This document shows positions 1 through 64,000 of a stretch of DNA of 64,000 nt, one piece after another; positions within the stretch are counted from its first letter, which is position 1, and every line of letters starts with the position of its first letter. Below the pieces are notes generated by a model. It had not been told where the DNA came from, did not search any database, and saw only the letters and a program-made list of their open reading frames with translations. The translations under genes and the position numbers were made by a program. The DNA comes from Nitrosotalea sp. (GTDB lineage Archaea; Halobacteriota; Syntropharchaeia; Alkanophagales; Methanospirareceae), in NCBI GenBank assembly GCA_020725315.1, contig DYFG01000001.1, forward strand, positions 17,015-81,014, read 5' to 3'.

Positions 1-1576
1 TGAAACAGTAACAAAGATTATTCACAACGCTGCCTTTGACGTAAAGTGGCTTCAAATTCACTTAAATATAGTAGTGAAGAACGTTTTTGATACACTGATA
101 GCCGAACGACTTCTTAACATGGGCAAACAACAGCCCAATGACCTTAAATTTGTGCTGGCACACCGCTTTGGAGTGGTGTTGGATAAGGAGATGCGAGAAT
201 CTTTTGAGGATCGGGTTTCTTTTGATGAAAAACCCATGACGACAGACGAGTTTGAGTACATTATTCACGATGTAGAGCATCTACCGCGCCTAAAAGCAGC
301 ACAAGTGGCTGAAATTTCTAAGAAAGCACTTGGAAGGGTGTTGAAAATTGAATTAGATTTGCTTCCGATAGTAATTCAGATGGAAACTAAGGGAGTTAGG
401 TGTGATGTAGACCTGTGGGAACAGTATTTACCACAGTTTTCAGAACAGGTAAACTTGTATGAGACAAAATTACGCGAGTTTTTAGGAGAAGGTTACGTTC
501 TGCCTGTGCAGCGTACAAAAAAGGGCGAACAAGTTGTTGTGGAAGTGCCTGTAGAAGATATTAACTACGGTAGCCCGCAACAAATCAACGCCCTGTTTGC
601 TCAACTGGGTATTGATGTGCCCAATACTTCTGCCCCAACCCTGACAGAATGGTTAGAAGAAAATAAAGATCACCCTAATGCAAGGTTTGTAGACTATTTG
701 TTGGCTTTTAGACACTGGCAAAAGCTGTCAGGATGGAACTATCCTAAATATGTACATCCTGTAACGGGTATGGTACATCCCCAATGGAACCAGTTAGGGC
801 CGGGTACGGGTAGGCTTTCTTGTAGCAATCCAAACTTACAGAATGTTCCTCGCCCTACCCCAGGGGAACCTAATCTTAGAAATCTGTGGATACCAGACAC
901 CAAAGACTACGTAATCTTGGGCGCAGACTATTCCCAACAAGAACCAAGAATTTTTGCTCATCTTTGTCAAGACCCTGCTATGATAGAGGCGTGTAATAAC
1001 GAAGATGTGTATATTGAATTTGCTAAGCATATGTTTGGCAGGACGGTTGAAAAGGACAGCGAAGAACGGCACATAGCCAAACAATTTGTATTGGCAGTTG
1101 GGTATGGTGCTGGCGCTCAGAAGCTACATAAAACTTCTGGTCTACCTCTAAAAGAGTGTGAGCGTATTCGTAACATCATTCGAGACACCTTCCCTATAAT
1201 GGTGGCTTGGAGTCAAGAACAATACCGAAAAGTAATGACGTATGGACACACACGCACAGCAATAGGCAGAATAAGATACTTGACTACCGCTTATGATAGG
1301 AAGTTTACTAACGCTGTAAACTCTCCGGTACAGGGTACCGCAGCAGATATGACAAAGTACGCTATCGTTCGGTGTAATAACTACCTAGAGAGACACAACA
1401 TAGATGCAAGAATATGGCTTACAGTTCACGATGAAATTGAAATTCAGGTACCAAAAGCACTTGCGGAATCTCTGTTACCTGCTATAATTAATGAGATGGA
1501 AGAGGCAGGTAAAGAAATCTGTCCTTCTGTCTTACATGTTGCGGAAGGTAAGATTTATGAGGTATGGGACAAGTAA
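1..1576 (+). CDS. polA: DNA polymerase I, family A (3'-5' exo plus polymerase domains), 5' end truncated by the window edge
   Basis: The frame stays open from nt 2, upstream of the listed GTG at 74. The window starts inside the exo motif (HNAAFDVKWL). Polymerase motif B is KQFVLAVGYGAG and motif C is LTVHDEIEI. Confidence 0.85.
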   Translation, partial: ETVTKIIHNAAFDVKWLQIHLNIVVKNVFDTLIAERLLNMGKQQPNDLKFVLAHRFGVVLDKEMRESFEDRVSFDEKPMTTDEFEYIIHDVEHLPRLKAAQVAEISKKALGRVLKIELDLLPIVIQMETKGVRCDVDLWEQYLPQFSEQVNLYETKLREFLGEGYVLPVQRTKKGEQVVVEVPVEDINYGSPQQINALFAQLGIDVPNTSAPTLTEWLEENKDHPNARFVDYLLAFRHWQKLSGWNYPKYVHPVTGMVHPQWNQLGPGTGRLSCSNPNLQNVPRPTPGEPNLRNLWIPDTKDYVILGADYSQQEPRIFAHLCQDPAMIEACNNEDVYIEFAKHMFGRTVEKDSEERHIAKQFVLAVGYGAGAQKLHKTSGLPLKECERIRNIIRDTFPIMVAWSQEQYRKVMTYGHTRTAIGRIRYLTTAYDRKFTNAVNSPVQGTAADMTKYAIVRCNNYLERHNIDARIWLTVHDEIEIQVPKALAESLLPAIINEMEEAGKEICPSVLHVAEGKIYEVWDK

Positions 1577-2415
1577 TGGACAAAGTAGTTAATAAACTTA
1601 CAGAGAAACCCATCTCAGAAATTGCTTCTGATGGGGTAATGTCAAGGGTACTTATAGAAATACAAAAACTAAACCAAGAGACGGGTGTGGATGTGACTTG
1701 GTTTAGTAAAGCAATGAACTTGTTTACGTTTTTTAATAACATAGAAACAGGGTTCGGTCACGCAAAAGCCTGTATTCTATACCTCATTAAAGAACGTTGG
1801 GAAGACCTAGAGTATGAGGTTCGTCGTCAGTATGATCTTAGCTTTATGACATTTGCTCGTCGTCTTACTGGCAAAGAAAATAGTACGATTGATAATTGGA
1901 TGCGTGTAGCAAAGGTCTGGTTAATGCCAGACGGAGCTAGACCCGCCTTTGAAGTTCCTGTTGTTCAGCGAGAAGCAAATGGGAAACCAAAGGTAGACGA
2001 ATACGGCAAACAAATAGTCCAATACGAGTCGTTTGACCCCTACAAAGTAGATATGACAAAGCTTCTTTTGCTAACAAACAAGGCATCATCAGGAGCAATG
2101 ACAGATCGTTTGTGGGAGCTTGCAGCTGATCCTTACTATACGTGTGAAGATATTCGACACGAAATAGTAAACGGAGCAGGAGATGGTAGTCCTGTACTAA
2201 AGTACATTTTGGTAGGACCAGACATATATGCTACGCGGGATGGGGAAAGTGTTCCCGTCATTACAGCAGATGAGGGAATTAATTGGGACGCTTTTTATTA
2301 TGGGGATGGGTTGGAGAAAGAAGCGATCCAGGAGTTACTTCATCGTCTCGGAATTAAACTAGATGAGGATGTAATCTATGACGCCAACCACCAACTCTAC
2401 GGACAGAAAGATTAG
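1564..2415 (+). CDS. hypothetical phage protein (replication module)
   Basis: 283-aa ORF. Its ATG overlaps the polA stop. No recognisable motifs. Confidence 0.4.
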   Translation: MGQVMDKVVNKLTEKPISEIASDGVMSRVLIEIQKLNQETGVDVTWFSKAMNLFTFFNNIETGFGHAKACILYLIKERWEDLEYEVRRQYDLSFMTFARRLTGKENSTIDNWMRVAKVWLMPDGARPAFEVPVVQREANGKPKVDEYGKQIVQYESFDPYKVDMTKLLLLTNKASSGAMTDRLWELAADPYYTCEDIRHEIVNGAGDGSPVLKYILVGPDIYATRDGESVPVITADEGINWDAFYYGDGLEKEAIQELLHRLGIKLDEDVIYDANHQLYGQKD

Positions 2416-2710
2416 GGACATTAAGATTACCAATCAATTTATTCAGGATTGGGAAGCCGCAAGACATGACCCGCAAGTAAAAATCTATGTAGACAGACTG
2501 ATTAATGTTGTTACCAGATATGGAGAGCTACCAAACAGCCTTAATCCTCACAAGGCGTTTAAATCATTACCCTATATCATAGGTTATGTGTCGGTTAATA
2601 AGGTGGGCTGGCGCATGACCTTCTTGATAGAAGATGGTGTAATGATTTTTGATCGCCTGTTACGACACGATGAAATGGACATTTATCTACGGGAGATGGG
2701 AAAGATATGA
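2378..2710 (+). CDS. RelE/ParE-fold (Gp49-like) protein, putative
   Basis: The C-terminal GWRMTFLIEDGVMIFDRLLRHDEMDIY resembles the conserved RelE/ParE/Gp49 C-terminus (..R..Y....vI.vl.i.HR.d.Y). Its stop overlaps the MTase start (ATGA). Confidence 0.3.
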   Translation: MTPTTNSTDRKIRDIKITNQFIQDWEAARHDPQVKIYVDRLINVVTRYGELPNSLNPHKAFKSLPYIIGYVSVNKVGWRMTFLIEDGVMIFDRLLRHDEMDIYLREMGKI

Positions 2711-3396
2711 TTGAGTATAGCGCCGAACACCGTAACAATGCTTTGAATGAATTTATTACGCCTAGAGAACTTGCGCTTAGGATGGCACAGCTAAGTTATG
2801 AGTTTCTACAGGATGCAGATCGTGTCAGCGTCCTTAACGTCATTGATGGGGGAGCAAACACAGGTCGGTTTGGTAGTGCTGTTCGTCAGGTATACAAAGA
2901 CGCCTGGATCACTGGCGTCGAACTGATGAAAATGCCGACAAAACCGTTGGTTTATGACGAGTATTTTGACAACACAGACTTTCTAAATTTTTGGCCTAAT
3001 AAATCCTATGATTTGGCGATAGGAAATCCCCCCTTTACAGTAAACAATGAACCTACGGCAGAGAACTTTGCCAGGAAAAACCTCTATTTACTACGTGATG
3101 GGGGATGGAGTATTCAACTGCTCCGTACTAATTTCTTACATTCAGCAGAGCGAGTAGCGTTCTGGCAAGAATACCCTGCTAAATACGTGTATATATTGGT
3201 GCGGCGTCCTAGTTTCTACAAACAAGACCCGCGTGAAGAATTGTTTGGCAAAGCCAACACTAACGCACATGACTACAGTGTTTTTGTGTGGCAAAAGGGT
3301 TGGCAGGGAGAGACAACCTTACGCTGGTTAGAATGGGATTACGAAAAAGAACCAGAATACTACCAACTTCCTTTGCCAGGAGTTTTTTCTGCTTGA
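2707..3396 (+). CDS. DNA N6-adenine methyltransferase (gamma-class motif order)
   Basis: SAM motif I VLNVIDGGANTGRFG precedes catalytic motif IV AIGNPPF. Confidence 0.7.
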   Translation: MIEYSAEHRNNALNEFITPRELALRMAQLSYEFLQDADRVSVLNVIDGGANTGRFGSAVRQVYKDAWITGVELMKMPTKPLVYDEYFDNTDFLNFWPNKSYDLAIGNPPFTVNNEPTAENFARKNLYLLRDGGWSIQLLRTNFLHSAERVAFWQEYPAKYVYILVRRPSFYKQDPREELFGKANTNAHDYSVFVWQKGWQGETTLRWLEWDYEKEPEYYQLPLPGVFSA

Positions 3397-3446
3397 TGCT
3401 ACTTAAAATGTAGGCTATAATAGGGGAAAAGAAAGGAGAGCTTGAA

Positions 3447-4397
3447 ATGTCAGTAGTTCCGTACAAAAAGAAAGATACTGCACTAGAAGTCCTGCTAGGC
3501 TCTCTAGACTCTATGTCATCTAGGGTGGCCTACAAGGGGGCAGTTACCTCATTTATCCGTTGGTATCAGCAGACAGGGCAGGCAGACGCCTATCGTGGTG
3601 TGCTGGCGTGGAAGGCGTATATGCGAGACGATCTAGGGCTTGCAGCAGCTACTATCAACGCCAAGCTGTCGGCGGTGCGTCGTTACTTTGCTACGGCAGC
3701 GTCCCTTAACCTGATTGATGCACGTATGGCTACTGCTATTCAGGGGATTGGGAACGTTGCCAGCGAAGGAAAACGTCTTGCCACGTGGCTTAGCAAAGAG
3801 AAGGCGACCGAGCTTCTTAACCTGCCTGATGTAGAAACTCCTACAGGTAGTCGAGACTACGCTATCCTGAGTTTGTTGGTAGGCGTGGCCCTTCGTCGTG
3901 GAGAGCTAATTTCTTTGACCTGGGGGCAGTTTGAGAAAGTAGAAGATAGTGGTGGAGTGTTTTGGATCATCCGTGATCTCCGCCGCAAGCGAAATCGTAC
4001 TCAATCAATCCCCGTACCAGGGTGGACGATTGATGCCCTGCTCCATTATGCCAGTTTTTTACCAGAAGATAAGAAAACTTTTAACGGTCGCGTGTTCTTG
4101 TCTTACGTGAATAATGAGTGGGGAAACTCAATCTCTGAGAAAGCAATCTATAACATTGTCTCGCAGTACGGAGAGAAGTTGGGTGTGCCAGAACTTGCCC
4201 CTCACGACCTTCGCCGTACCTGGGCGGCACTAGCTTATAAAGGGAATGCTGATCTACTAGCTATTCAGGAAACGTTGGGACATTCAAATATTGAAACGAC
4301 CCGTCGTTATCTAGCTGAACTTTCTGTATTTGAAAATGACTCAGTGTATAAAACTGGGCTTGACAACCCGAACAGAAGCTTGTACAATGATAGTTGA
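3447..4397 (+). CDS. int: tyrosine recombinase / phage integrase family protein
   Basis: C-terminal catalytic region APHDLRRTW ... LGHSNIETTRRYL (H-x-x-R ... Y). Strong RBS GAAAGGAG upstream of the ATG. Confidence 0.85.
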   Translation: MSVVPYKKKDTALEVLLGSLDSMSSRVAYKGAVTSFIRWYQQTGQADAYRGVLAWKAYMRDDLGLAAATINAKLSAVRRYFATAASLNLIDARMATAIQGIGNVASEGKRLATWLSKEKATELLNLPDVETPTGSRDYAILSLLVGVALRRGELISLTWGQFEKVEDSGGVFWIIRDLRRKRNRTQSIPVPGWTIDALLHYASFLPEDKKTFNGRVFLSYVNNEWGNSISEKAIYNIVSQYGEKLGVPELAPHDLRRTWAALAYKGNADLLAIQETLGHSNIETTRRYLAELSVFENDSVYKTGLDNPNRSLYNDS

Positions 4398-4809
4398 ACT
4401 ACCGTACCTCGCTGATATAAGTATCAACCACTGTTTTAATCGTGGGCAGGTACGGTTTGGATACAAGCAATCTGTGAGGGACTGGAAACAATTACTAAAG
4501 GACTCCATACTTGCTGAACTAAATGGTAAAGTATGGAGTCCCCCTATCCATTTTCAATATCTGGTGTTGTATCCTTCTAGAACAAGGAAGGGTGATCCAC
4601 CAAACATGAATAAAATCATTCAAGACGCCATAGCCGAGGCTTTGGGGTTTGATGACACAATGGAGAATATAATTGGTGGGCCACATTTCGGCTTTAAGAC
4701 AAGGCATAAAGAGGGAAAGATTATTATTTCTATTCACAAACTAGAAAACATAGTAGTACCCGACTTTTTACTAGACAGAATAGGAACAGATTTTGTACTG
4801 AAGGAGTAA
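4387..4809 (+). CDS. rusA: RusA-like Holliday junction resolvase (start probably the internal ATG at 4387, MIVELPY)
   Basis: Motif DPPNMNKIIQDAIAEALGFDDTMENI matches the RusA D-x-DN-x-K...DAL...DD acidic catalytic cluster. The listed ORF starts at 4330, inside the integrase 3' end. Confidence 0.6.
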   Translation: MIVELPYLADISINHCFNRGQVRFGYKQSVRDWKQLLKDSILAELNGKVWSPPIHFQYLVLYPSRTRKGDPPNMNKIIQDAIAEALGFDDTMENIIGGPHFGFKTRHKEGKIIISIHKLENIVVPDFLLDRIGTDFVLKE

Positions 4810-4812
4810 TCT

Positions 4813-5001
4813 ATGGCCCTATATGAATTTCGTTGTGCTGGGTGTGGGTATGTGATTGCTCGTCACTTTCCTATCTCAGAACGACCAGAGTTTTTAGAGT
4901 GTCCTAAATGTGGGGAAGAAATGAAGCGTGTAATAACTTCTCCCCACGTTATTTATAGAGGAAATGGATGGGGAAAGGACTATAAAACTAATAGTGGATG
5001 A
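4813..5001 (+). CDS. FmdB-family zinc-ribbon protein
   Basis: CAGCGY ... CPKCGEE: a CxxC-x17-CxxC zinc ribbon, 62 aa. Confidence 0.5.
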   Translation: MALYEFRCAGCGYVIARHFPISERPEFLECPKCGEEMKRVITSPHVIYRGNGWGKDYKTNSG

Positions 5002-5254
5002 TAGCTTTTTGATTGTGACTGTTGCATACTATCCCACACTACGGGAATATGAAATAGGCGGAATTTCGTTAGTAAACGAAGAGCCTGTTATTATACAGGG
5101 AGAACGAGCAGGAATAGTCTTGGATATGTTGGCAAAAAGAGAACACACTACAAAAGAAGAAATGTTTAGCCATAGCAAATATCCTGAAGATATTATAGTA
5201 AGTATTAAAGAAGTATTTATTGACGATGATTTTGACACCAACGACAGTACTTGA
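4964..5254 (+). CDS. hypothetical protein
   Basis: 96-aa ORF in an operon-like series. Confidence 0.3.
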   Translation: MDGERTIKLIVDDSFLIVTVAYYPTLREYEIGGISLVNEEPVIIQGERAGIVLDMLAKREHTTKEEMFSHSKYPEDIIVSIKEVFIDDDFDTNDST

Positions 5255-5609
5255 TCCCGTTCTTTATCCAGAGTTCCGAGGGAATAGCAAAATAACAGAG
5301 TGGCGTAAGGAGCTTAAGCGTGCCTTATTAATAAGGCGCAATTGGGTGTCTGATTATTCTGGATTGTCTGTAGCTGCTGACTGTGAAATGCATGAAGGAA
5401 TTATTACGAGGGGAATGGTACAAGGACTTAAATGGCGTTGGATGATTTTTACGGAATATAATTGTTTGTTGTTGAGACACACAGAACACCAGCCCCAACC
5501 ACCCTCTAGACAATGGTGTGTTCAGTGGGCATTTGATATGTATGGTGAAGACACTATAAAAGAATGGTTCTATTCTCTACCCTTTAAGGTGTACCCGTTT
5601 AGGATATAG
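5220..5609 (+). CDS. hypothetical protein
   Basis: 129-aa ORF. Confidence 0.3.
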   Translation: MTMILTPTTVLDPVLYPEFRGNSKITEWRKELKRALLIRRNWVSDYSGLSVAADCEMHEGIITRGMVQGLKWRWMIFTEYNCLLLRHTEHQPQPPSRQWCVQWAFDMYGEDTIKEWFYSLPFKVYPFRI

Positions 5610-5611
5610 CA

Positions 5612-5851
5612 ATGAACACTTCATTCTGGAATTTTCCTAAATCTTGCAAGTATGATGTGCTAACTGAAGAACGCCATGTACATTTGATACACGGCGCTCT
5701 TTGTGATCCCCAAACTAAACTAGAGAAAGTGGATCACGATTTTCTTATGTATGGAGATGAAGAAGCTCTTTTAGTAAAAAAACCTAATTCTGCTCCACTA
5801 CGACTAGCTCTACATCTTTATTCTGCTTTGGTTTACTTACTTGCTAGGTAG
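5612..5851 (+). CDS. hypothetical protein
   Basis: 79-aa ORF. It is convergent with the tail-fiber gene. Confidence 0.25.
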   Translation: MNTSFWNFPKSCKYDVLTEERHVHLIHGALCDPQTKLEKVDHDFLMYGDEEALLVKKPNSAPLRLALHLYSALVYLLAR

Positions 5852-7157
5852 CTTTCGTCATAGCGGTGTACCACCAATTTGTACCATCACTCGCTACATA
5901 ATAAACATTCGAACCTGCTCCACTATTATCTAGTAAAGCAGTATATCCTGCCCCTACTGTAGCAGGTGTTCCTATAGCCGAATCAAGTTCTGCATCGGTA
6001 GGCGGATTACTTACATTATTTGTATATACAGGTATATGGGTGCCTAATGGACCTATTTCGCTCCCTGAACTGTCTAGAACATAAATCCCGTCTGATTTGG
6101 CATATATTTTATGTGTATCGCTGCTTGGGGTAGATGGGGTAGTTATATCGTCTAACGCAACAGCACCAGAGACATGCAGTTTATCTTCTGGTTCTGTCTG
6201 ATCAATGCCCACACGTCCCGAAGAACGGAGCGTAATCCGTTCCACAGCATTCCCGTCTGCGGGAGCAACTCTAAAGGCTAGTTTTGCTGGAACCCTAGAG
6301 GGGCCGGTAGTTACTGTGCCATCAACCGTTGCCCGTATTTCAGCGCCCCTAACTACGTTCGTCCCGTTGTACGATCCGTAAAAACCTATATCGCCCAGAA
6401 CATCCCCATCCTCTACAGCAAGGGCCGATTCTACTGATCCTCTGTACCGATAGAGCGTCAGGGCCGGTGAATCAGAATTTGATTTTGTTATCGCTGTAAA
6501 CCGAGAAAGTCCACTCTCGATCAGTATGGAAGCAGAAGCAGAACTGAATGCGTTTAATCGAATCCCTGGTACATCTTCAACTCCGTCACCACTGTTGTTA
6601 ACTCTTAGTGGTGCTAATGGATAGGTGTATGAAGCGGGGGTATCTGACAGATCAAGAAAATCAGTAACTCCACCTGCCAGGGTTTCCGCCTTCCACGTAC
6701 TTGATCCACTATCAAAAACCAACGCTTGACCATCTGAAGGTGGAATAGTCAGATCAACATCTGTTAGATCATCTAGTTCACTTGCACCACCACTAACGGC
6801 TTCCCAAGCAGCACCCCCCGAACCGTCAGCAGTTAACACATACCCATCAGCAGCAGCACCGCTTGTTAGATTGGCTGCATCAAACGTTCCCCCGTCTCCG
6901 GGGTCTCCACTGTGGTCGTGATCTGCTAAAGCCCCGCCACCTGCAACAAACTCTAGACCGTCTTCTCCTGCTGTAACCGCAACAATTTTCCCTGCTTGTC
7001 CTATATAATTATCAGGAGCATCAGTAAGTTGCACAAAAGACATAGCATCAGATAGATCGGCTACCCCATCTTGTGTTTCTAGGTAGGAAATTCTTTGTCT
7101 AAGAGAGCTTATAGCGTCGTAAATATCCCTAAGTAAGCGTTCCATCATCCACCGCAC
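5844..7157 (-). CDS. tail fiber protein (coiled-coil N-terminus, Gly-rich collagen-like central region)
   Basis: It is the last gene of the tail module. Coiled-coil N-terminus, then Gly/Asp-rich GGGALADHDHSGDPGDGG ... GSGGAAWEAVSGG. Confidence 0.5.
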   Translation of the reverse strand: MRWMMERLLRDIYDAISSLRQRISYLETQDGVADLSDAMSFVQLTDAPDNYIGQAGKIVAVTAGEDGLEFVAGGGALADHDHSGDPGDGGTFDAANLTSGAAADGYVLTADGSGGAAWEAVSGGASELDDLTDVDLTIPPSDGQALVFDSGSSTWKAETLAGGVTDFLDLSDTPASYTYPLAPLRVNNSGDGVEDVPGIRLNAFSSASASILIESGLSRFTAITKSNSDSPALTLYRYRGSVESALAVEDGDVLGDIGFYGSYNGTNVVRGAEIRATVDGTVTTGPSRVPAKLAFRVAPADGNAVERITLRSSGRVGIDQTEPEDKLHVSGAVALDDITTPSTPSSDTHKIYAKSDGIYVLDSSGSEIGPLGTHIPVYTNNVSNPPTDAELDSAIGTPATVGAGYTALLDNSGAGSNVYYVASDGTNWWYTAMTKAT

Positions 7158-9553
7158 AAACCTATTATTTCGCCATTACCAGGAAGTAAATCTAGGTTCC
7201 CCTTTCGACTATCAAATGTTCCAAAAAAGTTTTCTGTTACGGATATGTTTTTATTTGAGCCAAATGTGTAGATTGCAGCATCCTCGTCTCCTGCTACTGC
7301 AATGTGGCGAGTCCAGGTACACCCCGCAATTCTTTCGGTCCACGAGTCTCCCCCGTCGAGACTCGTATAAACACCATAACAAGCAGATGTAGGACCGCGA
7401 GTACCAGCAAGTGCTACCTTTAACCTGTCGTGAGGAGAGGTACCTATACCCCACCTACCAGTACGAGTACCTACAGGCCTTCCTGAAGAGGTTGGGTTAG
7501 CTGGTTCGTGAGAACCATCTTCATTCCTTCTATAAAGGGTTTGATCCTGATCTCCCTGGGGATTAGTAATAGCAGTTTTGTTATTATAATACATAATATT
7601 GGCATTATCATTGTCATGCCAGGGAATATGCAGACCTGCGCCTAACCCGCTCCCAAGTACAAAGCCGGTTTCAAATACATTCCAAGAAGCCCCATAGTCA
7701 TTAGTCACATAACAACGGGGAGCAGCGGCAGTGCGCGGGCCTGTGGCAGAAAAAGCAAAGGTATACGCCTGTCCAGGGCCTTTAGAAGTAACTAGCAGTC
7801 CCGGCATGTGGTAGTAGTTACTGTCAGTTTCTCTATGAGCAGTAATTTGTGTAGTATTCCAATTTAACCCACCATCAGTTGTGTATAAAGCATAAGTACC
7901 ACCAGTAGTTTCGTTGTTGTAATGCACCACCGCCAAAACAAACCCTTCTTCGGCAAAGGAAGCATCTATGTTTACATGAGGAAGCTCTGCTAACGTTAAT
8001 GGTAAAGAAGTCTGTTGGGTAACTATTGGAGTTCCGAAAATGTCTTCAACACGATAAATATACAGTCCGGTAGTAATCCACCCATTAACGGCCCCTACTC
8101 CATCGATATATTTGGGACTATAAGCATCTACTACAAAGTTCGTAGTAACAGTGTTTCCAGTTCCGGCATCGACCGTCCAACCCTCTAACCCCAAATCAAC
8201 GGCATCCCATGTAGGTCCACCTAGCGACGATGGATTGTTAAAATTATTAGTACGGTATACGTACCCATCACCACTAAATACTGCCAATACTTCTTGGTCA
8301 GATTTCAAGTCCCACCCTGGCACTTCATAGGGCGGCGGCGGCCCGTAAGGATCGGGATCATAATACTCTCCGGTATAAGTAGCAAGGTAGTTTTTAATGC
8401 TGCCTGTCAAGTCTTCCATCTCTGCTTCAACAAGCTCTACTTGTTGGGCTGCACTCCCCCCGGTTACGGTAACTGTAACCTCTCTAATCTCCCGCTCTAC
8501 CAAATAATCCCTATACTTAGCAGTAATGATGTCTCCCAAACCCCAATTATTAGGCCACAAACTGCCGGGAACTTGTCTCACATTGAAGGTCAGAGTTTGC
8601 TTAGCCGTATTTTTAGAGAGATACGCCAGCCCCTCAGTCAAAAGTTTCTGATCGTTATCTCCACCACGCGCATCAGTAAACGCTTCTTTTCGTGCCCACC
8701 TATGTCGGGCAGTAGCGTCTGTATCTTCTAACTCAAGCATACGGCGATTTGCCCCTATGCCCTGCCCCCCTACATAAGCAACATTCTTCTCTTCGCTATA
8801 ATTAAGAGACAGAATGGGGATTTCCATATTACCCGATTCGTAATGGAAGAACATACGATCTGTAGTCAGTGAGGAGTTAATTCGGCGGTCTGTTCCCCAA
8901 ACCCTAACAGCCCTCAAAAATAAAGCGGTTGGATCGTGGTATTCTGGTGGGCAGTAAACACCAAAACGCATCCCACCCGATTCAGCTATCGTTTCACAGG
9001 CGGTTAGTAGATTAGTGTATCTGGCACTATATTCAATTATATCCCCAGGATCGCCGTCTCCTATTGCTCCTAATTGGAAGGTGGGCATAACACGGTCTGG
9101 ATCGTCAACACCATTAATACAACGACTTTGTAAAATTGTCATCGCAGTTCTTACATCTGTCTTTACATCCAAAGACTCCAATCCAGCGGGCGGGATTATA
9201 ATCCGCCGATTGAGAAGCGCGGTGAATCCTTGGCTATAAAGGTTGATAATAATCTGCCCTCGTTTGCTGGACTGAAGCGTTGTGGTGGAGTGGATTCCTT
9301 CATACACCCGCTGCTTATACTTGGTTATTGGATCGATCCTGTAGATGAACATAATATGGTCATCTTTGATAGCCATCAACTCATCTATATAAGGATCATT
9401 CCACCCCAAACGAAAAGTAATAATACTGTTCCAAGGGGCATTTAGTCTTTGATGAAATTCTAGTCGATCCCAACGCTGCAAATACATGTAGGGCACAGCA
9501 TTATAATCAAACATAACTATTTCATAAGAGTCTCTAGGAATAAGCCGCATCAC
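7145..9553 (-). CDS. tail tip / Tal-like protein with C-terminal BNR (Asp-box) repeats
   Basis: 802-aa gene lying after tape measure and Dit, the expected Tal position. C-terminal Asp-box repeats SLDGGDSWTE, TDGGLNWNT, NDYGASWNV (S-x-D-x-G-x-T-W). Confidence 0.55.
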   Translation of the reverse strand: MMRLIPRDSYEIVMFDYNAVPYMYLQRWDRLEFHQRLNAPWNSIITFRLGWNDPYIDELMAIKDDHIMFIYRIDPITKYKQRVYEGIHSTTTLQSSKRGQIIINLYSQGFTALLNRRIIIPPAGLESLDVKTDVRTAMTILQSRCINGVDDPDRVMPTFQLGAIGDGDPGDIIEYSARYTNLLTACETIAESGGMRFGVYCPPEYHDPTALFLRAVRVWGTDRRINSSLTTDRMFFHYESGNMEIPILSLNYSEEKNVAYVGGQGIGANRRMLELEDTDATARHRWARKEAFTDARGGDNDQKLLTEGLAYLSKNTAKQTLTFNVRQVPGSLWPNNWGLGDIITAKYRDYLVEREIREVTVTVTGGSAAQQVELVEAEMEDLTGSIKNYLATYTGEYYDPDPYGPPPPYEVPGWDLKSDQEVLAVFSGDGYVYRTNNFNNPSSLGGPTWDAVDLGLEGWTVDAGTGNTVTTNFVVDAYSPKYIDGVGAVNGWITTGLYIYRVEDIFGTPIVTQQTSLPLTLAELPHVNIDASFAEEGFVLAVVHYNNETTGGTYALYTTDGGLNWNTTQITAHRETDSNYYHMPGLLVTSKGPGQAYTFAFSATGPRTAAAPRCYVTNDYGASWNVFETGFVLGSGLGAGLHIPWHDNDNANIMYYNNKTAITNPQGDQDQTLYRRNEDGSHEPANPTSSGRPVGTRTGRWGIGTSPHDRLKVALAGTRGPTSACYGVYTSLDGGDSWTERIAGCTWTRHIAVAGDEDAAIYTFGSNKNISVTENFFGTFDSRKGNLDLLPGNGEIIGLCGG

Positions 9554-10422
9554 TAAATTCCTTGATACCGATCATGCCACGTAAAAGAATAGGTAGGGGA
9601 ACCAGAGGTAAAACCAAAGACAAATCGGTTTCGCCCATTATTAGCTTGTGGGGCAGGTCGGAAATTAACATTCATCAAACTAGAACTGGGTGTAATATAG
9701 CTGATTAATGAAATATTTGATTCTTTTAAATAGATTTCTTTCTCTGCACCGCTGAGAGACACAACCAGCGTTTCATAGCTGGGGACGGTATAAACAACAT
9801 AAACAAAGTAACCAGTATCTACATTGTAGATACTCACGTCAGTAAAGGGACCAAGTATTTCTATGTCTGGTCCAGTGTCCCACGTTCCTACATAATTAAT
9901 ATCAAAGACGTTACTAGGAGAACTGTCAGAGTTGGTAAGGACATGTTTATTAGGATCGAAAATGATAGGATCGTAAGCAGTAAATTCCATGTCTTCCTGA
10001 ATGGAAAATTCATCCCACGCATTGGGGTTGTCATAAACCATTCCGCGAGTAAAAAACCCTTTGACAGATCGATATTTTCTTTCTCCGTCTTCCAAATAGA
10101 TCAGTCGTAGCTCTCCCGGCTCTGGATAGTCATAATCGGTTCTGCTAACACGCGCAGCATCAATCAAATTGCGACGAATTGCCCAATACATATCACGACA
10201 CCCACCGTTGGTTCGTAGCGTGAATCGTATCTTACGTTCCTGCATACGGACATTCGTCACCGTGTTGCCGTGTTGGAAGGGGGAGTGGGTAGTCATAAAC
10301 TCCTGCTTTCCGGCTCCCCAACCCGTCATATCAAACACCATTGACCGACGCCCATTAACTAAATTAAGCGTTTCCCCGTCTGGTGTAATATATTGTAGCT
10401 TGAATGGAATGTTTAGTCCCAT
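9553..10422 (-). CDS. distal tail protein (Dit), siphovirus tail component
   Basis: 289-aa gene immediately downstream of, and overlapping, the tape measure gene. Position and size fit Dit. Confidence 0.5.
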   Translation of the reverse strand: MGLNIPFKLQYITPDGETLNLVNGRRSMVFDMTGWGAGKQEFMTTHSPFQHGNTVTNVRMQERKIRFTLRTNGGCRDMYWAIRRNLIDAARVSRTDYDYPEPGELRLIYLEDGERKYRSVKGFFTRGMVYDNPNAWDEFSIQEDMEFTAYDPIIFDPNKHVLTNSDSSPSNVFDINYVGTWDTGPDIEILGPFTDVSIYNVDTGYFVYVVYTVPSYETLVVSLSGAEKEIYLKESNISLISYITPSSSLMNVNFRPAPQANNGRNRFVFGFTSGSPTYSFTWHDRYQGI

Positions 10423-13400
10423 GTCACTAACCTACCCTTAATTGACCGCAAGGTTCTGTCAATAACATACGCTGCCTCGTCTTCTGTAGACATAGTGACA
10501 CCCGAAACCGTAGTGTTGAGGTTGGTAGTTGTCGTTGAAGTTGTCTGTGGTTGGGTATTAACTATTATCTGGTTCACTGGTGGAATAAGCGGCGAGCCAG
10601 TAAATGCACTTCCTATAGTTGAAGCCGCACTAGCAGTCCGTTGTGCTGCTGAAATCATAGCTGCCTGTTGTGCCTGTTGGTACGCTAGTTGTGCCTGCAT
10701 TTGTGAGTTTTGAACCGTCTGCATGTAACCTTGAATTTGGAAAACCTGCATCCTAATCATATTCATTACGGAAGTAATTTGGCTAGCAGCATTTATAAAT
10801 ATATTAACCATAGCAGAAACTACACTGTTTAGATTAGGTAAGAAGGTACTGATACCCTGAGCCAAGCCTGCAATTACATCGGCACCTATGTCTCTATACA
10901 CCAAAGAAGGAGAGCCAATACGAAGAGCATTTTTTGTGCCCGTAGTCAGATCATTACCTATTAATATGCCGTTTAGTTCTGCTATTTGTCTGGTTACTAA
11001 TATGCCAGTTTCCAGGCCCATAGCAAGCCCCTCAGAAATCTGGATACCATGATCTCTAAACTTCTGTAGAAGTGCCTTTCCTTGTGCGCGAGTAGGGGCA
11101 AGTCCCGCCATAAGAGCCTCTACTGCCTGTTCCCACTCGGCTAGATCACCCATCCCCCCGCTAGAGGTTATGGGGGGTAGGACAGTTTTACCAGAAAGAA
11201 GTTTATCTAGTTCTCCAACAGCCCGTTCCCAATCTCCCTCTTTAATAGCTTTAACAAAGGCAGGAGTTAAAGCATCCTGAATACCGTCTACTATAGCGGC
11301 AGCTATTTCTGAACCAATACGCCTAAACGTTGGTGCATTTTCAGTAATCCACCCCTCTAAGGAACGAAGCATCCCATCAAAATGAAACTTTAGCCCCTGC
11401 CAATCCCCGCTGCCTTCCCACAAATAAGAAAGTAGTTCCCCTATCTTAGAAAGTGCATCATTAAAGGCGTTTTTAATGGTGTTTTTAGTTTCCTCAGAAG
11501 ATAGATAGGTGGATATATTTTCTATAAGCGACTTTATAGCCCCCAAAATGCCTGGGAACTGTAGTGTTTCAGGCTCTACAGTAGAAATGGTTTCTTCTAT
11601 AGGGATCATTATTGATTCCCCAGGCCAAACATAATACCCCTCAAACAACTTGTTGTTTGCTGCTATAATTTTGTTTACACTTGTGTTATGCTTACGAGCA
11701 ATATCAAGAAGGTTATCGCCTTCTTTAGCGGTGTAAGATAGCATAGAGGTAACAGTTTTTTCTACTGGTCGCTGTATGGTTACTGCTTTTCCAAACAAAA
11801 TAGAATCAACTACAGAGGCAAAAGCGCCCCACAAAACTGTGGCAGCATCTATCAGTAAATCTTTACCAGTAGTTTTGAGCCAGCTACTTGTTTTTTCTAT
11901 GGCAGTAGATAGTGCGGGTTTTATTTTATCTTCCCACAGTAAAGTAGCTCCCGCCAGTAAGAAATCCCATACACCAGACAGTTTATTACCAAGCTCTGTT
12001 AGCAGACCCTCAATACCGCCCTCGTTATAAGCCTTTACTAAATCAGCAATAGCGCCAGTAATACGGCCTACCACATCCGCCACTAGAGTAAATCCACGAA
12101 TAGCGTATTCTAGTAGTGTGGCTACTATCTCCCCTAACTTCTCTCCGGCGCGTGAAATACCGCTGTCTGTTCCAGGTTCAAGAGTCTTGTAGAAATCATT
12201 AACATCCTCTTTTCCCTTACCAAAAACATTATCAAATAGCCTGCCTATCTCTGATAGTGTTTTTGAGATCGTAGGCACGAGGCTTTTCACAGCAGAAATA
12301 ATACCGTCAAACCCACTGGTCCACCCCTCAAAAAACCCCTCTAAGAACTCGGAGATTACGGTGACAAGAGATATAATCCGCTCTGATGTACTTCCAAAGG
12401 CGTTGTTAATTGATTCTCCACCAGAAACAACCTCTACTATTCGCCTTACTAGCGTCCCTACGGACTTAGCAATTTGAATAACCCAAAAGGTAGCAGTACC
12501 TAGTGCATAAGAGAATTTTCTTGCGTGTTCTTCACTTGCGCCTAACGCCTTAGCAATGCCCAAGATACCCGATTCCCTACCACTTCCAAGACTCCCACCA
12601 GAAGTTAAAAGGAGCAGGGCACGTTCTAATCCCTCGTTTCTAAGATCATCAACGAAAGTAGAGAAAGCAGTTTTCATGGAAGACAAAACGCCTTCCCAAT
12701 TTTTAATGGCTTGCGAGATTACTTTAGGAGCAAAGAGAAGGGTAAAGGCAACACCTATCCCCGCTAAAATAAGCGGTATTCTAGAAACTATACCTAACAA
12801 ACCGCTAAACAAGCCCTTTGCTAGTCCCGGCAGAAAAGATAGTATGATTTTAGGTAAACGAATTACTTCTTTAGCTACACCACCAAATACAGAAAATGCC
12901 GTTTGTCCTAAAACTTTAAAGAGTCCAGTAATAAAAGATACAGCAGGACCTAGTACAGTTTTTAATAGTGCAGAAATTAATCGTATTGGGGCAGGAAGGA
13001 AGTTGAATAGGAATTTTGCAGTATTTAATAACCCACCAAACGCCTTTCCTATTAAATTAGGTATAAACAACAAGCCTGCCTTGACAACTCTGGAAACTGT
13101 TGAAATTCCTTTCTGAATGGGGCCTAAAATCGTAGTCTCAAACAACAACTTAACTGTAGTAAAAGCGTCTTTTAAAGGATTAACAACCGCCCCGACGAGT
13201 CCACCAAACAGATTTTTAAACACACCGGAAATTCTTCCAAAAACGGAAGTTGTGCCCACGCTAAGTTTCTTAAGTTGCGGTGTTAATGAGGGAAGGGTAA
13301 GTGCCGTAGACATAACAGTACCCAAGATGCGGAACCCCCCCACAGAGTTTGCAACTAGCTGAATAAGAGAACCAAATACAATAAGTAACGGACCTATTGC

Positions 13401-14789
13401 AGCCACAGCTAAACTAATTCTGACAATCCAACGCTTTGTCGTTTCGTCTAGTGTATTGAAACTGGAAACTGCTCCATTAATAACTTTGATTACCTTCTGA
13501 ATGTCTGGTGCTACTGCATCAAAAATAGAAATACCAAGATCAATGAAAGCGTTTTTCAGAAGAATAAGTTGGGATTTGACAGTAGCAAAACGTTTTGCAG
13601 CCTCTTCCTCTAGAGCAATTTGTTCTACCCATTGTTCATTAGCCAAAGCTATGTTGTCTGTAAGAAGCGCCATGTTAGGGCCGAGAAGGTTGACAACTTC
13701 TCGCACCCGCACGCCAGACAGCCCAAGCGCAGTTAATACATCACCGCTGATCTTACCTTGATCCTGTAGATCAACCAGGACACTCAGGAAGTCTTTGATG
13801 GTTCCAATCGCATCTGCCCTAAACCGACTCTTAAAGGTGCTAATGTCAACATTAAGAATGTTGGCAAACATCTCAGCAGTTTCTTCGTTTGCACCAGAAG
13901 CCGCTTCAAGCATTTCATAGATGACACGCGAGACAGCCGTACCACCACGTTCCGCCCGAACACCCAACTCAGCAAGAGTCGCACTTAGTCCTAGAATTTC
14001 TGGTGTGGTCAGTCCTACCAACCGTCCCGCTGCTGCCATACGCATAGCTAAATTTACGATTTCTGGTTCGGTAGCTGCTGCGTTGTTACCTAGCGCAACA
14101 ATTGCCGCGCCTGCCTGTCTTGCAAACGTATCGAGGTCCTGAGTAGCAACGCCCATAATATTACCAATACGGGCTAGAGCAAATGCAGCTTCCTCAGCAG
14201 CGAGATCAGTAGAAACAGTCAATAAAGCTACTGTGCGAGTAAAATCTTTTAGCTCTTCTGCTCCAACTCCCAACTGCCCCGCTACCTGACCAATACGAGA
14301 AAGTTCATTAACTGAAATAGGAATCTCTAAGGATAATTGGCGAAACCCGTTTCTTAGTTCTTCACCTATGTCAGTAAGCTTGCCTAGCTGTCCACTGGTA
14401 AAGACTGCATCCTTCTGTATCTGACTAAGCCCTTTAGAAGTGCCATACATTTCTTCAGCAACTTCTTTAAAGCCCGTAGTGACACCCTCTACCGTCTTAC
14501 CTACGCCAGCAAAGGCATCCTCAAAGGAAATGCCCGCCCCTATTAGCGCAGTATTAAGGACTGTCAGGGGGATGGTAAGGGAGAAAGACAAATTACGTCC
14601 AAGCGTAGAAACACTGGCGCCAAGACGTGCCAGCTTACGATCAAAGGCTTCCGCCGCAATTGCTGAAGCGCCAAGCGACTTGTTAACCTGATCAAAAGCA
14701 TGTTGAGCATCATACGCAGCTTTTCGGGCGGCATTAACCCCCAAAACAACTACGCGAATACCAATTTGTCCTTCTCCGCCACCCTGCAT
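10413..14789 (-). CDS. tail tape measure protein with an internal LysM domain
   Basis: 1458-aa protein with long low-complexity helical repeats typical of tape measure proteins. LysM motif YTAKEGDNLLDIARKHNTSVNKIIAANNKL. Its size implies a long non-contractile tail. Confidence 0.85.
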   Translation of the reverse strand: MQGGGEGQIGIRVVVLGVNAARKAAYDAQHAFDQVNKSLGASAIAAEAFDRKLARLGASVSTLGRNLSFSLTIPLTVLNTALIGAGISFEDAFAGVGKTVEGVTTGFKEVAEEMYGTSKGLSQIQKDAVFTSGQLGKLTDIGEELRNGFRQLSLEIPISVNELSRIGQVAGQLGVGAEELKDFTRTVALLTVSTDLAAEEAAFALARIGNIMGVATQDLDTFARQAGAAIVALGNNAAATEPEIVNLAMRMAAAGRLVGLTTPEILGLSATLAELGVRAERGGTAVSRVIYEMLEAASGANEETAEMFANILNVDISTFKSRFRADAIGTIKDFLSVLVDLQDQGKISGDVLTALGLSGVRVREVVNLLGPNMALLTDNIALANEQWVEQIALEEEAAKRFATVKSQLILLKNAFIDLGISIFDAVAPDIQKVIKVINGAVSSFNTLDETTKRWIVRISLAVAAIGPLLIVFGSLIQLVANSVGGFRILGTVMSTALTLPSLTPQLKKLSVGTTSVFGRISGVFKNLFGGLVGAVVNPLKDAFTTVKLLFETTILGPIQKGISTVSRVVKAGLLFIPNLIGKAFGGLLNTAKFLFNFLPAPIRLISALLKTVLGPAVSFITGLFKVLGQTAFSVFGGVAKEVIRLPKIILSFLPGLAKGLFSGLLGIVSRIPLILAGIGVAFTLLFAPKVISQAIKNWEGVLSSMKTAFSTFVDDLRNEGLERALLLLTSGGSLGSGRESGILGIAKALGASEEHARKFSYALGTATFWVIQIAKSVGTLVRRIVEVVSGGESINNAFGSTSERIISLVTVISEFLEGFFEGWTSGFDGIISAVKSLVPTISKTLSEIGRLFDNVFGKGKEDVNDFYKTLEPGTDSGISRAGEKLGEIVATLLEYAIRGFTLVADVVGRITGAIADLVKAYNEGGIEGLLTELGNKLSGVWDFLLAGATLLWEDKIKPALSTAIEKTSSWLKTTGKDLLIDAATVLWGAFASVVDSILFGKAVTIQRPVEKTVTSMLSYTAKEGDNLLDIARKHNTSVNKIIAANNKLFEGYYVWPGESIMIPIEETISTVEPETLQFPGILGAIKSLIENISTYLSSEETKNTIKNAFNDALSKIGELLSYLWEGSGDWQGLKFHFDGMLRSLEGWITENAPTFRRIGSEIAAAIVDGIQDALTPAFVKAIKEGDWERAVGELDKLLSGKTVLPPITSSGGMGDLAEWEQAVEALMAGLAPTRAQGKALLQKFRDHGIQISEGLAMGLETGILVTRQIAELNGILIGNDLTTGTKNALRIGSPSLVYRDIGADVIAGLAQGISTFLPNLNSVVSAMVNIFINAASQITSVMNMIRMQVFQIQGYMQTVQNSQMQAQLAYQQAQQAAMISAAQRTASAASTIGSAFTGSPLIPPVNQIIVNTQPQTTSTTTTNLNTTVSGVTMSTEDEAAYVIDRTLRSIKGRLVTWD

Positions 14790-15056
14790 CGTTATCTCTT
14801 CTTTTTCATTGCTCTATTTTGATAAGTAATTTCTTCATCCTTTTGGATGTTTTCTTTCATTATACTACTTAAGTAATGCCCAATTAAAAAGGCTTGTTGC
14901 TCCGGCGTTAATTCTTGCCAGTCATGGAAGTACCTGTAGTTTGCTGCATGACAAGCATCTACTTCTGTTATGAGAGGAATTAGGCCGGGGAGACTGTTTA
15001 TGGAGATAGTAGAACGAATTGCGTTTTTAATTCGGGCTTTGTATAATGGCTGATCA

Positions 15057-15638
15057 TTAACTCTTATTTGGAAAGTTTTCTATGGCCTGAGCCACCAACT
15101 CCTCTGAAGAACCCATAGTTGAACTACTAATTTTCTGAGTAACTAGGCTTACATCTTCTTCCGTAACCATAGCTACGTAACGCACCCACGCCAGATACCG
15201 CGCAAGTTTGCTCTCTCGATTAACTTCAATCCCTACAAAATCCAGTTCTTCAAGCCAAGCATCGCTCTCAAGCGGATGAACTGTATCAGGAACCTCTACG
15301 GGTTCCGTACCAAACACAATAAGCGCGTCCAAAACTGCCATGCCAACCTCGGTATTATGGCGTTCAACTGCCGCCAAATACTCAGGGTGGTTGGGATTCA
15401 AAATTGTCTCTTCCCTGTCAGGATCATAAAAAGCATAATCCTCAAGTTTGGGCGGTTTAATTTTGTTGGCTACTGCTTGGATACGGAGAACAGAGACTTT
15501 CTTTGTTCGAAGAACTACTCCACTAGACAGCCGAATGTGGTTGTCGGGAAGCCGATGTACAGCTTCCCGTTCCACTTCTGCGACTGCCTCTTGGATCGTT
15601 GGACTAGCAAACGAAGGTTGACCAAGATTGTCGCTCAT
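15057..15638 (-). CDS. putative tail assembly chaperone
   Basis: 193-aa ORF between the putative major tail gene and the tape measure gene. The call rests on synteny only. Confidence 0.3.
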   Translation of the reverse strand: MSDNLGQPSFASPTIQEAVAEVEREAVHRLPDNHIRLSSGVVLRTKKVSVLRIQAVANKIKPPKLEDYAFYDPDREETILNPNHPEYLAAVERHNTEVGMAVLDALIVFGTEPVEVPDTVHPLESDAWLEELDFVGIEVNRESKLARYLAWVRYVAMVTEEDVSLVTQKISSSTMGSSEELVAQAIENFPNKS

Positions 15639-15652
15639 TACTTTTCCTTTAA

Positions 15653-17149
15653 CTATTGACCTTTGATAATAATCCCGTCCGACGCATCGTCGGCAAGACC
15701 GCCCGCGTAAATCTTATTCGGATCATTAGGACAGAACGTAAAGTCGTTGATACGATCCGCCGCAGGCAGAATACCAACTGTAGCGCGAGGATCAAGAGTC
15801 CAGCTATACCCACCATTAATCGTGCGGTAAAGACGCGCAGCAGGCGCAGCCGTAGCAGCAGCGATAAACCCAACAGTCTCATTCGACCACCCGATCTTCT
15901 GGATCGACGCCGGGGAACCTTTTAGACCCTTTTCAGTCCAGTGTTCGCCGCGATCTGTCGTCACATACACTTTGCCGTTAGCCGTACCAACCCACCACTC
16001 CTTCTCACCGCGCATCGCCACGGCGGTTAGATTAACACCGGGTGCCGGACCAGTCACCGCTGAAAAGGTACTACCATCGATGGTATACACTACAGCATTA
16101 TTGTCGCCAACAGCGACAATATTATCTGTATCATACGCATCAACATCATGCAAATCTTCAGCCGTTGCGCTACCGGCGTCCATAACTTCTACGCCATCAG
16201 CCGGGGAAGCAGAGAAATACACATACCCACCATCCCCAACAATCCACGTATCAAGCGGCGAAACGCTGACAATCGCGTTTGGCTCTCCACCAATCACAAA
16301 CCCCGCAGTGACTTCTGTCCAGGGATCAATTTCCCCATCCAAGATGTCATCCAACGTAGCATAGTGCAGAGAGTTTGTTTCGTTACTGATTACAACATAA
16401 CTATCCGACACAACCGCGCCATCAGACACATTATCAGCCAACGTCAACGTGTTAATAGGTGACTCAACGACTGTAGAAAACCCATCATTGGTAGCAATTA
16501 CTTCAGCCAAAACACCGGGGCTAGAACCAGGAGCATTAGCAAGCGCGAAAATTTTGCTACATCCATCGCTAGGATCAGCACAATCACCACAACCTGCCTC
16601 GTCACCATTACTAATAGCCACGATCTCTTGACCGACAAATCCCGCCGCAACTTCTGAATACCGCATTGGGATGATTTCGTACATAGTACGGGCGCTGATT
16701 TCTACTTCTTCATCAATGCCCGCCTGATCGTCGCCCGACATTGCTCCAATGTCAGTTGTACCATAGGAGCTAATCAGAGCATTTTCAAAAACCTGAACCT
16801 TTTCGTACCCCAAGTCAAAGTCGCGCGGATCAGTACACGCGCCAAGATGGATTTGAACATCAAAGGCGCAACGTAGCTTCGCCAGCTTAAGAACTTCCGA
16901 AAGATCATAAGTCAACCGGAAGGTAAGCGGCAAAGTCACACGATCCGCCGCCCCCTGAAATTCGGAAGCGGTAAGCCACGAATTATATCTGGTAGGATCA
17001 GGAACCTCGATACTAGTCACATCTCCCTGACCATAATCAAGAGAGCCAGCAACCGCAAACCCATGAAACATAGGCGCGTGATCGTGTCTGGCTCGAAATT
17101 GGATCGTGAAGATACGACTACTACCAGACTTTACAATTGTATCAGCCAT
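15653..17149 (-). CDS. putative major tail protein with C-terminal BNR/Asp-box beta-propeller-like repeats
   Basis: 498-aa gene in the syntenic position upstream of chaperone and tape measure. C-terminal motifs TTDRGEHWTE and TINGGYSWTL. Confidence 0.4.
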   Translation of the reverse strand: MADTIVKSGSSRIFTIQFRARHDHAPMFHGFAVAGSLDYGQGDVTSIEVPDPTRYNSWLTASEFQGAADRVTLPLTFRLTYDLSEVLKLAKLRCAFDVQIHLGACTDPRDFDLGYEKVQVFENALISSYGTTDIGAMSGDDQAGIDEEVEISARTMYEIIPMRYSEVAAGFVGQEIVAISNGDEAGCGDCADPSDGCSKIFALANAPGSSPGVLAEVIATNDGFSTVVESPINTLTLADNVSDGAVVSDSYVVISNETNSLHYATLDDILDGEIDPWTEVTAGFVIGGEPNAIVSVSPLDTWIVGDGGYVYFSASPADGVEVMDAGSATAEDLHDVDAYDTDNIVAVGDNNAVVYTIDGSTFSAVTGPAPGVNLTAVAMRGEKEWWVGTANGKVYVTTDRGEHWTEKGLKGSPASIQKIGWSNETVGFIAAATAAPAARLYRTINGGYSWTLDPRATVGILPAADRINDFTFCPNDPNKIYAGGLADDASDGIIIKGQ

Positions 17150-17457
17150 TACCTATCTCCGTAGTAAGCCTGTTGGAACACACCAATAATTTGAAATATA
17201 GAAAGCTTGAGTCCCAACGACTTGAGTAACTGCATTAACTCTTTTCGTCTCCCTAGTAGGGCAGGAGCATTGTACATCCCCTTCTCTACCAGCCCGTTAT
17301 GTAGCCTTTTGGTGTCTTCTTGTGACAGCCCCAAAACTGACAAATCGGGTGGTCCAGCTACAGGATATGCTAGTGGGCTTTGTCCTTCCTTTAGACTGTC
17401 AGGAACAATAGCAACCCACATAAATCCTTCGTTATCAGTATATATCATGTGCTTCAT
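17149..17457 (-). CDS. hypothetical head-tail connector or tail completion protein
   Basis: 102-aa ORF. Its stop overlaps the next gene's start. Synteny only. Confidence 0.3.
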   Translation of the reverse strand: MKHMIYTDNEGFMWVAIVPDSLKEGQSPLAYPVAGPPDLSVLGLSQEDTKRLHNGLVEKGMYNAPALLGRRKELMQLLKSLGLKLSIFQIIGVFQQAYYGDR

Positions 17458-17469
17458 TAAGAAAAACTC

Positions 17470-18699
17470 CTAAGAAGTAAGTGGTGGTATAACTCTCCGC
17501 ACCCCATCAGCATGAACCTGCGAGTAAAGATGGATAGCGGCGGTTGTTGTTCCAAACGGATTATGAAGAAGGGCATAAGGAAGCGTATAACTTCCGTCTC
17601 TTGTATTACGAGAACGGTCCTCAATCTGTTTCTTCCATATATTATGTGTGTTGGAACAGCCACAAATTTCTGTATCTAAGAAAGTCAAAGCGTAATAAAC
17701 AATTGCCCGTTCCCATTCGGGACTCATCTGGCGGGTGGGCATGGGGAGATCATTATTTACCAGCCCTGCCCTATAGTTGATTGTTGTACGAACTGGCCTA
17801 CCTGCAATGGTACAGCCTAGATTAGTATAGGTTCCTGTCTTTTCATCCCACGTCCCTGTTTGATAGGTTAACAATCCTAGACGACTATCTTTTATAGTCA
17901 TACAACCTGTTTGAGTAGACTCAGTACAAGGCCCATCACAAGGAACAGGAGTATAGTAAAAGGTTACTTGCTGAGAGGGATCAGTCCATACACGATAAAC
18001 ATCTACTGAAACCTCATAGTTGCCCGGATCATCCCCATTAATGACTAGCGGCTCCCCGCGCACATCTACCATACGAGATACAAGCGTTCTGAGCGGGACT
18101 AGGTAACGTGGAAATTCAATCGTTGCAATCCCCTCTGTAATCTCAATACTTTTAACAGGACGAATCTCTGAAGTATCTGCCCCGTTGGTGCCTGTGAAAT
18201 AGATATAGAGTTCTTCCGGATCTGTTACGTCTGTTGCAACGGAAACTTGTGCTATTTCTTCAAACCCATCCCCATCGTAGTCAACAAAGGCGATTGGTAC
18301 ATCTTCTTGAACAAGTGTCTTTGTCTTTTTACCAGGGGCATACACATAACCATATCCCGATAAAAGAGACTTTGGTTTGCCTAGTGCATTATAGAGCGAA
18401 GTAGTCTCCGGTCGATAGTGCGTAGGCAAATGGACTTCTTCTTCAGTAACCCAATCAAGCACAGGAAACCAATTAAGCTGTCGGATTGTAACCTGCTCTG
18501 CCTGCCGCAAGGCATTGGCTAGACTTTCCCTTGACACCTTTCCGGCGTTTTGATAGTCATACTGAAACCATATATCATCACATGACTCATAGGCAGGTCG
18601 ATGGCTGGTGACGATACCGTTGAAATGGTATGGATCGATACCCAGGTGGTATGCCACCCGATCCAGCGGAATGAGTGTTCTTGTGTCTGCCCAAGCCAT
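17470..18699 (-). CDS. hypothetical structural protein (start probably the internal ATG, MAWADTRT, overlapping the upstream stop)
   Basis: Listed as 17470..18816. Using the internal Met gives a typical ATGA-type overlap with the upstream gene. No motifs. Confidence 0.35.
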   Translation of the reverse strand: MAWADTRTLIPLDRVAYHLGIDPYHFNGIVTSHRPAYESCDDIWFQYDYQNAGKVSRESLANALRQAEQVTIRQLNWFPVLDWVTEEEVHLPTHYRPETTSLYNALGKPKSLLSGYGYVYAPGKKTKTLVQEDVPIAFVDYDGDGFEEIAQVSVATDVTDPEELYIYFTGTNGADTSEIRPVKSIEITEGIATIEFPRYLVPLRTLVSRMVDVRGEPLVINGDDPGNYEVSVDVYRVWTDPSQQVTFYYTPVPCDGPCTESTQTGCMTIKDSRLGLLTYQTGTWDEKTGTYTNLGCTIAGRPVRTTINYRAGLVNNDLPMPTRQMSPEWERAIVYYALTFLDTEICGCSNTHNIWKKQIEDRSRNTRDGSYTLPYALLHNPFGTTTAAIHLYSQVHADGVRRVIPPLTS

Positions 18700-18989
18700 T
18701 AGACTAATCTTTCTATTAAAATAGCTACCGTACTTGCTGCTAGTATATATAAAACAGGTGGGAAAATGAAATAGGTAAGCGTACAAAGAAGAGCAACCCA
18801 CACGCTTAGGCACCAAAAACAGGAAAACAGTTCTCCTACAAAGTTGTCAGGATATTCTGTTACCTCTAACGTACTATCCCACTTCCCACCTGCCAGCCGC
18901 CTAACAAAACGGGCAATACCCTCTCGATGAATAATACTTGTTAGACGCCACGTAGCTAATGCTACTATCAAAGCATCTAACGATTCCAT
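18699..18989 (-). CDS. small membrane protein with CxxC (FSCFWCLSVW)
   Basis: 96 aa, one or two hydrophobic segments, CFWC motif. Confidence 0.35.
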   Translation of the reverse strand: MESLDALIVALATWRLTSIIHREGIARFVRRLAGGKWDSTLEVTEYPDNFVGELFSCFWCLSVWVALLCTLTYFIFPPVLYILAASTVAILIERLV

Positions 18990-21829
18990 TTCTTAACCGC
19001 TTCACGAATCTGTGCCAGCCGAGAATCACCAATTCCCTTAATCGAAAGAAGTTCTGCATCAGACGCTTGCGACACCTGAAAGATATGGGTGTAATTCCGC
19101 CCCAAAATCGTAATTACTTCTTCCGGCAGGTCTAGCTGGTCAATCTTTGCAGTATGAACGTCCTTCTGAGCAGACGGCTCTTTGAGAACTTCGTTAGTTG
19201 GCGCTATAGGGGCCTCTTCCTGTTTAATGGTAACTGTTTGTGCAGGTCTGTGAGGCTGCTCCTCTGCCAAAACCAAATCCGGCGAAGACGTGAGCCATTC
19301 TACATCTTCAGGAAATACATTAATGAGTGTATCAACCCCACCAATCCGATACGTAACCCCCCTGTGTGATCGAGAAGGAATACGCCGAAATTGTTTTTGC
19401 TTGCCTACATAACGTAGTGTAACCATCGAATCCCCCGATACTACAGACATAGTTTTAATAGTTGTACTTTTAGGAACAACCACAGTGGACTTCTTTCCAC
19501 CACAGCTTTTGCACATATCATTTCCTTTTAACACATCAGAAATTAAATTAGCAAATTTATTACGTACATATTGTACCAAAGATGATGATTTTTCAAAATT
19601 ATCCTCGCGCCGCATCCCGCTTTTCATGTTGTAGTAGAATAGTGGAGAGGCAATTCTTGTACCACAAATGCCCCTCTCCAACAGGGAAAGATGGAAAATC
19701 CAATCTTCCCAACCGGGAGCCTTTTGATCAAACCCCACTGCTTGCACATCTGCCGTTCTGTAAATGCCCGTAATAGCAGAAATGCTTTTACGAACTAGCC
19801 GTTCAGAACTCCACTCTTCAGACGGTTGTTTAACTAATGTGCCGTTATTATCTTTGTATAGCCAGTCAGAATAGTACCAACCACAATTACTCCCCTCTAT
19901 AGCAGCCAGGAAAATGTCTATTGCTTGTGGTTCTAATAGATCATCAGCATCCAAGAAAACAATATATTTCCCTCTTGCTGCCATAATCCCCTCATTACGA
20001 GCTTCGGCTACCCCACTGAGTTTGCCCTTATCAATAAGGGTCACAAAAGGAAACCCATTTAAATAATAGTCTAAAGGCTCTCCGGTATCATTAACAACTA
20101 TTACTTCCCATTCTTCATTGGTTTGGGCCAGCAGACTATCCAAAGCCCCCTGCAAATAAGGACCATGCTTAGGTCCAACAGGGATTACAACCGATACTTT
20201 TGGATCAGAGTAGGCGGCTATTGGATAGCCAAAACCTTCATACTCAGTTGCTCCGGCAGGCATCAGTAAATCATTCTTACGCCAGGGAAACCAAGCCGTC
20301 CAATCCTCTCCCTGATTACTGTTACTTAAAGACTCTCTACGAATCCTATACAACAAGGTAGGATTTGAAGTAACCTGCTTTGCAGTACAGTTATATGAAA
20401 GTGCCCTCGTCCAAAAATCCGCATCTTCTACCCCGGTTCTAATTCTCCGCCGATACCCCCCAACAATCTCCCATACCTTACGACGATACATACTAGAATA
20501 CATCAACTGGTTACGCCGATTTAGTTGTTGTCGCAGACTTGTAGTAGCAGGGGGCCATTGTGAAACAAATGTCTTTCCTGTTTCATCAAACACCTGCATA
20601 GCCCCATATGCAATAGAGAGGGAACGATCCTCGTCAAGTGCCTTAGAAAGAATTTTAACCGCACCAGGAGCAAGACGATCATCGGCGTCTAAGGGTAGAA
20701 TATATTTTCCTTTTGCTGCACGAATACCTATATTCCTGGCTTCTGCTACATGAACATTTTGTTCTAACGCAATTAAACGAATCTTATCTTTATAAGACTC
20801 TATAATTTCTAATGAGTTATCCGTAGAAGCATCATCCACTACAATCACTTCCCGATCCTCTTGTTCTAGAGCAGAATCAATAGCCTCTCCTACAAACTTT
20901 CCGAGGTTGTGATTGGTAATGATGATGGAAGTTTTGACTTCCGGTTTGTTGCTTATAGCTTCTTCGTACACAGTTCCATATTCTAAAGCAACGTCCTTCC
21001 ACTGATAACGATCTATAACTACCTGCCGAGCCGCTGCTCCTAGTCTTTCACGATGTTCGTAACAATATCTAATACCACGAATCATATCTCCGAAGGAGTC
21101 TGCTACATAGCCCGTTTCTTTGTGGACAATTACCTCAGCAGTTCCCCCATCATTCCATGTCAGTACAGGTACCCCACAAGCCATTGCTTCCAACACACCG
21201 AAACAAGGGCCACCTGTTTCTTTGGCAGTGGCGAGATAAACTGCTGCCCCTTGTACCAGCCTCTTCATTTCTTGTGGAGTCTGTTTGCCAACTACTTTAA
21301 CATTAGGGGCCTTATTTCCAAACGTAGTAACAAAAGTAGTTCCTGGAAAATGAGTTGCTAAGTCATTTACGATCTTTGGATCGCAAGCTATATCTGCCCT
21401 AGCTTTATTCCACAACACATAGCGCCCATTCTCTCCTGGTACCCACTCATCTGTATCTATGCCATGATGAACCAACCGAGGAGAGAATAAGAAATTCCTC
21501 TCTATGGCATACTGTACCCAACGAGAAGGGACCGTTACCAAGTCTGCCATACGGAAAGCATCAATGATACTTCTATTTAAATGTGCGGTCCACCTTGCCC
21601 ATCCCGGTTGATCTTTCGTCCAGTATAGTCCATGATTGCTTAGAACAATAGGAATATCTTTTGGATAAGAAGCTGGAAAGTTTGCTATATGAACATTTAG
21701 TACATCTGCTTTAAACGGATCATCAACTACCTCAATTCCCACACGCGGGAGCCAAGTGTGCTGTCCTTGTATGACACGATAAATACCGTCATTACCGTTC
21801 GGTATAGAGGGGGAAATATAAACCTTCAT
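18977..21829 (-). CDS. multi-domain glycosyltransferase: GT4-like N-domain, two GT2 domains, C-terminal HhH-like tail
   Basis: GT4 motif ETGGPCFGVLEAMACGVPVL. First GT2: IIITNHN..EVIVVDDASTDNS..LPLDADD. Second GT2: VSVVIPVG..EVIVVNDTGE..FLDADD. C-terminal LLSIKGIGDSRLAQI. Confidence 0.8.
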   Translation of the reverse strand: MKVYISPSIPNGNDGIYRVIQGQHTWLPRVGIEVVDDPFKADVLNVHIANFPASYPKDIPIVLSNHGLYWTKDQPGWARWTAHLNRSIIDAFRMADLVTVPSRWVQYAIERNFLFSPRLVHHGIDTDEWVPGENGRYVLWNKARADIACDPKIVNDLATHFPGTTFVTTFGNKAPNVKVVGKQTPQEMKRLVQGAAVYLATAKETGGPCFGVLEAMACGVPVLTWNDGGTAEVIVHKETGYVADSFGDMIRGIRYCYEHRERLGAAARQVVIDRYQWKDVALEYGTVYEEAISNKPEVKTSIIITNHNLGKFVGEAIDSALEQEDREVIVVDDASTDNSLEIIESYKDKIRLIALEQNVHVAEARNIGIRAAKGKYILPLDADDRLAPGAVKILSKALDEDRSLSIAYGAMQVFDETGKTFVSQWPPATTSLRQQLNRRNQLMYSSMYRRKVWEIVGGYRRRIRTGVEDADFWTRALSYNCTAKQVTSNPTLLYRIRRESLSNSNQGEDWTAWFPWRKNDLLMPAGATEYEGFGYPIAAYSDPKVSVVIPVGPKHGPYLQGALDSLLAQTNEEWEVIVVNDTGEPLDYYLNGFPFVTLIDKGKLSGVAEARNEGIMAARGKYIVFLDADDLLEPQAIDIFLAAIEGSNCGWYYSDWLYKDNNGTLVKQPSEEWSSERLVRKSISAITGIYRTADVQAVGFDQKAPGWEDWIFHLSLLERGICGTRIASPLFYYNMKSGMRREDNFEKSSSLVQYVRNKFANLISDVLKGNDMCKSCGGKKSTVVVPKSTTIKTMSVVSGDSMVTLRYVGKQKQFRRIPSRSHRGVTYRIGGVDTLINVFPEDVEWLTSSPDLVLAEEQPHRPAQTVTIKQEEAPIAPTNEVLKEPSAQKDVHTAKIDQLDLPEEVITILGRNYTHIFQVSQASDAELLSIKGIGDSRLAQIREAVKKWNR

Positions 21830-21831
21830 AG

Positions 21832-22518
21832 CTAGCCTACATCGGGAGCGACAGAGTTAAGCGAATAGTCCATACCTATGTTCTTAAAGGGAGAACATTG
21901 AAAATGAAAGGGCATATTACCAGGCCACAAGATTTCGGGTGCGTTATGCGTGTCGTTATACCGTTTGCACATTTCTAGTTCTTCTTCACCAGGAGAGACA
22001 CCTTCTTGATGGTATCCCACGCTGTTGTAAAACCGTTCATGCCGGAAAGAACACTGACCGGAATAGACATAGACACCTGATCCTTGTTCTAACTTTAGGT
22101 ATGTCATGCTACTATACCCAACAAACGACGCTTTCATATCCGTAGACAGGTATCCACAACGAATTATACCAACAGACGGCTGTGTTAACAAAGTGTCTAC
22201 ATAAGGATCAACATTAAGCGGCTCTACTAATACCCAATCATCTTCTGTCATAAAGACTATTGGCGAAACTAAAAACGCCTGCTTTAGTGCTAGGTTCTTC
22301 GATACACCCACCCCACGACGATTCGCATTTGTAACAATAACCCTCTCTTGTGTGTCTATCAAAGAGGTTAGCTGATCGACATACCCATCAGGACTACCAT
22401 CATCAGCAATAATCCATACCCGGTTCCCATATTTTAGGTTCTCTTTCAAAGAGAGCAAAGTTTGGGTAGCTGTGTGTAACCGATTATATGTTGTGATAAT
22501 AATGCTTAGAGGTTCCAT
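21832..22518 (-). CDS. family 2 glycosyltransferase
   Basis: SIIITTYNR ... WIIADDGSPDGY ... TEDD. Confidence 0.7.
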   Translation of the reverse strand: MEPLSIIITTYNRLHTATQTLLSLKENLKYGNRVWIIADDGSPDGYVDQLTSLIDTQERVIVTNANRRGVGVSKNLALKQAFLVSPIVFMTEDDWVLVEPLNVDPYVDTLLTQPSVGIIRCGYLSTDMKASFVGYSSMTYLKLEQGSGVYVYSGQCSFRHERFYNSVGYHQEGVSPGEEELEMCKRYNDTHNAPEILWPGNMPFHFQCSPFKNIGMDYSLNSVAPDVG

Positions 22519-24579
22519 CTATACTCCATATAAAGCGTGTGTCGTGTCCAACATCTCTAGCAGTTCTTTGGCAGACAAAAACCTGCTAGGTTTGTCGCTG
22601 GTATACGAAAACGGCGCACTCTCGTTCCTAAATGAAGACGTGGGTGGGTGGATAAGATAGAAATTACCCTTATCTTCTGTATAAAAGGATTCCGCCTCGC
22701 TAACCATTCCTTCATGGATTTTTTCGCCAGGACGCAAACCTATATCCACTATTGCTAAATCTTGTGCGAACTCCTTAGCAAAATCAATCATTAAAATACT
22801 AGGAGCCTTTGGAACCAATATAACTCCCGGCTCGGTTTGTAGGGACATAAGGACTTGATTAATGGCTTCATCTATTGACAGAAAGAAACGAGTCATACGA
22901 CGATCTGTGATTGTAATCGGTCCACCAACCTTAGCCTGATGTTCCCACAAAACTGCCACAGACTGATTAGAAGCCAGCACGTTACCATAACGAGTAATAT
23001 GGAAACTGGTAGCTCCATACTTATTAGCATCTTGAAACACATACTCTACCATCTTCTTGCCAACACCATAGGCGTTTTCAGGCGAACAATTATGTACTAC
23101 CACACTACCCGACACAAAAGTATGCGTATCTTCTACGTCAATACAATATACATCTCTTGATGGAGCTTTATATTCATTAAGAATGGGAGTATCTATATAA
23201 CGTTCTGCTGTTCCTAAATCCCAAAAAGTAGGATCGTAATCTATATAGTCAATTTTATTAGACATTTCAGGCAATATTCCTGGTCTAATAAAATTGAATA
23301 GAGATTGAGTACCCTCAACAGTAAATCTAAGTTCAGGATAATATTTTCCGGCTACTTTAACTAATAAATAATTACACTCAAATCCCCTGTTTGTTAAAAA
23401 CTCACATAACCAAATAACTTCTTCCTCAGTAAACCCATGAGTAGCTAGACGCGCAGATGGTCTAGAGTTCCCCCCGTTATTATGACTAATACATCCATCA
23501 TCCATAAACCAAGCTGCCATAAGATAGGGAGAAAAATATTTTTCTAGTAAATGCTTGGGAACTATTTTCGCTTTATCCGAATAAAATGCCTCTCTTAGGT
23601 TTCCTAGTGTTGCATAGGCTCTGGAAGAGGATTTACAGAAATTATTTTTTCCCTTTTTACTTCTCGTTTTAATTTCGCTAAAAGTAAACCCCCGCAGGGC
23701 TGCTGTTTTCGTTTCTAGCCACTGTCGTTGTCTCTCCGAATGACCAATAGTCAGCCGACTGCGGCGACTTTGTGTTAGGCTGCTATCGCCTAATAAAGTA
23801 CCTACAAGTAGTCCATACTGTTTAAAGTTTGGTTCTGGTTCATTAGTTATTATAAAATGATTGTCTGTTAAACTACCGGCAGGAATCCATCCTTTGGTTG
23901 TCAGAATAAGATGATCTTCTGTAACTATAGTACCAGACAACTTACCCACATGCAGATATGCTCTACGGTAAGTAAGTCTATATCTTTTCCTGCCATCCAA
24001 TTTATTTTTGTACCACCCCACCACTCGCCCTAACTTCTGTTCCCCCGTATTAGGATCAATAGTAACTACTTCGCCATCATAACGTTCTTTAACCAACTCG
24101 CCTATTGGCTTAGAGGTTCCGTCTGCCAACAAAACCCTAGCGTGCCAATCAAGACAGGCTTTGTCGGTGCTTGTCGTAACGACCTGAGACACTCCCATAT
24201 CAATTGCGGCCTCAACAACCTGCTGAGAACCGTAGATATTTGTTTCTATCGTAGCAGCAATGTTGTTTTGAGCAGAGGGTACCTGTTTATAGGCAGCAAA
24301 GTGCATTACTATGTCAACACCGCGCATGGCCCGTTTGAGATCATTATAACGAGTTATGTCTCCCAACACATATTGGTGTTCAGGAAACTTTTGACGAAGG
24401 ATGCTTTGCTTTGTTTCGTCACGCGAAAAAATTACAAACTCTGCTCCCCAAGAATTTCGTCGGGCGCGAGTAAGCACAGCCTTTCCGAGAGTACCCGTTC
24501 CGCCAGTAATTAGTATTTTTTTACCTTCCAACATCTTCCCGTAAGGATCAGAATTTGTTATCCAGGTTTCCATCATCAT
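22519..24579 (-). CDS. NAD-dependent NDP-sugar 4,6-dehydratase/epimerase (CapD/PseB-like) interrupted by an intein
   Basis: Rossmann motif ILITGGTGTLGKAV. Catalytic region STDKA then intein then CSPENAYGVGKK, corresponding to STDKAxNPxNxYGxTK. 686 aa in total, of which 356 aa is intein. Confidence 0.75.
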   Translation of the reverse strand: MMMETWITNSDPYGKMLEGKKILITGGTGTLGKAVLTRARRNSWGAEFVIFSRDETKQSILRQKFPEHQYVLGDITRYNDLKRAMRGVDIVMHFAAYKQVPSAQNNIAATIETNIYGSQQVVEAAIDMGVSQVVTTSTDKACLDWHARVLLADGTSKPIGELVKERYDGEVVTIDPNTGEQKLGRVVGWYKNKLDGRKRYRLTYRRAYLHVGKLSGTIVTEDHLILTTKGWIPAGSLTDNHFIITNEPEPNFKQYGLLVGTLLGDSSLTQSRRSRLTIGHSERQRQWLETKTAALRGFTFSEIKTRSKKGKNNFCKSSSRAYATLGNLREAFYSDKAKIVPKHLLEKYFSPYLMAAWFMDDGCISHNNGGNSRPSARLATHGFTEEEVIWLCEFLTNRGFECNYLLVKVAGKYYPELRFTVEGTQSLFNFIRPGILPEMSNKIDYIDYDPTFWDLGTAERYIDTPILNEYKAPSRDVYCIDVEDTHTFVSGSVVVHNCSPENAYGVGKKMVEYVFQDANKYGATSFHITRYGNVLASNQSVAVLWEHQAKVGGPITITDRRMTRFFLSIDEAINQVLMSLQTEPGVILVPKAPSILMIDFAKEFAQDLAIVDIGLRPGEKIHEGMVSEAESFYTEDKGNFYLIHPPTSSFRNESAPFSYTSDKPSRFLSAKELLEMLDTTHALYGV
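23089..24156 (-). mobile_element. intein with LAGLIDADG homing endonuclease inside the dehydratase gene
   Basis: Starts CLDWHARVLLADG (block A) and ends VVVHN followed by +1 Cys. LAGLIDADG-type motifs LLVGTLLGDSSL and LMAAWFMDDGCIS. Confidence 0.6.
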
Positions 24580-24648
24580 TCCTTATACAACAAAAGGGGT
24601 TACTGTAATAATAGTATCACAGTAACCCAATCTTGTCAAGTATTTATT

Positions 24649-25833
24649 TTATTGTCCGTGAGTCCAGGTAGTATATCCCATCCCCTTACCTGGGGGGCCT
24701 ATCGTAGTCTCAAAATCTGTACCTGCGTAGTAGTTCACTACATAAGGAATCCACATATCATCCCCACTTACAGGGAACTTGAACACTGGATCGTTTTGGC
24801 TAGCCTCTCCCAAACCATACACCATATTAAGTGCGCGAACAATTGCATTATCTCCTGCGTCAAAAGGCAACAAACCTGCTCGATGAAGAATGACAGCGGT
24901 TACAACAAGTCCTTGCAAACCTTCATGCATGTAACCGGACTTTGTGGGGGGCCATTTAAATTCCCCTCCCCTTCGCCAGTCTTCGGGCAAGACTCCACTC
25001 ACAGAAACGCCGTTGATAGTAGAGCCTTTTCGGTTTATTCCTGCCTTATTATCAGGATCAGCGTGCCACGTTGTGTTATCGTATTTAAATTTAGGATCGG
25101 GCACAGGCAGCCCTATCATTTCCTTTTGTGCATTAACCACGTCTTCTTTCCAATCGTCACGATCTAAATAGATAGCGGCAGCAGCCAAACTTGCCCTTGC
25201 ATGTGCTCCCCAATTAGTCGCAGAATACAGGGCAGTTCCATACAACCCACTATCCCCTGGGGCAGAATGGTCAGGAATACCTGCTACAACTACTTCAGCC
25301 AACCACTCTTTAAAATCTGACTCAGTATACCCTATCAGATCAGCCGCTATTACGTAAGACTGCAATCCTCTAGACAGTTCCAACGAGCGATCAAGGCTGC
25401 TTTGCATAGCGGATCGCAAACCTTCTACAACCTTGTTTCGCATATTAGCATCTTCTAGACGAACGGCTACCAAAGCGCCTGCCAGAGTCTTTACATCGTG
25501 CTGACTATTATTATCCGCTAAATCAGCCCTTCCCCAATTGCTGTTAGCGGCCTCAAGAACCTGTTCCCAAGCTTTGCCCTCTGTAGGAAGCGCCATAATT
25601 TCTTCGGTAGACAACCAAATTCCCTCAGAAGTACCAGGAACTTCCGGTTCTTCGTCAGGCGGTTCTTCGTCAGGCGGAAGTTCTGGAATCTCATTCAACA
25701 CATCTTCAATTGCAGTTACCCGATCTTCCAACCCCCTAACAGACGACTCTATTCTAGTTAGCGCCGCATCAATCTCGTCTAGCAAACTATTAATACGTTC
25801 AAATTCTTCTTCAGGAATTTCGAACAGTCCCAT
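24649..25833 (-). CDS. putative polysaccharide lyase / glycan-modifying enzyme. N-terminal coiled coil and acidic PPDEEP repeat (start probably ATG at 25833, MGLFEIP)
   Basis: 394 aa from the internal start, which has GGGAG 9 nt upstream. The C-terminal domain has a weak alginate-lyase or heparinase-like look. Low certainty. Confidence 0.3.
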   Translation of the reverse strand: MGLFEIPEEEFERINSLLDEIDAALTRIESSVRGLEDRVTAIEDVLNEIPELPPDEEPPDEEPEVPGTSEGIWLSTEEIMALPTEGKAWEQVLEAANSNWGRADLADNNSQHDVKTLAGALVAVRLEDANMRNKVVEGLRSAMQSSLDRSLELSRGLQSYVIAADLIGYTESDFKEWLAEVVVAGIPDHSAPGDSGLYGTALYSATNWGAHARASLAAAAIYLDRDDWKEDVVNAQKEMIGLPVPDPKFKYDNTTWHADPDNKAGINRKGSTINGVSVSGVLPEDWRRGGEFKWPPTKSGYMHEGLQGLVVTAVILHRAGLLPFDAGDNAIVRALNMVYGLGEASQNDPVFKFPVSGDDMWIPYVVNYYAGTDFETTIGPPGKGMGYTTWTHGQ

Positions 25834-25907
25834 TACACAATCTCCCACAATCCCTACTACCAACAATATATACATTATATCAAAAGTATCGCAGGCACTA
25901 AAGACTC

Positions 25908-25936
25908 TTGACAAATCCTAATTTTGCGCTTATAAT
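25908..25936 (+). promoter_or_regulatory. consensus sigma70-type promoter, TTGACA-17 nt-TATAAT, driving the + strand moron operon
   Basis: TTGACA at 25908-25913, 17-nt spacer, TATAAT at 25931-25936. RBS AAGGAACGGG and ATG at 25960 follow. An AGACTC extension precedes the -35. Confidence 0.55.
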
Positions 25937-25959
25937 TAAGTGAAATAAGGAACGGGAAG

Positions 25960-26154
25960 ATGACAGCTAAACAGTTTTTATATGTGTTTATTGTTTTGCT
26001 TTTGATCATAGCGTTTTTAGTGGGCATTACTGATGTTATTTTTGCTATTCTAGGATTCATGTTTGGCGGTGCTTTTATTATTTTAGACAGACAAGAAAAG
26101 ATATGGGTTATGCGAATCAACACAGATGTTCACGAAAGGGGTAACGATGATTGA
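25960..26154 (+). CDS. small hydrophobic membrane protein (2 TM)
   Basis: 64 aa, FLYVFIVLLLIIAFLVGITDVIFAILGFMFGGAFIIL. AT-rich like the phage backbone. Confidence 0.4.
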   Translation: MTAKQFLYVFIVLLLIIAFLVGITDVIFAILGFMFGGAFIILDRQEKIWVMRINTDVHERGNDD

Positions 26155-26515
26155 CCAGTTGGAATGTCCCGTAGCAGCCCCCAAGCTGCTCAAGGCGAAA
26201 TCAACTGTCGTGCTTTGCTCCAACTGCAAAGCGTGGATCACTCGCTATCCGACTTTTCTCGGATATGACGACATGGATCACTGTGAGCGATGCGGTTGCA
26301 CCAGCGTCATTATGCGCGAGGGCCGTCCCTATGGTCCGAAATCGGGCTTGTGGGATTGGATCGTCGCTGAGTTTCGCGAAGTGTTCTCCCACCTCGACAC
26401 GTGGGAGTTCGAGTCCGTTATCTGTGATCCGCCAATCGAGTCGCTCGACTGGAAGGCCATTGACGACTGGTTCAATGAAAACGACTTCCACCGTGCGCCT
26501 AGAACAGTGGAATAG
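26126..26515 (+). CDS. hypothetical Cys/His-containing protein (GC-rich island; start possibly ATG at 26147)
   Basis: 129-aa ORF with CPV ... CSNC ... HCERCGC. GC is clearly above backbone. Confidence 0.4.
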   Translation: MFTKGVTMIDQLECPVAAPKLLKAKSTVVLCSNCKAWITRYPTFLGYDDMDHCERCGCTSVIMREGRPYGPKSGLWDWIVAEFREVFSHLDTWEFESVICDPPIESLDWKAIDDWFNENDFHRAPRTVE

Positions 26516-26518
26516 GTT

Positions 26519-26770
26519 ATGCGAATAGGGGAACACGAAATGAACGCAGCAGAAATTGAACAAAAGCTTGAGCAGTTAGAGCGCAAGCTTGCCCAAGCAG
26601 AGTCGGAACAAGAGAAACTAATCTCCATCATCATGCAAGAAACGGATGTATGCCTGTTTGGTGGCGGCGCTATGCGGGACGGACTCCCCCGCCGCAACAG
26701 TTGCCGCTTTGGGCATCCAGGCTGTGCGTGCGCTGATTGGATTGACGCGCACCGACCAGATAACGTATGA
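26519..26770 (+). CDS. hypothetical coiled-coil protein (GC-rich island)
   Basis: 83 aa, AEIEQKLEQLERKLAQAESEQEKL. Confidence 0.3.
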   Translation: MRIGEHEMNAAEIEQKLEQLERKLAQAESEQEKLISIIMQETDVCLFGGGAMRDGLPRRNSCRFGHPGCACADWIDAHRPDNV

Positions 26771-26807
26771 GAAGGCAGCTACCGGAAATCTATAGGAGAT
26801 GTGGTTA

Positions 26808-27068
26808 ATGCCCACCCTTTACTACCATCCCCGCCGAGGGGGAAAGGCGACGAAAGTGGCAGCAAACAGACTGGCAGTATTGGACACCATTCGAGAGCGC
26901 ACAGAAGCAGAGACACCGCCGGAATGGATCAAGCCGCTGCTGATCATTGAGGCGCTGGTGACTGAGATTGACGCGCTCAAATCTGAGATCGAACTGCTGC
27001 GTGCCGAACTGGGCAACCGTCCCGCCGAGGGCGCCAAGCCTGCGGACGTGTGGCCTGACCGCTGGTAG
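26808..27068 (+). CDS. hypothetical protein (GC-rich island; start taken at the ATG 9 nt after RBS TAGGAGA)
   Basis: 86 aa with C-terminal coiled coil EIDALKSEIELLRAEL. Confidence 0.35.
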   Translation: MPTLYYHPRRGGKATKVAANRLAVLDTIRERTEAETPPEWIKPLLIIEALVTEIDALKSEIELLRAELGNRPAEGAKPADVWPDRW

Positions 27069-27119
27069 CCGCATCTGTGCACAGTTCACACACAGCGCCC
27101 CGGTGTGTGCCGGGGCGCG
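27069..27119 (+). repeat. copy 1 of a repeated roughly 50-nt element: CCGCATCTGTGCACAGTT plus GC-rich hairpin
   Basis: Palindromic core CTGTGCACAG, then a 9-bp stem GCGCCCCGG/CCGGGGCGC at 27095-27118. It abuts the stop codon of the preceding ORF. Confidence 0.45.
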
Positions 27120-27146
27120 TCACTTATCAGAATAGGAGTACTAAAC

Positions 27147-27644
27147 ATGAAAGGACTGGAGATGAAAAAGTACCAGCTTCGGCGGGCAATTCGGCAGACC
27201 TGCATTCTTTCGCCACCGCCGCCCCACAGCGAAACGGAGAAATACGACGCTTGGACGCTAGGGCGGCTGATCGACTACACAGCGAAGGAACTTGAGAAGC
27301 AGTTGCCCGCCTACGTCCGCAAGATGGAGTCGGTTGCTCATCCCGATCCGTCTCGCCCGCTGGTTGTCATGCCGCGAACTACATCCGCCATCCCGCTCAC
27401 CGCCGACGGATCGCCTGCCTTTCCCGAACCAGAACGGATACGCCGATACGACACGGTGCTGCCGAAACGGTTTGTTGTACGCTCCGGGGATGGCCCGGCG
27501 CTCAATGTCTTCATCGGCTATTCATCGCTCATGGAGACGGTCTACTTCTTTCGCGTCAAACGGTTACTCGACGAGGCGACGATCCGCCGCCCAACATGGA
27601 AGGGGCGCAAAACACCCCTCAACCGCGAACTGCCCTACGCCTGA
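27147..27644 (+). CDS. hypothetical protein (GC-rich island)
   Basis: About 165 aa from the ATG at 27147 (RBS AGGAG). No motifs. Confidence 0.4.
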   Translation: MKGLEMKKYQLRRAIRQTCILSPPPPHSETEKYDAWTLGRLIDYTAKELEKQLPAYVRKMESVAHPDPSRPLVVMPRTTSAIPLTADGSPAFPEPERIRRYDTVLPKRFVVRSGDGPALNVFIGYSSLMETVYFFRVKRLLDEATIRRPTWKGRKTPLNRELPYA

Positions 27645-27697
27645 CCGCATCTGTAAACAGTTGCCAGATAGAGCGCCCCAACCGGGGCGCTTTTTGC
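27645..27697 (+). terminator. copy 2 of the repeated element (CCGCATCTGTAAACAGTT) plus a rho-independent terminator
   Basis: Stem AGCGCCCC (27672-27679), loop AACC, GGGGCGCT, then TTTTT at 27691-27695. Confidence 0.55.
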
Positions 27698-27752
27698 TTA
27701 TGCGAATCGACCGTTGCAAAACCCACCAGTCTCTTATGAGTGATGTCATCAG

Positions 27753-30155
27753 TTAACTCTCGCTGTAGGATACCCATGCGCTAATGAGAGATTGCAGCGT
27801 CGCAAAATGTGCGTCTGCAATTGCCTGTTTCGTGCGAAGGTCCGCGATTGATGAGACAACCACCGCTCTAATCCCATCAATCGCCTCGCGGATTTGGTCA
27901 GTAGTGACACCCAGGTTGGTGCTAAGGTCCAAGCTGGTCCATTGGGTCGGATTAGTGCCAGTGAGTTCTTTGGGTGACATAAAATAACTGTTCGTTACCG
28001 CAGAGGTCACAGAGCCGGTTAAAGAGCCGATTAGCGTATCGGTTATTGTCTGATTGCTGCCAGTGCCTGCCAGGACCGCGATCCCGGTACTCGACCATAC
28101 AATATTTTTTTGAAAGGTGCCGTTGTCCCCATCAATGACCATGCCACACAGCACGTCGCCCAGGAAGTTTCCTCGCACCTTACCATAGGTAGGATCGTGC
28201 CAAAAATGGATAGCATATCCCTCTCCGCCGATGAAGATATTTTCTTCGATCAGCGGCTCATCTTCCGCCTGGGTTATGTCATGATTAGTGTAATAAAGCG
28301 AGTGGTAATGGACTCCGCTACCGCACTCAATGAAACGGTTGCGATAGATATGGACGCGGGTAAAGTCTGAACCAAGACACTCCCAAAAACCGAAGAAGGT
28401 GTTGTACCGGACTACGCAATCAGGCTTTACATGCACGTGCTGGTTGGGGGTTGCAGGTGCAGCAGCCTTAGCTCCCCCGATCCAACACCCTTCCAGCGTC
28501 GCCCCGCTATTTACAACTACAGTGGGCGCATAGCCATCAGTGCGAGTGATTATGGGCTTTGCTCCTGCTGCTGCCTTGAGCGTGCCGCCCGCTGGAATGT
28601 TAATATGATAGCCGTTTACCGTAGTGGCCGGGTCGAGGGCATAGATTCCGTCGGCAAGCTCTACGATTCCCCCTGCCGCCAATTCCGCATAAGGGAAAAC
28701 TTGATCGCCAGTCACGGACATCGGCTCCATCAAGACGGGGTCGGGCTGGGAGACGCCGCTACCGGGGCCAAGATAAAGCTGTGGGTTAGCGTAGGCCGAA
28801 GACGAGATCGGATAACTTTGCAACCCTTCAGGTGATGTTTCTGCCGGGTATACCGCCGCGATTGCCGTTGCGGTATCCTGGTGCGACACATCCAAGATAG
28901 CACCGCGCGACGTCACCGTTTTTCCTGAGCGCGATAAAAAGCGGTGTTGTGTGCCTTCGCACATCACGTCGATGCCGGTCGGCGTCCCCACGTTCAGCAC
29001 ATCGGTCCATCCAGCAGGCACAATTTCAGAGCCGCCAACAACTTGTCGCACACAATAATCCCAGGCCGTATTTGTCTCGTTGCGCCGTATAATGGCTCTC
29101 CACTTATTATCTTGATCACCAATGCGGTAGTCGATGGATACTTCTTCGCCTGCCGATGGGGCGTCATTGAGTACAAACGTAAAACGATGTATTGCGTCGG
29201 CTGACGCTTCATACTGCGATCCAGACACTGGCTCGGTTTCGTAGACGGTGGCAAGCCCGGCGTCCGAATTGAACGGCGCTCCAAGAGCAAGCACCGCAAT
29301 TGAATCCATCTCGAATTTGTCGTTGGTAGATGTTACTCTGGTATACACATCTCCAAGGTTGTAATCATAGTATCGCGGTTTAATTAAGGTGAGTTTTGAG
29401 GTGGTGCAATTAATGTATAATACCAAAGTGTCGGTATAAATCACCGCAAACCGACGCTGGTCGCTGTAATAGCCAGAGAAAGTCTCTAAAAAGGAGAGAT
29501 AGGATGGTGAGATACGGTCTACCGGCACTCCCAACTTTTCGTTGCTAAATCCAACGCGCATGTTAGACCCGCCAGCGGTATAGTTCGTGCTAAATAATAG
29601 AGCTAACCCAGGGACAAATGGGGTTGGGCTTGCGGTAGTCACTGATATGTTGGTGGTGGCAGTTTTCGCCAGTTTGCCATTGGCAATCGAGAGGTCAGGC
29701 GCTCCCGCATCGGAAAATTCTAAGACGCCGGGACCGGGTTCACTTGTGCGTGGTGTCGTTATCGGAGCCGCATCAGCGGTTGTAAACTCATCACGCAAAA
29801 TATAGAGATCGACGGCAAGGCTAAACTGAGTTGCCGCCTTGTTGGCATTACCAGCGAGATCGGTACACACCGCAGCAGGAATGTCTACGGTGACTATGCC
29901 AACATCAATCGTTGGTGTGATCGTCGCTGTCCAGACGGTGTTATCTGCCGTGACAAAGTTTGACATCACGCAGTTGCCGAGCTTCACATCGCTGTACGCA
30001 AATCCGGTAACTTCATCGTCAAACGTGATAATAATCGTAAACGGCCCTTTGGTGGGCGCAACCGCATCGCTCGTAATCGTTACGGTCGGCCCGCTCACCC
30101 CCTGCGCCCCCCGGAACGCCGGATTGTTCAGCAGCAAACCCATCATTCCCGGCAT
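27753..30155 (-). CDS. large virion-associated protein: N-terminal Ig-like region, C-terminal right-handed parallel beta-helix (pectate-lyase fold); putative depolymerase or fibre
   Basis: 800 aa. C-terminal PbH1-like repeats NIFIGGEGYAIHFWHD..GNFLGDVLCGMVIDGDNGTFQKNIVWSSTGIAV. GC-rich relative to the backbone. Confidence 0.5.
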   Translation of the reverse strand: MPGMMGLLLNNPAFRGAQGVSGPTVTITSDAVAPTKGPFTIIITFDDEVTGFAYSDVKLGNCVMSNFVTADNTVWTATITPTIDVGIVTVDIPAAVCTDLAGNANKAATQFSLAVDLYILRDEFTTADAAPITTPRTSEPGPGVLEFSDAGAPDLSIANGKLAKTATTNISVTTASPTPFVPGLALLFSTNYTAGGSNMRVGFSNEKLGVPVDRISPSYLSFLETFSGYYSDQRRFAVIYTDTLVLYINCTTSKLTLIKPRYYDYNLGDVYTRVTSTNDKFEMDSIAVLALGAPFNSDAGLATVYETEPVSGSQYEASADAIHRFTFVLNDAPSAGEEVSIDYRIGDQDNKWRAIIRRNETNTAWDYCVRQVVGGSEIVPAGWTDVLNVGTPTGIDVMCEGTQHRFLSRSGKTVTSRGAILDVSHQDTATAIAAVYPAETSPEGLQSYPISSSAYANPQLYLGPGSGVSQPDPVLMEPMSVTGDQVFPYAELAAGGIVELADGIYALDPATTVNGYHINIPAGGTLKAAAGAKPIITRTDGYAPTVVVNSGATLEGCWIGGAKAAAPATPNQHVHVKPDCVVRYNTFFGFWECLGSDFTRVHIYRNRFIECGSGVHYHSLYYTNHDITQAEDEPLIEENIFIGGEGYAIHFWHDPTYGKVRGNFLGDVLCGMVIDGDNGTFQKNIVWSSTGIAVLAGTGSNQTITDTLIGSLTGSVTSAVTNSYFMSPKELTGTNPTQWTSLDLSTNLGVTTDQIREAIDGIRAVVVSSIADLRTKQAIADAHFATLQSLISAWVSYSES

Positions 30156-30207
30156 ATCGTCACCTCGCCCTCGCCTTTATTCGTTATGAGAATGGTCATT
30201 CTAAACA

Positions 30208-30669
30208 TTAGCTAATCAAGCTGTATTGTACTAGCAAATCAGTCTGATCTTCATCAGCACCAGTCGCATCAACAAACAAAAGGCGTACATACGGGAAAGG
30301 AAAAATCTCTGCCCACAAAACAAGCGCATTAGGCTCTCCTGCAACAAGAGTCATTTCAAATGGTGCGTCATTTGCAGTATCCATCAACGTAGCAAAGTTC
30401 GCAGGATTACCATCTGTTGAAACTTGAACACGAAGAACACTACCCGCAATAAAATCGCCCGCAATTACAACACCCACAGAAGCCCATCCACGCTTGTCAA
30501 TTACATCTGATACAGCACCATTAACAGTCATCACATTGTAGGGAGACATAAGACGGGCGGGAAGAACCGTTGCAGCATCTAGCCCCTCTCCTACAGAAGT
30601 AGCTGTAATGTCTCCTGATCCTACAATAGTTACAGGATAGGCGTTACCTGCCAAAGTACCTCTGCTCAT
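30208..30669 (-). CDS. hypothetical protein after the major capsid gene (possible decoration or connector protein)
   Basis: 153-aa ORF. Synteny only. Confidence 0.3.
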   Translation of the reverse strand: MSRGTLAGNAYPVTIVGSGDITATSVGEGLDAATVLPARLMSPYNVMTVNGAVSDVIDKRGWASVGVVIAGDFIAGSVLRVQVSTDGNPANFATLMDTANDAPFEMTLVAGEPNALVLWAEIFPFPYVRLLFVDATGADEDQTDLLVQYSLIS

Positions 30670-31247
30670 TATTCTTCTTCCTTTTCAGGTTCATCAATCC
30701 GAACTATATACGTAGAAGAAAAACTTCCTTCTTTGATATGAGGAACAGCAGTCATCGTAGAAATAATATTACCCGTAGAATCTATAAATTGAATCACTAA
30801 CCCATCTTCCGTCGCCGTTCCTATGGTTTCTACTTTTTCGCCTACCTGCCGCAACAAAGCATCCGTCTGATCCGCCCGTTCTCTAATAAGTTCTTCTAAT
30901 GTGTCTAGCTTTTTGTCATAAGACGCAGTTACAGAGGTAATTAATCCAGTAAGCGCACCCAAATTTTCACTAACCGTACTTAATACTTTCGTGTTAGCTT
31001 GATAAGCTAACCGAACAAGCTTTCCTTCTGCTATACTTTCTGCCACCAAATCAGTGAGGGTTTGTTCTAGTCGAATCTGTTTTTCTTCTAGCCCTATTCT
31101 AGCAGAATCCTCTTTACTTTTGCTGGTTGCTTGATGATAAATTGTTCTCGCCAACCACAGCATAATAACTACTAAAGCTCCCGCTAAACCCCCCTCTAAA
31201 TTTGAATCATCGATTCCCAAGAAGTGGACGCCAAGTAGGAAATACAT
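30669..31247 (-). CDS. hypothetical protein with N-terminal TM segment and coiled coil
   Basis: 192 aa, GALVVIMLWLARTIY followed by heptad-rich sequence. Acidic C-terminus EPEKEEE. Confidence 0.3.
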   Translation of the reverse strand: MYFLLGVHFLGIDDSNLEGGLAGALVVIMLWLARTIYHQATSKSKEDSARIGLEEKQIRLEQTLTDLVAESIAEGKLVRLAYQANTKVLSTVSENLGALTGLITSVTASYDKKLDTLEELIRERADQTDALLRQVGEKVETIGTATEDGLVIQFIDSTGNIISTMTAVPHIKEGSFSSTYIVRIDEPEKEEE

Positions 31248-31303
31248 GAATAACTCCTAGAGGGGGGTAGTTTAATACCCCCCTCTGATTACTAGATTTA
31301 TAT

Positions 31304-32773
31304 CTAACTCGTCAAGTTGTATGGCGCATTATCCCGAACCAACACACCACCATTCACAAAGTAGTGATCGTCAGGATGCGGCATACGCATTGCCTTGAGC
31401 GGCGTGTACAGGACATTCTGTAGACGAGCCGCCAAGTGCGGAGTCTGAAGGCGAAGGCGCGGTTCAATCTTGGCAGTCCACGACACACACCAGTTGGTGC
31501 GGCTGAACGTCCACAAGAACCGACCCCCATCCGTCCAAAATTCGTTGTTCAAACGCCCATCAGCAATACCCTGCATCACGCCATTAGCGGCAGAGAAGTC
31601 AAAGTATTCAAAGTACAACACCGGACGAGAACCACGAACCGTAAACGGAAGCAGATAAATATCACTCGAAAAAGAACCAGCCGGAACATTCGCGTTTTCC
31701 GCATTAGTGTCAATAGGCATATAGTCATCGACAATCACCGGAATACGCATACCGTCAAGCTCAAGATAGTTCCCATTATACATTGCATCAGACATGGCAC
31801 GCATCGCCATAGCATCAACATTGCTGCTAGGGGCACCATTGGGAAGATCGCCAGCCTGACCACAACGACCCGTCGCGTAAACGCAAGGCCAGTAATCAGT
31901 GAGAATACGGAACAAAGCTTCTGGCATCACCAGCGCCCACTGTACCGGATTCATCCCCATCGTAGTCGCATTATGCTTTACATAGCGCCACATCGTTTGC
32001 AACGTATAAAACAGACTATAAGTTGAATCTTCAGCTGAAGCGTAGTTGAAATCAACAATGTATGAGTCAAGCGACGGACAGGACGTTCCCGTAATCACAT
32101 CGGTATGTCCCGTCTTCACCAACGATTCAAGACCAAAAAATTCCTTATAACCACCACCAGCTGTATTGTTAACCGGAGTACCCGTCCACAGCATCTTGCT
32201 AAGCTTGTTCTCAAACGCCACGCCAAGCATCAGCCAACGAGCAAGAACCTCTCGGTTCAATACTGAAGCAGTTGAGTTAGGAACACTGTCAGGAACGAAA
32301 AACCCCTGATCCAGAAGCGGATCGTTAACAAGCTGAAGGTCCATAAACTCGCCACGATTGGTGCGACGGCCCACGGTATTCAGTTCAAGAGGTTCTGTCT
32401 TGCGACTCACCCGCCCAAAAACCGTACCCTGCATACAGCTTTTAATCTCGCCAGCTTCCGGCGGCTCGTCACAGACACCGTCGGCTTCATCACCAGTCTC
32501 ATCTGTAAAGCCAGTCAGATATGCCTGAATAGGATTGGTATCGACCGTACCGAACGAAGGAAGCACAGCGCCAAGCCCCGTCCCACGAACACGAGTCGAA
32601 AACACATCCCGTTCGACACCCGGCACACCAAAAATTCCGGTTGGCCCGTGCATATAATTGGTCGTCAAACTAAATCCAGCAGGAAGATCGTGCTTGTAAC
32701 CGACGCTCTTATCCTGCATCTGACTCAGTTTGGAAAATGCACTAGCCAGTTCCGCGTAATCAATGTTTCCCAT
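31304..32773 (-). CDS. putative major capsid protein
   Basis: 489-aa gene lying between the scaffold-like gene and the small downstream ORFs, the expected capsid position. Synteny plus general phage capsid-like composition. Confidence 0.5.
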   Translation of the reverse strand: MGNIDYAELASAFSKLSQMQDKSVGYKHDLPAGFSLTTNYMHGPTGIFGVPGVERDVFSTRVRGTGLGAVLPSFGTVDTNPIQAYLTGFTDETGDEADGVCDEPPEAGEIKSCMQGTVFGRVSRKTEPLELNTVGRRTNRGEFMDLQLVNDPLLDQGFFVPDSVPNSTASVLNREVLARWLMLGVAFENKLSKMLWTGTPVNNTAGGGYKEFFGLESLVKTGHTDVITGTSCPSLDSYIVDFNYASAEDSTYSLFYTLQTMWRYVKHNATTMGMNPVQWALVMPEALFRILTDYWPCVYATGRCGQAGDLPNGAPSSNVDAMAMRAMSDAMYNGNYLELDGMRIPVIVDDYMPIDTNAENANVPAGSFSSDIYLLPFTVRGSRPVLYFEYFDFSAANGVMQGIADGRLNNEFWTDGGRFLWTFSRTNWCVSWTAKIEPRLRLQTPHLAARLQNVLYTPLKAMRMPHPDDHYFVNGGVLVRDNAPYNLTS

Positions 32774-32799
32774 TAGTTATCTCCACCTATCGATCAGGA

Positions 32800-33912
32800 T
32801 TATTCAATCCCTAGATGTTGCCAAAAACCAACCTGCAAAACGGACGGGGTATCAGAAGTTTCTTTTTCCTCTACCTTTCCCTCACGCTTTTGCTTGAGAC
32901 GATCAACAAGCTCCTGATCACTTTCCTCTTCTTTAGTAAAGGCTTGTGGCATATACTGACGCCATGAACGGGCCGTAAACGCCTCTGCAATCTTCTCGTC
33001 TTCAGACTTACTCTGCTGCTTTTCGATAACAGCAATCTTTTCAGTAAGAGAATTAATTGCCTGCCCGTAGCTTTCTAGCACTTCAGCAAGCTCCTCAATA
33101 TTGAGGGCCTTATAAACGCGAGTGTAGACAGCCTGAAAAGGCTCATCAGGAACTTCCTCTTCCGAAGGAGCTTCTTCTACAGAGTCATTAGCAACTTCCT
33201 CTGCCGGAGTCTCTTCGGCAACTTCTTCCGCGTCAGAACTTTCTTCCATTTCCTTGAAAGGAATAATACGATCCAAAATTTCGGAAGCCTGAATTAGATT
33301 CTCTTCCGCCATCTTTTCGTATTCTTCTCCAAAGATTTGACGCAACCAGTTCCGACGCGCCGAACTAAGCTCTTTCCCCATTACAAAATCTCCATAAAAT
33401 GTTGGTTGTGTGAGGACGTTTGCCGCCCACTCATCCGGTAATATTGTGAACTCAAAGCTTCTATATTTCGAAATTATTTTATCATCAATTTCCAAAACAA
33501 TAAAACCATGAGACATACCTAATGAATATTCATTGTTTAGTAGCTTGTTTACAATAGGTTCTTGTTCTGGATATATCTTGCCTAATACCAGCGCAAAGCG
33601 CCCGAAAACTTCTACCTGCAAAACCTCTCCAATAGAAAATCCTTTGAAGACAGTTTTTGTAAATTCATTAAATTCTTCAGTGGATAATGAACCAGACTCA
33701 TGCAACAAAAATGCAGTGTACCAGATTCGATCCGGTATCTTAGGTGCGTGCATGATCGTGATCTGTGGGACAAAGCCTGTTTCTTCAATCCACTGTTTGT
33801 AGTTAATGTGGGATTCCTGAGATAGAATATCCCCTTCTCGATCCACATAACTATTAGAGTAGATTCCTAGAAAATAGCTTTCGCCATTAACCTTAAATAT
33901 AATAGGCCTCAT
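32800..33912 (-). CDS. putative scaffolding protein / prohead protease-scaffold fusion
   Basis: 370 aa. The C-terminal half is acidic and coiled-coil (EESSDAEEVAEETPAEEVANDSVEEAPSEEE). It sits directly upstream of the capsid gene. Confidence 0.35.
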   Translation of the reverse strand: MRPIIFKVNGESYFLGIYSNSYVDREGDILSQESHINYKQWIEETGFVPQITIMHAPKIPDRIWYTAFLLHESGSLSTEEFNEFTKTVFKGFSIGEVLQVEVFGRFALVLGKIYPEQEPIVNKLLNNEYSLGMSHGFIVLEIDDKIISKYRSFEFTILPDEWAANVLTQPTFYGDFVMGKELSSARRNWLRQIFGEEYEKMAEENLIQASEILDRIIPFKEMEESSDAEEVAEETPAEEVANDSVEEAPSEEEVPDEPFQAVYTRVYKALNIEELAEVLESYGQAINSLTEKIAVIEKQQSKSEDEKIAEAFTARSWRQYMPQAFTKEEESDQELVDRLKQKREGKVEEKETSDTPSVLQVGFWQHLGIE

Positions 33913-34445
33913 TTTAAAACCGCTTTCACTATGATTGTTTTAACTCCCAAAACCACCTGCTTATGAATCTTGTTGACAATAAACCCCTCAAAATCTCTTG
34001 CCTCAATTCCAGGCCACCAAACAGAAGTTCGTCCTTTAACTACTGGACCATAGTATAGCCCACCCCCTGATATTCCCCAGCGACCCCCAGGCTGAGTCCT
34101 TGCTCGATAACCCTGTTGGTAGATGAGATAGGGCGCTCTTCGTGCATAAATCTGGTGGCCTGCCACCCCACGACTGATATAGACCCACTTCATACGATTA
34201 AACCCGCCTACCGGATAGACGTAAATCGACATAAACGAGCCACCATAAAACGTAAAGGTGCTTCTAAAAAATGGCTTATTTCGCCAGCCCGTCACTGTCA
34301 GATATAACCAGTTACGAATCAACTCCTTAACTGGTCCTTTGAGGTAGACAGCTAAATCCTTCTCTATCCGATCCCACTTTCTAGTAATATATCCAGCAGG
34401 TAGATAGATAGGAATAATCGTAGCATTTTTAAGTCGTGAGGCCAT
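33909..34445 (-). CDS. hypothetical head morphogenesis protein
   Basis: 178-aa ORF in the head module with overlapping stops and starts. Confidence 0.3.
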   Translation of the reverse strand: MASRLKNATIIPIYLPAGYITRKWDRIEKDLAVYLKGPVKELIRNWLYLTVTGWRNKPFFRSTFTFYGGSFMSIYVYPVGGFNRMKWVYISRGVAGHQIYARRAPYLIYQQGYRARTQPGGRWGISGGGLYYGPVVKGRTSVWWPGIEARDFEGFIVNKIHKQVVLGVKTIIVKAVLK

Positions 34446-35178
34446 GAACTTCTACCTTACTAAATGTATATGGGCTTTCTGCTTCATGATCTAAACAAAC
34501 AACACAATTTTCCGCCGAAGGATTTACGTTCCAATAAACGTAATAATTATCCTCATCTTCATCTACTTCCAACCAGCATTTGCACAACGATTTTCCAAGA
34601 CAGTCGTCACCTGGGAGATAAGGCATCATAAAAGTAATATCGACAGGAATAGTGCCCGCTATAAACGGTGCTCTGGCATACCCATACAGAGAAGAACGCC
34701 ACTGTAGACGACCACTATAAATTACTCCGCTAGACAACGCCTCACGAATGTCTGCCTCAAATCCATCGAAGTATTCATATTCCCTCTCTAAACGCTGTTC
34801 TAAGATTTCCCTGTGCCGTTCAGTAAATTCCTCTCCTTGCAAACCCAACAGCATAAGATCAGAAAAATGGATACGCAGACGATCTCTAAACCGCTCCGAA
34901 AATTCCCTTATTGATAAGGCTCCCGACAAAACAGCGACCAGCAATTCCTGAAATTCTTGGGATGCCTCTTCACAAAGTTCTTCGTATTCCTGTTCGTCCC
35001 GCTCATCATACTGCTTCTTTCCTTTACCAGCAGCATGTATGCACGCGAAAATAGCCTCTTCTTCAGACCCGCCATCTCTCAAAACCGCATTAGCGGCTCT
35101 GATACAACGTTTCTTTTCTGAGACTGTCCAATTCTTAGCAACTTTTGGCACGTAATTGGGATAACGATAGGGACTCAT
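34429..35178 (-). CDS. hypothetical head morphogenesis protein with C-terminal Cys cluster
   Basis: 249 aa, directly after portal. C-terminal CxxC...C..C (CLGKSLCKCW ... CVVC). Confidence 0.3.
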   Translation of the reverse strand: MSPYRYPNYVPKVAKNWTVSEKKRCIRAANAVLRDGGSEEEAIFACIHAAGKGKKQYDERDEQEYEELCEEASQEFQELLVAVLSGALSIREFSERFRDRLRIHFSDLMLLGLQGEEFTERHREILEQRLEREYEYFDGFEADIREALSSGVIYSGRLQWRSSLYGYARAPFIAGTIPVDITFMMPYLPGDDCLGKSLCKCWLEVDEDEDNYYVYWNVNPSAENCVVCLDHEAESPYTFSKVEVHGLTT

Positions 35179-37736
35179 TTCGTAACCAACTCACTTACTA
35201 TCCTACGCGCTTCTTGTATGTCTTTAGCAGTTATTTTTTTGTAGCCCTTCCTCTCAGTATGAGAATCAATGCCACCAACAATCTGATCTGTTCCAAAGGT
35301 AATTTCACTCGGCTGCTCCGTAGGCTGCGAAGATAAACGAGATTCGATCTCAGGTATCATCCATTCTGGTATATCACCTGACTCAACCGCCAACTGCCTT
35401 GCAGCAATCGCATCAATCTCTCCACTACGAACTAACAAAGCACGTTCTTTAGCTCTAATAAATCTCGCCTCTGCCCGTTCCCTGTCAGACCGAATATCCT
35501 GTTCCTTAAACTCAAACCGAACATTATAAGGAAGATGAGAATTTATCTTATCTTCCAACATCGTCATAATCAGGGCAGGGCCTTTACCCCTCGTCTTGAG
35601 ATGGAGAATTTCAGACTGTCCAGATGATCCAAGATTACCGGACATGAGTGGGGCAAACTCTTGATAATCCACACCAAAAGCAAGCGCCAACTGTGCTATA
35701 TACCATTTAAAGGTTGTGTCTTCGTTAAACGAATCTGGTAATGTTGCCAGATCAATGTGAACGTGACTGAGTGGGTGAGTAGGATCAACCCCAGGAATAA
35801 TCACTGGTTGCGAAAAACGATATAAACCACGATTAAGGTTTTGTTCTTCTGCCAGCAACACCGCATCATCAATGTTTGATTTTGATACGCCACCGATAAT
35901 ATCAATGGCGCGAGTAAAGTTGCCGCCTACCTTTTCTTTCTTATAGATGGAAATGTCTCTAAGAATTTGGGCGGCGAGTAGGGCACGGGATGTAGCACAA
36001 TATTGCATGCCATACATTTCTTCGATGGGAGAAGGAAACTCTTCTAACGTTTCTACTCTCCACCAGGGCATTGCATGCTCTCTACCATAAAAGTCTCTAT
36101 AAATAACTGGATATTCTGGATCACCAGTTCGCCAACAACGTCCTGAGTCCAGGTGTGCAAAATTAATCACAGGAGAAGTAGGGTTATTATTATCAACCCT
36201 AATAATTTCCCAAAAGGCGCCATTATCCTGTGTGTTGTGAGAAACAAGATTTCCAGCAATAAAATTGCGAGTTTTGTCTACTCCAATATGATAGGTGGTT
36301 TCTACAACCTTCCCGGTTGCTCCTATATAGTCTTTCTGTTCTATTTTTTCAATTTCATCAAAGTAGATTTTTGCAGGTTCCAACTCCCACACAGAAGGAT
36401 TAAATGGTTTTGTGTGTTGTCCCATCTTATACTGCATAGACGGAATTATATATTCGCTGATATAGGACACCACTGCACGATAACCATCGGCAGTGAAACG
36501 AATCCTATAATACTTGTCCTTTATCGGTTGCACCTTACAAGAAAAACCACGCGAGGTAAGTTCCTCAGCAAGCCATTCAACATCTTCTTTTTCAAATCCA
36601 TCTGTGCATAAAACAGCGTGTTCTGATTGATTGTTTGCTGTGGTAAGTGTTCTCTGGCACGCCCCGTCATCCATAAACCATATTGCAAGCATACGGGGAG
36701 AGAAGTATTTCACAAAGTCTTCCCTATTAACTCGCTTCTTCCCGTCTGGATACCATCTATCAAACCAAGGAGATAGCCCCAAAGAAGCTAGCGAGTTTAC
36801 TCCTATGATGTGTGCTCCTTTTTCTGTGAGCCTAGAATTTTGCCCTGTCCAACCAAACTCTTTTAACAAAGACTTCTTAAATTCTAGATAATCAGACTGA
36901 TCAACAGAGTGTCTAAAGCGGATAATTGCTCTCTTGGTAAAACGAGACATACTCATATCCCCAAGCAACCCGCCCACAAGTACCTCTGCCTGTTCTTCTG
37001 AAGGAACAAGATCAGAAGTACCTATCTTATCAGTAGGTAGCAAGTCTTTAGCTTGTACCCAACCACGATCAGTTAGCATGGGATGATCTTCAGTTAAAAA
37101 GATTCCTCCTTGCTTTCCTCCATGACCATGATTAGTTGCTAGTTTAGTAGACAGGAAATACCATTTACGATTCCCTAGTGGCGTAGAATGCCATTCAGTA
37201 ACCATCTGTTCTACCAAAGTTCCGTCAGAACCAACGCTAATCACAGGACCAGGATCACGATCCTTTACCATTCTTGCTATCGTCTTTGTTTTTCCTAGTC
37301 GATCCCCCCCTAGCTTAACTTTAGTATTACCAGCCAAGCAATAGAGGTCAATACAAGTTTTAAGAATTAAATCGTACCACCCCTTACCACGATTTGATCG
37401 CTGGATAATCTCAGTAACCTTGTTAATTGTATTTTTAGGTCGCGGTTTAGTCTTGTCTGTGCCTTCAATATGCCACGCAAAACTGGCGTTACGAATTGAA
37501 ACACCATAAACCGCGCTTGCCAAAAGGGACTCTGTGTGCCAAAATTCCCGTAATTCCCTATCTCGTTTAACAGGATCTTTGCCCCAGGGCGTAATTGAAT
37601 CGGCAGTTGTCGCCAGTTGTAAAATCAAGGGGCCAACACGCGGCGTCCTGTTATTAGGCGGCGTCTCAACAACAGAGTTTTCAAAAAGCTCTGGTAACAA
37701 TTCTTTTTCTTCTACAAAATCACTACCGACTGCCAT
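35175..37736 (-). CDS. portal protein interrupted by an intein
   Basis: 853-aa gene immediately downstream of, and overlapping, the large terminase gene. The roughly 484-aa extein is portal-sized. The intein is at residues 133-501. Confidence 0.6.
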   Translation of the reverse strand: MAVGSDFVEEKELLPELFENSVVETPPNNRTPRVGPLILQLATTADSITPWGKDPVKRDRELREFWHTESLLASAVYGVSIRNASFAWHIEGTDKTKPRPKNTINKVTEIIQRSNRGKGWYDLILKTCIDLYCLAGNTKVKLGGDRLGKTKTIARMVKDRDPGPVISVGSDGTLVEQMVTEWHSTPLGNRKWYFLSTKLATNHGHGGKQGGIFLTEDHPMLTDRGWVQAKDLLPTDKIGTSDLVPSEEQAEVLVGGLLGDMSMSRFTKRAIIRFRHSVDQSDYLEFKKSLLKEFGWTGQNSRLTEKGAHIIGVNSLASLGLSPWFDRWYPDGKKRVNREDFVKYFSPRMLAIWFMDDGACQRTLTTANNQSEHAVLCTDGFEKEDVEWLAEELTSRGFSCKVQPIKDKYYRIRFTADGYRAVVSYISEYIIPSMQYKMGQHTKPFNPSVWELEPAKIYFDEIEKIEQKDYIGATGKVVETTYHIGVDKTRNFIAGNLVSHNTQDNGAFWEIIRVDNNNPTSPVINFAHLDSGRCWRTGDPEYPVIYRDFYGREHAMPWWRVETLEEFPSPIEEMYGMQYCATSRALLAAQILRDISIYKKEKVGGNFTRAIDIIGGVSKSNIDDAVLLAEEQNLNRGLYRFSQPVIIPGVDPTHPLSHVHIDLATLPDSFNEDTTFKWYIAQLALAFGVDYQEFAPLMSGNLGSSGQSEILHLKTRGKGPALIMTMLEDKINSHLPYNVRFEFKEQDIRSDRERAEARFIRAKERALLVRSGEIDAIAARQLAVESGDIPEWMIPEIESRLSSQPTEQPSEITFGTDQIVGGIDSHTERKGYKKITAKDIQEARRIVSELVTK
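36234..37340 (-). mobile_element. intein with LAGLIDADG homing endonuclease in the portal gene
   Basis: Block A CLAGNTKVKL. Ends NLVSHN with +1 Thr. Motifs LVGGLLGDMSMS and MLAIWFMDDGACQ. Confidence 0.55.
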
Positions 37737-40476
37737 TTATGTATTTCTCCCCCAACTCAGGGAATTTCTGCCGGACTATTTGTGAGAAGGTTTCCAACTC
37801 AATTTCACCCTTTGCTAACATCTGTAGTAAATCTTCCTTCTCAAATTCCCGATTGTCTAATTCCAATTCCATACATTTGTAAGCAGCCATCGACAAAGCA
37901 ACTGCCGCGTCAATCTTGGCTTCTGGTGACAGCTTTTCTAGGCGTCTTTGCCGTCCCGAAATTACTGCCCCGGCTTGCCGAATATGCTGATATAGCGTAT
38001 CTTCTTCTCTCCCAGGACCCCCCACATCCCCGATTGTAGTGGTTCGATTCCAAGTCAGTTGTCGGTGCATCACCATGTCATAAAGCTGTTTGTCAGCAAT
38101 ACCTCGCGCCGTATTTTGAGTGAAAGGATCGAACCAACCAAACCCATCCTTACGATAGTCTTGAACAAGTTTTGCCATCTGGTACGGATCATAAACCCAA
38201 CATATAACATTCCATCGGGAAGCCCATTCACGAATGGTATTACCAACTGTCTGTTCTTGGTCTATGTTACCACCTAACTTTTTAGGATTAAAAATCTTTA
38301 CAGCCCGAACCGCAACACAAGTATCAGGGTTGATTGGATCGCGAGTTACAGCAACCATCGCCGCTAAGTCATTTGATACACTCATATCTATTGCAACCAC
38401 AACAGGAGTCTTATCTCCCTGCTTAAGAACGGGCAAAGAAGGACTTTCACAATTATCCCACCATTGAGCCTCGATAAACGCACCCTTCGCACTCACCCAA
38501 CGATTACGATGGATACGTTCAAACTCCTCTGGTTCTAAGGTATTTTTCTGTTCTTCATAGTAATTAGTACCTAATTGCCAGGGCATCCGAGGTTCGGTGT
38601 CCCAATACATAAACATACGAGAAGGCGCATGAGTATAAACCACTGGACCTTCTTCAGTATCAAGATAGGAAAAATCTGGATGGGGAGTTCCTTCTTTCTT
38701 TCCTGTGTTATAAAGAGATTCTAAAAGAATGGACACTCCGGTATATCCTGCATAGGATTCAACCCACTGCATTGCATATCCGTACAAAGTGGGCGGAACC
38801 GTAAGTTCTGTCCATAGCTGGCGTTTCTTAGGTGTATCAAATCCCCACAACTCACTGTTGCCCTGGATATGTACTTTTCCGTGTCGTCTAACTACTACAG
38901 TTTTGTTAGGTACTGTAGGACAGTGGATAATCCCTTCATAGTCTATCTTTTGCCAACGATCTTTTTTAATGTGAAGTATACGGCTCCCATCCCCCATTGG
39001 CTTAACACTAACTGAATATAAAGGCCTTCCCCATCGCCTATCTTGATAGGTAGTTACTGTTACATATCTGCCCCGCCTAGCATAAATTTCTAACAAATCG
39101 TCTCGCAATTTAGGAGAGTTTGTGCTATAAACAATATGCCCGTATTGAGTTACAGCATCACCAGTCTTGTATCCATCCCCACGCCAATAAGACTCTAATA
39201 ACACGTCTAAATATTCATCTGGAAGTTCTTTAATCCATGCCGGTATATACTTTTCGTGTGCCAGCCCAAATTGCTTTAAATGTTTCGCTATACGAGTATC
39301 ATAAAACACTAAAGCATCTGTACCCTTCCACACACGCGGAACATATCCGAGATCGGAGATTAGCGTTTTCAATTCTTCGTAATAAGGAGATACACTGCTC
39401 TGTGCTAACAACACGGTATCGCCCTTATGGGTACATCCCTCAGACAAATACCACCCCAAAAACTTAAGGTACAGTTTTACAGGAATCTCAAGACTCGGCC
39501 TACGCTTAGTGCCTGGAATAGTCACAAATTCTGGTACATCTACTGGTTTCCTTTTTAGTCCCAAAGATTCTACTCGCATACCATACACCCCGGCTTCTAT
39601 GGCGGATTCTACGGAGCGCTTTTCAAATTGGGCTTTATTAAGGGCTATAGAACTAGAACCAAATTTACCATACAGCCTATGATTAGGAGACACGCACAAA
39701 CTGTATCTGCTAGATTCTAATAGATACATAGGGCCTCCATACTGTGAGACATTTATATGAGTGGGATGTTGGTACTCTAGATACCCATCCGAACGTAAAG
39801 TTAAAAACTGATCATCCATAGAATATTGATCATAGCGTTTCCACCCATCCCTAGTAAGTATCTCTGTGTCTTCGTCAAAACAAAAGACACTTAGCGTAGG
39901 TTCACCACCAGCCTCACCTGCCGCGTCAACCGGAACAGCCTCAATCTTACAAAAATTAGGAAGGGTAACCTCGTATTCATACGGGTTTATATCCTTAAAG
40001 GGGCCTTGTTGCTGTCTATGGAGTCTATAATTTTGTTTTATAGGCGCATAGATACGGTCGTTCGCCTGTTTACCATCGTTTGCTACACACGCAATAAACC
40101 CATAAGGACTATGATGAGCCACATAAGTAGCTACTGCCGCAGCAACCGCAGACTTTCCGCTTTTCTTTGGGGCACTATAAACTACCAAAGCATACTTAAA
40201 TGTCCCATCAGGATTCCGTGATAGGGCTTCATTAATCAAATGCTTTTGGTGATCGGTTAATTGAATCGGGCCAGCGGGAAGTATTTCGCCAGTCTTAGGG
40301 TTTCGAGGTCGAGGTACCCAAAAATATCGTTCAATCCAATCAGCCGGAAGAATTGCTTCCTGATTCTGTTCTTGCACTAAGTTGCGTGACAACTGCCGTA
40401 GTGCCTGATCCAGCAGCGTCTTCGAGTCGCCTTGAGATGTAATCGACAACTGCTTCCCTAACGTGTGCATCATCAA
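37723..40476 (-). CDS. terminase large subunit interrupted by an intein at the Walker B region
   Basis: Walker A VVYSAPKKSGKSAVAAAV. The intein starts at C199 (TLSVF then CFDEDTEILTRDGW). 917 aa including a roughly 342-aa intein. Lies upstream of portal. Confidence 0.8.
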   Translation of the reverse strand: MMMHTLGKQLSITSQGDSKTLLDQALRQLSRNLVQEQNQEAILPADWIERYFWVPRPRNPKTGEILPAGPIQLTDHQKHLINEALSRNPDGTFKYALVVYSAPKKSGKSAVAAAVATYVAHHSPYGFIACVANDGKQANDRIYAPIKQNYRLHRQQQGPFKDINPYEYEVTLPNFCKIEAVPVDAAGEAGGEPTLSVFCFDEDTEILTRDGWKRYDQYSMDDQFLTLRSDGYLEYQHPTHINVSQYGGPMYLLESSRYSLCVSPNHRLYGKFGSSSIALNKAQFEKRSVESAIEAGVYGMRVESLGLKRKPVDVPEFVTIPGTKRRPSLEIPVKLYLKFLGWYLSEGCTHKGDTVLLAQSSVSPYYEELKTLISDLGYVPRVWKGTDALVFYDTRIAKHLKQFGLAHEKYIPAWIKELPDEYLDVLLESYWRGDGYKTGDAVTQYGHIVYSTNSPKLRDDLLEIYARRGRYVTVTTYQDRRWGRPLYSVSVKPMGDGSRILHIKKDRWQKIDYEGIIHCPTVPNKTVVVRRHGKVHIQGNSELWGFDTPKKRQLWTELTVPPTLYGYAMQWVESYAGYTGVSILLESLYNTGKKEGTPHPDFSYLDTEEGPVVYTHAPSRMFMYWDTEPRMPWQLGTNYYEEQKNTLEPEEFERIHRNRWVSAKGAFIEAQWWDNCESPSLPVLKQGDKTPVVVAIDMSVSNDLAAMVAVTRDPINPDTCVAVRAVKIFNPKKLGGNIDQEQTVGNTIREWASRWNVICWVYDPYQMAKLVQDYRKDGFGWFDPFTQNTARGIADKQLYDMVMHRQLTWNRTTTIGDVGGPGREEDTLYQHIRQAGAVISGRQRRLEKLSPEAKIDAAVALSMAAYKCMELELDNREFEKEDLLQMLAKGEIELETFSQIVRQKFPELGEKYINGSR
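38857..39882 (-). mobile_element. intein in the terminase large subunit gene (homing-endonuclease-like insert; non-canonical C-terminal GN-S junction inferred)
   Basis: Block A CFDEDTEILT. Candidate end VHIQGN then Ser. Internal LKFLGWYLSEG and WRGDGYKTGD motifs. The exact C-terminal boundary is uncertain. Confidence 0.45.
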
Positions 40477-41143
40477 TGTACCTTTCCGTAGCCTCTTTCA
40501 ATGCCCGTTGAACAACTGAAATAAGATACATCACCTGTTCCATCGTGATCATCAATTTCAGTTCTTTCATTACCTTCACTTGTGTAGAGGCTATTGTTTG
40601 TTGTGATCCTGCTAGACTTACAATCTCTTGCCAGATTTCTTTTTCTGCATCGCTATGTTTCAAAGCCTCACTAATAAGGGATTCTGCTTCTAGCAAATTC
40701 CCACGCATAAGTTCATGGTAAGCCTCGCTAACCATCCCCCAAGCTTCCTGCCTGCCAGGATGTTCTGAAAGTCTCTCCAACAACTCCCATTTACGAGCTT
40801 CTAACAAATAAATATCAGAGCTACGATCTAGATAGCTGGGGTTATCAAGAACCACCTCTAGCTTTTCCCGTAAATTAATAGGAACAAGTTCCATCACATC
40901 TCTAGGAACACGTCTTGGAGACTGCCCACCATGATACTTACAAACAAAATTCCCAGGCTCAGCAGGTTTACCACATTGTGCTTCAGGCCAAAAATCTTCT
41001 GCCGGGGAGTCCCAATCCCCCCGCTCTTCTCGCAGCTTGCGTAGACGAGTCTTAGAAACCCCCTGACAACGGATGGTTTTTCCATCCAACATAAACCTTA
41101 CGCCAGAACCCTCATTAAATCGTCGTTCACCAATTGTTGCCAT
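40340..41143 (-). CDS. putative terminase small subunit
   Basis: 267-aa ORF immediately upstream of, and overlapping, the large terminase gene. RBS AAGGAG 7 nt before the ATG. Synteny-based. Confidence 0.4.
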   Translation of the reverse strand: MATIGERRFNEGSGVRFMLDGKTIRCQGVSKTRLRKLREERGDWDSPAEDFWPEAQCGKPAEPGNFVCKYHGGQSPRRVPRDVMELVPINLREKLEVVLDNPSYLDRSSDIYLLEARKWELLERLSEHPGRQEAWGMVSEAYHELMRGNLLEAESLISEALKHSDAEKEIWQEIVSLAGSQQTIASTQVKVMKELKLMITMEQVMYLISVVQRALKEATERYIDDAHVREAVVDYISRRLEDAAGSGTTAVVTQLSARTESGSNSSG

Positions 41144-41185
41144 ATTAATCTCCTTCGTAAACCATATTACTATGATATGTAAGAA

Positions 41186-41222
41186 TCAAAAAACCCCCAT
41201 GAAGAAATTTTCATGGGGTTTC
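41186..41222 (-). terminator. rho-independent terminator (read on the minus strand) between the upstream 356-aa gene and terS
   Basis: Hairpin AAACCCCCATGAA/TTCATGGGGTTT at 41191-41221. On the minus strand it is followed by TTTTTT, the complement of the A-run at 41188-41193. Confidence 0.55.
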
Positions 41223-41460
41223 TACATTTTTCATTTCTGTTGTGCAGTAATAATAGCAACAAATAAAGTGTTTATCGCTTCCTGTAATCTCGGTAGAGGA
41301 ATCTCTGTATGAGTCTTTGTATTTAACCACTCTACTATGTCAGAAAACGAATCTAGTACCTGCTGTTGCTCTGCACGCTCCGCCAAAAGCGGATCAAGAT
41401 ACGACAGCATTACACCCTTCCTAAAATCTTACGTGATACCTATAATGTCATTAGCGCAAT

Positions 41461-41490
41461 AGATTCTAGGTAGAGACATTCCTAGAATCT
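41461..41490. repeat. perfect 10-bp inverted repeat AGATTCTAGG-N10-CCTAGAATCT in the noncoding stretch upstream of terS
   Basis: Seen directly in the sequence. Candidate operator, or a pac/cos-associated site. Confidence 0.4.
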
Positions 41491-41544
41491 ATGTTTTTTC
41501 TTCTCTATTATTACCCCACCAACAGGGCAGGGGGGTAGCAGACT

Positions 41545-42615
41545 TTACAAACCATTCAACAACCAATGTCTAGCATGGTTAATATTACGAGTCGCATAGA
41601 CCTGATGATTATTTGGATCGAAAACTAAGATAGGCCACTCAAAGACTCCGACACTCCAATTTTTGATCGTATAGGGATCAGGACCAGTCTTAGCAGTTCC
41701 AACCTGTATTTTCCAAACAAACGGCGATGGACGATTGCCTGCTTCTACTTCCCACACATAATGAGTATCTTCCGCAAAGCCGTAAGTGTGCTTGTCTCCC
41801 TGCACTATTACGTCAGCCATCGGAAAATTAAACAGCAGGGCGCGGGTATGTGGGTGCATCTTATTGTAGATAGAACTACCAGGAAACTCATGCGCCATAG
41901 CTATCTGATAGGTCTGAGAACCTACATGAAGCTTTACATAAGCTTGACCATCAAAGAAGGGAACATCATGCTCTAGGTAGATTCGCTTAACAGGGTTGAC
42001 CCCTGTCTTTCGACTATCCCAATCCCCGCCATGCTGAGAAGCTACGCCCCACAAAAGTTTTTGCTTAGAAGCTAGCCGATCCAACATCCCCGTTAGCAAC
42101 TGCCACTGTTCGGGAAGAGTATAGATCATCTCCATCGAAGCACGTTTATCAAAGAAGTCAGGACGAAATCCCTCTATATCATCCCCCAACGGCCCCCAAA
42201 ACAAGTTGGGAGTATCAAGAACCTGATCCATCAAGGCACGTATTTGTTTGTAGTAGGTATATCGACCGCCCAAATGGGCACAGGAAGGAAACAGGATTCC
42301 TACTGGTTTGTCTGTTTGGAACGTAATTTCTTCGTGTGTCAGTATCGGATCAAGCGTATTAAAATACCTAGCATGTTCATCTGCCCGATCCAACAACTCC
42401 TCGAATGTATAGATTTCCTCTGGACTTTCAATTTCCCTAAAATTTTTGTACTTAATTACTCTACCAGACGACTCTAGAACGCGGCCTTTCCATCTCCGCG
42501 CCGTTCGTGGGCTTGGAGCTAAACCTTTATTAAACAAACTTGTACCGGATACTTCTGGATTTCGTTTTACATATTCGATAAATGTATCTGGAATGTGCTG
42601 CATCATTAGCTCCAA
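41545..42615 (-). CDS. hypothetical protein, weak calcineurin-like metallophosphoesterase motif order
   Basis: 356 aa. Ordered motifs SCAHLGG ... GPLGDDIEG ... AMAHEF ... QGDKHTYG loosely resemble DxH / GDxxD / GNHE / GHxH. Weak. Confidence 0.3.
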   Translation of the reverse strand: MELMMQHIPDTFIEYVKRNPEVSGTSLFNKGLAPSPRTARRWKGRVLESSGRVIKYKNFREIESPEEIYTFEELLDRADEHARYFNTLDPILTHEEITFQTDKPVGILFPSCAHLGGRYTYYKQIRALMDQVLDTPNLFWGPLGDDIEGFRPDFFDKRASMEMIYTLPEQWQLLTGMLDRLASKQKLLWGVASQHGGDWDSRKTGVNPVKRIYLEHDVPFFDGQAYVKLHVGSQTYQIAMAHEFPGSSIYNKMHPHTRALLFNFPMADVIVQGDKHTYGFAEDTHYVWEVEAGNRPSPFVWKIQVGTAKTGPDPYTIKNWSVGVFEWPILVFDPNNHQVYATRNINHARHWLLNGL

Positions 42616-42645
42616 TTAAAGGGCAGGTTTCGCCCTGCCCTGCCA

Positions 42646-43095
42646 CTATAGGTTTTTATTATCCAGACGTTCCCTAACGACCCGCGAGACTTCCCTACGA
42701 ACTACAGCATCAACCACATCAACATCAACCTCTGGCTTTGTAGGAATTACTTCCTGATAACGGGTTCCGCTCGGTGGTCGTTCAGTCCATGAGTCGATGA
42801 CTTTCATTGCAACTAGCAACGAGATGATCCAAGGGACCAGCGTTTCCATCAAAAGCGCAATAGCAGCACCATCATCACCAGCAAGCTCACGGATACGAGC
42901 AAGAGTTTCCTCTTCTACTCCAAACACGCCTAGCAAAGACAAGATCACCACCGATGCCCCCGCCCAAAAGCGACGGTCAATCAAAACAGACCCTAGTTTG
43001 TTAATAAAAATCGTCAAACGTTCTTTCGTACTCATTTCTCTACTCCAAAGCTCTGTACAATAATCGAAAATCGTTCTAGTTGATCCATTAACCAA
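42646..43095 (-). CDS. membrane protein (2 TM), possible holin-like
   Basis: 149 aa with WAGASVVILSLLGVFGV and PWIISLLVAMKVI. The holin suggestion is speculative. Confidence 0.3.
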   Translation of the reverse strand: MVNGSTRTIFDYCTELWSREMSTKERLTIFINKLGSVLIDRRFWAGASVVILSLLGVFGVEEETLARIRELAGDDGAAIALLMETLVPWIISLLVAMKVIDSWTERPPSGTRYQEVIPTKPEVDVDVVDAVVRREVSRVVRERLDNKNL

Positions 43096-43448
43096 TGCAC
43101 CGCATCAGACTTTTGGTCAAAGCTTTCTTCTTCGTAGTGCATCACATACTGGTATATCCCTGCTATAGAATACTGCCCATAGTAACTCCCCTGAACACCT
43201 TCCTCTTCAAGCAGCGCATCTAGTACAGATGATTCTACAGCAAACCTCTCGCTAGATAAAAACGAGCCTGAAGGCGGAGACTTGTCCGGCTCAATGTAGT
43301 ACAAACCCCCATCCGGCAAAGTTTTAGGATTCTGCCATACTAATTCAGCAGAAGTATTATTAATCACATACGCAAGTTGTTCTTCAAAATTCATAAGGCT
43401 GATGCCTCTTCTTTTTCTATCAAAATTGTCGTGTGACATATCCTGCAC
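43032..43448 (-). CDS. hypothetical protein
   Basis: 138-aa ORF adjacent to the IS insertion. Confidence 0.3.
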   Translation of the reverse strand: MQDMSHDNFDRKRRGISLMNFEEQLAYVINNTSAELVWQNPKTLPDGGLYYIEPDKSPPSGSFLSSERFAVESSVLDALLEEEGVQGSYYGQYSIAGIYQYVMHYEEESFDQKSDAVHWLMDQLERFSIIVQSFGVEK

Positions 43449-44780
43449 GGTGACTGCTCCCCACGGCTAAAGCCGGGGGCTTCTAGGACCGGAGTCCAGG
43501 CTCGCCAGCCCGCGAGCCAAAATGTTCAGAGATGCATTGAGATCGCGGTCCAGTTTCAGGCCGCAGTAAGGACAGTCGTGGACACGCACACTCAAGTCTT
43601 TCGGAACCACCGCGCCGCAGCCGGAGCATTCTTGCGTTGTGCCTCTGGGGTTAACGCGCAGCACAGCACGACCGGCACTTTCAGCCTTGTACGTGGTGAA
43701 CTGCACGAACTGGCCCCAGGCCACGTCCGCGATATTCCGGTTGACAACCCGGTTTCCGTTGGACTGCATGTCCGCGATGTCCAACTTCTCAAAGACGATC
43801 AGGCCGAAGCGGTTGACGAGCTTGCGGCTCTCCTGGTGCGCGAAGTCGGCGCGCCGGTTGGTGGCGCGCTGGTAGGCATGGTTGAGCGCGCGCAGCACCT
43901 TGCGGCGCTCCGGCGAGCCTTTAGCGAACTGTTCTTTCTTGCGCTGCAAGCGGGCGATGTCCGCCGCATCGCGTTTCATCCAGCACTGGCGCGGGATACT
44001 GTCGCCGGTACTCAGCATGGCGAACGTCTTCAGGCCGAGATCCACGCCCACCACTTCAGGCGACGGGGGCAGAGGCGCGGCGTCTACTTCGCACGAAAAG
44101 CAGGCGTACCAGTTGCCTACGCTATCGCGCCGGATGATGACTGTTTTGGGTGTGCCTTCCAGGGGGCGATGCAGCTTGATTTTCACGGCTCCGATTTTCG
44201 AGAGCGTGAGCCGGTTACCGTCCAACTTCACCCCATTACCACACTGCGGATAGGTGAAACTGTCGTACCAGCCACGTCCCTTGAAGCGCGGGTAGCCGGG
44301 CTTCTCACCTGCCTTGACGCGGCGAAAGAATGCCTGGAACGCCAGATCGACGCGTGTGCACGCTTCTTGAAGCGACTGCGAAAAGGCGTTATTGAGAAAT
44401 GGCTGCTCGGCTTTCCAGCCGGGGATCAGCTTAATCGTATCGAAGCGCGTCAGCGTTTCGCGGTTAATGTCCCAGGCATCGCGGCGCACTTCAAGCGTCG
44501 TGTTGTAAACCCACCGACAAGCATCCAATGCGCGCAGCAAGGCGGTGCGTTGGGCAGAAGTAGGAAAGAGGCGGTACTTGTAGGTCAATCGCATAGCCCG
44601 ATTATACCATTTATGCTACAGGTTCACAAACATATGGCGCACCTTATATCCCCCTGCCTTCAGGCAGAGGTTTTACGGCGCTTTTCCGATAAAGCTGAGT
44701 TCTCCCCAGGAGCATCATCACAACACGCCCAACAGGAAGCCCCACACACCGGACACTCTTCTACCACATCACAACTCAAC
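43440..44780 (-). mobile_element. IS200/IS605-family insertion carrying only tnpB (IS1341-like), GC-rich
   Basis: GC is about 60% or more against a roughly 45% backbone. Right-end hairpin near 43455-43480 (GGCTAAAGCCGGGGGCTTC). Left-end-side hairpin CCTGCCTTCAGGCAGAGG near 44655. Confidence 0.65.
43467..44594 (-). CDS. tnpB: TnpB (OrfB_IS605) RNA-guided endonuclease-family transposase accessory protein
   Basis: N-terminus MRLTYKYRLFPTSAQRTALLRALDACRWVYN. C-terminal zinc finger CSGCGAVVPKD...CPYCGLKLDRDLNASLNI. Confidence 0.9.
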   Translation of the reverse strand: MRLTYKYRLFPTSAQRTALLRALDACRWVYNTTLEVRRDAWDINRETLTRFDTIKLIPGWKAEQPFLNNAFSQSLQEACTRVDLAFQAFFRRVKAGEKPGYPRFKGRGWYDSFTYPQCGNGVKLDGNRLTLSKIGAVKIKLHRPLEGTPKTVIIRRDSVGNWYACFSCEVDAAPLPPSPEVVGVDLGLKTFAMLSTGDSIPRQCWMKRDAADIARLQRKKEQFAKGSPERRKVLRALNHAYQRATNRRADFAHQESRKLVNRFGLIVFEKLDIADMQSNGNRVVNRNIADVAWGQFVQFTTYKAESAGRAVLRVNPRGTTQECSGCGAVVPKDLSVRVHDCPYCGLKLDRDLNASLNILARGLASLDSGPRSPRL

Positions 44781-45185
44781 ACTAACATTAATATTCCCTA
44801 GATAATTTCGATTGTACATATCCTGCAACAACCGCATACCAAAATACATTACCGCAAGTCTTGATAGAGTCAAATCTACCAAAACCTCGTTATTCACGTC
44901 CATAAGAATGACATTGAACGTCTCCAACGAGTTGTGCCAGATAACGAGACGGTTTAGCGCGTCTCCCTCCCGAACAACTGTTTTCCCCTCAACGTGCGCA
45001 AGTGCAGCAGCAATAATTTTGACAACGAACCCCAACAAGCGTTCAGGTTCAATGTACAGCGTCTTTTCTAGCTTTCCTTCTGGCACCAGATACAGATGCA
45101 ACCCGCCCATATTAGGATCAAACCGATACTGCAATGTGTCTGCAATTTTAGTTTTATTCTGTCTGCTAGCCGTAGTAACAATCAT
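44769..45185 (-). CDS. hypothetical early protein
   Basis: 138-aa ORF in the leftward early operon. Confidence 0.3.
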   Translation of the reverse strand: MIVTTASRQNKTKIADTLQYRFDPNMGGLHLYLVPEGKLEKTLYIEPERLLGFVVKIIAAALAHVEGKTVVREGDALNRLVIWHNSLETFNVILMDVNNEVLVDLTLSRLAVMYFGMRLLQDMYNRNYLGNINVSVEL

Positions 45186-45441
45186 TCTGATCCTCTGGTA
45201 GATAGTGATACACCTGGTTATTTTTAGCTACTAAAGCAAACGTCTTTGCCACGACCGGATCTTCATAGGCCATTTCATCAAACACATCTGCCAAAGTAGC
45301 AGACCATGACTCAATTGATTTTCCTACCCAACGAATCTGAAGAAACAGTCCAAACTGAAAAACCAGCATAGCAATCAACAAGCCTAGTTCCATTGCTGTC
45401 TCCTGTCTCTGCAAGGAAGGAGAGGTTCGCCAAACGCACAA
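45166..45441 (-). CDS. hypothetical protein with N-terminal hydrophobic segment
   Basis: 91-aa ORF. Confidence 0.25.
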   Translation of the reverse strand: MCVWRTSPSLQRQETAMELGLLIAMLVFQFGLFLQIRWVGKSIESWSATLADVFDEMAYEDPVVAKTFALVAKNNQVYHYLPEDQNDCYYG

Positions 45442-45492
45442 GCCATAAGGAGAACGGAAAAGGAAAGCGAACCTCTCACAAACACCAGTATA

Positions 45493-45783
45493 TCACGGAA
45501 TGAAATGTCTGTCAATACCAAACAACAAACCTAGATTTCCATTATACCACACTACCATAGCATCTGTTTCTTGCAAAAAGAAAGCCAGCCCCTCTAACGA
45601 TTCAATCTCTACAAACCAGCCTTCCCTTTCAGAATCATATTCTTCTACATCAAACCTCAAATCATCCAGCAGTTTGTAGTTATATCGTTTGGTTTGGTAT
45701 ACGTCCTTATAGGCCGGGGGAGCAGTACGCCGCTGGCTAGGATAGGGATAATCAATAGATCCTTCCAGAATAATAAATCTCAT
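45493..45783 (-). CDS. hypothetical protein
   Basis: 96-aa ORF. Confidence 0.3.
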   Translation of the reverse strand: MRFIILEGSIDYPYPSQRRTAPPAYKDVYQTKRYNYKLLDDLRFDVEEYDSEREGWFVEIESLEGLAFFLQETDAMVVWYNGNLGLLFGIDRHFIP

Positions 45784-46127
45784 TCAAGTCTCCTAATCTC
45801 GTCGTCAGGACAAACCATTGAAAAGAAACGTTCTTCCACCACCAAAAACTCACCGTAATTCAGTTTACGCCGATCTCCGTTAATCCAAACTTTTGAATTA
45901 CTTATCGAATAAGGAAACCCAAGAATTGTTCCATCCGTTTGAGTAGTCTGTCCATAAAGATGCAACGACCAACATTCCGACGCTAAGTCATTGTATGTGG
46001 CAGAGTTCATCACCACCACAATACCAGGATTCTCTACCAGCTTTCCCTGGCTTTCTATAAAGCGGGGAACGGCATGTCGGTTGAGATAGGTTTCTATACT
46101 ACTCAAAAAATCACTATAAAGACTCAT
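45780..46127 (-). CDS. hypothetical protein
   Basis: 115-aa ORF. Its start overlaps the upstream stop. Confidence 0.3.
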   Translation of the reverse strand: MSLYSDFLSSIETYLNRHAVPRFIESQGKLVENPGIVVVMNSATYNDLASECWSLHLYGQTTQTDGTILGFPYSISNSKVWINGDRRKLNYGEFLVVEERFFSMVCPDDEIRRLE

Positions 46128-46561
46128 ATTCCCAACACCTTCCCTAAAGACCCGCCCAAAACCTTTTGTAAAAGCGTATCTCTAGCGTCTGTGTATTGTT
46201 CTATTTCTTTCGTCTCTGCCGGAGATCGATCAACAGAAAAATCAAGATCAGAGATTTTAACGACAACTGCATGAGGGTTTTTTGATACCTGCTCAATATA
46301 TTCAAAATAAGATTGGTTAGGCTTTCTTGTTAGTGCAACTACCGCATCCACCACATCATCAGGGAACTCCTTACGCAACCGCTCTTCTGTAATGTCCGTT
46401 CTTTCTAAAATACCATGAAGCACCGCAATCGTAGACAGCTTTTCATTGTTCTTGATTGCTAGATTATTCATCACATCTATAGCATGAAGAATAAAGGGCC
46501 TTCCCCTCTCATCTTCATCACAATGATAAATAGCAGCGAACATAATGGCCCTAGCCAGCAT
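46124..46561 (-). CDS. HD-domain protein resembling RelA/SpoT-type small alarmone hydrolases (true start probably the third Met, MLARAIMF)
   Basis: GRPFILHAIDVMNNLA ... IAVLHGILERTDITEERLRKEFPDDVVDAVVALTR aligns with the RelA/SpoT HD region (H..a...LLHDvvEDT...FG..V..lV..vT). HG replaces HD here. The listed N-terminus overlaps the promoter. Confidence 0.35.
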   Translation of the reverse strand: MLARAIMFAAIYHCDEDERGRPFILHAIDVMNNLAIKNNEKLSTIAVLHGILERTDITEERLRKEFPDDVVDAVVALTRKPNQSYFEYIEQVSKNPHAVVVKISDLDFSVDRSPAETKEIEQYTDARDTLLQKVLGGSLGKVLGI

Positions 46562-46588
46562 CCGTTTTTCTCTCCACATAATATCTCC

Positions 46589-46617
46589 ATTATACTTGTA
46601 TCTGCCCACAAAGTCAA
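46589..46617 (-). promoter_or_regulatory. leftward consensus promoter, TTGACT-17 nt-TATAAT (minus strand), for the early leftward operon
   Basis: Minus-strand reading gives TTGACTttgtgggcagatacaagTATAAT. The plus-strand complement of TATAAT is at 46589-46594. It lies inside the first listed codons of ORF 46124..46621, which argues for a downstream start. Confidence 0.5.
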
Positions 46618-46620
46618 GCA

Positions 46621-46868
46621 ATGTGGGATAACTTTGGCAAATGTGGGATAATGTGGGATTCCCCTAACAAAGACAAATAATGAGTCACTTACAGACTCTT
46701 TTACTTTAGATCATACACAGACTCTAAATACAGACTCTATAATAATAAATACTAGAATCTTTATATTATAAGTATTTATAAAGAGTCTTTTAGAGTCTTT
46801 AAGATTCAAAATTTTAGGGTTTTTCAAAATCCCACTTTCCCACTTCAGTATACCAAACTATCCCACAT
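46621..46868. promoter_or_regulatory. operator and repeat array in the divergent promoter region
   Basis: ATGTGGGATA occurs three times direct at 46621-46660 and once inverted at 46859-46868 (TATCCCACAT). AGACTCT occurs at 46693, 46719 and 46733, and inverted as AGAGTCT at 46783 and 46793. Confidence 0.5.
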
Positions 46869-46880
46869 TTTACAAGACTC

Positions 46881-46909
46881 TTGACAAAAATTTACGTTTG
46901 TGTTATTCT
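46881..46909 (+). promoter_or_regulatory. rightward promoter, TTGACA-17 nt-TATTCT, preceded by AGACTC
   Basis: TTGACA at 46881-46886, 17-nt spacer, TATTCT at 46904-46909. GAGGAG RBS and ATG at 46931 follow. Confidence 0.45.
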
Positions 46910-46930
46910 GTATCTGAGGAGAAAAAAAAA

Positions 46931-47386
46931 ATGAAACGACACTGGATGTATTTTAAGTATGTTCTGAAACATAAGTGGTTTGTGTTTTTGGCAGGCAGGA
47001 AACTGAACGTTCCTTTGTGGTGCTTGTTGTTACATGATTGGGATAAGTTTACTCCTGGTATGTGGATACCTTATGCCAGAACTTTTCGCAAACCCAATGG
47101 AGAAGGACAATACGAACCTTCAGAGGAGTTTTATGCTGCGTGGAATGGGCATGAAAAGCGGAACAAACATCATTGGCAGTATTGGGTTTTGCTAAAAGAT
47201 TCAGGGGAACTAGTGCCTCTTCCTATACCTGATAAGCACAGACGAGAGATGCTTGCTGATTGGATTGGGGCAGGCATGGCACTTGGAAAACCAGACACAA
47301 AACAGTGGTATCTTGATAATCACAGCAAAATGCACATTCACAAAGATACTAGGATGTGGATAGAAAAGCAACTTTCAATTATTTGA
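46931..47386 (+). CDS. hypothetical protein (His/Trp-rich, LLLHDWDKF motif)
   Basis: Start taken at the ATG after GAGGAG-A9. 151 aa. Function unknown. Confidence 0.4.
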   Translation: MKRHWMYFKYVLKHKWFVFLAGRKLNVPLWCLLLHDWDKFTPGMWIPYARTFRKPNGEGQYEPSEEFYAAWNGHEKRNKHHWQYWVLLKDSGELVPLPIPDKHRREMLADWIGAGMALGKPDTKQWYLDNHSKMHIHKDTRMWIEKQLSII

Positions 47387-47459
47387 GTAGATTATTATAA
47401 GGCATTGTACAATGGAGAAATACCACAGCCAACTATGACAAAAAGACTACTATAAACTT

Positions 47460-47840
47460 ATGGCAGAAGCGAATGGTTGGCCTATAGAGGAGGAAAAGAT
47501 GGAAGAAGAACGTCTTACTTCTAAAGAAATTATCGATCTATCTAAATTGGTAGGCAAGGAACTAGGAAGCCGTTTTTCTGGTACTCTAGAGTATGTTTTT
47601 CAGAACGATAAAATCAATATACGGGCAAGTGGTGGACTAGGGCCTTTTAGTCGCGTCCACATTGAATACTTGTATCGGGGAGAGTGGACTCCTGTATTTG
47701 ATTATGAAGGACCGCTTATGCAGGTTACACGCTTTCGTTATGGTAAATGGGTAGATATTCTTGAAGAGTTAGGCGACAAAGCAGAACGCCGCATTGAGGA
47801 ACGCGAGAACGAGTTCTTTGGAGATTTGGATGAAGACTAA
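47460..47840 (+). CDS. hypothetical protein
   Basis: 126-aa ORF. Confidence 0.35.
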   Translation: MAEANGWPIEEEKMEEERLTSKEIIDLSKLVGKELGSRFSGTLEYVFQNDKINIRASGGLGPFSRVHIEYLYRGEWTPVFDYEGPLMQVTRFRYGKWVDILEELGDKAERRIEERENEFFGDLDED

Positions 47841-47964
47841 TTATGAGAATAAAAATTTTTTTAATTAAATTGTTATGGAAAATTTCTTGTTCGATTGAAA
47901 AGAAATGCTGGCATTGGGTTGTGGATCATGGGCTGGTATTAGAGTTGTTGGGTAAGGAGAAGGA

Positions 47965-48195
47965 ATGAGCGATAAAACTGTTGCAGTATCAGACGTTTTC
48001 AATCCCGATGCGATTCTATTTGCAGCAGAAAAGGGAAGCTCAGATTGCCAACGGCTTGATGAGAATTGCGAATATCTTGGAACTTTTGATGGGTGTCGTT
48101 ATTATAAAAACTCGCCAGCCAAAAGTAAGATTCCTGATCGATGGGAAATCTTTTCTAAGTGGAAAGAGAGTATTTTAAAGAACAAAGATGGCTAA
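47965..48195 (+). CDS. hypothetical protein
   Basis: 76-aa ORF. Confidence 0.25.
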   Translation: MSDKTVAVSDVFNPDAILFAAEKGSSDCQRLDENCEYLGTFDGCRYYKNSPAKSKIPDRWEIFSKWKESILKNKDG

Positions 48196-48409
48196 TCAAG
48201 CAGGAGAACGAAGTTCTAGTACTTGGGTGTTTGTTTGTAGTGCGCCAGATGCTTATGCCGCGTTGTGGGAATTTATGGATGATAAAATTAAACGAGAACT
48301 AATCTCAAACGGCCCTATTCCCTGTGAAGGAACCTTGAAAACAGGACCGCATTGTATGGATTGCAGGTTTGGTACGGGAGAGTTGATCGATGAAGACTTT
48401 TTTGATTAG
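48188..48409 (+). CDS. hypothetical Cys-containing protein
   Basis: 73-aa ORF. Confidence 0.25.
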   Translation: MANQAGERSSSTWVFVCSAPDAYAALWEFMDDKIKRELISNGPIPCEGTLKTGPHCMDCRFGTGELIDEDFFD

Positions 48410-48512
48410 CTGGATTAAAAAGCGGATTCCTCTGTGGTTAGCCCTTTGGGGATATGAAAAAGTAAATCAAGAGGGATACTGGTACATCAAAGAGCAACAG
48501 CTAAGGAAACAG

Positions 48513-48866
48513 CTATAACCAGCATTTAGGTAGAAATATGAGTAAGGGCTTTCCGGCTTTGGCTGAGAGGCAGATCGTATGGTAGGTTCCTTTGGACTCA
48601 CCGTCCCAAAAGGCCACTATACGATCTGCCTCATTCACTATGTCATTATTCCGTCTCATTCCTGCTGAACGCCCATACTTCTTCCAATCAGCAGGGAAAA
48701 TCTTAGTTTCTAGTCCTCGCATCTTTGCTAGTTGTTCTGCCGCCCGATCTACCCCTATAGCTCCGCCGCTGATAACTACGGTTTCTTCATCCAAAGTGTC
48801 AATGAAGTTTTTAATTTTTAGTAAGTCTTTCCAATTTCTTGACCCTACTATTGCAATTTTATCCAT
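48513..48866 (-). CDS. SLOG-superfamily protein (DUF2493/DprA-like Rossmann)
   Basis: IAIVGSRNW ... VVISGGAIGVDRAAEQLA ... RIVAFWDGESKGT. Confidence 0.45.
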   Translation of the reverse strand: MDKIAIVGSRNWKDLLKIKNFIDTLDEETVVISGGAIGVDRAAEQLAKMRGLETKIFPADWKKYGRSAGMRRNNDIVNEADRIVAFWDGESKGTYHTICLSAKAGKPLLIFLPKCWL

Positions 48867-49077
48867 TGTCGATCAAACTAATGAGATAATAAGTAGAGGA
48901 CGCTATCACAATAATCATTCCTAATACAGCTAGAAGATACGGAAAGAACACAATAGAGGCTGCTATTACAACAGGCACAACTACAAACCACGTAGATATT
49001 GCCCCTAGCAGCTTAACCTTATCAAACTCCCACGCATCAGCAATCCAATCTAAAAGCCGTTCTATTTTATCTAGCAT
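48859..49077 (-). CDS. small membrane protein
   Basis: 72 aa with two hydrophobic helices. Confidence 0.25.
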   Translation of the reverse strand: MLDKIERLLDWIADAWEFDKVKLLGAISTWFVVVPVVIAASIVFFPYLLAVLGMIIVIASSTYYLISLIDNG

Positions 49078-49123
49078 GTTAAATGTACTCCGTCTCTAAC
49101 ATATACCAGAACGCCACCAATCG

Positions 49124-49516
49124 TCACTCGATTTTCGCGTCAATGCCCCAGGCCTGCGCAATTTGCAGCAAGATTTCTGCTGCTGTGTCCCTGTGGCAGA
49201 ACTTGCCCCGGCTGCAATAGCACGCCAGCGTCACGACGCCTTTGCCTTGCAGCCAATTACGTAACTCAGGCGCGTACTGCTTCCAGCGCGCCCGCAATAA
49301 TTGTTTGTATGCTGCGACGTACTGTTCGTCGTCAATCGCCGCGTACTTCAGCGTCCACGACGGCGGTTGCTCGCCAGCCCTCTCCGCCGCCCAGCGCTTG
49401 TGCCCCCCGACGATTTCCCAGCTGGGCGCAAAGAAGCGCCCAATGCCTGTGCTCGATTTTACGGTCGTGTCAATTACTTCGGGTTCGCCAATTCTCCCTG
49501 TGCGTATAATTAGCAT
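49124..49516 (-). CDS. DUF488-like protein (GC-rich patch)
   Basis: C-terminal VTLACYCSRGKFCHRDTAAEILLQIA resembles the DUF488 consensus (valmCaE....CHR.lia..L). GC is about 58% by eye. Confidence 0.35.
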   Translation of the reverse strand: MLIIRTGRIGEPEVIDTTVKSSTGIGRFFAPSWEIVGGHKRWAAERAGEQPPSWTLKYAAIDDEQYVAAYKQLLRARWKQYAPELRNWLQGKGVVTLACYCSRGKFCHRDTAAEILLQIAQAWGIDAKIE

Positions 49517-49988
49517 GCGCCTGCTCCTTTCGTAACCCGCGATGACACCGAGCGCGTTGCGGTGTAAAAAGAGAGTAGAAAAGCAAGCACTAGATTACGC
49601 ATATCAATAAGGAATTGTAGTCCTACATAAACCAAAGTAATAGCCATATATCCCCCATAAATAAGAAGAAATCAGAAACTATTCGAAAGATTAATCAGCA
49701 TATCCCAACTTAATTAACAAAAAAGCAAGGGCATATATAATCCCAAAAGCAGTCAAAAGCTCTAGCATAATGAGAGGAAAGCAAATAAACAAAACAATAA
49801 GACACAGAATACCGCCCACAAAGCAAGATACAAGAAGGGCCGAAAGAAAGTCGTTGTCTAACATCACACTCTCCTTTCTTACAAGTATACATTACAAGAG
49901 AAATAAAGTCAATAGACGATACAAGAGGGCCTACTAAGAAAAAGATAAGGGGTACATAAAAGAAAAGAGAGGAACGATATGGGTGGAT

Positions 49989-50018
49989 TAGTTAAGTTTA
50001 AGAGAAAAAAAAATAATT
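49989..50018. repeat. direct repeat copy A (TTAGTTAAGTTTAAGAGAAAAA..TAATTT) downstream of the 218-aa gene
   Basis: Near-identical to copy B at 50766-50794. Confidence 0.5.
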
Positions 50019-50674
50019 TAATGTACTTTACGTAATTTAACATATTTATGTTTGTAAAATTTTCCTACGGGGGTGAATCCTAAATCAAGCATGTTTTGAT
50101 GTGTGAGATTTACCTTACCCCGTTTACGGGTTTGGGAGATTCCATTTTTAGTATAAATCCATGTGGGTGTGGTTTTTCCTACGTAAGTCCAGCCTGAGCT
50201 TTTATAAACTTCTCCGGTATGTCCTTGCCATGTGTCCGCATACGTAACAAGACATTTCCACCTTGTATCTAACATTTTTATAGATTTACTCAGCATAAAG
50301 GACGCAGAGTTTTTAGGGGCAGAAGGAATCAAAACCATTCGTGAAAGAGAGAGAACACGATTAGGTTCTTCATAAGTAGCCTCTGCCGCACGCCGAGTAG
50401 GGGGCAACCACCAAGTTACTCCAAACAAAACATCAAACTCTTTATGAAACAATCCAAAACAAGCAACACACAGTTTACTAACACTTCTGGTATAGTGATG
50501 TTGAACTATAAGAGTTCTTCCTAATGAGGGATCAATAGGACGTACTTCCCAGGACTCTTTATGTAAGGGGCCTACAGGCAACATATTTTTCTCCTTTAAA
50601 ATTTCCAAGTAAATTTCTGAATATTTGGACTTTCTAGGTTCTGGTATATCTTCCTTGTTAATAATGGTAATCAT
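50018..50674 (-). CDS. hypothetical protein (QHHYTRS ... TYADTWQGHTGEVYKSSGW)
   Basis: 218-aa ORF flanked by about 30-bp direct repeats. Function unknown. Confidence 0.4.
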   Translation of the reverse strand: MITIINKEDIPEPRKSKYSEIYLEILKEKNMLPVGPLHKESWEVRPIDPSLGRTLIVQHHYTRSVSKLCVACFGLFHKEFDVLFGVTWWLPPTRRAAEATYEEPNRVLSLSRMVLIPSAPKNSASFMLSKSIKMLDTRWKCLVTYADTWQGHTGEVYKSSGWTYVGKTTPTWIYTKNGISQTRKRGKVNLTHQNMLDLGFTPVGKFYKHKYVKLRKVH

Positions 50675-50765
50675 TGTTTTTTTTTTCTACAGAAACGATA
50701 TTTATCAATATAGCACAGTACAATAAGAATGTCAATAATCAGGCGGTTTAAGTATGACTGAGGGT

Positions 50766-50794
50766 TAGTTAAGTTTAAGAGAAAAATAATTTCA
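50766..50794. repeat. direct repeat copy B (TTAGTTAAGTTTAAGAGAAAAATAATTT) upstream of the 218-aa gene
   Basis: Pairs with copy A at 49989-50018. Confidence 0.5.
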
Positions 50795-51017
50795 AAAAAA
50801 TTTTTTGTATAAAAATTGTCCAGCGCGCACATCACCGCCGCGAAACCGAACGCGGCTGGCGGGTTCGTTAGCTATTAGCACTAAGACTACAGTTACCATA
50901 ATATGCCGTGTTCAGTTTAGAGTTAACTAAGAGTACAGACACCGTTATACTACCTCTTAAAAACCTATCCACACGTTCCCTAGAATCATAATTTTAGGAA
51001 GTGCTAACCGGGAGATG

Positions 51018-51270
51018 GAATTTAGGAACACCTAAAATAAAAATTAGGCAGACCAAAATAAAAATTAGGCAGACCTAAAATAAAACTTAGGATAATCTTA
51101 TAACTAATTTTGGTCTGATCCAATCAGAAGCTTTCGGCGCGCCGAATTGTCGCAAGTCTGTTTAATGCTCTATTTTCTTATTTTCTGCCATATTCCCTAA
51201 CTTGATTTTTAGGTTTGCCTAATCCTCTTATTGGCTATTCCCTCATTTGATTCTTAGGTTTGCCTAATCT
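51018..51270. repeat. iteron-like array around a palindrome. About three direct copies of AAAATAAAAATTAGGCAGACC at 51033-51097; a 14-bp perfect palindrome TTCGGCGCGCCGAA at 51133-51146; two inverted copies TTTTTAGGTTTGCCTAAT at 51205-51268
   Basis: Seen directly. The arrangement looks like a replication origin, partition site or multi-operator region. Confidence 0.55.
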
Positions 51271-51510
51271 TTAATACCTTATTATATTGCCAGTCTTTGG
51301 ATAGTTCACATGTGAACAGTATACATATACTCTATATCTCTATAAGGTTTAATTGGTTTAGATATAAACGATCTTATCGCGCTTTGGCGTTACAATCTGG
51401 CTATTATCACGAGTCTTTATTTTCGAGAATAGGTTACGCTTTAACGCGGATAAAATCCTATTATCGATCCTGTGTTTTAACATTCGCAATTTTTGGGAAT
51501 GGAGCAAATT

Positions 51511-51587
51511 AGAATGTTAAAAAAGTTTGAATCTGCTAACCTTTGAGGGAAAAACGAATGTTAAAATGGTTTGAATCTGGTTAGAAT
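51511..51587. repeat. two copies of an about 30-nt repeat, GAATGTTAAAA(A/T)GTTTGAATCTG(C/G)TTA, spaced 44 bp
   Basis: AGAATGTTAAAAAAGTTTGAATCTGCTAAC and CGAATGTTAAAATGGTTTGAATCTGGTTAG. Confidence 0.5.
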
Positions 51588-51599
51588 ATCTGTAAGATA

Positions 51600-52560
51600 C
51601 TTGAACACCTAGCTAAATCTGTGATAGGATGTAAGCGCAATTGAGCAAGCGCACATTAAAAATAGCGCCGGCGCGAAAGTCTGGGGCGATGCAGGAAGCG
51701 CCAAGAGATGAGCTTACCCTCAGGCGAGTAGCAATGACGCAATACGCATACGCAACCTTCGGGGGGCTTTCGTCTAGCCAACGAAAGCTGAGCCGTACGG
51801 GGGCTGTAGGAAACTAGTAGACTCGTCCAACCTGAGATCGCACGAGTCTAGAGTAAATCCTAATGGTTGGGGGCCGGGCGGCCCCTCGCTACTAACTGGA
51901 TCCCATTAGCCTTACTCTACTAGCCAAGTGAGCAGATAGCCATATCTGTTATGTCACGCTTGGCTAGCCTAGTTTCCGGCGGCGCAAGCGATTAGAGACC
52001 TCTCTAATACGCACGCGCACCTATAGCACGGCAAACCAAGCGCTGAAAACCTGTTAGGTCGATGAAAGCATACTACACTAGCCAATAGCAGAAGTCTAGA
52101 CAAACAGCCTAGAATCGGCGGGATCGAAAGTAGCCTAATCAATGGCTAGCCTAGCCGATAGTGCATACTGGTGAAAGCGATGACAATGCTAGCTAGTGCA
52201 AGTGCCTAAACGCTGACAGTGATTAATCTAAGTGCGATGCTAAGCCTGGCTATAGTTGTTTTGCTTGTTTTCCCCAACACTCCTCGCAGATAAACCGTAC
52301 CGCACGATATTAGATGATCAATTGCTTAACTCCCGGCGGCTAGGTTATAGGCTATCCTATACCCCAGTCTAAGGGACCAAGTTAGGCATGAGAGACTCTA
52401 TTATCTGGTATAGTCGACTCTGTTAGGTTATGCTAGGCCAAAGCTTAGCTGATCCGCTATAGTGGGATAGCACACTAGGATTAGTTAGGCTAGGCTAGTA
52501 TCTCCCATATCTTATAGTGCCGATAAAATAGGTTATCGGCACTTAGGCTATAGGAGACCA
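51600..52560. other. ORF-free, hairpin-dense, CTAG-rich noncoding region (candidate large structured ncRNA or cis-acting DNA element)
   Basis: No ORF of 60 aa or more in any frame across 51513-52547. 19 CTAG tetramers counted in 51601-52500. Many perfect short hairpins, for example GTGCCGATAA-AATAGG-TTATCGGCAC near 52517-52544 and CTAGACTCGT..ACGAGTCTAG near 51817-51850. Confidence 0.3.
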
Positions 52561-52584
52561 TAACCATACAAAGGAGAAAGGGCG

Positions 52585-52824
52585 ATGAAGCTACAGAAGG
52601 TACAGAAGCTACTGACGGGCGAGTACCGGGAATTGTACGGGGGGCATGGTGTGTGGTGGGTATCCGTGAGGTGGGAAGAGGGGCGGCTCATCAGTGAGTG
52701 GTGGGCAGACGGATTACCGGCGGTGAGCAGACCGGTGACTAAGGCTGAGGGCGCGGATGATGTGGAGAGGATAATTCGGTCGGTGTGCGCAGACTTCCGC
52801 AAGGTGCGGGGTCTGGCTTGGTAG
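52585..52824 (+). CDS. hypothetical Trp-rich protein (GC-rich)
   Basis: 79 aa, RBS AAGGAGAAAGGG, GC about 58%. Confidence 0.35.
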   Translation: MKLQKVQKLLTGEYRELYGGHGVWWVSVRWEEGRLISEWWADGLPAVSRPVTKAEGADDVERIIRSVCADFRKVRGLAW

Positions 52825-52849
52825 ATAGATTAGCATACAGGAGATCAAA

Positions 52850-53107
52850 ATGGCACACTATTTGGTCGGTACGAATACCCGCGGGTATTTGCCCGTGGGC
52901 GATCCCATCGAATGCGAGACATTGATCGAAGCTAAGCAAGCAGCACGACAGGAAGCCCTTTACTTGGCTGAAGAGACCAATAATAAGATCGAAGTTTGGT
53001 CATCTCTCAACAGTATCACCAAGCGCGATCTTGTGAACTATGGTGTACCGATTACTTACGCGGTAATCGGAGACATCGAAGTTTGGATCGCCATTGAGTC
53101 GGATTAG
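52850..53107 (+). CDS. hypothetical protein
   Basis: 85-aa ORF followed by a hairpin. Confidence 0.35.
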   Translation: MAHYLVGTNTRGYLPVGDPIECETLIEAKQAARQEALYLAEETNNKIEVWSSLNSITKRDLVNYGVPITYAVIGDIEVWIAIESD

Positions 53108-53115
53108 GGCAGTTA

Positions 53116-53141
53116 AGGCGTACAAGCGATCTTGTACGCCT
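53116..53141 (+). terminator. hairpin AGGCGTACAAG-CGAT-CTTGTACGCCT, putative terminator or attenuator
   Basis: 11-bp perfect stem. The 3' tail is only moderately T-rich. Confidence 0.4.
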
Positions 53142-53185
53142 TATAGTGTTCTAATCCCATAAGGGATCAAATAGGAGACTATGCT

Positions 53186-53515
53186 ATGAAACTCACGAAT
53201 GAAGTAGCGGTATACGTCCCATCTACGCTTGGCGAGTCTAACGCCGATCCGGCGCTGATCTCACGTATCGTTGATCAGGCATTGACCGATCTTAGTGTCG
53301 TCAATGGCGGCGCTACTGTGACTAATGGGATCGGCGCATGGCTATCTCATGACGGTAAGCTCGTAAAGGAGTCTGTGACTATCGTTTCCAGTAATTGCGA
53401 GACGATCACATTACAGACTCTTAGAACACTCGCAAAATTGCGAAAGACTATACGCGAATCGATGAAACAAGAAGCCGTTACTGTAAGGGTTAACGGTGTT
53501 CTCTATATCCGATGA
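53186..53515 (+). CDS. hypothetical protein
   Basis: 109-aa ORF with RBS TAGGAGA. Confidence 0.35.
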   Translation: MKLTNEVAVYVPSTLGESNADPALISRIVDQALTDLSVVNGGATVTNGIGAWLSHDGKLVKESVTIVSSNCETITLQTLRTLAKLRKTIRESMKQEAVTVRVNGVLYIR

Positions 53516-53591
53516 GACTAGCTAGTAGCCATAATGGGAATTATGGCTACAATGGTAGCCTTATCAATCATAGCCAATAGGAGAATCTACA

Positions 53592-54002
53592 ATGTTCCGT
53601 ATGATCGATGGATTAGATGACGTCCCAACGGGGGAGTATGCTTGGCAATATTTTAAGTATACGCCTGAATCGGCACCGATCCAATCGCAATATTGGATCG
53701 ATCCATGGGGGAATGTCTACCCCGTTGATTGGCACTACGCGTCAGCACCAGAATTGATCATTCGGCACTTCGGCAAAGATAAGCTTGACTCACTTCGTGA
53801 TGAAAATGGATACTGGAAAATCAACCCGGTTGATTTTCTTGAAAATAATCGATGGCTCCACGTATCCTATATTGGCGTTTTTGGTGACTACACTCAACGA
53901 GGGTATGAGGCACTAAAAACATTGCACCAAAGGATGTCTGAAGCGAACGGTAGCGGCCGCGTACGGGATACTCTGAGGCATATTGCGGTGTATGTTACGT
54001 AA
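53592..54002 (+). CDS. hypothetical protein
   Basis: 136 aa. The upstream context ATAGGAGAATCTACAATG is identical to that of the next gene. Confidence 0.35.
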   Translation: MFRMIDGLDDVPTGEYAWQYFKYTPESAPIQSQYWIDPWGNVYPVDWHYASAPELIIRHFGKDKLDSLRDENGYWKINPVDFLENNRWLHVSYIGVFGDYTQRGYEALKTLHQRMSEANGSGRVRDTLRHIAVYVT

Positions 54003-54017
54003 GTTAAGGACAGTTTC

Positions 54018-54040
54018 AATGCCCTACACTGTAGGGCATT
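54018..54040 (+). terminator. hairpin AATGCCCTAC-ACT-GTAGGGCATT
   Basis: 10-bp perfect stem directly after the stop of the preceding gene. Confidence 0.4.
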
Positions 54041-54073
54041 GGCTAGTGTCTTTAACCTATAGGAGAATCTACA

Positions 54074-54439
54074 ATGACACGGCATGAAACGGGGGCGTAC
54101 GGGGAACAAATTGTACAGACTCTTACCGCTGGCAGGTTTGGTAAGCTAGGACGTGATTCGGATATTGTCCTGGCTAACGGCACTCAGATCGAAGTTAAGA
54201 CCGCACGTAAAGGTAAAGATGGAAAATATCGGGCGCGATTGTACAAGCCCGGTAGCCAAGATCATCGAAAGTCTGATTTTGTCGTGTTTGTCCTGTTAGA
54301 TGACGGGGTATACTTTTACGTGATCCCTACAGATGACATTAGAGATCGCGTGCAATTGACCATTACGAGCCATCCTAACACCTATAACGGCAAATATGCA
54401 CAATACAGACAGGAGAGTCTGGCATGGTTAGCGCATTGA
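54074..54439 (+). CDS. putative PD-(D/E)xK-fold nuclease-like protein
   Basis: 121 aa. GRDSDIVLANGTQIEVKTARKG fits the D-x(n)-E-x-K signature. Weak. Confidence 0.3.
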   Translation: MTRHETGAYGEQIVQTLTAGRFGKLGRDSDIVLANGTQIEVKTARKGKDGKYRARLYKPGSQDHRKSDFVVFVLLDDGVYFYVIPTDDIRDRVQLTITSHPNTYNGKYAQYRQESLAWLAH

Positions 54440-54735
54440 TCATCAGCGTATCCCTGATCGTGGTGGTGAGTCTATTGCGGCGCATTAGACTCACTAATTA
54501 TACTCTCGAACAATCTGAATCCGAACGACAACGTGCCTTAGTCCGCCTGGAAGAGTATCATCACGATCTCAAATTACTGTCATGTTTGACAGTCGAAGAG
54601 TCTGGTCAAGTGTCGTTTTTGGCACTTGTGCCAGATGATACCGCTACCATAAGGTTCAACGAATACGTGATCGACTACAAATCGCTACTGGAATTTGAAC
54701 GCGGCGATAGTGACTATATCACAGTCTATAACTAA
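54424..54735 (+). CDS. small protein with N-terminal TM helix
   Basis: 103 aa, MVSALIISVSLIVVVSLL. Confidence 0.3.
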   Translation: MVSALIISVSLIVVVSLLRRIRLTNYTLEQSESERQRALVRLEEYHHDLKLLSCLTVEESGQVSFLALVPDDTATIRFNEYVIDYKSLLEFERGDSDYITVYN

Positions 54736-54751
54736 ATTGTAGATCAGTCTC

Positions 54752-54777
54752 ACACACACAAGATCGCTTGTGTGTGT
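54752..54777 (+). terminator. hairpin CACACACAAG-ATCG-CTTGTGTGTG
   Basis: 10-bp perfect stem after the stop at 54735. Confidence 0.4.
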
Positions 54778-54826
54778 TGGCTGGCATACAATTTATAGGA
54801 TATGCCATAGCATAGGAGACAAAATC

Positions 54827-55393
54827 ATGAAGATATTAGAATTTCTTTATCGCTTGGATCGCATTTTCCCTAATGCCTACTTTAGTTTTGCTCCTGGCTG
54901 CAAGGAGCCGGGCTATGATGACAAACCAGTTATCATGGCGGATTGGAATAAAGTCCCAAAACACGTTTTTGACAAGTTAGAATCTCTTGGCTATGCCTGC
55001 GAATGGTTGGATGAATGGGCTACATGTGCTGAATGCAATAAAGCCGTTCGAACGAGTCCTAATTCGTATGACTGGACTTCAGCGTATGTTATCCAAGACG
55101 GTGATCTCTTGTGTCTAGATTGTGTCGATGCACAGGCGTACTACGAATCCATCGAAAATCGTTCTGATGTTGCTGCTAGTAATGAATTCGCCCACCATTA
55201 CAAGCCGGAAGATTACGGCTATGTTAAAGTGAATGAAGATCATTACATTAATGGCCTTCACGGTATCGTAGATGATCCAAAGCAGATTCTAGGTGATCTT
55301 TTGAGCGACGATCCTGAAGGACGATTCGTTTTTACACTGGACTATACGTCACAATTCGAAGTCGGGTTCAGTGTATACCGCAAAGTCGTTTAA
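54827..55393 (+). CDS. hypothetical Cys-rich protein
   Basis: Start at the ATG after ATAGGAGAC. CEWLDEWATCAECNK ... LCLDCVD. Confidence 0.35.
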   Translation: MKILEFLYRLDRIFPNAYFSFAPGCKEPGYDDKPVIMADWNKVPKHVFDKLESLGYACEWLDEWATCAECNKAVRTSPNSYDWTSAYVIQDGDLLCLDCVDAQAYYESIENRSDVAASNEFAHHYKPEDYGYVKVNEDHYINGLHGIVDDPKQILGDLLSDDPEGRFVFTLDYTSQFEVGFSVYRKVV

Positions 55394-55468
55394 TTAGTGT
55401 TTACTACTTAGTGTATACTTAAATTTATTTTTCTTTGAATGTGTTCTGCTAAATCATAGGAGCGTATC

Positions 55469-55702
55469 ATGCTTAACATTTTCCGCCGTAAAAACAAATC
55501 AGTAACTAATAAGCCGATCTTTAAGGCGTCATTTGACACTACTGGCGTAATCACCTTACGCCACAATGGCGTAGTAGTTTGTCAAGGTGATATTCACGTC
55601 TTTAATCAATTCTTACGTGCCAATAAAATCCCGCGCGACCGCATCATCTGGGGCGAATATGACTCAATTAAAGAGTCATATTGGAAAAGTCGATACAATT
55701 GA
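55469..55702 (+). CDS. hypothetical protein
   Basis: 77-aa ORF. Confidence 0.3.
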   Translation: MLNIFRRKNKSVTNKPIFKASFDTTGVITLRHNGVVVCQGDIHVFNQFLRANKIPRDRIIWGEYDSIKESYWKSRYN

Positions 55703-55934
55703 ACTAATTAGAACACACAAACGTACCAGTGTAGCGATGCTTTGGGTGAGATTCCTATGCTACACTCCTGCCTTTCAGAGCGGCAGGGTATAGGTATCTG
55801 GTTTGTGTGTTTTGATTAGGCCCATCCTTATTGATAAGGAGTAGTAAGCTCATAATACTTAATTATACTTATATTTAATTTTTACTAGGGCATAGCGTAG
55901 CCTTTACGCTAATAATCATATAAAGGAGAATACA

Positions 55935-56234
55935 ATGAATAACGAAGGCTTCAAGGGTGATAAACTTACCTATCCAGAAGGCACGACTCTTTGGGTACTG
56001 TGTAATGACTCGTTTATGTCTGGATGGGGAAGGGCTGGGGGCGTTATTAATACCCTTATTTTCCCCTGCAAAGACCTAGCACAAGCGAACATTGTAGCCG
56101 ATAATGCGAGACGCAGAGGCGATCAGAAATACGTGAGGATCGTAAGTCGCGCGCCCCGCCTGCGCGGCGGGCATTACTACCAAGTTAAAACCATTGACGA
56201 GTACCCTATGTGGTACAAGTACGGGGCGTTTTAG
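55935..56234 (+). CDS. hypothetical protein
   Basis: 99-aa ORF with RBS AAAGGAGAA. Confidence 0.3.
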   Translation: MNNEGFKGDKLTYPEGTTLWVLCNDSFMSGWGRAGGVINTLIFPCKDLAQANIVADNARRRGDQKYVRIVSRAPRLRGGHYYQVKTIDEYPMWYKYGAF

Positions 56235-56551
56235 TAGATCGATACTGTACATTACAAGTCCAGTAATGTACAGTAATGGGTCTATTATGGCGTTTATCTC
56301 GATTTGTTCTATACTGGCGAGAGTGACATTAAAATCGATAATGTGTCACTAGGCGCAAGTATCGGAGAAGGAGAGGGTACAATGTTAATGATGATTAACT
56401 ACTCCACTAGTACTGCGGTGATTATGTTCGCCGCGTACACTGTTATCGTGCCATATCGTATTGCTTCTAATTTATCCAGAAGCTTAGGTATGGCCAGTAA
56501 TACATTCGCTACAAAGTCCGGTATCCTGCTAATTTGGCAAAGGAGTACACA

Positions 56552-56785
56552 ATGAATCGTATAGCCGTCTGTGAAGTATATTATCTAATCGAGGCGCTTT
56601 ATAACGTCGGCGGGATCGTGCCCGAACGACCTTTAAATGCGCGACGTAGGGCACATCCCGAAAGCATCGGCGCACAATTAGCCCGTATGGGGTTTAAGCC
56701 CTCTCCGCTTCTCAGTATTGACCGACTGGATGAGGAACAACACAAATATTTCCGTACCCTATTATCGCGGTGGGGTATTAAATAA
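56552..56785 (+). CDS. hypothetical protein
   Basis: Start at the ATG after AAAGGAG. 77 aa. Confidence 0.3.
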   Translation: MNRIAVCEVYYLIEALYNVGGIVPERPLNARRRAHPESIGAQLARMGFKPSPLLSIDRLDEEQHKYFRTLLSRWGIK

Positions 56786-56922
56786 TCTTACGTACATACT
56801 TATTACATACTTATACTTACTTGTTTATACTTAAATTTAATTCTTTAATGGCGCGAAAAATCCGCCTATATATAGATACATTATACAAATCGGCGTATCC
56901 TGTTGGATAAAAGGAGATTCAA

Positions 56923-57117
56923 ATGTACAACAAAGGTGATCAAGTTGAAGTCTTGCGTACCGGCTCTCGTATTTATGCTGGTACATGGAAAAAGGGAACC
57001 GTGATCGAATCTACTCCAAGCGCTACAGTAGTTAGCGTGGATTGTGGTAACAACCAAAGTCTGAAATATACGATCAAATCACAAGACGTTGATATTTATA
57101 TTCGCCGTGTGAGTTAA
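56923..57117 (+). CDS. small SH3/Tudor-like beta protein (DUF-type, GDQVEV..GTWKKGTV)
   Basis: 64 aa with RBS AAAAGGAG. Confidence 0.3.
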   Translation: MYNKGDQVEVLRTGSRIYAGTWKKGTVIESTPSATVVSVDCGNNQSLKYTIKSQDVDIYIRRVS

Positions 57118-57268
57118 GGAGAAAATAACGTGCCTAACCATCAAGCGAAAGACGATCCCGACAATCTCTTCCCGATCCTATGTATTTATGACTGGTATGA
57201 CTAATCATACCTACCTCTGCACATTGGAAATGGTGTGCAGTATTGGGATGAAAGTAAAGGAGTGTACC

Positions 57269-58192
57269 ATGCCTAAGAAAAATTCGGTTGAACGGCGTAT
57301 CCTAGACACACTGATTAAAGCAGTCGAGTCTAGCGGATTGCTGCCCTGGCAACGTCCGTGGGTTGTTGCCCATCCTATCAATCTTGTGACATACAATGCT
57401 CACAAGTCCGAAGGCACACCGGAAGAAGTGTGTATTAAATACGGTTATAAGGGTATTAATCCCCTGCTCCTGTCACTGTCTGAATTTTCCAGCCCCTTTT
57501 GGTTTACCTACAAACAGGCTACCGATTTGGGGTGGCAAATCCGCAAAGGTGAGAAGTCTTCTTTCATCGTTTACTGGAACATTTTTGAGAAGACTGTCAC
57601 CGATGATGACGGGGATGATCGTATCGTTAAAATCCCGTTCCTTCGGTATTATAACCTGTTTAACGTAGAGCAGGCCGATCCTGCTGAGGGTAAAGAACCT
57701 GCCCCTATTCCTACGATTACAGATATTGATAAGACAGACCGCAAGCGTGATGATATTAAAGAACTACTTACAGCGTCATGGCTTGCGCCTACTACCTTTA
57801 AGGGTACACAAGCAGCGTACATCCCATCACAAGATCGGATCGTGATGCCCCCAGTGGATGCTTTTAAATCCTATGCTCATTTTTATTCGACGTGGGCGCA
57901 TGAGGCAGTGCATAGTACCGGACACATCGACCGACTAGGGCGAGAGGGTGTTGTTAATCCTTCATTGTTTGGTAGTGAGAAATATGGGTTTGAAGAGTTG
58001 ATCGCGTGTGTTGGTCAAGCGATGTTCTGTGCACGAGTCGGTGTGCAGAATGAGGACATGAATAAAAACGACGCAGCGTATCTCAAAAACTGGTTGCAAG
58101 TATTGAAAGATGATCCCCGCATGATCGTAAGGGCTGGATCACAAGCGCAACGTGCAATTGATTTTATCTTCGGTGACGACTCTCCCCGCTAA
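57269..58192 (+). CDS. ardC: ArdC-like antirestriction protein (ssDNA-binding N-domain plus zincin-like metalloprotease motif)
   Basis: C-terminal STWAHEAVHSTGH, matching the HExxH...TGH signature of ArdC/DUF1738. Start at the ATG after AAGGAG. 307 aa. Confidence 0.7.
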   Translation: MPKKNSVERRILDTLIKAVESSGLLPWQRPWVVAHPINLVTYNAHKSEGTPEEVCIKYGYKGINPLLLSLSEFSSPFWFTYKQATDLGWQIRKGEKSSFIVYWNIFEKTVTDDDGDDRIVKIPFLRYYNLFNVEQADPAEGKEPAPIPTITDIDKTDRKRDDIKELLTASWLAPTTFKGTQAAYIPSQDRIVMPPVDAFKSYAHFYSTWAHEAVHSTGHIDRLGREGVVNPSLFGSEKYGFEELIACVGQAMFCARVGVQNEDMNKNDAAYLKNWLQVLKDDPRMIVRAGSQAQRAIDFIFGDDSPR

Positions 58193-59790
58193 AGCTAAAG
58201 CGGGGAGCTTCCCAGGGCACGCTCGCCGCAACCGGCCACGTTACGCTCTGGCGGCCCCGTCCGGGCCGGGTTGACCGCAAGCATCAGGATATTCCGAGGT
58301 TACACTGCCCATCACCGCGATCCATCCGTTGCAACAGCATCGCCGTTCTGAGCTTCGCGGGACACGTTTGACCCACTGGCCTGCGTTTCGTCCCGCGCGC
58401 CCGGTACAGGCGCTTTCAACCCTAAGCGAAGGATGTTCTTCGCTGCGTTCACGTCGGCGTTTTCTTCATGCCCGCACGAAAGACACCGGAACCGCGCTTG
58501 TGTTTTACGATTTTCGGCGTCCACTACGCCGCACTCGGAGCACGTTTGACTCGTGTACGCTGGCGGCACCTTGACCAACTGGACGCCGCGCTCGGCACAC
58601 TTGTATTCGAGCAGTTGCCAGAAGGTCGCAAAGCCGGCATCGTGCGCGCTCATGGCGAGACGCTTGTTTTCGATCATGAAGTCCAGCGTCAGATCTTCGA
58701 TGGCGATCAGCCCGTAGGTGCTCGTGAGCCAGTCGGTGACGGTGTGCCAGAAATACCACCGCTGTTGTCTGATTCGGTCCTCCAGCTTGCGCAACTGGCG
58801 CTCGGTTTCCTGCATGCGCGTGGACTTGTGCCAGATGAACACGCCGGGTTTGGGCGTGCCGTCCGCATTGTAGTTCTGCGGGTTGTTGGCGCGGCGCTGG
58901 CGGTCCAGCTTGCGCATAAGCACGCGGCGCTTCTGCTGCCCTTCCCGATACCAGCGCGGGTTATCAATGGTCGTGCCGTCGCTGAGCGCCAGCAGGTAGA
59001 CCATGCCCACGTCAATGCCAACGGCGGGCTTCTGTGAAGGTTCCGGCTCGGCGTCGGGTATTTCAAGCTGGAGGGCGGCGTACCACTGGCCGCGCCGGTT
59101 GCGCAGCACGAGCACGTACTTGATGACGCTCAGGGGCGGCAGATCGCGGTGAAAGCGCAGACGGATGTCACCACAGTTGGCGATGCGCAGCTTAGCCCAC
59201 CCGTCCGACGTTTCGATGAGTTTGCACCCACTACCGTACTTGTAACCCAGGCTGCGGAAGTGGTAGCGCCCCTTGAAGCGCGGGAAGCCCGGTGTTTCGC
59301 CCGCCTTGACGCGGCGGAAGAACGCTTTATAGGCTTTGTCCAGGCGGCGCATAAGGTCATCTACCGTGTCATAGGGCAGCAGCCCGAACGTGTCCGGTTC
59401 CTCTTTGCGCAGTGCGCACCAGTGATCACGCAGGTCATACAGGCTGATGCTCTCGCCGCGTTCCTCATACGCTTCCTTGCGCATGGCGAGGGCACCGTTG
59501 TAGATTTTGCGCCCCTGCCACAGCAGGAAGTCGAACGTCCGCGCTTGCGCCCTCGTCGGATACAGCCGGTACTTGTACGTCCGAATCATCGCCGCCCCAG
59601 AACAGAACACCCCGCCGAAGATTGTGTGTTGTCTAGGCACACGCGCGCGGCAGGGTGTTCCGTCCACAATCATAACGCACGTATCATGCCTAGACAACAT
59701 TAGTATACCGCACATTCGTTCGCAAAGCAAAATCAGAAAGGAGGCAAGCGCCATTCCCAACCGGGCTAAAACCCGGTGTCCCCTGGCGCA
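58193..59790 (-). mobile_element. second IS200/IS605-family tnpB-only insertion, GC-rich, abutting the ardC stop
   Basis: Right-end hairpin CTCCCCGC-TAAAGCTAAA-GCGGGGAG spans the ardC stop (58180-58210). Left-end-side 11-bp inverted repeat TTGTCTAGGCA..TGCCTAGACAA at 59626-59697, and hairpin CCGGGCTAAAACCCGG at 59759-59775. GC is over 60%. Confidence 0.6.
58312..59589 (-). CDS. tnpB: TnpB (OrfB_IS605) RNA-guided endonuclease family (start at internal Met, MIRTYKYRLYPT)
   Basis: N-terminus MIRTYKYRLYPTRAQARTF. C-terminal zinc finger CSECGVVDAENR...CLSCGHEENADVNAAKNI. Listed ORF is 58312..59760. Confidence 0.85.
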   Translation of the reverse strand: MIRTYKYRLYPTRAQARTFDFLLWQGRKIYNGALAMRKEAYEERGESISLYDLRDHWCALRKEEPDTFGLLPYDTVDDLMRRLDKAYKAFFRRVKAGETPGFPRFKGRYHFRSLGYKYGSGCKLIETSDGWAKLRIANCGDIRLRFHRDLPPLSVIKYVLVLRNRRGQWYAALQLEIPDAEPEPSQKPAVGIDVGMVYLLALSDGTTIDNPRWYREGQQKRRVLMRKLDRQRRANNPQNYNADGTPKPGVFIWHKSTRMQETERQLRKLEDRIRQQRWYFWHTVTDWLTSTYGLIAIEDLTLDFMIENKRLAMSAHDAGFATFWQLLEYKCAERGVQLVKVPPAYTSQTCSECGVVDAENRKTQARFRCLSCGHEENADVNAAKNILRLGLKAPVPGARDETQASGSNVSREAQNGDAVATDGSR

Positions 59791-60054
59791 ATTTCGATGG
59801 GCACGTTAAGACATATGAGGATACAAGCGACAAAGAAGTTGAAGAATAGTTGCATGATATTCACAGATAAGAAAACAAAACTATCCGTTGACGTATCGCC
59901 TAAGCTGGCGCAGGCATATCATATCTTGCGCCAGCATAACAAATATTTGACTATCGTCTCGGAAAACTATATACTACCAGAAAAAACGGCGTATGATATG
60001 CTAGCATGTTTGGGGTATGAGTATGTAAATAATGGCTGGAATAGGTCGTCTTGA
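59776..60054 (+). CDS. hypothetical protein
   Basis: 92-aa ORF. The real start may be an internal Met. Confidence 0.3.
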   Translation: MSPGAISMGTLRHMRIQATKKLKNSCMIFTDKKTKLSVDVSPKLAQAYHILRQHNKYLTIVSENYILPEKTAYDMLACLGYEYVNNGWNRSS

Positions 60055-60093
60055 AAGCCTGCCTAAGCGGTGTTATACAAAGGAGAACAAATC

Positions 60094-61119
60094 ATGTTTT
60101 TCTTAAACGGTCAAGAAGGAAATACAAAGAAAACGTGGGCTACTAATGAGTGGCCCCTTACTACTGTCGATGCGATTGCCGAAGTAGTCCGGCCCCTGTT
60201 GCCTTATTCCTCTACTCTAGTAGACAAAATCTACACCGTTCTGGCGGCTATGCCCCTTGACATGCGCCCTGGTAAGGCATTTGCTAAGGCGTTCTATCAA
60301 CACAATCAGATCAAACTGAGTGCAGAAATTAAAGCACAGATCGGCCAGCTTCTTTCATCTTTCGTAGACGAAAACCTAACGCTGCGTCTCACGTTGGGAT
60401 GCCGCGGTTCTTCATGGGAGTATTACCACGAAGATAGTTGCTGGTGGGGCGACTTCGAAAGAAGCCGCGATGTATTGGAACACAACGGCGGGGGTGCGAT
60501 TCGCGCCTATAATGAAGATGATGAACTAGTTGGAAGGGTATGGTTCTTGCCGTATGAGGATCATATCCTTTTGTTTAATAGCTACGGGAAGGGTGCGTTA
60601 GAACATATTTATGCGTGGGGTGTTCTCGTAGAACAGGCGTTTGGGTGGAAATCCAAAAAAGTCTCTGCATATTTCAGTTGTGATAATTCCGATCTTTATG
60701 TCAACAGCCACACGATGGTGGTTGTTGGCCCTGAAATGTATGAAGGGGAAGGGCCTATTTACCCTAATATCGACGTAGATGCGCCGTATTATTACTCGTC
60801 TCCACCGGTGTATTGTTCTGGTTGTAATGAACGGGTAAGAGAAGAATATGCCTACTATCATAGACATGTGTATGGGATTGGCGAAGGGTATTTCTGTGAA
60901 CCATGTCATGAAGATATTGTAGATGTTACAGCAGGCCACTATGCCGGATATGAGGCGTTTTACAATGACGTATTTGAATTAGAGTATGGCGACTTTGCCA
61001 CCTGTTTGGTGGAAGAAGTTGAATACAATGATCTTGGTAACGCCTACCTGCCAAAAGACGGTGTGGAAGTTGGGGGAAGGATCTATTCTCCAATTTCCCT
61101 TCCTCTAGAACAGGAGTAA
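60094..61119 (+). CDS. member A of a tandem triplicated Cys-rich protein family (unrecognised)
   Basis: Start at the ATG after AAAGGAGAA, within 1 nt. Shared motifs DMRPGKAFAKAFY, LTLRLTLGC.G, DSCWW, SRDVLEHNGGGAIRAYNED, WFLPYED, C-terminal CxxC...CxxC ITAGHYAGY. Confidence 0.5.
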   Translation: MFFLNGQEGNTKKTWATNEWPLTTVDAIAEVVRPLLPYSSTLVDKIYTVLAAMPLDMRPGKAFAKAFYQHNQIKLSAEIKAQIGQLLSSFVDENLTLRLTLGCRGSSWEYYHEDSCWWGDFERSRDVLEHNGGGAIRAYNEDDELVGRVWFLPYEDHILLFNSYGKGALEHIYAWGVLVEQAFGWKSKKVSAYFSCDNSDLYVNSHTMVVVGPEMYEGEGPIYPNIDVDAPYYYSSPPVYCSGCNERVREEYAYYHRHVYGIGEGYFCEPCHEDIVDVTAGHYAGYEAFYNDVFELEYGDFATCLVEEVEYNDLGNAYLPKDGVEVGGRIYSPISLPLEQE

Positions 61120-61124
61120 GTGCC

Positions 61125-62252
61125 ATGTTTTATGCAAACGGACAAAAGGGTAAGGCTGGGGCTAAGACTAACTGGCCTTACCCAACTATCGTAGAGGTCA
61201 CAAAACTGGTACGAGAAGTGTCCTATCTGTACACGGACTCAATCAACTATCTACTAACAAACTGCCTCAATCCAAACATGAACATTGGTAAGGCGTTTGC
61301 TAGTGCCCTATATAAACAGTTTAAGGTGTCCTTACCAGAAGATACGAAAGCCAAGATCGGCTCCCTGCTGTCAGCGGTGCCGGATGAAGACACAGAAGTT
61401 GTCCTGACATTGGGGTGTAAAGGTTCAGCACGTGACTACTATAACCCTGACTCCTGTTGGTGGAACGGGTATGCTCGTAGCCGTGATGTACTCGAATATA
61501 ATGGGGGTGGGGCACTTCGCGCTTACAATGAGGATGGGACACTTATAGGACGTGCATGGTTTTTGCCTTATGAGGACTGGATCGTCGTGTTTAACTGTTA
61601 TGGTGATGGCAATCTACAACATGCCCAAACTTGGGCAAGCCTTATCAATAAGGCGTTCGGGTGGTATGCTGAGGTTGTTAAGACAGATGACTTCAGTATT
61701 GCTGTTGCTGATGAAGACCTGTTCGTAAACGATGCGGCAGGAGTCATTGTAGGAACCAAGCCCTACCCCAGAAAGAAAGTCCATGTTAGACCAGATGTAA
61801 ATGCCCCGCATATTTACACTAGACCTACAGTTAAATGTGCTGTTTGTGGTTTACGAGTTAGTGTTCACAACATAACTGAAATTCATAGCCCTCTAATTCA
61901 CTTAGATAGTAACCTAGTATGTAATTACTGTCTCAACACTAACATAGATACCATTTCAGCAGGAAAATATGCTGGTCAACTAGCACTGTCTAGTCAGACA
62001 ATATTTATGAGCGACAATCGTACCTATTACTATAAAGACCCTGAAGTATACTGTGATCCGTTTGGTTGTTGGTGTTTTACAGAAGAGGCAATCAACGTAA
62101 ATGGAACACTGTATGCTCCTTGTGTTATAGTAACGGATGTGTACGGGGGTGTTCATGTGCGTGGTATGGACACCTATCAGTATTGCCTCAGTTGCGGTAA
62201 GATTTTTCCAGCAGATGATCCACATTTTACGGAGGGCTGCAATGAAAATTGA
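61125..62252 (+). CDS. member B of the tandem triplicated Cys-rich protein family
   Basis: MFYANGQKG... IGKAFASALY, LTLGCKGS, DSCWW, SRDVLEYNGGGALRAYNED, WFLPYEDWI, CAVCG...CNYC ISAGKYAGQ, terminal CLSCGKIFPADDPHF. Confidence 0.5.
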   Translation: MFYANGQKGKAGAKTNWPYPTIVEVTKLVREVSYLYTDSINYLLTNCLNPNMNIGKAFASALYKQFKVSLPEDTKAKIGSLLSAVPDEDTEVVLTLGCKGSARDYYNPDSCWWNGYARSRDVLEYNGGGALRAYNEDGTLIGRAWFLPYEDWIVVFNCYGDGNLQHAQTWASLINKAFGWYAEVVKTDDFSIAVADEDLFVNDAAGVIVGTKPYPRKKVHVRPDVNAPHIYTRPTVKCAVCGLRVSVHNITEIHSPLIHLDSNLVCNYCLNTNIDTISAGKYAGQLALSSQTIFMSDNRTYYYKDPEVYCDPFGCWCFTEEAINVNGTLYAPCVIVTDVYGGVHVRGMDTYQYCLSCGKIFPADDPHFTEGCNEN

Positions 62253-63441
62253 AGATGGTAAGACGGGTGTTACTACCTCGCGATCTGGTGCCTGGTGGAC
62301 AATGTCCTTATTGCGACAACTTTATGACGCTTTACAAGTAGATGTCTCACCGCGGGATATCAGCCTCTCACCCTACAGTATCGAAGAAATTTTAGAAAAT
62401 CTTGATCAGGATATGCGTCCTGGCAAGGCATTTGCTAAAACATTTTTCAAACTGCGGGGAATAAAACTGTCTCCCAAAACAATAGCCGAAGTAGGCAACC
62501 TCATTGCAGCACTACCAGAAGAGCCGCTTACCCTGCGTTTGACGTTGGGGTGTGATGGTACACGCGAAGAGTATTACAATGATCGAAGCTGTTGGTGGAC
62601 GAATTTCCCTAGAGCGAGGGACATTCTGCATTTCAACGGTGGGGGTGCGATACGCGCCTATAAAAATGAGGAACTAATCGGACGTGCGTGGTTTTTGCCT
62701 TATGAAGATTGGATTGTGTTGTTCAATTTCTATGGGCAGGGCGCTCTACAACACGCTCAAACGTGGATGACCGTTACCAGCCAAGCCTTTGGTTGGATTA
62801 CGGCTATTCAGAGTATAGATTTTGAATGTTCAAAAGAAGATTTATATGTTAACTCTCCTACTTGTGTGGTAGCAGGGACCGTCCCTGCCCCACGCATTTA
62901 TGTCATCAAACCCGAACTAGATGTGCCCTATCTCTATTCTAAAAAAGAAATTTGCTGTGAGAATTGTGGGGACTGCTTTCCAGAAGAGAACGTGCGATTC
63001 ATGGAAGATACCCTGATAGAACCAGGATATTACTGTGAAAACTGTGAGCGAGACTTGCTCCAAATTACAGCAGGTAGTTATGTTGGGGAGTGGTGTTTCT
63101 ACAATTCAGCAGTGTTTCTTGATGATGAGATTTACTTTCACGGCGATCAAGAGATCGTGCTTGATCCGTGCGGTGCTTGGTGCCGTTGTGCTGATGCAAT
63201 TCGGGTTGGGGAATTTTACTATGCCCAACAGTCTCTAGTAATAGATGAATACGGTACACCACACCCGCGCAACGGGGGTACGTGGCAGCGGTGTGGGTGG
63301 TGTGGTAAAATATACCCTAGGGGGGATGAACATTTTGCACAATGCTGCCAACAACACCTAGCAAGACGACAGCAGCGTGCAGAGGTTAGACAGGGGTTGG
63401 AAGAACGCATTACTCAAAGACTTTACAATGATATGTTGTGA
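62242..63441 (+). CDS. member C of the tandem triplicated Cys-rich protein family (start at the ATG overlapping the member B stop)
   Basis: DMRPGKAFAKTFF, LTLRLTLGCDGT, RSCWW, ARDILHFNGGGAIRAYKNEELIGRAWFLPYEDWI, CENCGDC...CENCERDLLQITAGSYVGE, terminal CGWCGKIYPRGDEHF. Confidence 0.5.
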   Translation: MKIEDGKTGVTTSRSGAWWTMSLLRQLYDALQVDVSPRDISLSPYSIEEILENLDQDMRPGKAFAKTFFKLRGIKLSPKTIAEVGNLIAALPEEPLTLRLTLGCDGTREEYYNDRSCWWTNFPRARDILHFNGGGAIRAYKNEELIGRAWFLPYEDWIVLFNFYGQGALQHAQTWMTVTSQAFGWITAIQSIDFECSKEDLYVNSPTCVVAGTVPAPRIYVIKPELDVPYLYSKKEICCENCGDCFPEENVRFMEDTLIEPGYYCENCERDLLQITAGSYVGEWCFYNSAVFLDDEIYFHGDQEIVLDPCGAWCRCADAIRVGEFYYAQQSLVIDEYGTPHPRNGGTWQRCGWCGKIYPRGDEHFAQCCQQHLARRQQRAEVRQGLEERITQRLYNDML

Positions 63442-63629
63442 AACATTCTGTTCGAAGAAGAGAAAGAAGAATGATTGTTTACGTTCTCTTCCGTGTTGAG
63501 GACGGGGTGTTTACTACCGTCCTCAACATTTCTTACACCGCATTAGACAGCCAACGTGCTATCTTACAACAAACAGGTGAAGTTTGTCAGGTTATTCTAT
63601 ACCTAGAGGGGATTTTTGATGAAATTTGA
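63438..63629 (+). CDS. hypothetical small protein
   Basis: 63-aa ORF overlapping neighbours at both ends. Confidence 0.25.
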   Translation: MKHSVRRRERRMIVYVLFRVEDGVFTTVLNISYTALDSQRAILQQTGEVCQVILYLEGIFDEI

Positions 63630-64000
63630 CTATGATATGCTCAAGACAGTCTGCAATCTTCCGATTGAGGACTTCCGTGGATTAGGGACTTACGTGCCCT
63701 ATTCAATCAATAGTGGGTATACATTCATTGACCGGGGTGCTAAAATCCTGGCCGTAGCACATTTGGATACGGTACAAGACAAAACTCATTTCTATGTTGA
63801 GTCGTATGATGACGTTGGAGATGTGGTCTTTTCTCCACGTCTTGATGATCGACTCGGCGTTTACCTTTTGCTCGAATACCTGCCTCTACTCGGCTTTCAG
63901 TATGATATCCTTTTGTGTGAGGATGAAGAATTTGGCATGAGTACAGCAGCAGGCTTTGATCCTTTTGATGATCAGATGCCTGAGTTTGGTAAGCGATATA
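63619..64000 (+). CDS. M42/M20-family metallopeptidase-like protein, 3' end beyond the window
   Basis: ATG at 63619 and the frame is open to the window end. ILAVAHLDTVQD and SPRLDDRLGVYLLLE resemble the M42 aH.DeiG and fDDRvG..lLLE motifs. Confidence 0.4.
   Translation, partial: MKFDYDMLKTVCNLPIEDFRGLGTYVPYSINSGYTFIDRGAKILAVAHLDTVQDKTHFYVESYDDVGDVVFSPRLDDRLGVYLLLEYLPLLGFQYDILLCEDEEFGMSTAAGFDPFDDQMPEFGKRY

Follow-up and report, generated by a model that had tools for sequence, protein, structure and literature searches.

Three glycan-synthesis genes lie between the capsid and tail genes of an uncultivated tailed phage, and the best reading of this cassette, which we hold with about even confidence, is glycosylation of virion proteins. 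The cassette would be a phage-owned module, late-expressed and cytoplasmic, that puts a short glycan on virion proteins before or during assembly, with the capsid and tail-tube proteins as candidate acceptors. Related phages keep the genes in the same place, and therefore a sugar coating of the virion is the probable outcome.

Gene order and conservation of the cassette

The first-pass annotation of the window (the whole stretch of 64,000 nucleotides analysed here) had counted four carbohydrate genes inside the structural operon. The corresponding minus-strand ORFs are at 18977–21829 (950 aa), 21832–22518 (228 aa), 22519–24579 (686 aa) and 24649–25833 (394 aa from its ATG). Three of them are synthesis genes, in the order dehydratase, 228-aa GT2 and GT4-GT2-GT2 fusion. 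The fourth encodes a lyase-like protein that is glycan-degrading and missing in distant relatives, and was therefore left out of the count. From the dehydratase through to p448 the genes abut or overlap throughout. The gene for a small membrane protein (18699–18989, minus strand, 96 aa; Pfam DUF1360, 48.9 bits) starts within the end of the fusion gene and is translationally coupled to it; DUF1360 follows the fusion in 25 of 31 loci, the distance between them being variable. We count this membrane protein after the fusion as evidence against the virion reading.

The head and tail flanks were as originally proposed. The major capsid protein (31304–32773, minus strand, 489 aa) was identified from an AlphaFold2 (AF2) model (pLDDT 75.5), for which the top 50 Foldseek matches in PDB are HK97-fold shells (48 phage, GTA or satellite capsids and two encapsulins). 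The putative tail-tube protein (15653–17149, minus strand, 498 aa) was assigned by position, because its gene directly precedes those of a 193-aa chaperone and of the tape measure protein; weak BNR/Ycf48 matches suggest a C-terminal propeller. The tape measure and Dit genes are located downstream.

Related loci carrying the fusion number 31, and their gene order is invariably capsid, (dehydratase, GT2), fusion, DUF1360, p448, tube, tape measure protein. In all 17 contigs long enough to cover both sides, the capsid gene is upstream and the tail-tube gene downstream of the fusion, which strengthens the earlier argument from position for a virion-directed function. Fusion identity across these syntenic relatives is 32–45 %. 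The 228-aa GT2 precedes the fusion in 23 of the 31 loci, and two relatives (L026 and L029) retain the fusion while having neither the dehydratase nor the small GT2. The fusion is a core gene of the phage lineage. The conserved placement at such low identity thus indicates that the cassette is ancestral and not a host-derived moron. The codon usage of the synthesis genes correlates with that of core phage genes at r 0.84–0.93, with GC3 of 0.35–0.41; for contrast, foreign TnpB genes give r of about 0.2 and GC3 of 0.74. This phage-like usage therefore does not bear out a host-derived moron with host-like codons, the outcome that had been named as refuting the proposal.

Enzymes of the cassette

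The 686-aa ORF (Pfam Polysacc_synt_2/Epimerase; Polysacc_synt_2, 224.6 bits) had been read as a single NDP-sugar dehydratase/epimerase. The fold assignment was correct, but a 356-aa LAGLIDADG intein inside the 330-aa dehydratase had been overlooked. Alignment of the spliced sequence places the N-extein (aa 1–141, ending in STDKA) at 24157–24579, followed by the intein with its homing endonuclease at 23089–24156 (Pfam LAGLIDADG_2, 85.1 bits) and by the C-extein (aa 498–686, starting with CSPENAYGVGKK; alignment and empty allele) at 22519–23088, all on the minus strand. The intein has the expected hallmarks, namely Cys1, a TEDH block and a terminal HN followed by Cys+1. Its insertion point is the active-site motif, so the 686-aa precursor must lose the intein by splicing before the active site STDKA-x-SPxNxYGxxK, which is read across the joined exteins, is restored. 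Precisely the intein stretch is missing in a 97.5 %-identical contig (L038), and a distant locus (L006) carries an allelic intein at the identical insertion site.

The spliced 330-aa protein aligns end to end with Helicobacter pylori PseB (2gn4, E 1.7e-58), as well as with 4j2o, Cap8E and Megavirus Mg534 (4tqg, E 3.7e-34). It thus appears, from sequence, to be a UDP-GlcNAc 4,6-dehydratase of the PseB/FnlA/CapE type. It is no member of the PseB equivalog, for which it scores 267.6 bits where 407.75 are required. By homology to PseB, FnlA, CapE and Mg534, the spliced enzyme would convert UDP-GlcNAc to UDP-2-acetamido-2,6-dideoxy-4-keto-hexose. In related phages, an adjoining RmlD-like 4-reductase and a sugar O-methyltransferase may carry this product on to a 6-deoxy-HexNAc, possibly methylated, such as L-RhaNAc or L-QuiNAc. 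Both of these genes are missing from the present phage, and therefore host enzymes or a simpler glycan have to be assumed; the sugar pathway of the window is incomplete, with a dehydratase and neither reductase nor aminotransferase, which counts against the virion reading.

The 950-aa fusion (18977–21829, minus strand) has the three catalytic domains first proposed for it, as Pfam detects Glycos_transf_2 in two stretches (184.6 bits), Glycos_transf_1 (50.9 bits) and Glyco_transf_4 (36.5 bits). Catalytic motifs of all three domains are invariant in an alignment of 27 homologues with 38–70 % identity. The GT4 (GT-B) domain (aa 1–292; 20954–21829) comprises Glyco_transf_4 at aa 39–128 and Glycos_transf_1 at aa 175–268, and its EX7E-type glutamates are E204 and E214. 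In the first GT2 (GT-A) domain (aa 298–520; 20270–20938), matched by Glycos_transf_2 at aa 301–442 and Glyco_tranf_2_2 at aa 302–503, the invariant residues are D333, D381 and D383 (DxD), E468 and D469. The second GT2 (GT-A) domain (aa 541–765; 19535–20209) corresponds to the other Glycos_transf_2 stretch, to NCBIfam WcaA (aa 542–645) and to a PHROG glycosyltransferase (aa 544–718); here D581, D627, D629, D630, E708 and D709 are invariant. Together with the single-domain 228-aa GT2 (21832–22518, minus strand; Pfam Glycos_transf_2, 50.2 bits), predicted as such from the start, the cassette would have four catalytically intact transferase sites, which may attach sugars sequentially.

The catalytic domains are followed by a beta-rich CxxCGG domain of unknown function (aa 770–856; 19262–19522), defined by the nearly invariant C773, C776, Y807, G809 and Y827 and matching no Pfam family. 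The C-terminus (aa 893–950; 18980–19153) resembles the helix-hairpin-helix (HhH) domain of the RNA-polymerase alpha-CTD. The earlier call of an HhH-like tail is sub-threshold in the window protein itself (RNA_pol_A_CTD, E 0.012; HHH_5, E 0.049), and it is confirmed by homologues P0020 and P0056, both of which exceed the Pfam gathering score (32.6 bits each). About a quarter of fusion homologues are without the HhH module. CxxCGG and HhH also occur as a separate protein of 157–178 aa; the module is always at the 3′ end of the fusion or directly after it. This alpha-CTD-like tail is unaccounted for by virion glycosylation and is counted against it.

Searches for the fusion returned 945 metagenome matches at E ≤ 1e-10, and the GT4-plus-GT2 architecture is common to all of the best 120 of these 945, more than 100 being full-length. 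Going by these matches, the architecture is unannotated yet common in metagenomes. Among GTDB representative genomes the fusion is found only on MAG contigs and in no cultured isolate. The closest NCBIfam families for the glycosyltransferases (TuaG, EpsE, PgaC, WcaA and PglI) all score far under their cut-offs, and PHROG labels them as 'GtrB-like O-antigen conversion' and moron/AMG.

Neighbouring glycan-degrading genes

The lyase-like protein (24649–25833, minus strand, 394 aa) consists of a long N-terminal helix, an acidic Pro-rich linker and an (alpha/alpha)-toroid lyase-like domain. The top 49 PDB matches of its AF2 model (pLDDT 93) are all polysaccharide lyases (PL17, PL5, PL38, PL8 and heparinase II), at weak Foldseek E-values of 1e-4 to 0.15, and Pfam Alginate_lyase matches 25 of 40 homologues, in agreement with the original lyase-like call. 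The gene is shared with L038 and with none of the distant relatives; we class it as accessory, outside the conserved cassette.

Upstream of it, the late operon does not run as the single minus-strand unit once assumed. A GC-rich plus-strand moron (25908–27693) splits it between the 394-aa protein and an 800-aa beta-helix gene, with a promoter matching the sigma-70 consensus at 12 of 12 positions (25908–25936), four ORFs and a strong, 10-bp GC-rich terminator (27670–27693). None of the four ORFs has a Pfam match, and two of them have GC3 of 0.67–0.68 and codon-usage correlations of 0.21–0.35. Mobile DNA does enter this phage genome, as TnpB elements elsewhere within the window attest. The 800-aa gene (27753–30155, minus strand; Pfam Big_12, 62.1 bits, and a weak right-handed Beta_helix match) has an atypical GC3 of 0.55. 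It is indeed upstream of the cassette, but 1.9 kb away and not just upstream, in a slot that is occupied in the 97.5 %-identical L038 by different genes, for a 252-aa protein, a pectate-lyase-like protein of 393 aa and a TnpB. The lyase-like and beta-helix proteins are separate, swappable glycan-degrading modules, probably depolymerases that are virion-carried or freed at lysis. These neighbours show that the region also handles host surface polysaccharide, an observation counted against the virion reading.

Candidate acceptors, rival explanations and known systems

Position, synteny and the absence of export machinery together suggest that the acceptor is a virion protein. Pfam searches of the locus and window found none of the Wzx, Wzy, ABC-transporter, phosphoglycosyltransferase or oligosaccharyltransferase families; neither flippase, polymerase, initiating transferase nor DNA-hydroxymethylation gene accompanies the cassette. 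Several observations point the other way. GT2/GT4 enzymes of this kind mostly use lipid-linked or wall-polymer acceptors. The Ser/Thr-rich C-terminal acceptor tails that the first-pass annotation had suggested looking for are present in neither the capsid nor the tube protein, and the two proteins have no common motif. The present phage also lacks a semi-conserved GG-x-T/S patch of the capsid tail.

The main rival, possible though clearly less probable, is that the transferases act on lipid-linked or wall-polymer intermediates of the host, changing the late cell-surface glycan with the aid of the host's initiating transferase and export machinery. Such remodelling could mask the receptor, so that neither progeny nor competitors would adsorb to infected cells and their debris. 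It would fit the nearest curated families, which are wall and exopolysaccharide transferases (albeit far under cut-off), the PHROG labels, the coupled DUF1360 protein and the adjoining lyase-like and beta-helix genes; the phage also has an integrase, and therefore lysogenic conversion is conceivable. However, conversion genes are normally near attachment sites or operon ends, with their own promoters, and a strict capsid-to-tail placement maintained at 32–45 % identity would be unusual for them. Membrane-embedded transferases, flippases and GtrA/GtrB-type components are also missing, the codon usage of the cassette is phage-like, and the fusion persists in L026 and L029 without its two partners.

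That the HhH tail, a DNA-binding fold, brings the fusion to phage DNA, where an oligosaccharide on a modified base would evade restriction, seems improbable. There is precedent in phage GT-A and GT-B enzymes that glycosylate 5hmC with varied glycans, sometimes next to a sugar epimerase (bioRxiv 10.1101/2023.12.21.572611), and the phage has other DNA-modification or anti-restriction genes (Mom-like, ArdC). Known DNA-glycosylation pathways, however, cluster with a C5-methyltransferase and 5mYOX or with a thymidylate-synthase-like hydroxymethylase (bioRxiv 10.1101/2023.12.21.572611), and Pfam matched none of these in the scanned window ORFs or in about 9 kb past the right end (82-kb contig L041). 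Moreover, the homologues without HhH and the structural rather than replication neighbours speak against it. That the cassette is a host-derived moron, picked up recently and without a role of its own in the phage, is the least likely reading and very improbable. Foreign DNA does lie nearby (the plus-strand moron, the beta-helix gene) and TnpB elements have landed in the window, but the three synthesis genes are phage-typical in GC3 and codon usage, synteny extends over dozens of divergent relatives, and GTDB representatives carry the fusion only on MAG contigs.

For virion glycosylation, the closest analogues are mycobacteriophage Che8 and the giant viruses. Che8, which encodes a GT2-methyltransferase (gp108), the glycosyltransferase gp109 and a GT25 (gp110), is reported to attach glycans to its capsid and tail-tube proteins (Freeman 2023, cited in PMC12619734 and PMC10877033). 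Both phages are siphophages with HK97-fold capsids and soluble glycosyltransferases of their own, with no export machinery, and the Methyltransf_24/TylF sugar-methyltransferase family of Che8 recurs in cassettes of our phage's relatives. The Che8 genes are not in the structural region, as had been stated of some mycobacteriophages, but at the right genome end (56.2–58.7 kb). Their products are not orthologous to ours, and the resemblance does not go beyond the GT-A superfamily (E 6e-4 over 81 aa); both points count against the virion reading. Che8 lacks the nucleotide-sugar dehydratase, GT4 domain, multi-domain fusion and HhH tail, and its acceptors are established, whereas capsid and tube are only candidates here.

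Bacterial systems offer further parallels. Both the O-glycosylation of flagellin, pilin and S-layer proteins and the polymerising transferases of ABC-type O-antigens (WbdA- and WsaE-like) are associated with a PseB-type first step from UDP-GlcNAc and with soluble multi-domain GT2/GT4 enzymes that add sugars processively in the cytoplasm. In contrast to these systems, the window has no PseC–I, Maf, motility-associated genes, ABC transporter or chain terminator. Among the giant-virus clusters (Megavirus chilensis Mg534–Mg539 and the Mimivirus fibril clusters), Mg534 (PDB 4tqg) is homologous to our dehydratase and, together with a 270-aa 4-reductase, synthesises the UDP-L-RhaNAc that occurs on virion fibrils (PMC10117803). 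The dehydratase of our phage's relatives likewise has a 4-reductase partner, about 270 aa in length. In Megavirus-type clusters large multi-domain glycosylating enzymes adjoin the dehydratase, and glycosylation is directed at the virion surface. These viruses differ in being eukaryotic, with 6- to 12-gene clusters, fibril-protein acceptors and transferases unrelated in sequence, and our phage has neither reductase nor 2-epimerase. In chlorovirus PBCV-1, A111/114R and A064R likewise unite three transferase domains in one polypeptide of about 900 aa; three-domain A111/114R builds consecutive residues of the major-capsid-protein glycan in the cytoplasm, independently of host machinery (PMC7826918). 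The algal virus differs in its N-linked glycans, its double-jelly-roll capsid protein and the families and order of the domains, with no CxxCGG–HhH tail.

Finally, the inteins known from phage terminase and from further conserved proteins, late or replicative, are likewise class-1 LAGLIDADG elements in conserved catalytic motifs, with occupied and empty alleles in near-identical genomes; the present intein differs from them in its host protein, a nucleotide-sugar dehydratase.

Intein in the dehydratase gene

The carbohydrate genes between the head and tail genes form a conserved, phage-native module, putatively for glycosylation, in a large uncultivated siphophage lineage, and its dehydratase carries an intein. 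The intein was overlooked in the first-pass annotation, which listed an NDP-sugar 4,6-dehydratase/epimerase: the 686-aa open reading frame (22519–24579, minus strand) comprises a 330-aa enzyme and an intein at residues 142–497. In Pfam searches the precursor matched Polysacc_synt_2 with 224.6 bits (cut-off 20.2) and LAGLIDADG_2 with 85.1 bits (cut-off 25), while Intein_splicing scored 26.1 bits, below its cut-off of 35.8. The intein starts with Cys 142, contains a VTEDH block and ends with VVVHN (Asn 497), and Cys 498 occupies the +1 position. The hallmarks of a class-1 intein with a LAGLIDADG homing endonuclease are all present in frame, and splicing is predicted from sequence.

Without the intein a protein of 330 aa remains, which can be aligned over its full length, splice junction included, to enzymes of known structure: H. 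pylori PseB/FlaA1 (2gn4; E = 1.7e-58), a 4,6-dehydratase/5-epimerase (4j2o; E = 6e-54), S. aureus Cap8E (3vvb; E = 2.8e-51) and Megavirus Mg534 (4tqg; E = 3.7e-34). The cofactor motif is present as TGGTGTLG (consensus TGGTGxxG). The insertion point lies between STDKA and the YxxxK catalytic motif, and STDKA and YGVGK become contiguous only in the predicted spliced enzyme. The predicted protein clearly falls within the PseB/FnlA/CapE-type UDP-GlcNAc 4,6-dehydratases (Polysacc_synt_2). PseB and FnlA also ranked highest in NCBIfam, both below their equivalog cut-offs (TIGR03589, 267.6 bits against 407.75; TIGR04130, 189.7 bits against 730), and therefore the stereochemistry of the product is not assignable.

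The closest relative, L038 (a Logan contig of 74,979 bp with ~97.5% nucleotide identity, 97–98% in the flanks), lacks exactly window positions 23089–24156. Its dehydratase reads STDKA-ASPENAYG and is a natural empty allele of the intein. The distant relative L006, with a fusion of just 35% identity, has an allelic intein at this very site. The intein-bearing and empty alleles provide a natural pair for splicing studies, and the case suggests that homing elements can exploit the active-site motif of a nucleotide-sugar enzyme.

Inteins were also seen in two other genes. The 853-aa protein at the portal position holds a 369-aa LAGLIDADG intein (36234–37340, minus strand; CLAGNTK ... LVSHN, then Thr), shared by L038 and paralogous to the intein of the dehydratase (34% identity over the full length). 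The third intein of the window, 342 aa long (38857–39882, minus strand), interrupts a terminase-large-subunit-like 917-aa reading frame that has a PKKSGKS Walker A motif. It runs from Cys1 to QGN followed by Ser+1, has LAGLIDADG-like motifs and is inserted between LSVF and SELWGFD; it is missing from L038, where the protein is 541 aa long.

Glycosyltransferases and the accessory lyase-like gene

The 950-aa fusion (18977–21829, minus strand) scored above the Pfam cut-offs for Glycos_transf_1 (50.9 bits; cut-off 26.4) and Glyco_transf_4 (36.5 bits; cut-off 28.5), which together span residues 39–268, and, over two stretches, for Glycos_transf_2 (184.6 bits in total, above the gathering score). 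We aligned 27 homologues of 38–70% identity. In the GT4 domain, Glu 204 and Glu 214 are invariant and form an EX7E-type pair in the C-terminal Rossmann domain, the spacing being E-x7-E wherever a two-residue insert is missing. The first GT2 domain retains Asp 333, Asp 381, Asp 383, Glu 468 and Asp 469, and the second Asp 581, Asp 627, Asp 629, Asp 630, Glu 708 and Asp 709, so that both contain a DxD motif (D381/D383 and D627/D629/D630). Because these residues are kept across the alignment, all three domains look catalytically competent. The neighboring 228-aa GT2 (21832–22518, minus strand) matched Glycos_transf_2 with 50.2 bits, above the gathering score, and contains ADDG and EDD motifs.

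Beyond residue 770 the fusion continues with a near-invariant CxxCGG motif, a beta-rich segment, a variable linker and a helix-hairpin-helix (HhH). The HhH of the window protein falls below the Pfam threshold, and homologues exceed the cut-offs for RNA_pol_A_CTD or HHH_5. This tail is modular: about one quarter of the fusion homologues (~780 aa) lack the CxxCGG–HhH module, which also occurs by itself, as a protein of 157–178 aa, and is always located at the 3′ end of the fusion gene or directly after it. An exhaustive HMMER search with the CxxCGG–beta domain returned seven matches, all to this same module and none elsewhere.

The 394-aa protein encoded upstream of the dehydratase (24649–25833, minus strand; ATG start as in L038) had no Pfam or NCBIfam match, and a PDB sequence search with it was empty. 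In its AF2 model (pLDDT 93), an N-terminal helix of 40 residues is followed by an acidic linker rich in Pro and by an (alpha/alpha) toroid. The top 49 Foldseek matches in PDB were all polysaccharide lyases (PL17, PL5, PL38, PL8 and heparinase II), although weak ones (E = 1e-4 to 0.15; TM 0.33–0.47 normalised to the query). Moreover, 25 of its 40 aligned homologues matched Pfam Alginate_lyase (PF05426; best E = 9.5e-10), and some homologues are dockerin fusions on bacterial chromosomes. The initial description of this protein as lyase-like is thereby backed, and a glycan-degrading, polysaccharide-lyase-like function is predicted from the model; a signal peptide was not seen on inspection of the sequence. 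The gene is present only in the closest relative and missing from all distant ones, and we therefore place it outside the conserved cassette. The 69-nt gap separating it from the dehydratase gene holds a perfect 14-bp stem-loop followed by a T-rich run (24597–24628, minus strand), overlapping a promoter-like site at 24611–24639. The stem-loop could be a terminator, attenuator or processing site dividing the accessory gene from the cassette.

Conservation and genomic setting of the cassette

Neither megablast of the cassette nor tblastn of a 370-aa head-module protein (32800–33912) gave a match among 50,697 phage records, and we found no cultured relative. Metagenomes, by comparison, yielded 945 fusion homologues at E ≤ 1e-10; the best 120 of them all have the GT4-plus-GT2 architecture and lie on contigs of up to ~87 kb. 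We gathered 31 fusion-bearing loci from IMG/VR, JGI, Logan, ENA and contigs of metagenome-assembled genomes. Searched by tblastn with the window proteins, they revealed a single, unvarying gene arrangement: capsid, variable genes, dehydratase, GT2, variable genes, fusion, DUF1360, p448 (a protein encoded downstream of DUF1360), tube, chaperone and tape measure. At all 17 loci with both flanks readable, the capsid gene is upstream of the fusion and the tube gene downstream. The dehydratase was detected in 18 of the 31 loci, the small GT2 in 23, DUF1360 in 25 and p448 in 26. In two loci (L026 and L029) the fusion is present although both the dehydratase and the small GT2 are missing, which marks the fusion as the core element.

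The cassettes of closer relatives, among them L001, L017 and L020, also include a sugar O-methyltransferase of the Methyltransf_24/TylF family, which is missing from the window cassette and from L038; L001 and L017 additionally carry an RmlD-like reductase and a second GT2. The variable stretch between capsid and dehydratase encodes in relatives a sortase-like protein, a SASA carbohydrate esterase or a metallophosphatase (L001 1891–2358, L017 3092–3907 and L020 4091–4813). A sortase beside the capsid gene might mean covalent capsid decoration. A DUF5662 protein is encoded within the L017 cassette, between its two GT2 genes (8775–9308); the window has it on the opposite strand, at a distance of 25 kb (46898–47386, plus strand).

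The search of GTDB representative genomes did not identify a host: the fusion occurs there only on metagenome-assembled contigs of many unrelated phyla and in no isolate, and the source names (e.g. 'Portnoybacteria', 'Bacilli') are unreliable bin labels.

The three synthesis genes have GC3 of 0.35–0.41, and their codon usage correlates with that of core phage genes at 0.84–0.93. The corresponding values are 0.55 and 0.69 for the beta-helix gene, 0.67–0.68 and 0.21–0.35 for two tested open reading frames of a plus-strand moron, and 0.74–0.75 and 0.15–0.20 for two TnpB genes. The possibility raised at the outset that the cassette might be a host-like moron does not apply to its core, which combines phage-like codon usage with synteny. 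The TnpB genes (OrfB, IS605 family; 43467–44594 and 58312–59760, both minus strand) have 60% GC, against ~44% for the phage. The former is missing from L038, which has a different TnpB elsewhere. They hint that the host has a GC content of ~60% and that transposition into these phages is active.

The plus-strand moron (25908–27693) is situated between the 394-aa gene and the 800-aa Big_12/beta-helix gene and breaks what had been taken for a single minus-strand operon. It starts with a perfect TTGACA-17-TATAAT promoter (12/12 sigma-70 consensus; 25908–25936), ends with a strong, GC-rich 10-bp terminator (27670–27693) and encodes four GC-rich open reading frames (129, 83, 89 and 179 aa) without any family match. 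Overall, the promoter and terminator scan found sites no more numerous than in shuffled sequence, and only the two extreme ones flanking the moron were used. In L038 the stretch corresponding to window 26118–30183 (L038 12593–16151) is replaced by genes for a 252-aa protein, a 393-aa pectate-lyase-like protein and TnpB. The stretch, which in the window encodes the 800-aa Big_12/beta-helix protein, serves as a slot where modules that bind or degrade glycans are swapped, and it is located between the head genes and the cassette. The 800-aa protein of the window and the 252-aa protein of L038 share the motif M-x-G-M-M at their N-termini, perhaps as a common anchor.

Candidate acceptors and comparison with known systems

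The capsid, portal-like, terminase-like and p448 proteins matched nothing in PHROGs, Pfam or NCBIfam, and a PDB sequence search with the capsid protein was empty. Because sequence families gave nothing, we took the identity of the capsid protein (489 aa; 31304–32773, minus strand) from structure prediction. Its AF2 model (pLDDT 75.5) had only HK97-fold shell proteins, nearly all of them phage capsids, among the top 50 Foldseek matches in PDB, which identifies it as the major capsid protein. Downstream of the cassette are encoded DUF1360, p448, p102, a 498-aa protein with a BNR/Ycf48-like C-terminus, a 193-aa protein, the tape measure, Dit and minor tail proteins; from gene order, we infer that the 498-aa protein (15653–17149) is the tail tube and the 193-aa protein a chaperone. 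No convincing acceptor tail, either shared or Ser/Thr-rich, was found in the capsid and tube proteins, including in comparison with gp6 and gp11 of mycobacteriophage Che8. The capsid protein does have a conserved C-terminal tail modeled with low confidence (residues ~458–489; 31304–31400, minus strand), in which Pro 458, Tyr 471, Gly 475, Gly 476 and Tyr 485 are invariant. Many relatives show a GG-x-T/S-T/S patch there; the window phage has GGVLVRD. This tail could be an inter-capsomer contact or a modification site.

What the locus holds is an intein-interrupted dehydratase, four intact transferase sites and tight packing from the dehydratase to p448. In the mechanism we propose, splicing would restore the dehydratase, which would supply UDP-4-keto-6-deoxy-HexNAc. 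Relatives would reduce and methylate this sugar with their own enzymes, and the window phage would depend on a reductase of its host or make do with simpler sugars; a short glycan would then be assembled at the four transferase sites. Since the cassette is inherited together with the capsid and tail genes and located among them, a virion protein, modified in the cytoplasm, is the likeliest acceptor. We give this reading about an even chance. The earlier observation of a carbohydrate cassette among structural genes is thus confirmed in part, the unbroken operon and plain dehydratase having fallen away, and its interpretation as virion-directed is supported in part, by gene location and inheritance.

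The transferases could instead remodel the host envelope, with lipid-linked molecules or wall polymers as acceptors. Such a role fits the curated families that come closest (TuaG, EpsE and WcaA), the DUF1360 membrane protein and the degradative genes adjoining the cassette. However, the position of the cassette is strictly structural and the membrane components are missing: Pfam searches of the locus and the window found no flippase, polymerase, initiating transferase, oligosaccharyltransferase or ABC transporter, and relatives' gene tables likewise hold no initiating phosphoglycosyltransferase, flippase/ABC transporter or polymerase/ligase. On balance we consider envelope remodelling rather unlikely. 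The alpha-CTD-like HhH raises the further prospect that the CxxCGG–HhH tail steers the transferase to packaged or replicating DNA, placing an oligosaccharide with 6-deoxy-HexNAc on the genome. If true, this would be DNA hyper-glycosylation encoded inside a structural operon, unlinked to known hydroxymethylase clusters. Yet known pathways cluster with a C5-methyltransferase and 5mYOX or with thymidylate-synthase homologues, and none of these families was detected in the scanned window ORFs or in the ~9 kb past the right end on the 82-kb contig L041, a scan covering all but ~9 kb of the roughly 82-kb genome. The HhH is, moreover, dispensable in many homologues, and DNA as the acceptor seems very improbable. 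In a milder form, also conceivable, the tail would bind the enzyme to capsids already filled with DNA and so restrict glycosylation to mature heads. As for the idea that the cassette is a recently acquired moron, codon usage and synteny contradict it and leave it hardly any credence.

To our knowledge, experimentally shown phage virion glycosylation is limited to actinobacteriophages. The machinery described here is larger and different, with four transferase active sites and a rare-sugar dehydratase, and belongs to the ancestral core of a siphophage lineage that is uncultivated and widespread. In the passages of PMC12619734 and PMC10877033 that cite Freeman 2023, Che8 is reported to glycosylate its capsid and tail tube. 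Its three GT genes (a GT2-Methyltransf_24 fusion, an unassigned one and a GT25) are at the right genome end, whereas the window genes lie between head and tail, and the enzymes are similar only at the superfamily level. A search for GT orthology to Che8 gave at best a blastp E of 6e-4 (23% identity over 81 aa, GT-A core only), and none of 82 tblastn matches was to a mycobacteriophage. In Megavirus, Mg534 (dehydratase/5-epimerase) and Mg535 (4-reductase) make the L-RhaNAc/L-QuiNAc of virion fibrils, and their genes adjoin very large glycosyltransferases (PMC10117803). The window has a homologue of Mg534 and no RmlD-like reductase, which relatives possess (107.5 bits). For its capsid glycan, PBCV-1 has A111/114R, a glycosyltransferase with three domains (PMC7826918). 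By analogy, the window cassette would work like the Che8, Megavirus and PBCV-1 systems, but it belongs to none of them. If virions of this lineage are coated, phage glycan shields would be old and common rather than a mycobacteriophage peculiarity, with bearing on phage stability, adsorption, immune recognition and environmental persistence. As a compact enzyme set with no need for export machinery, the fusion may also interest glyco-engineers.

No tRNA genes or Rfam families were found. The window further encodes a family A DNA polymerase (74–1576, plus strand), a tyrosine integrase (3447–4397, plus strand), a Mom-family DNA-modification protein (50018–50674, minus strand) and an ArdC-type anti-restriction protein with a metallopeptidase domain (57188–58192, plus strand). 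Beyond the window, L041 encodes a Fic-domain protein and a TROVE/Ro60-like protein (18022–18621 and 20111–21128).

Follow-up and report, generated by a model that had tools for sequence, protein, structure and literature searches.

The closest described systems to the element studied here are the endonuclease-bearing inteins PI-SceI (Sce VMA1), PI-PfuI and TliVMA. With these it has in common Cys1, a TxxH motif, a His-Asn end, a +1 nucleophile and insertion at a conserved active-site motif, as well as a LAGLIDADG nuclease lodged within the Hint domain; the mini-inteins Mtu RecA, Ssp DnaB and Npu DnaE are likewise among its best structural matches. Unlike all of them, it resides in an SDR-type nucleotide-sugar dehydratase and not in a replication, repair or ATPase protein, and its nuclease is of the I-SceI/LAGLIDADG_2 type. 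The InBase registry reportedly lists "Ter Ndse" inteins in a Trichodesmium "nucleoside-diphosphate sugar epimerase", a possible precedent. We found no description of an intein in a PseB/CapD/FlaA1-type enzyme in the literature.

Surveys assign 61.5% of bacterial inteins to COG category L and 21.7% to category F (PMC4760082); the 19 extein types recorded for actinophages include no sugar enzyme (10.1101/2025.01.02.630785). Inteins of actinophages and mycobacteriophages (in terminase, portal and other genes) resemble the present one in being phage-borne, often of the LAGLIDADG type, sporadic, located at active centres and extein-switching (PMC5050341; 10.1101/2025.01.02.630785). Archaeal UDP-glucose/GDP-mannose dehydrogenases (COG1004) host 10 inteins (PMC4760082 Table 2; PMC2874743). 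Compared by description, these too have an NAD-dependent, nucleotide-sugar-converting host enzyme, but the enzyme family and the site are different and the genes lie on euryarchaeal chromosomes, not in phages. An earlier note on this DNA had called the host gene unusual for an intein, which is fair in view of the COG and actinophage surveys; the host is not unique, however, given the archaeal dehydrogenases and the further occupied clusters described below.

Results

In the 64,000-nucleotide stretch of phage DNA that we analysed (the window), an ORF at 22519..24579 on the minus strand, which carries all features given below, encodes a PseB-like NDP-sugar dehydratase precursor with an intein (686 aa, 77.4 kDa). 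The reading frame is unbroken over 686 codons. These coordinates had been given before and hold except for the start, since the identical gene in public gene calls begins at the third Met (METW, window position 24573) and encodes 684 aa. Because the public calls begin two codons downstream, an exact look-up of the 686-aa product among public proteins gave no match. Two independent datasets contained identical copies of the gene, and a third had a variant with 97% identity; the identical sequence in independent datasets rules out an assembly chimera as the source of the insert. Against 50,697 deposited phages, megablast of the gene gave no match and tblastn retrieved just unrelated inteins, in DNA polymerase and RNA ligase, along with some partial matches to dehydratases, the combination of dehydratase and intein being absent from this set. 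Annotation pipelines tend to give such genes a single-domain label or to break them into fragments, and public names of relatives range from "nucleoside-diphosphate-sugar epimerase" to "intein/homing endonuclease".

The N-extein (aa 1-141; 24157..24579) contains the Rossmann motif GGTGTLG (24484-24504) and the catalytic S137-T138-D139-K140-A141 (24157-24171), matching D132/K133 of FlaA1 (PMC5774825). The C-extein (aa 498-686 plus the stop codon; 22519..23088) opens with the +1 Cys498 codon (23086-23088), which encodes the sole Cys of the ligated extein, and contains the catalytic Y504-G-V-G-K508 (23056-23070). With a slash marking each splice junction, the ORF reads ...QVVTTSTDKA / CLDWHARVLLADG...FVSGSVVVHN / CSPENAYGVGKK..., so that the insertion point lies one residue past the catalytic Asp-Lys and six ahead of Tyr-x3-Lys. 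In FlaA1, D132, K133 and Y141 are catalytic (PMC5774825), and the dehydratase signature has been defined as [ST]DKxnYx3K (PMC8987622). GGTGTLG, S137-T-D-K140 and Y504xxxK508, the hallmarks of an extended-SDR NDP-sugar dehydratase, are all present.

Removal of the insert restored a contiguous dehydratase, a check that the earlier note had proposed. Polysacc_synt_2 matched the precursor in two stretches (2e-66) and the insert-free sequence in a single stretch over profile positions 1-291 (5.7e-73); PF02719 (Polysacc_synt_2) scored 246 bits (cut-off 20.2), and with the insert taken out the NCBIfam PseB model was covered over positions 1-323 of 324. The closest solved relative is H. pylori FlaA1/PseB (2gn4), a UDP-GlcNAc 5-inverting 4,6-dehydratase that shares GxxGxxG, [ST]DK and Yx3K with the extein. 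The spliced extein aligned to it at 1.7e-58 and gap-free over the junction (STDKAaNPiNlYGatK vs STDKA/CSPENAYGVGK). Unlike PseB proper, the extein is without PseC, PseH and PseI partners in the window and scored 267.6 bits with the TIGR03589 PseB equivalog, short of the 407.75 cut-off. DegT, NeuB or CTP-transferase genes were not found beside the dehydratase in the window, and the [ST]DK/Yx3K signature also fits Pen-type 5,6-dehydratases and CDP-glucose 4,6-dehydratases (PMC8987622). Given the score below the equivalog cut-off, any PseB substrate and product assigned to the extein are putative.

The insert (aa 142-497; 23089..24156) comprises 356 aa (40.7 kDa) and has a GC content of 0.383, compared to 0.436 for the exteins. 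It agrees to the residue with the original reading of a Cys start, a VVVHN end and a +1 Cys. Block A, CLDWHARV (24133..24156), begins with Cys142, the intein Cys1 nucleophile, which is invariant in 25 alleles. Block B is T220-E-D-H223 (TxxH; 23911..23922), and blocks F and G (VYCIDVEDTHTF...VVVH496N497; 23089..23151) terminate in the penultimate His and the terminal Asn. A LAGLIDADG_2 homing-endonuclease domain (aa 257-422; 23314..23811) was recognised by the PF03161 profile, by similarity to I-SceI and by fold. Both of the LAGLIDADG-type motifs that had been noticed are present, LLVGTLLGD265SS (aa 257-267; 23779-23811) and LMAAWFMDD361G (aa 353-362; 23494-23523), and we take D265 and D361 to be the equivalents of I-SceI D44 and D145. 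Over 25 precursors with 33-97% identity, C142, T220, D222, H223, G264-D265, D360-D361-G362, H496, N497 and C498 are invariant.

Hint and LAGLIDADG signatures were seen both in HMM searches, which had been suggested as a check, and in the predicted fold. LAGLIDADG_2 (PF03161) scored 85-87 bits (6.8e-24; cut-off 25), and I-SceI matched the insert at 1e-11 by sequence and with a TM of 0.70 by fold. NCBIfam intein_Cterm (TIGR01443) scored 24.2 bits, above its cut-off of 15.6. Pfam Intein_splicing (PF14890; 26.1-28.9 bits) and TIGR01445 (22.8 bits) gave significant E-values under their cut-offs of 35.8 and 24.5 bits, respectively. The AF2 model of the insert (pLDDT 87.6, pTM 0.85) combines a Hint fold with an I-SceI-like nuclease of the pseudo-dimeric alpha-beta-beta-alpha-beta-beta-alpha architecture. 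Its best PDB fold matches in Foldseek were TliVMA (2.9e-13), PI-PfuI and PI-SceI, and the three mini-inteins were matched with a target TM of 0.6-0.77 and a probability of 1.00. When AF2 was run on the entire precursor, each module was modelled confidently, but the pTM of 0.53 and the low-confidence junctions make this model uninformative on occlusion of the active site.

A free-standing endonuclease fusion was ruled out by the Hint halves on both flanks of the nuclease, and a bacterial intein-like or hedgehog-type Hint domain by the canonical HN/C terminus. Neither of the outcomes named beforehand as speaking against an intein, missing Hint blocks or a dehydratase alignment still broken without residues 142-497, was found. 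We conclude, with a probability of roughly 0.88, that a canonical class-1 intein, equipped with a LAGLIDADG homing endonuclease of the I-SceI type, sits in frame in the active-site loop of a PseB/FlaA1-like dehydratase, and from the residues and motifs of the insert we infer that it splices and that its nuclease is active.

The two general intein HMMs under their cut-offs would also suit a decayed intein that no longer splices, leaving the dehydratase as a dead accessory gene, and an accessory function is in principle losable. We regard this as highly improbable. The frame is open throughout, all splicing nucleophiles and assisting residues are present and invariant, the model of the Hint fold has high confidence, and a relative in L021 passes the PF14890 cut-off with 36.9 bits. 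Additionally, the extein shows a pN/pS of 0.16 relative to the empty allele, indicating purifying selection.

This empty allele (P0098, 97% identical) is a natural counterpart of the insert-removal test, as what it lacks is precisely the 1068-nt insert. With that stretch taken out, the occupied and empty genes align at 96.6% nucleotide identity without an indel. At the junction there are four consecutive differences, GCC/TGT in the occupied and GCG/GCC in the empty gene, which change the +1 residue from Ala to Cys. The empty site reads ...ACCGACAAAGCG/GCCTCGCCTGAAAGC..., or ...ACAAGCACCGACAAAGCG/GCCTCGCCTGAAAGCGCC... for the empty allele around position 2695 of L006. The backbone flanking occupied and empty alleles is 95.6-97.8% identical. 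These near-identical phages are an occupied/empty pair of a homing site. We infer from the paired sequences that the endonuclease cleaves the empty allele site-specifically and that the intein homes: during a mixed infection or a prophage encounter, the enzyme would cut the intein-free allele, and repair would then copy the intein together with its +1 Cys codon into the cut allele.

An intein that still splices with a dead endonuclease would instead be a fixed passenger with vertical inheritance only, the empty alleles reflecting older history or precise loss. Between close alleles, divergence is higher in the intein than in the exteins (97.4% vs 98.8-99.1% nucleotide identity), with 17 nonsynonymous and 10 synonymous codon changes that lie mostly in the nuclease region. 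The pN/pS of about 0.5, based on few substitutions, indicates relaxed constraint, and therefore the nuclease could be decaying. Against this, neither the catalytic Asp pair nor the motifs around it vary among 25 alleles with identities as low as 33%, and the empty site is found on a 96-98% identical backbone. Further, the relationships among the inteins disagree with those among the exteins: none of the nearest extein relatives (62-67%) carries an intein, whereas the nearest inteins are hosted by exteins that are just about 40% identical. A dead endonuclease thus appears unlikely, albeit with appreciable weight, and the intein is probably still mobile, judging from these sequence comparisons.

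An intein at the same insertion site was found in about 28 protein clusters at 50% identity, which include several phages and at least one bacterial pseudaminic-acid-type cluster; the pathway context for pseudaminic acid is present around the bacterial intein-bearing homologue P0009. The phage itself carries two further inteins, in a portal-like gene and in TerL. The one in the portal-like gene is a 34%-identical paralogue of the dehydratase intein and its closest non-dehydratase relative in the tree. Inteins of family-4 uracil-DNA glycosylase (UDG) and of RecA are members of the sequence family of the dehydratase intein (25-34% identity over the full length, E-values to about 1e-43). They occupy their own sites, ...NxxK/C...HN/CRPPGNR in UDG and ...MFG/C...HN/SPETT in RecA, in different exteins, and form clans apart from the dehydratase inteins in a neighbour-joining tree. 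Genomes with a UDG intein allele include those of Nostocales and Actinomycetes. A junction-pattern scan of 185,579 species-representative genomes, whose reach is limited by the patterns, retrieved only same-family UDG inteins and no dehydratase allele.

Two glycosyltransferase genes lie downstream of the dehydratase. The start of the first (family 2, 228 aa; 21832..22518) directly adjoins the dehydratase stop codon. The second encodes a three-domain enzyme (GT4 + GT2 + GT2, 950 aa; 18977..21829) that accompanies the dehydratase in related phages, and this pair recurs beside structural genes on other phage contigs. Unlike in relatives, no aminotransferase or 4-reductase adjoins the dehydratase in the window. 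The three genes form a sugar cassette within the virion-structural gene block. Its likeliest role, and the most tentative of our assignments, may be virion-protein glycosylation. In mycobacteriophages, virions are glycosylated by phage glycosyltransferases (Freeman et al. 2023, as cited in PMC12619734). We found no tRNA genes in the window, and promoter and terminator scans remained at chance level. Similarities of the tape-measure protein point loosely to Gram-positive hosts.

Discussion

The element is a real, canonical intein of a known type in a rarely invaded kind of gene. We propose that the gene would be translated as a 77-kDa precursor, in which Cys142 would undergo an N-S acyl shift and Cys498 would attack to give a branched intermediate. 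Cyclisation of Asn497, aided by His496, would then free the intein (40.7 kDa) and yield the ligated dehydratase (36.8 kDa), in which a Cys would remain as a scar one residue past Asp-Lys. Because 356 residues separate Asp139-Lys140 from Tyr504-x3-Lys508, the dehydratase is most probably inactive before splicing, as judged from the insertion point. The location between Asp-Lys and Tyr-x3-Lys fits the rule that inteins settle at conserved nucleotide-binding active sites.

The same location could suit an intein co-opted as a conditional switch, for example a redox trap between Cys1 and Cys+1 that turns on the dehydratase and glycosylation only under certain conditions late in infection. Both junctions carry a Cys, the one at +1 being the only Cys of the ligated extein, and conditional splicing is known in other inteins (cited in PMC4760082 and PMC7156551). 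Since the intein is missing from the 97%-identical allele and from all closest relatives, however, it is dispensable for the cassette, which is more in keeping with a selfish element than with a regulator. We therefore consider a switch very unlikely.

In a wider scenario, the lineage of this intein would move among unrelated phage genes, phages would shuttle it between their own glycosylation cassettes and pseudaminic-acid-type clusters of bacteria, and splicing may time or gate virion glycosylation; as a whole, we find this rather doubtful. The 96.6%-identical pair of alleles with and without the intein offers a ready system for studying homing, co-conversion of the +1 Cys and splicing-gated enzyme activity. 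With this gene, the few intein hosts outside replication, repair and packaging come to include a carbohydrate-modifying SDR enzyme. The gene belongs to a phage accessory cassette, a setting in which the persistence of a selfish intein is less expected.

An Intein Splits the Active Site of a PseB-Like Dehydratase

The interrupted dehydratase ORF (22519-24579, minus strand) encodes a 686-aa precursor in which ...QVVTTSTDKA is followed by a 356-aa insert (CLDWHARVLLADG...FVSGSVVVHN) and then by CSPENAYGVGKK.... The identical gene in public calls begins two codons later (METW, 684 aa). The insert spans aa 142-497 (23089-24156, minus strand), exactly as the earlier note had read it, with STDKA to its left, VVVHN at its end and a +1 Cys. 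Pfam models matched the precursor with Polysacc_synt_2 in two separated stretches (2e-66), LAGLIDADG_2 at aa 257-422 (6.8e-24) and a sub-threshold Intein_splicing match over 150-497. Once the insert was deleted, Polysacc_synt_2 aligned as a single stretch (profile positions 1-291 of 293, 5.7e-73), and positions 1-323 of 324 of the NCBIfam PseB model were covered. The spliced extein also aligned with H. pylori FlaA1/PseB (2gn4, 1.7e-58), crossing the junction (↓) gap-free ('alSTDKAaNPiNlYGatK' in 2gn4, 'ttSTDKA↓CSPENAYGVGK' in the extein). The single Pfam stretch and this alignment confirm that removal of the insert restores a contiguous dehydratase, as had been proposed.

The insert itself scored above the cut-off for NCBIfam intein_Cterm (24.2 bits vs 15.6) and just below it for intein_Nterm (22.8 vs 24.5). 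AlphaFold2 modelled the insert plus short flanking segments with confidence (pLDDT 87.6, pTM 0.85), and the top PDB matches of this model were the endonuclease-bearing inteins TliVMA (2.9e-13), PI-PfuI and PI-SceI. I-SceI was among the best matches (target TM 0.70; nuclease part by sequence, 1e-11), and the mini-inteins Mtu RecA, Ssp DnaB and Npu DnaE were matched as well (target TM 0.6-0.77). The full set of intein blocks was found: block A (Cys142), block B (T220-E-D-H223), the LAGLIDADG motifs LLVGTLLGD265SS and LMAAWFMDD361G, block F (VYCIDVEDTHTF) and block G (VVVH496N497, then Cys498). The expected Hint and LAGLIDADG signatures are therefore present, as judged by the LAGLIDADG_2 and intein_Cterm matches and the predicted fold. 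In its predicted mechanism the element does not differ from a textbook class-1 LAGLIDADG intein.

The catalytic FlaA1 residues D132, K133 and Y141 (PMC5774825) correspond in the 2gn4 alignment to precursor D139, K140 and Y504, with K508. The intein therefore lies one residue past Asp-Lys and six ahead of the catalytic Tyr. From this geometry and from other known active-site inteins, we infer that the unspliced precursor would be inactive. In a whole-precursor model the modules fold well and their arrangement is not fixed (pTM 0.53, junctions pLDDT <50).

The gap that separates the dehydratase start from the upstream ORF holds a hairpin with a 14-bp stem and, after it, a T-rich run (24597-24628, minus strand). 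A promoter-like TTGACA-17-TACTAT overlaps this element, in a region where site counts do not exceed chance.

Occupied and Empty Alleles on One Phage Backbone

A search with the spliced extein retrieved P0098, an intein-free, 97% identical protein of 328 aa from a near-identical phage (contig L006), which reads STDKA-A-SPESAYG at the site. Without its 1068-nt insert, the window gene is 96.6% identical to the DNA of this allele, with zero indels. Four consecutive nucleotide differences lie exactly at the junction (window GCC↓TGT vs GCG↓GCC) and turn the Ala of P0098 into the +1 Cys, Cys498, the sole cysteine in the ligated extein. The flanks on the P0098 contig are 95.6-97.8% identical to the window, so this contig shares the phage's backbone and has the site unoccupied. 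An assembly artefact was considered and ruled out, because the gene recurs unchanged in a JGI metagenome contig (82,164 bp) and in an independent Logan assembly, and a third dataset has a 97% variant.

None of the closest extein relatives (62-67% identity, many on 60-87-kb contigs) carries an intein, and the closest inteins (36-46% identity) reside in exteins just 34-58% identical. Such discordance is what horizontal acquisition would predict. GC content is lower in the intein (0.383) than in the exteins (0.436). Against the empty allele, the extein gives a pN/pS of 0.16, indicating purifying selection; in a comparison of two close alleles, the intein seems less constrained (pN/pS about 0.5, few substitutions). 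Taken at the sequence level, the element appears to be mobile, or to have been so until recently.

Upstream, a 421-aa ORF of unknown function (24649-25914, minus strand) is replaced in the phage with the intein-free allele by a 260-aa GT2 (L006, 1395-2262), a cassette swap within the sugar module.

Distribution of Dehydratase-Site Inteins

A word-indexed search yielded 27 clusters at 90% identity that combine Polysacc_synt_2 with LAGLIDADG_2, and every junction-covering sequence among them is interrupted at one and the same position, S[ST]DKA↓C...HN↓C. When 1.84 billion representatives at 50% identity were searched exhaustively with a profile, about 28 had the dehydratase junction. As a whole the intein family is very large, with 1,099 representatives at E<=1e-30, and occupies many other exteins. 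In 25 full-length precursors (33-97% identity), all splicing residues, both nuclease Asp and extein S137, D139, K140 and K508 are invariant.

Apart from the window lineage, found on syntenic phage contigs, such alleles occur in a different phage (P0027; 3,975-aa tape measure, SLT, NeuB, acetyltransferase) and on three IMG/VR viral contigs (L021, L022, L023). On L021, TerL is followed by the dehydratase with its intein, then by an RmlD-like protein and a 1,016-aa GT4-GT2-GT2. P0009 is bacterial: it belongs to a pseudaminic-acid-type cluster (DegT, NeuB, GNAT, CTP-transferase), and the neighbouring genes look actinobacterial. A scan of 185,579 species-representative genomes with a set of junction patterns hit only inteins of the same family in uracil-DNA glycosylase (UDG) and no dehydratase allele; searches of 50,697 deposited phages did not recover one either.

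Four dehydratase-site inteins of 406-427 aa (P0013, P0020, P0025, P0027) carry an extra ~45-60 aa ahead of block F with zinc-ribbon-like CxRGH...CxxC spacing, absent from the window intein.

Two Further Inteins in the Same Phage

A portal-like ORF (853 aa, 35175-37736, minus strand) contains a LAGLIDADG_2 intein at about 36234-37340 (DLY↓CLAGNTKV...NLVSHN↓TQDNG, +1 Thr). This intein and the dehydratase intein share 34% identity over the full length (E 1e-54); the phage thus holds two paralogous inteins in unrelated genes. The large terminase (917 aa, 37723-40476, minus strand; no Pfam match for the whole protein at E<=1e-3) has a third, intein-like insert at about 38857-39882, at a Walker-B-like position (LSVF↓CFDEDTEILT...KVHIQGN↓SELWGFD, +1 Ser, without the penultimate His). 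This insert is 29% identical to inserts in the cluster C mycobacteriophage gp3 'nucleotidyltransferase'.

The same intein sequence family is also present in family-4 UDG and RecA. A neighbour-joining tree, built without support values, groups the dehydratase-site inteins into a single clan. Closest to it are the portal intein and P0030 (unknown extein), and the inteins of UDG and RecA fall into clans of their own. This crude tree, from which we claim no direction, is compatible with the 'extein switching' described for actinophage inteins (10.1101/2025.01.02.630785).

The UDG inteins come from Nostoc, Scytonema, Tolypothrix, Desmonostoc and Cyanosarcina (L009-L015, L020) and from Actinomycetes MAGs (L007, L019). 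Their site is ...N(I/V)xK↓C...VVHN↓CRPPxNR, and the C-extein start, C-x-P-x..N, loosely resembles C-x-P-x-N of the dehydratase site at the protein level.

The phage also encodes two TnpB/IS605-OrfB proteins with a Cas12f-like TNB domain (43467-44594 and 58312-59760, both minus strand), an integrase (3447-4397), a family A DNA polymerase (74-1576) and an ArdC-like zincin protein (57188-58192).

The Host Enzyme and Its Sugar Cassette

The extein is a Polysacc_synt_2 member with a PseB-type catalytic signature that scores 267.6 bits against the PseB equivalog, under the cut-off of 407.75; we name it PseB-like, a label that does not imply a particular substrate. Directly adjoining it is a gene for a GT2 (21832-22518, minus strand), and a 950-aa GT4+GT2+GT2 protein comes next (18977-21829, minus strand). 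These genes lie within the structural block, with head-side genes on one side and tape-measure and tail genes on the other. Related phages keep the dehydratase with the giant glycosyltransferase, often adding an RmlD-like reductase and methyltransferases. Virion glycosylation is known in mycobacteriophages (Freeman et al. 2023, as cited in PMC12619734). Judged by position and precedent only, the likeliest role of the cassette would be glycosylation of virion proteins.

Several phage contigs that diverge elsewhere, among them L034 (14562-17369) and L021 (13159-16209), retain the giant fusion (935-1016 aa) beside the dehydratase.

The earlier note had called an intein in a sugar-modifying phage enzyme unusual. 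Bacterial intein hosts fall mostly into COG categories L (61.5%) and F (21.7%) (PMC4760082), and two phage surveys list terminase, portal, Cas4, helicase, primase, methylases, RNR, ThyX and others, with no carbohydrate enzyme (PMC5050341; 10.1101/2025.01.02.630785). The gene is therefore uncommon among surveyed hosts, but nucleotide-sugar enzymes have a precedent in the inteins of archaeal UDP-glucose dehydrogenase (PMC4760082 Table 2; PMC2874743). Our literature search turned up no description of an intein in any PseB/CapD/FlaA1-type enzyme. Public protein collections do, however, already include the allele, and one relative there is source-named 'intein/homing endonuclease'. The InBase 'Ter Ndse' entry may represent an earlier case.

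The host gene is thus the uncommon part and the predicted mechanism is ordinary. The main value lies in the clean pair of occupied and empty alleles, and in a single phage that houses three inteins, of which two are paralogous.

Follow-up and report, generated by a model that had tools for sequence, protein, structure and literature searches.

The 64-kb window analysed here, the whole stretch of DNA under study, comes from an uncultured siphovirus-like phage, and the GC-rich island wedged within its structural gene cluster is probably a hyperplastic accessory locus, in which small gene cassettes and a fibre gene are exchanged independently among near-identical phages. Comparison with metagenome contigs 97-100% identical to the window shows that the cassettes and the fibre gene have been gained, lost, permuted and replaced independently, with break-points clustering at the linkers. 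We suggest that the locus is composed of two convergent halves, a rightward cassette array and a leftward fibre slot. A single strong sigma-70-type promoter would drive the array, beginning with the conserved, AT-rich membrane-protein gene tm64, continuing through a variable string of GC-rich ORFan cassettes and stopping at an intrinsic terminator; linkers between cassettes would carry the core TTATGCGAAT just 5' of the next Shine-Dalgarno (SD) sequence, in some cases with CCGCATCTGTnnACAGTT and a GC hairpin ahead of it, and a last, "empty" motif copy would follow the terminator. The slot, bounded by this end motif and by the p153 stop codon, would house a virion fibre gene with a fixed N-terminal peptide of ~20 aa and with lectin domains and a catalytic-looking domain that are swapped wholesale. 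The linkers may serve as cross-over points for recombination between co-infecting or resident relatives, GC-rich phages included, and such exchange would account for the foreign composition of the island; break-points in intergenic linkers would, however, equally be left by selection for intact genes. The locus contains the following features.

25908-25936, + strand: sigma-70 consensus promoter TTGACA-17-TATAAT (12/12 match), upstream of the array
25960-26154, + strand: tm64, first array gene, coding for 64 aa with two putative TM segments (KD19 maximum, 3.02)
26103-26117, + strand: junction motif copy 1, ATGGGTTATGCGAAT, left edge of the cys122 cassette (repeat family D2)
26147-26515, + strand: cys122 cassette, acidic 122-aa protein (pI 4.8)
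26512-26526, + strand: junction motif copy 2, ATAGGTTATGCGAAT, followed by SD AGGGG and ACACGAA-ATG
26540-26770, + strand: p76 cassette, 76 aa (not 83), coiled-coil N-terminus and Cys/His-rich C-terminus
26766-26775, + strand: TATGAGAAGG, a degenerate copy of the junction motif that overlaps the stop codon of p76
26808-27068, + strand: p86 cassette, basic N-terminus and leucine-zipper-like helix
27069-27133, + strand: hairpin linker 1, with CCGCATCTGTGCACAGTT, GC hairpin 27095-27118, degenerate motif TTATCAGAAT and SD AGGAG
27147-27644, + strand: p165 cassette, basic 165-aa ORFan (pI 9.95)
27645-27712, + strand: hairpin linker 2 and array end, with CCGCATCTGTAAACAGTT, terminator hairpin 27670-27693, TTTTTG and end motif TTATGCGAATCGACC (fold z -2.7)
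27753-30155, - strand: p800, predicted 800-aa virion-fibre-like glycan-binding or -degrading protein
29820-30092, - strand: p800 residues 22-112, Big_12 bacterial Ig-like domain (Pfam E 6.5e-17)
28785-29795, - strand: p800 residues ~121-457, two ConA-like lectin/CBM beta-sandwich domains
27756-28748, - strand: p800 residues ~470-800, right-handed parallel beta-helix and three C-terminal helices
30184-30208, + strand: possible relic junction motif TTATGAGAATGGTCATTCTAAACAT, right island edge

As originally predicted, the island lies inside the late operon, between TerL (37723-40476), which precedes it, and the TMP, Dit and Gp37-like tail genes (5844-14789), which follow it, all on the minus strand. 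The same arrangement was recovered in at least five independent assemblies at 99.99-100% identity, and it is therefore not an assembly artefact. Among the related contigs, the presence, absence or replacement of any one of cys122, p76, p86, p165 and the 800-aa gene is independent of the others, and every junction type was found in at least two independent assemblies. Contigs L008 and L010 join 26117 straight to 26512 and so lack cys122, which is found in L011; L013 joins ~27103 to 27645 and so lacks p165, which is also missing from L009 and L091; in L012, three other GC-rich cassettes precede p76; and a 68-aa cassette sits 3' of p76 in L010, 5' of it in L091 and L092. A p76 unit of ~250 bp (26510/33 to 26782/88) recurs in L091-L094 at 97.5-99.6% identity with entirely different neighbours, and p76 is, by these sequence contexts, the most promiscuous cassette of the array. 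The horizontally acquired module that had been proposed thus retains its foreign origin but not its unity, because at least five units are gained, lost or replaced independently in near-identical contigs. The onset of homology varies between contigs (26510, 26517, 26532/3 or 26549), and some break-points fall within genes, at 26750 in L010, in a p86::p76 chimera in L011 and at 26549 in L012 and L013.

The cassettes are parted by a strand-specific junction motif, TTATGCGAAT (degenerate form TWAYGMGAAK), which is present at nearly every junction and, together with the hairpin elements that bound the cassettes, had been overlooked in the earlier reading of the island. Three exact copies were found against 0.18 expected, a number reached in 0/100 shuffles. 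The degenerate form occurs 16 times on the + strand of 11.4 kb of arrays and never on the - strand (0.17 expected), once in the remaining 59.5 kb of the window and, across 284 kb of control loci, at background frequency. Copies lie 13-35 nt 5' of start codons, abutting the SD sequence (GAAT-AGGRG-N8-ATG). The degenerate copy TATGAGAAGG is homologous to TATGCGAATAGG in L011, and downstream of ...GAAGGCAGC a different sequence follows in each array. GC hairpins accompany some junctions, with CGCAT...ATGCG at both ends of the hairpin linkers; three of the five window junctions are 24-37 nt long and hairpin-free. Linker 1, the hairpin of which is without a T-run, comprises repeat families D1 and D3; it is from here that L013 jumps to 27645, and L009 diverges at 27127. 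The end motif TTATGCGAATCGACC is also found in L013, L091 and L092, the motif is duplicated in tandem in L017, and one exact copy lies within coding sequence, at position 709 of L091. At the right island edge, TTATGAGAATGGTCATTCTAAACAT is the lone TWAYGMGAAK match of the p800 slot, in a region that shares 76% of 25 nt with the p165 leader (27124-27148; D1); it is possibly a relic junction motif, although the resemblance could be due to chance.

Cassette capture of an integron- or Xer/dif-like kind, in which TTATGCGAAT, with or without the hairpin, would be a recombinase core site where circles are excised and inserted, could explain the conservation of an exact, strictly co-oriented 10-mer across unrelated cassettes and different backbones, the "empty" copy behind the last cassette, the permuted order of promoterless cassettes behind a single promoter, the paired ends of the hairpin linkers and the tandem duplication in L017. 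An Xer-like tyrosine recombinase is encoded at 3447-4397 of the window, and the motif core resembles the reverse complement of TTATGCGCACC, the E. coli dif XerC arm. We nevertheless consider such capture unlikely: an inverted half-site 6-8 bp from the core is absent at all copies, three of the five window junctions are short and hairpin-free, no single cross-over nucleotide is fixed, the recombinase gene is 22 kb distant and its product, at 22 bits, falls short of the integron-integrase cut-off of 265, and the chimeric in-gene junctions suggest illegitimate or homologous exchange. Integron arrays likewise present co-oriented, promoterless cassettes of unknown function in variable order behind one promoter, with a conserved core at each boundary and imperfect palindromes at some; the island differs from them in having no adjacent IntI or attI, boundaries mostly too short for attC, and cross-overs that are not fixed. 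The strict strand specificity of the motif and its placement against the SD sequence would also suit a signal acting mainly at the RNA level and required in each accessory gene's leader, be it a processing site, a translational operator or a stand-by site for ribosomes, with any role in recombination being incidental. This is improbable, given that in the window, L013, L091 and L092 a copy stands after the terminator with no + strand gene downstream, that the L091 copy is inside coding sequence, and that no predicted structure or Rfam match was obtained for the motif region.

The promoter and terminator that had been ascribed to the + strand genes were both recovered. The predicted promoter is the sole perfect TTGACA-17-TATAAT in 64 kb (0.07 expected; present in 7/100 shuffles), and its hexamers are invariant, with differing spacers, in L008, L010 and L011; the terminator, predicted from the sequence, is a 10-pair stem at 27670-27693 followed by TTTTTG. 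All four predicted small ORFs are present, with better starts at 26147 (cys122), 26540 (p76), 26808 (p86) and 27147 (p165), but a further gene, tm64, heads the operon and brings the count to five. This gene is backbone-like and AT-rich (GC3 0.32) and is kept in 3/3 variant contigs covering its place (L008, L010 and L011), being 48 aa long in L008 and L010, both without cys122. The protein described as Cys-rich is cys122, with seven Cys residues, two CxxC pairs among them, and it has no family match in Pfam, PHROGs, NCBIfam or PADLOC. The p76 start is backed by an SD sequence and by homologues beginning MHAEIEQ. No family matched p86, the reading frame of which is preserved across indels in its L013 homologue; in L009 it shows 10 synonymous and 5 nonsynonymous codon changes, substitutions in the small ORFs being too few for a firm dN/dS. 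No relatives of the small array proteins were detected in the libraries searched; for p165, the one small protein with a clean search of the large protein database, its own cluster was the sole match among 5.8e9 proteins. We suggest that the small proteins are dispensable accessory factors, expressed early or in lysogeny, that may act in host takeover, exclusion or counter-defence.

The island, at 26118-30207, is the top 4-kb stretch of the window by GC (0.539 versus 0.45), in agreement with the original prediction; among all 4.09-kb windows the maximum of 0.539 starts at 26101 (mean, 0.451; SD, 0.030), and the 1-kb bins at 26-30 kb have GC contents of 0.51, 0.57, 0.55 and 0.50, against 0.37-0.49 in the flanks. 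The predicted departure from the backbone was also evident in GC3 (cys122, 0.67; p76, 0.53; p86, 0.68; p165, 0.70; p800, 0.55), with z values of 3.1 to 6.6 relative to 29 backbone genes (0.385 +/- 0.047), and in the codon usage of the small ORFs (correlation of 0.86 with the window's two GC-rich TnpB genes, 0.28 with the backbone). For p800 the correlations are intermediate (0.69 with the backbone and 0.64 with TnpB). Alternative cassettes and fibre genes in the variant contigs all have a GC content of 0.5-0.7. The window's TnpB has its nearest relatives in Chloroflexota MAGs, with GC contents of 0.50-0.66 in the loci analysed (TnpB and flanks), and these relatives, at 60-87% identity, suggest that the phage host is probably a Chloroflexota bacterium.

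A single insertion into the late operon of one ~4-kb module, a prophage-expressed moron with a partner beta-helix gene, would fit the abrupt edges of GC content (up at ~26100, down at ~30200), the promoter and terminator flanking the + strand genes, the definition of a moron as extra DNA of deviant GC with its own promoter and terminator (PMC3594210), and the presence of a tyrosine recombinase gene in the genome. We give this little credence, as contigs that match the window at 97-100% identity differ in each gene independently, GC3 is unequal between units (0.53-0.70), p800 resembles the backbone in its codon-usage correlation, tm64 is backbone-like and retained, and deletions from one ancestral insert cannot explain replacements by unrelated genes. 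It is very improbable that the GC difference reflects selection, such as codon usage adapted to a GC-rich host in highly expressed genes, rather than foreign origin: MCP, presumably highly expressed, has the highest GC3 of the backbone genes (0.50), close to that of p800, but the presence/absence polymorphism, the 99.6% identity of p76 inside unrelated arrays and the codon usage that the small ORFs have in common with TnpB insertion elements largely refute this for the small cassettes. The in-gene break-points, the intermediate composition of p800 and the GC3 of MCP run counter to the preferred reading of an independently exchanging locus.

The closest analogues of the island appear to be morons and PeSL-type hyperplastic regions. 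Because its DNA is extra relative to close relatives, a moron-like architecture and a horizontal origin are supported. As in the morons of lambdoid and other temperate phages (HK97 gene 15 type; Juhala/Hendrix; PMC3594210), extra DNA of deviant GC, missing from close relatives, lies amid late genes with its own sigma-70 promoter and intrinsic terminator and with transcription, predicted here, against or independent of the late operon; a moron, however, is a single autonomous unit, whereas the island is a multigene array with individual turnover, a backbone-like first gene and units bounded by repeated linker motifs. The PeSL ORFan cassettes of T4-like phages (Arbiol et al. 2010, PMC2839356; Comeau et al. 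2014, PMC4122927) similarly place ORFans in a plastic region, flanked by short conserved intergenic elements (stem-loop, SD sequence and start codon) that match the end-points of indels and replacements between near-identical phages. Each PeSL contains a strong sigma-70 promoter, whereas one promoter was identified for the whole array here, the core is a 10-nt nonpromoter motif, hairpins occur at some junctions only, and the lineage is unrelated and siphovirus-like. A fixed spot between conserved phage genes with rapidly exchanged cargo is also a feature of the system described in PMC9122126 (2022), but the cargo of the island consists of single small ORFs rather than multigene defence systems and matches no PADLOC defence model.

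The 800-aa gene does not belong to the moron: preceded by the SD sequence GAGGTG, it closes the head-side late unit, after the MCP-side genes p192 and p153. The N-terminal Ig-like region and C-terminal pectate-lyase-type beta-helix expected of its product were corroborated by Pfam and structure prediction, respectively, but two lectin-like domains had been left out. The Pfam Beta_helix match (residues 605-711) is weak, and the fold was confirmed via structure prediction (AF2 pLDDT of 91.9 for the beta-helix part). Foldseek searches retrieved PL6 alginate lyases, AlgE4 and the HK620 tailspike, and phage tailspikes were among the matches in BFVD; in solved structures, the folds nearest to it belong to polysaccharide lyases, epimerases and phage tailspikes. 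A profile search of PDB sequences matched PL6 7o77 (E 9e-6), with a similarity spanning ~80 residues only. No tblastn match to p800 was found among 50,697 phage records. We suggest that p800 binds or cleaves a host surface polysaccharide. Like beta-helix tailspikes and depolymerases (HK620, P22 and Klebsiella phage) and PL6 lyases, it has a C-terminal right-handed parallel beta-helix, and, as for tailspikes, a conserved N-terminal anchor, an exchanged distal part and a gene in the structural cluster; it differs from both in its additional Big_12 and lectin domains.

At least four alternative genes hold the p800 slot, and their products share only the ~20-aa N-terminal peptide, of which (G/A)L(L/M)LGVPGAQG is common to four alternative proteins. 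The replacements comprise p683 in L017 and other genes in L013, in L009 and L091, and in L092. L017 is 98.6% identical to the window up to 27712, continues with the other, 683-aa gene and regains homology at 30209, inside p153. In L088, a homologue of the middle domain of p800 adjoins a separate beta-helix gene in a tail-like cluster.

The GC-rich island at 26118-30207, in which a + strand array of small genes is followed by a convergent minus-strand gene for an 800-amino-acid (aa) fiber-like protein (p800), is a real and statistically clear feature, and we consider it better described as a two-part recombination hotspot, consisting of a promoter-driven, motif-bounded ORFan array and a convergent, swappable glycan-binding fiber gene. 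The 1-kb bins between 26 and 30 kb have GC contents of 0.51, 0.57, 0.55, and 0.50, against 0.37-0.49 in the surroundings; in 200-nt windows, GC content goes up at ~26100 and down at ~30200, and the highest value among all 4.09-kb windows of the 64 kb belongs to the one starting at 26101 (0.539; mean, 0.451; standard deviation, 0.030). GC3 averages 0.385 ± 0.047 in 29 backbone genes, with a maximum of 0.50 in the putative major capsid gene, and the island genes cys122 (0.67), p76 (0.53), p86 (0.68), p165 (0.70), and p800 (0.55) depart from this set with z values of 3.1-6.6. In codon usage, the four small genes of this group show a correlation of 0.86 with two GC-rich TnpB genes found elsewhere in the window and of 0.28 with the backbone, and p800 is intermediate (0.64 with TnpB and 0.69 with the backbone). 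The abrupt rise in GC content that had been noted is confirmed by these figures. The window corresponds to JGI metagenome contig Ga0246235_100118, and at least five independent assemblies contain the island arrangement at 99.99-100% identity, so that it is not a chimera.

Features of the window that bear on the island and its setting
25960-26154, + strand: tm64, the first array gene, with two predicted TM segments and a backbone-like GC3 of 0.32
5844-14789, minus-strand structural cluster: tape-measure, Dit, and Gp37-like tail genes
37723-40476, minus strand: large terminase subunit
43467-44594, minus strand: first TnpB (IS605 OrfB) gene, in a GC-rich island
58312-59760, minus strand: second TnpB (IS605 OrfB) gene, in a GC-rich island
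3447-4397, + strand: Xer-like tyrosine recombinase
74-1576: family-A DNA polymerase
50018-50674, minus strand: Mom-family protein
57188-58192, + strand: ArdC-N plus zincin (anti-restriction-like) protein

The island sits within the minus-strand structural cluster, to which both the terminase gene (37723-40476) and the tail genes (5844-14789) belong, so that its placement inside the late operon is upheld. TTGACA-17-TATAAT at 25908-25936 is the sole perfect match to this promoter in the window, where 0.07 would be expected, and was the only promoter returned by a scan of the island + strand; a predicted terminator hairpin at 27670-27693 is accompanied by a T-run. Both calls were made at the sequence level and agree with the original prediction, which had also described a four-gene unit; the small genes are indeed present, but they number five when tm64 is included. 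Starts revised on the basis of Shine-Dalgarno spacing and public gene calls lie at 26147 for cys122 (122 aa), 26540 for p76, 26808 for p86, and 27147 for p165. The product of cys122 is acidic with two CxxC pairs, that of p76 has both a coiled coil and a Cys/His cluster, that of p86 has a zipper-like helix, and that of p165 is basic (pI 9.95). The small ORFs had no match in Pfam, PHROGs, NCBIfam, or PADLOC; neither they nor p800 nor the putative capsid gene had a tblastn match among 50,697 phage records, and a megablast search of the same records with 24-32 kb was equally negative. A search of 5.8 billion proteins with p165 alone returned nothing beyond its own 90% cluster, IMG/VR scans with p153 (the minus-strand gene bounding the p800 slot), the capsid gene, p76, and the hairpin-linker DNA pattern yielded no relatives, Rfam gave no match in 24-31 kb, and the window contains no tRNAs. 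Our best guess is that the small proteins may act as dispensable host-takeover, exclusion, or counterdefense factors.

The composition of the array varies unit by unit among contigs that match the window at 97-100% identity. In L008 and L010, position 26117 is joined straight to 26512 and cys122 is absent; the gene is retained in L011, and tm64 is present in all three of these contigs, the only variants that cover its position. L013 jumps from ~27103 to 27645 and is devoid of p165, L009 departs from the window at 27127, p76 is preceded by three other GC-rich cassettes in L012, and in L010 a different gene follows p76. Exact lookup of the 76-aa protein produced four more contigs, L091 to L094, which match the window over only ~250 bp (26510/33 to 26782/88; 97.5-99.6%) and differ in all neighbors. 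A 68-aa cassette lies downstream of p76 in L010 and upstream of it in L091 and L092, and L011 1067-1391 encodes an in-frame chimera of the p86 N terminus and p76. Every junction type was found in at least two independent assemblies. As the alternative cassettes are all GC rich (0.5-0.7), and as a 125-aa neighbor in L091 has no similarity to p153, we infer that the same cassettes may inhabit other, GC-rich backbones, which, if they are carriers, are the likely origin of the foreign composition.

A moron, in its sequence-level definition, is extra DNA with its own promoter and terminator and a deviant GC content (PMC3594210). All three properties are seen here at the sequence level, and each of cys122, p165, and p800 is missing from, or has been substituted in, contigs that are 97-100% identical elsewhere; the locus is set apart by being an array whose units turn over one by one. 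The prediction of a horizontally acquired moron accompanied by a depolymerase-like protein was thus right in outline, but not as a single module, because the units vary independently among relatives. L008, L010, and L011 have each lost the 394-aa gene adjoining the island (24649-25833, minus strand), whose product has a coiled-coil N terminus and a weak alginate-lyase-like match. No two of these junctions are alike and each retains the last ~12 codons of the gene, which gives the losses the look of independent deletions that recurred. On the minus strand, a weaker site resembling a promoter, TTGTCA-18-GATACT with TG (25885-25914), lies back-to-back with the + strand promoter; as the array forms a break in the late operon, this site could start late transcription anew towards the 394-aa gene and the tail genes.

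The cassettes are bounded by a short motif. Three exact copies of TTATGCGAAT occur in the window (26108, 26517, and 27698), against 0.18 expected, and none of 100 shuffles reached three. The 11.4 kb of variant arrays contain 16 matches to its degenerate form, TWAYGMGAAK, where 0.17 would be expected; all are on the coding strand and none on the opposite one. Elsewhere in the window (59.5 kb) there is a single match, and in 284 kb of control loci the frequency stays at background. The core lies just past or overlaps the upstream stop codon, directly 5' of the next Shine-Dalgarno sequence, as in TAG-gTTATGCGAAT-AGGGG-aacacgaa-ATG; degenerate copies occupy the p76/p86 and p86/p165 junctions. At some junctions, CCGCATCTGTnnACAGTT and a GC hairpin precede the core (27069-27118 and 27645-27693). 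Such hairpins are found at two of the five window junctions (27095-27118 and 27670-27693) and at several in L091 and L092, and they are absent from linkers of 24-37 nt; the tm64/cys122, cys122/p76, and p76/p86 junctions have none. Past the terminator there is a final core copy, which reads TTATGCGAATCGACC in the window, L013, and L091 and takes the degenerate form TAACGAGAATCGACC at the end of L092. The match of L017 to the window stops five bases past the final core copy. Most break-points lie no more than ~15 nt from a linker, with in-gene exceptions in L010, L011, and L012/L013; break-points therefore cluster at linkers, although not at one fixed nucleotide. Linker-mediated recombination is something that we infer rather than observe, because selection for intact genes would also favor intergenic break-points.

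Several minor observations concern the junctions. An exact TTATGCGAAT lies within coding sequence at L091 position 709, where it encodes GYAN, and L017 610-645 contains a partial tandem duplication of the end motif. The loop of the first GC hairpin (27104-27109) reads TGTGTG in the window and CACACA in L013, L009, and L091 with the palindromic stem unchanged, and inversion across the stem is the suggested cause. Positions 26285-26302 in cys122 and 30055-30072 at the 5' end of p800 form an inverted repeat, with 17 of 18 positions in agreement, whose two copies are read in different frames and which could be due to chance or represent a recombination scar.

Among known systems, the hyperplastic regions of T4-like phages, in which ORFan cassettes are bounded by PeSLs, repeated intergenic stem-loop elements with a promoter in each repeat (PMC2839356, PMC4122927), resemble the locus in that the end-points of indels and replacements among close relatives coincide with repeated elements. 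The locus is without their defining feature, a sigma-70 promoter in each repeat: direct reading of the linkers revealed no -35/-10 pair, and on this basis, together with the promoter scan, the idea that each linker is a promoter was rejected. Integrons share promoterless, co-oriented cassettes with a conserved core at their boundaries, but there is no adjacent IntI or attI here, nor are there attC sites at most junctions. The island contains no recombinase gene, and the only tyrosine recombinase, the Xer-like protein, is encoded 22 kb away and scores 22 bits against an integron-integrase cutoff of 265 bits. We take the junction core to resemble one arm of a dif site; no copy has an inverted partner half-site, so the motif was rejected as a full Xer/dif site, and a site-specific mechanism is a minority reading. 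It is accordingly improbable, in our judgment, that the TWAYGMGAAK core, with its optional CCGCAT...hairpin...ATGCG context and terminal "empty" copy, is the recombination site of an undescribed phage-borne cassette-capture system, integron-like or Xer/dif-module-like. With such a system, ORFan genes would travel singly, each as a unit, from one unrelated phage backbone to another among phages of the same (Chloroflexota) hosts, and an equally modular slot for a receptor-binding gene would lie next to it. The idea that the hairpin-flanked p165 unit is an IS200/IS605 derivative mobilized with the TnpB elements gained no support, comparable hairpins being absent from the two TnpB genes.

The second part of the hotspot is the p800 slot. 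L017 follows the window at 98.6% identity as far as 27712 and then carries an unrelated 683-aa minus-strand gene (p683; GC3 0.70), with one lectin-like region 27% identical to p800 and a weak GH43-like C terminus, before homology returns at 30209, inside p153, at 78%. Further alternatives occupy the slot in L013, L009/L091, and L092; an N-terminal peptide of ~20 aa, roughly (G/A)L(L/M)LGVPGAQG, is common to p800, p683, and the alternatives L091_392 and L092_581, the remainder of which differs. An exhaustive HMMER search with p800 residues 121-800 gave 539 relatives in two modules, residues ~121-457 being matched by stand-alone proteins of ~380 aa and residues ~470-798 by stand-alone proteins of ~300-330 aa; alignments of these relatives were used for structure prediction. 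The AF2 model of the C-terminal part is a right-handed parallel beta-helix followed by three helices (pLDDT 91.9, pTM 0.91), for which Foldseek returned PL6 alginate lyases, mannuronan epimerases (AlgE4), and the HK620 tailspike (TMq up to 0.50), and BFVD returned phage tailspikes. The p800 profile matched the PL6 lyase 7o77 with an E value of 9e-6 over only profile positions 7-86 (~80 positions), and other PL6 matches had E values of >0.05; R79, H164, Y167, N209, and N230, conserved in alignment A1, are only candidate active-site residues. A Big_12 domain at residues 22-112 and the confidently predicted beta-helix substantiate the Ig-like N terminus and beta-helix C terminus of the original prediction, and the modeled architecture is Ig, two lectin modules, and beta-helix. 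A tail-like cluster in L088 has a homologue of the middle module and, next after it, a beta-helix encoded by a gene of its own. We read p800 as a putative virion fiber that binds, and probably cleaves, host polysaccharide.

The TnpB genes, which form the other GC-rich islands of the window (GC 0.60, GC3 0.74-0.75), give some indication of the host. The closest relatives of TnpB 43467-44594 (60-87% aa identity) come almost exclusively from Chloroflexota MAGs (Caldilineales, Anaerolineae, and Chloroflexia), in which the TnpB loci retrieved, gene plus flanks, have GC contents of 0.50-0.66. This suggests a GC-rich Chloroflexota host for this 45%-GC phage, which would explain why everything recently acquired is GC rich. 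To our knowledge, very few Chloroflexota phages have been described.

Phage accessory genes are a main reservoir of unknown functions, and few model groups (lambdoid morons, T4 PeSLs, and P2/P4 hotspots) have had the mechanism of their spread worked out in detail. In this uncultured lineage, which lacks cultured relatives, the locus preserves a natural record, at the population level, of how single-gene cassettes turn over: they are gained, lost, and permuted, they form chimeras, and they probably pass between GC-poor and GC-rich backbones. Being simple, the junction motif lends itself to searches, so that metagenomes could be mined for a cassette catalogue and site-specific exchange put to the test. 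The fiber slot, for which there are at least four alternative lectin-plus-enzyme proteins, suggests rapid switching of host range or glycan specificity on hosts that are likely Chloroflexota.

Other genes of the window also carry insertions. LAGLIDADG inteins lie in a sugar epimerase/dehydratase (22519-24579, minus strand), of which L008 has an allele without the intein, and in an 853-aa structural-region protein (35175-37736, minus strand); the 917-aa large terminase (37723-40476, minus strand) contains an unrelated insert at residues ~198-288.
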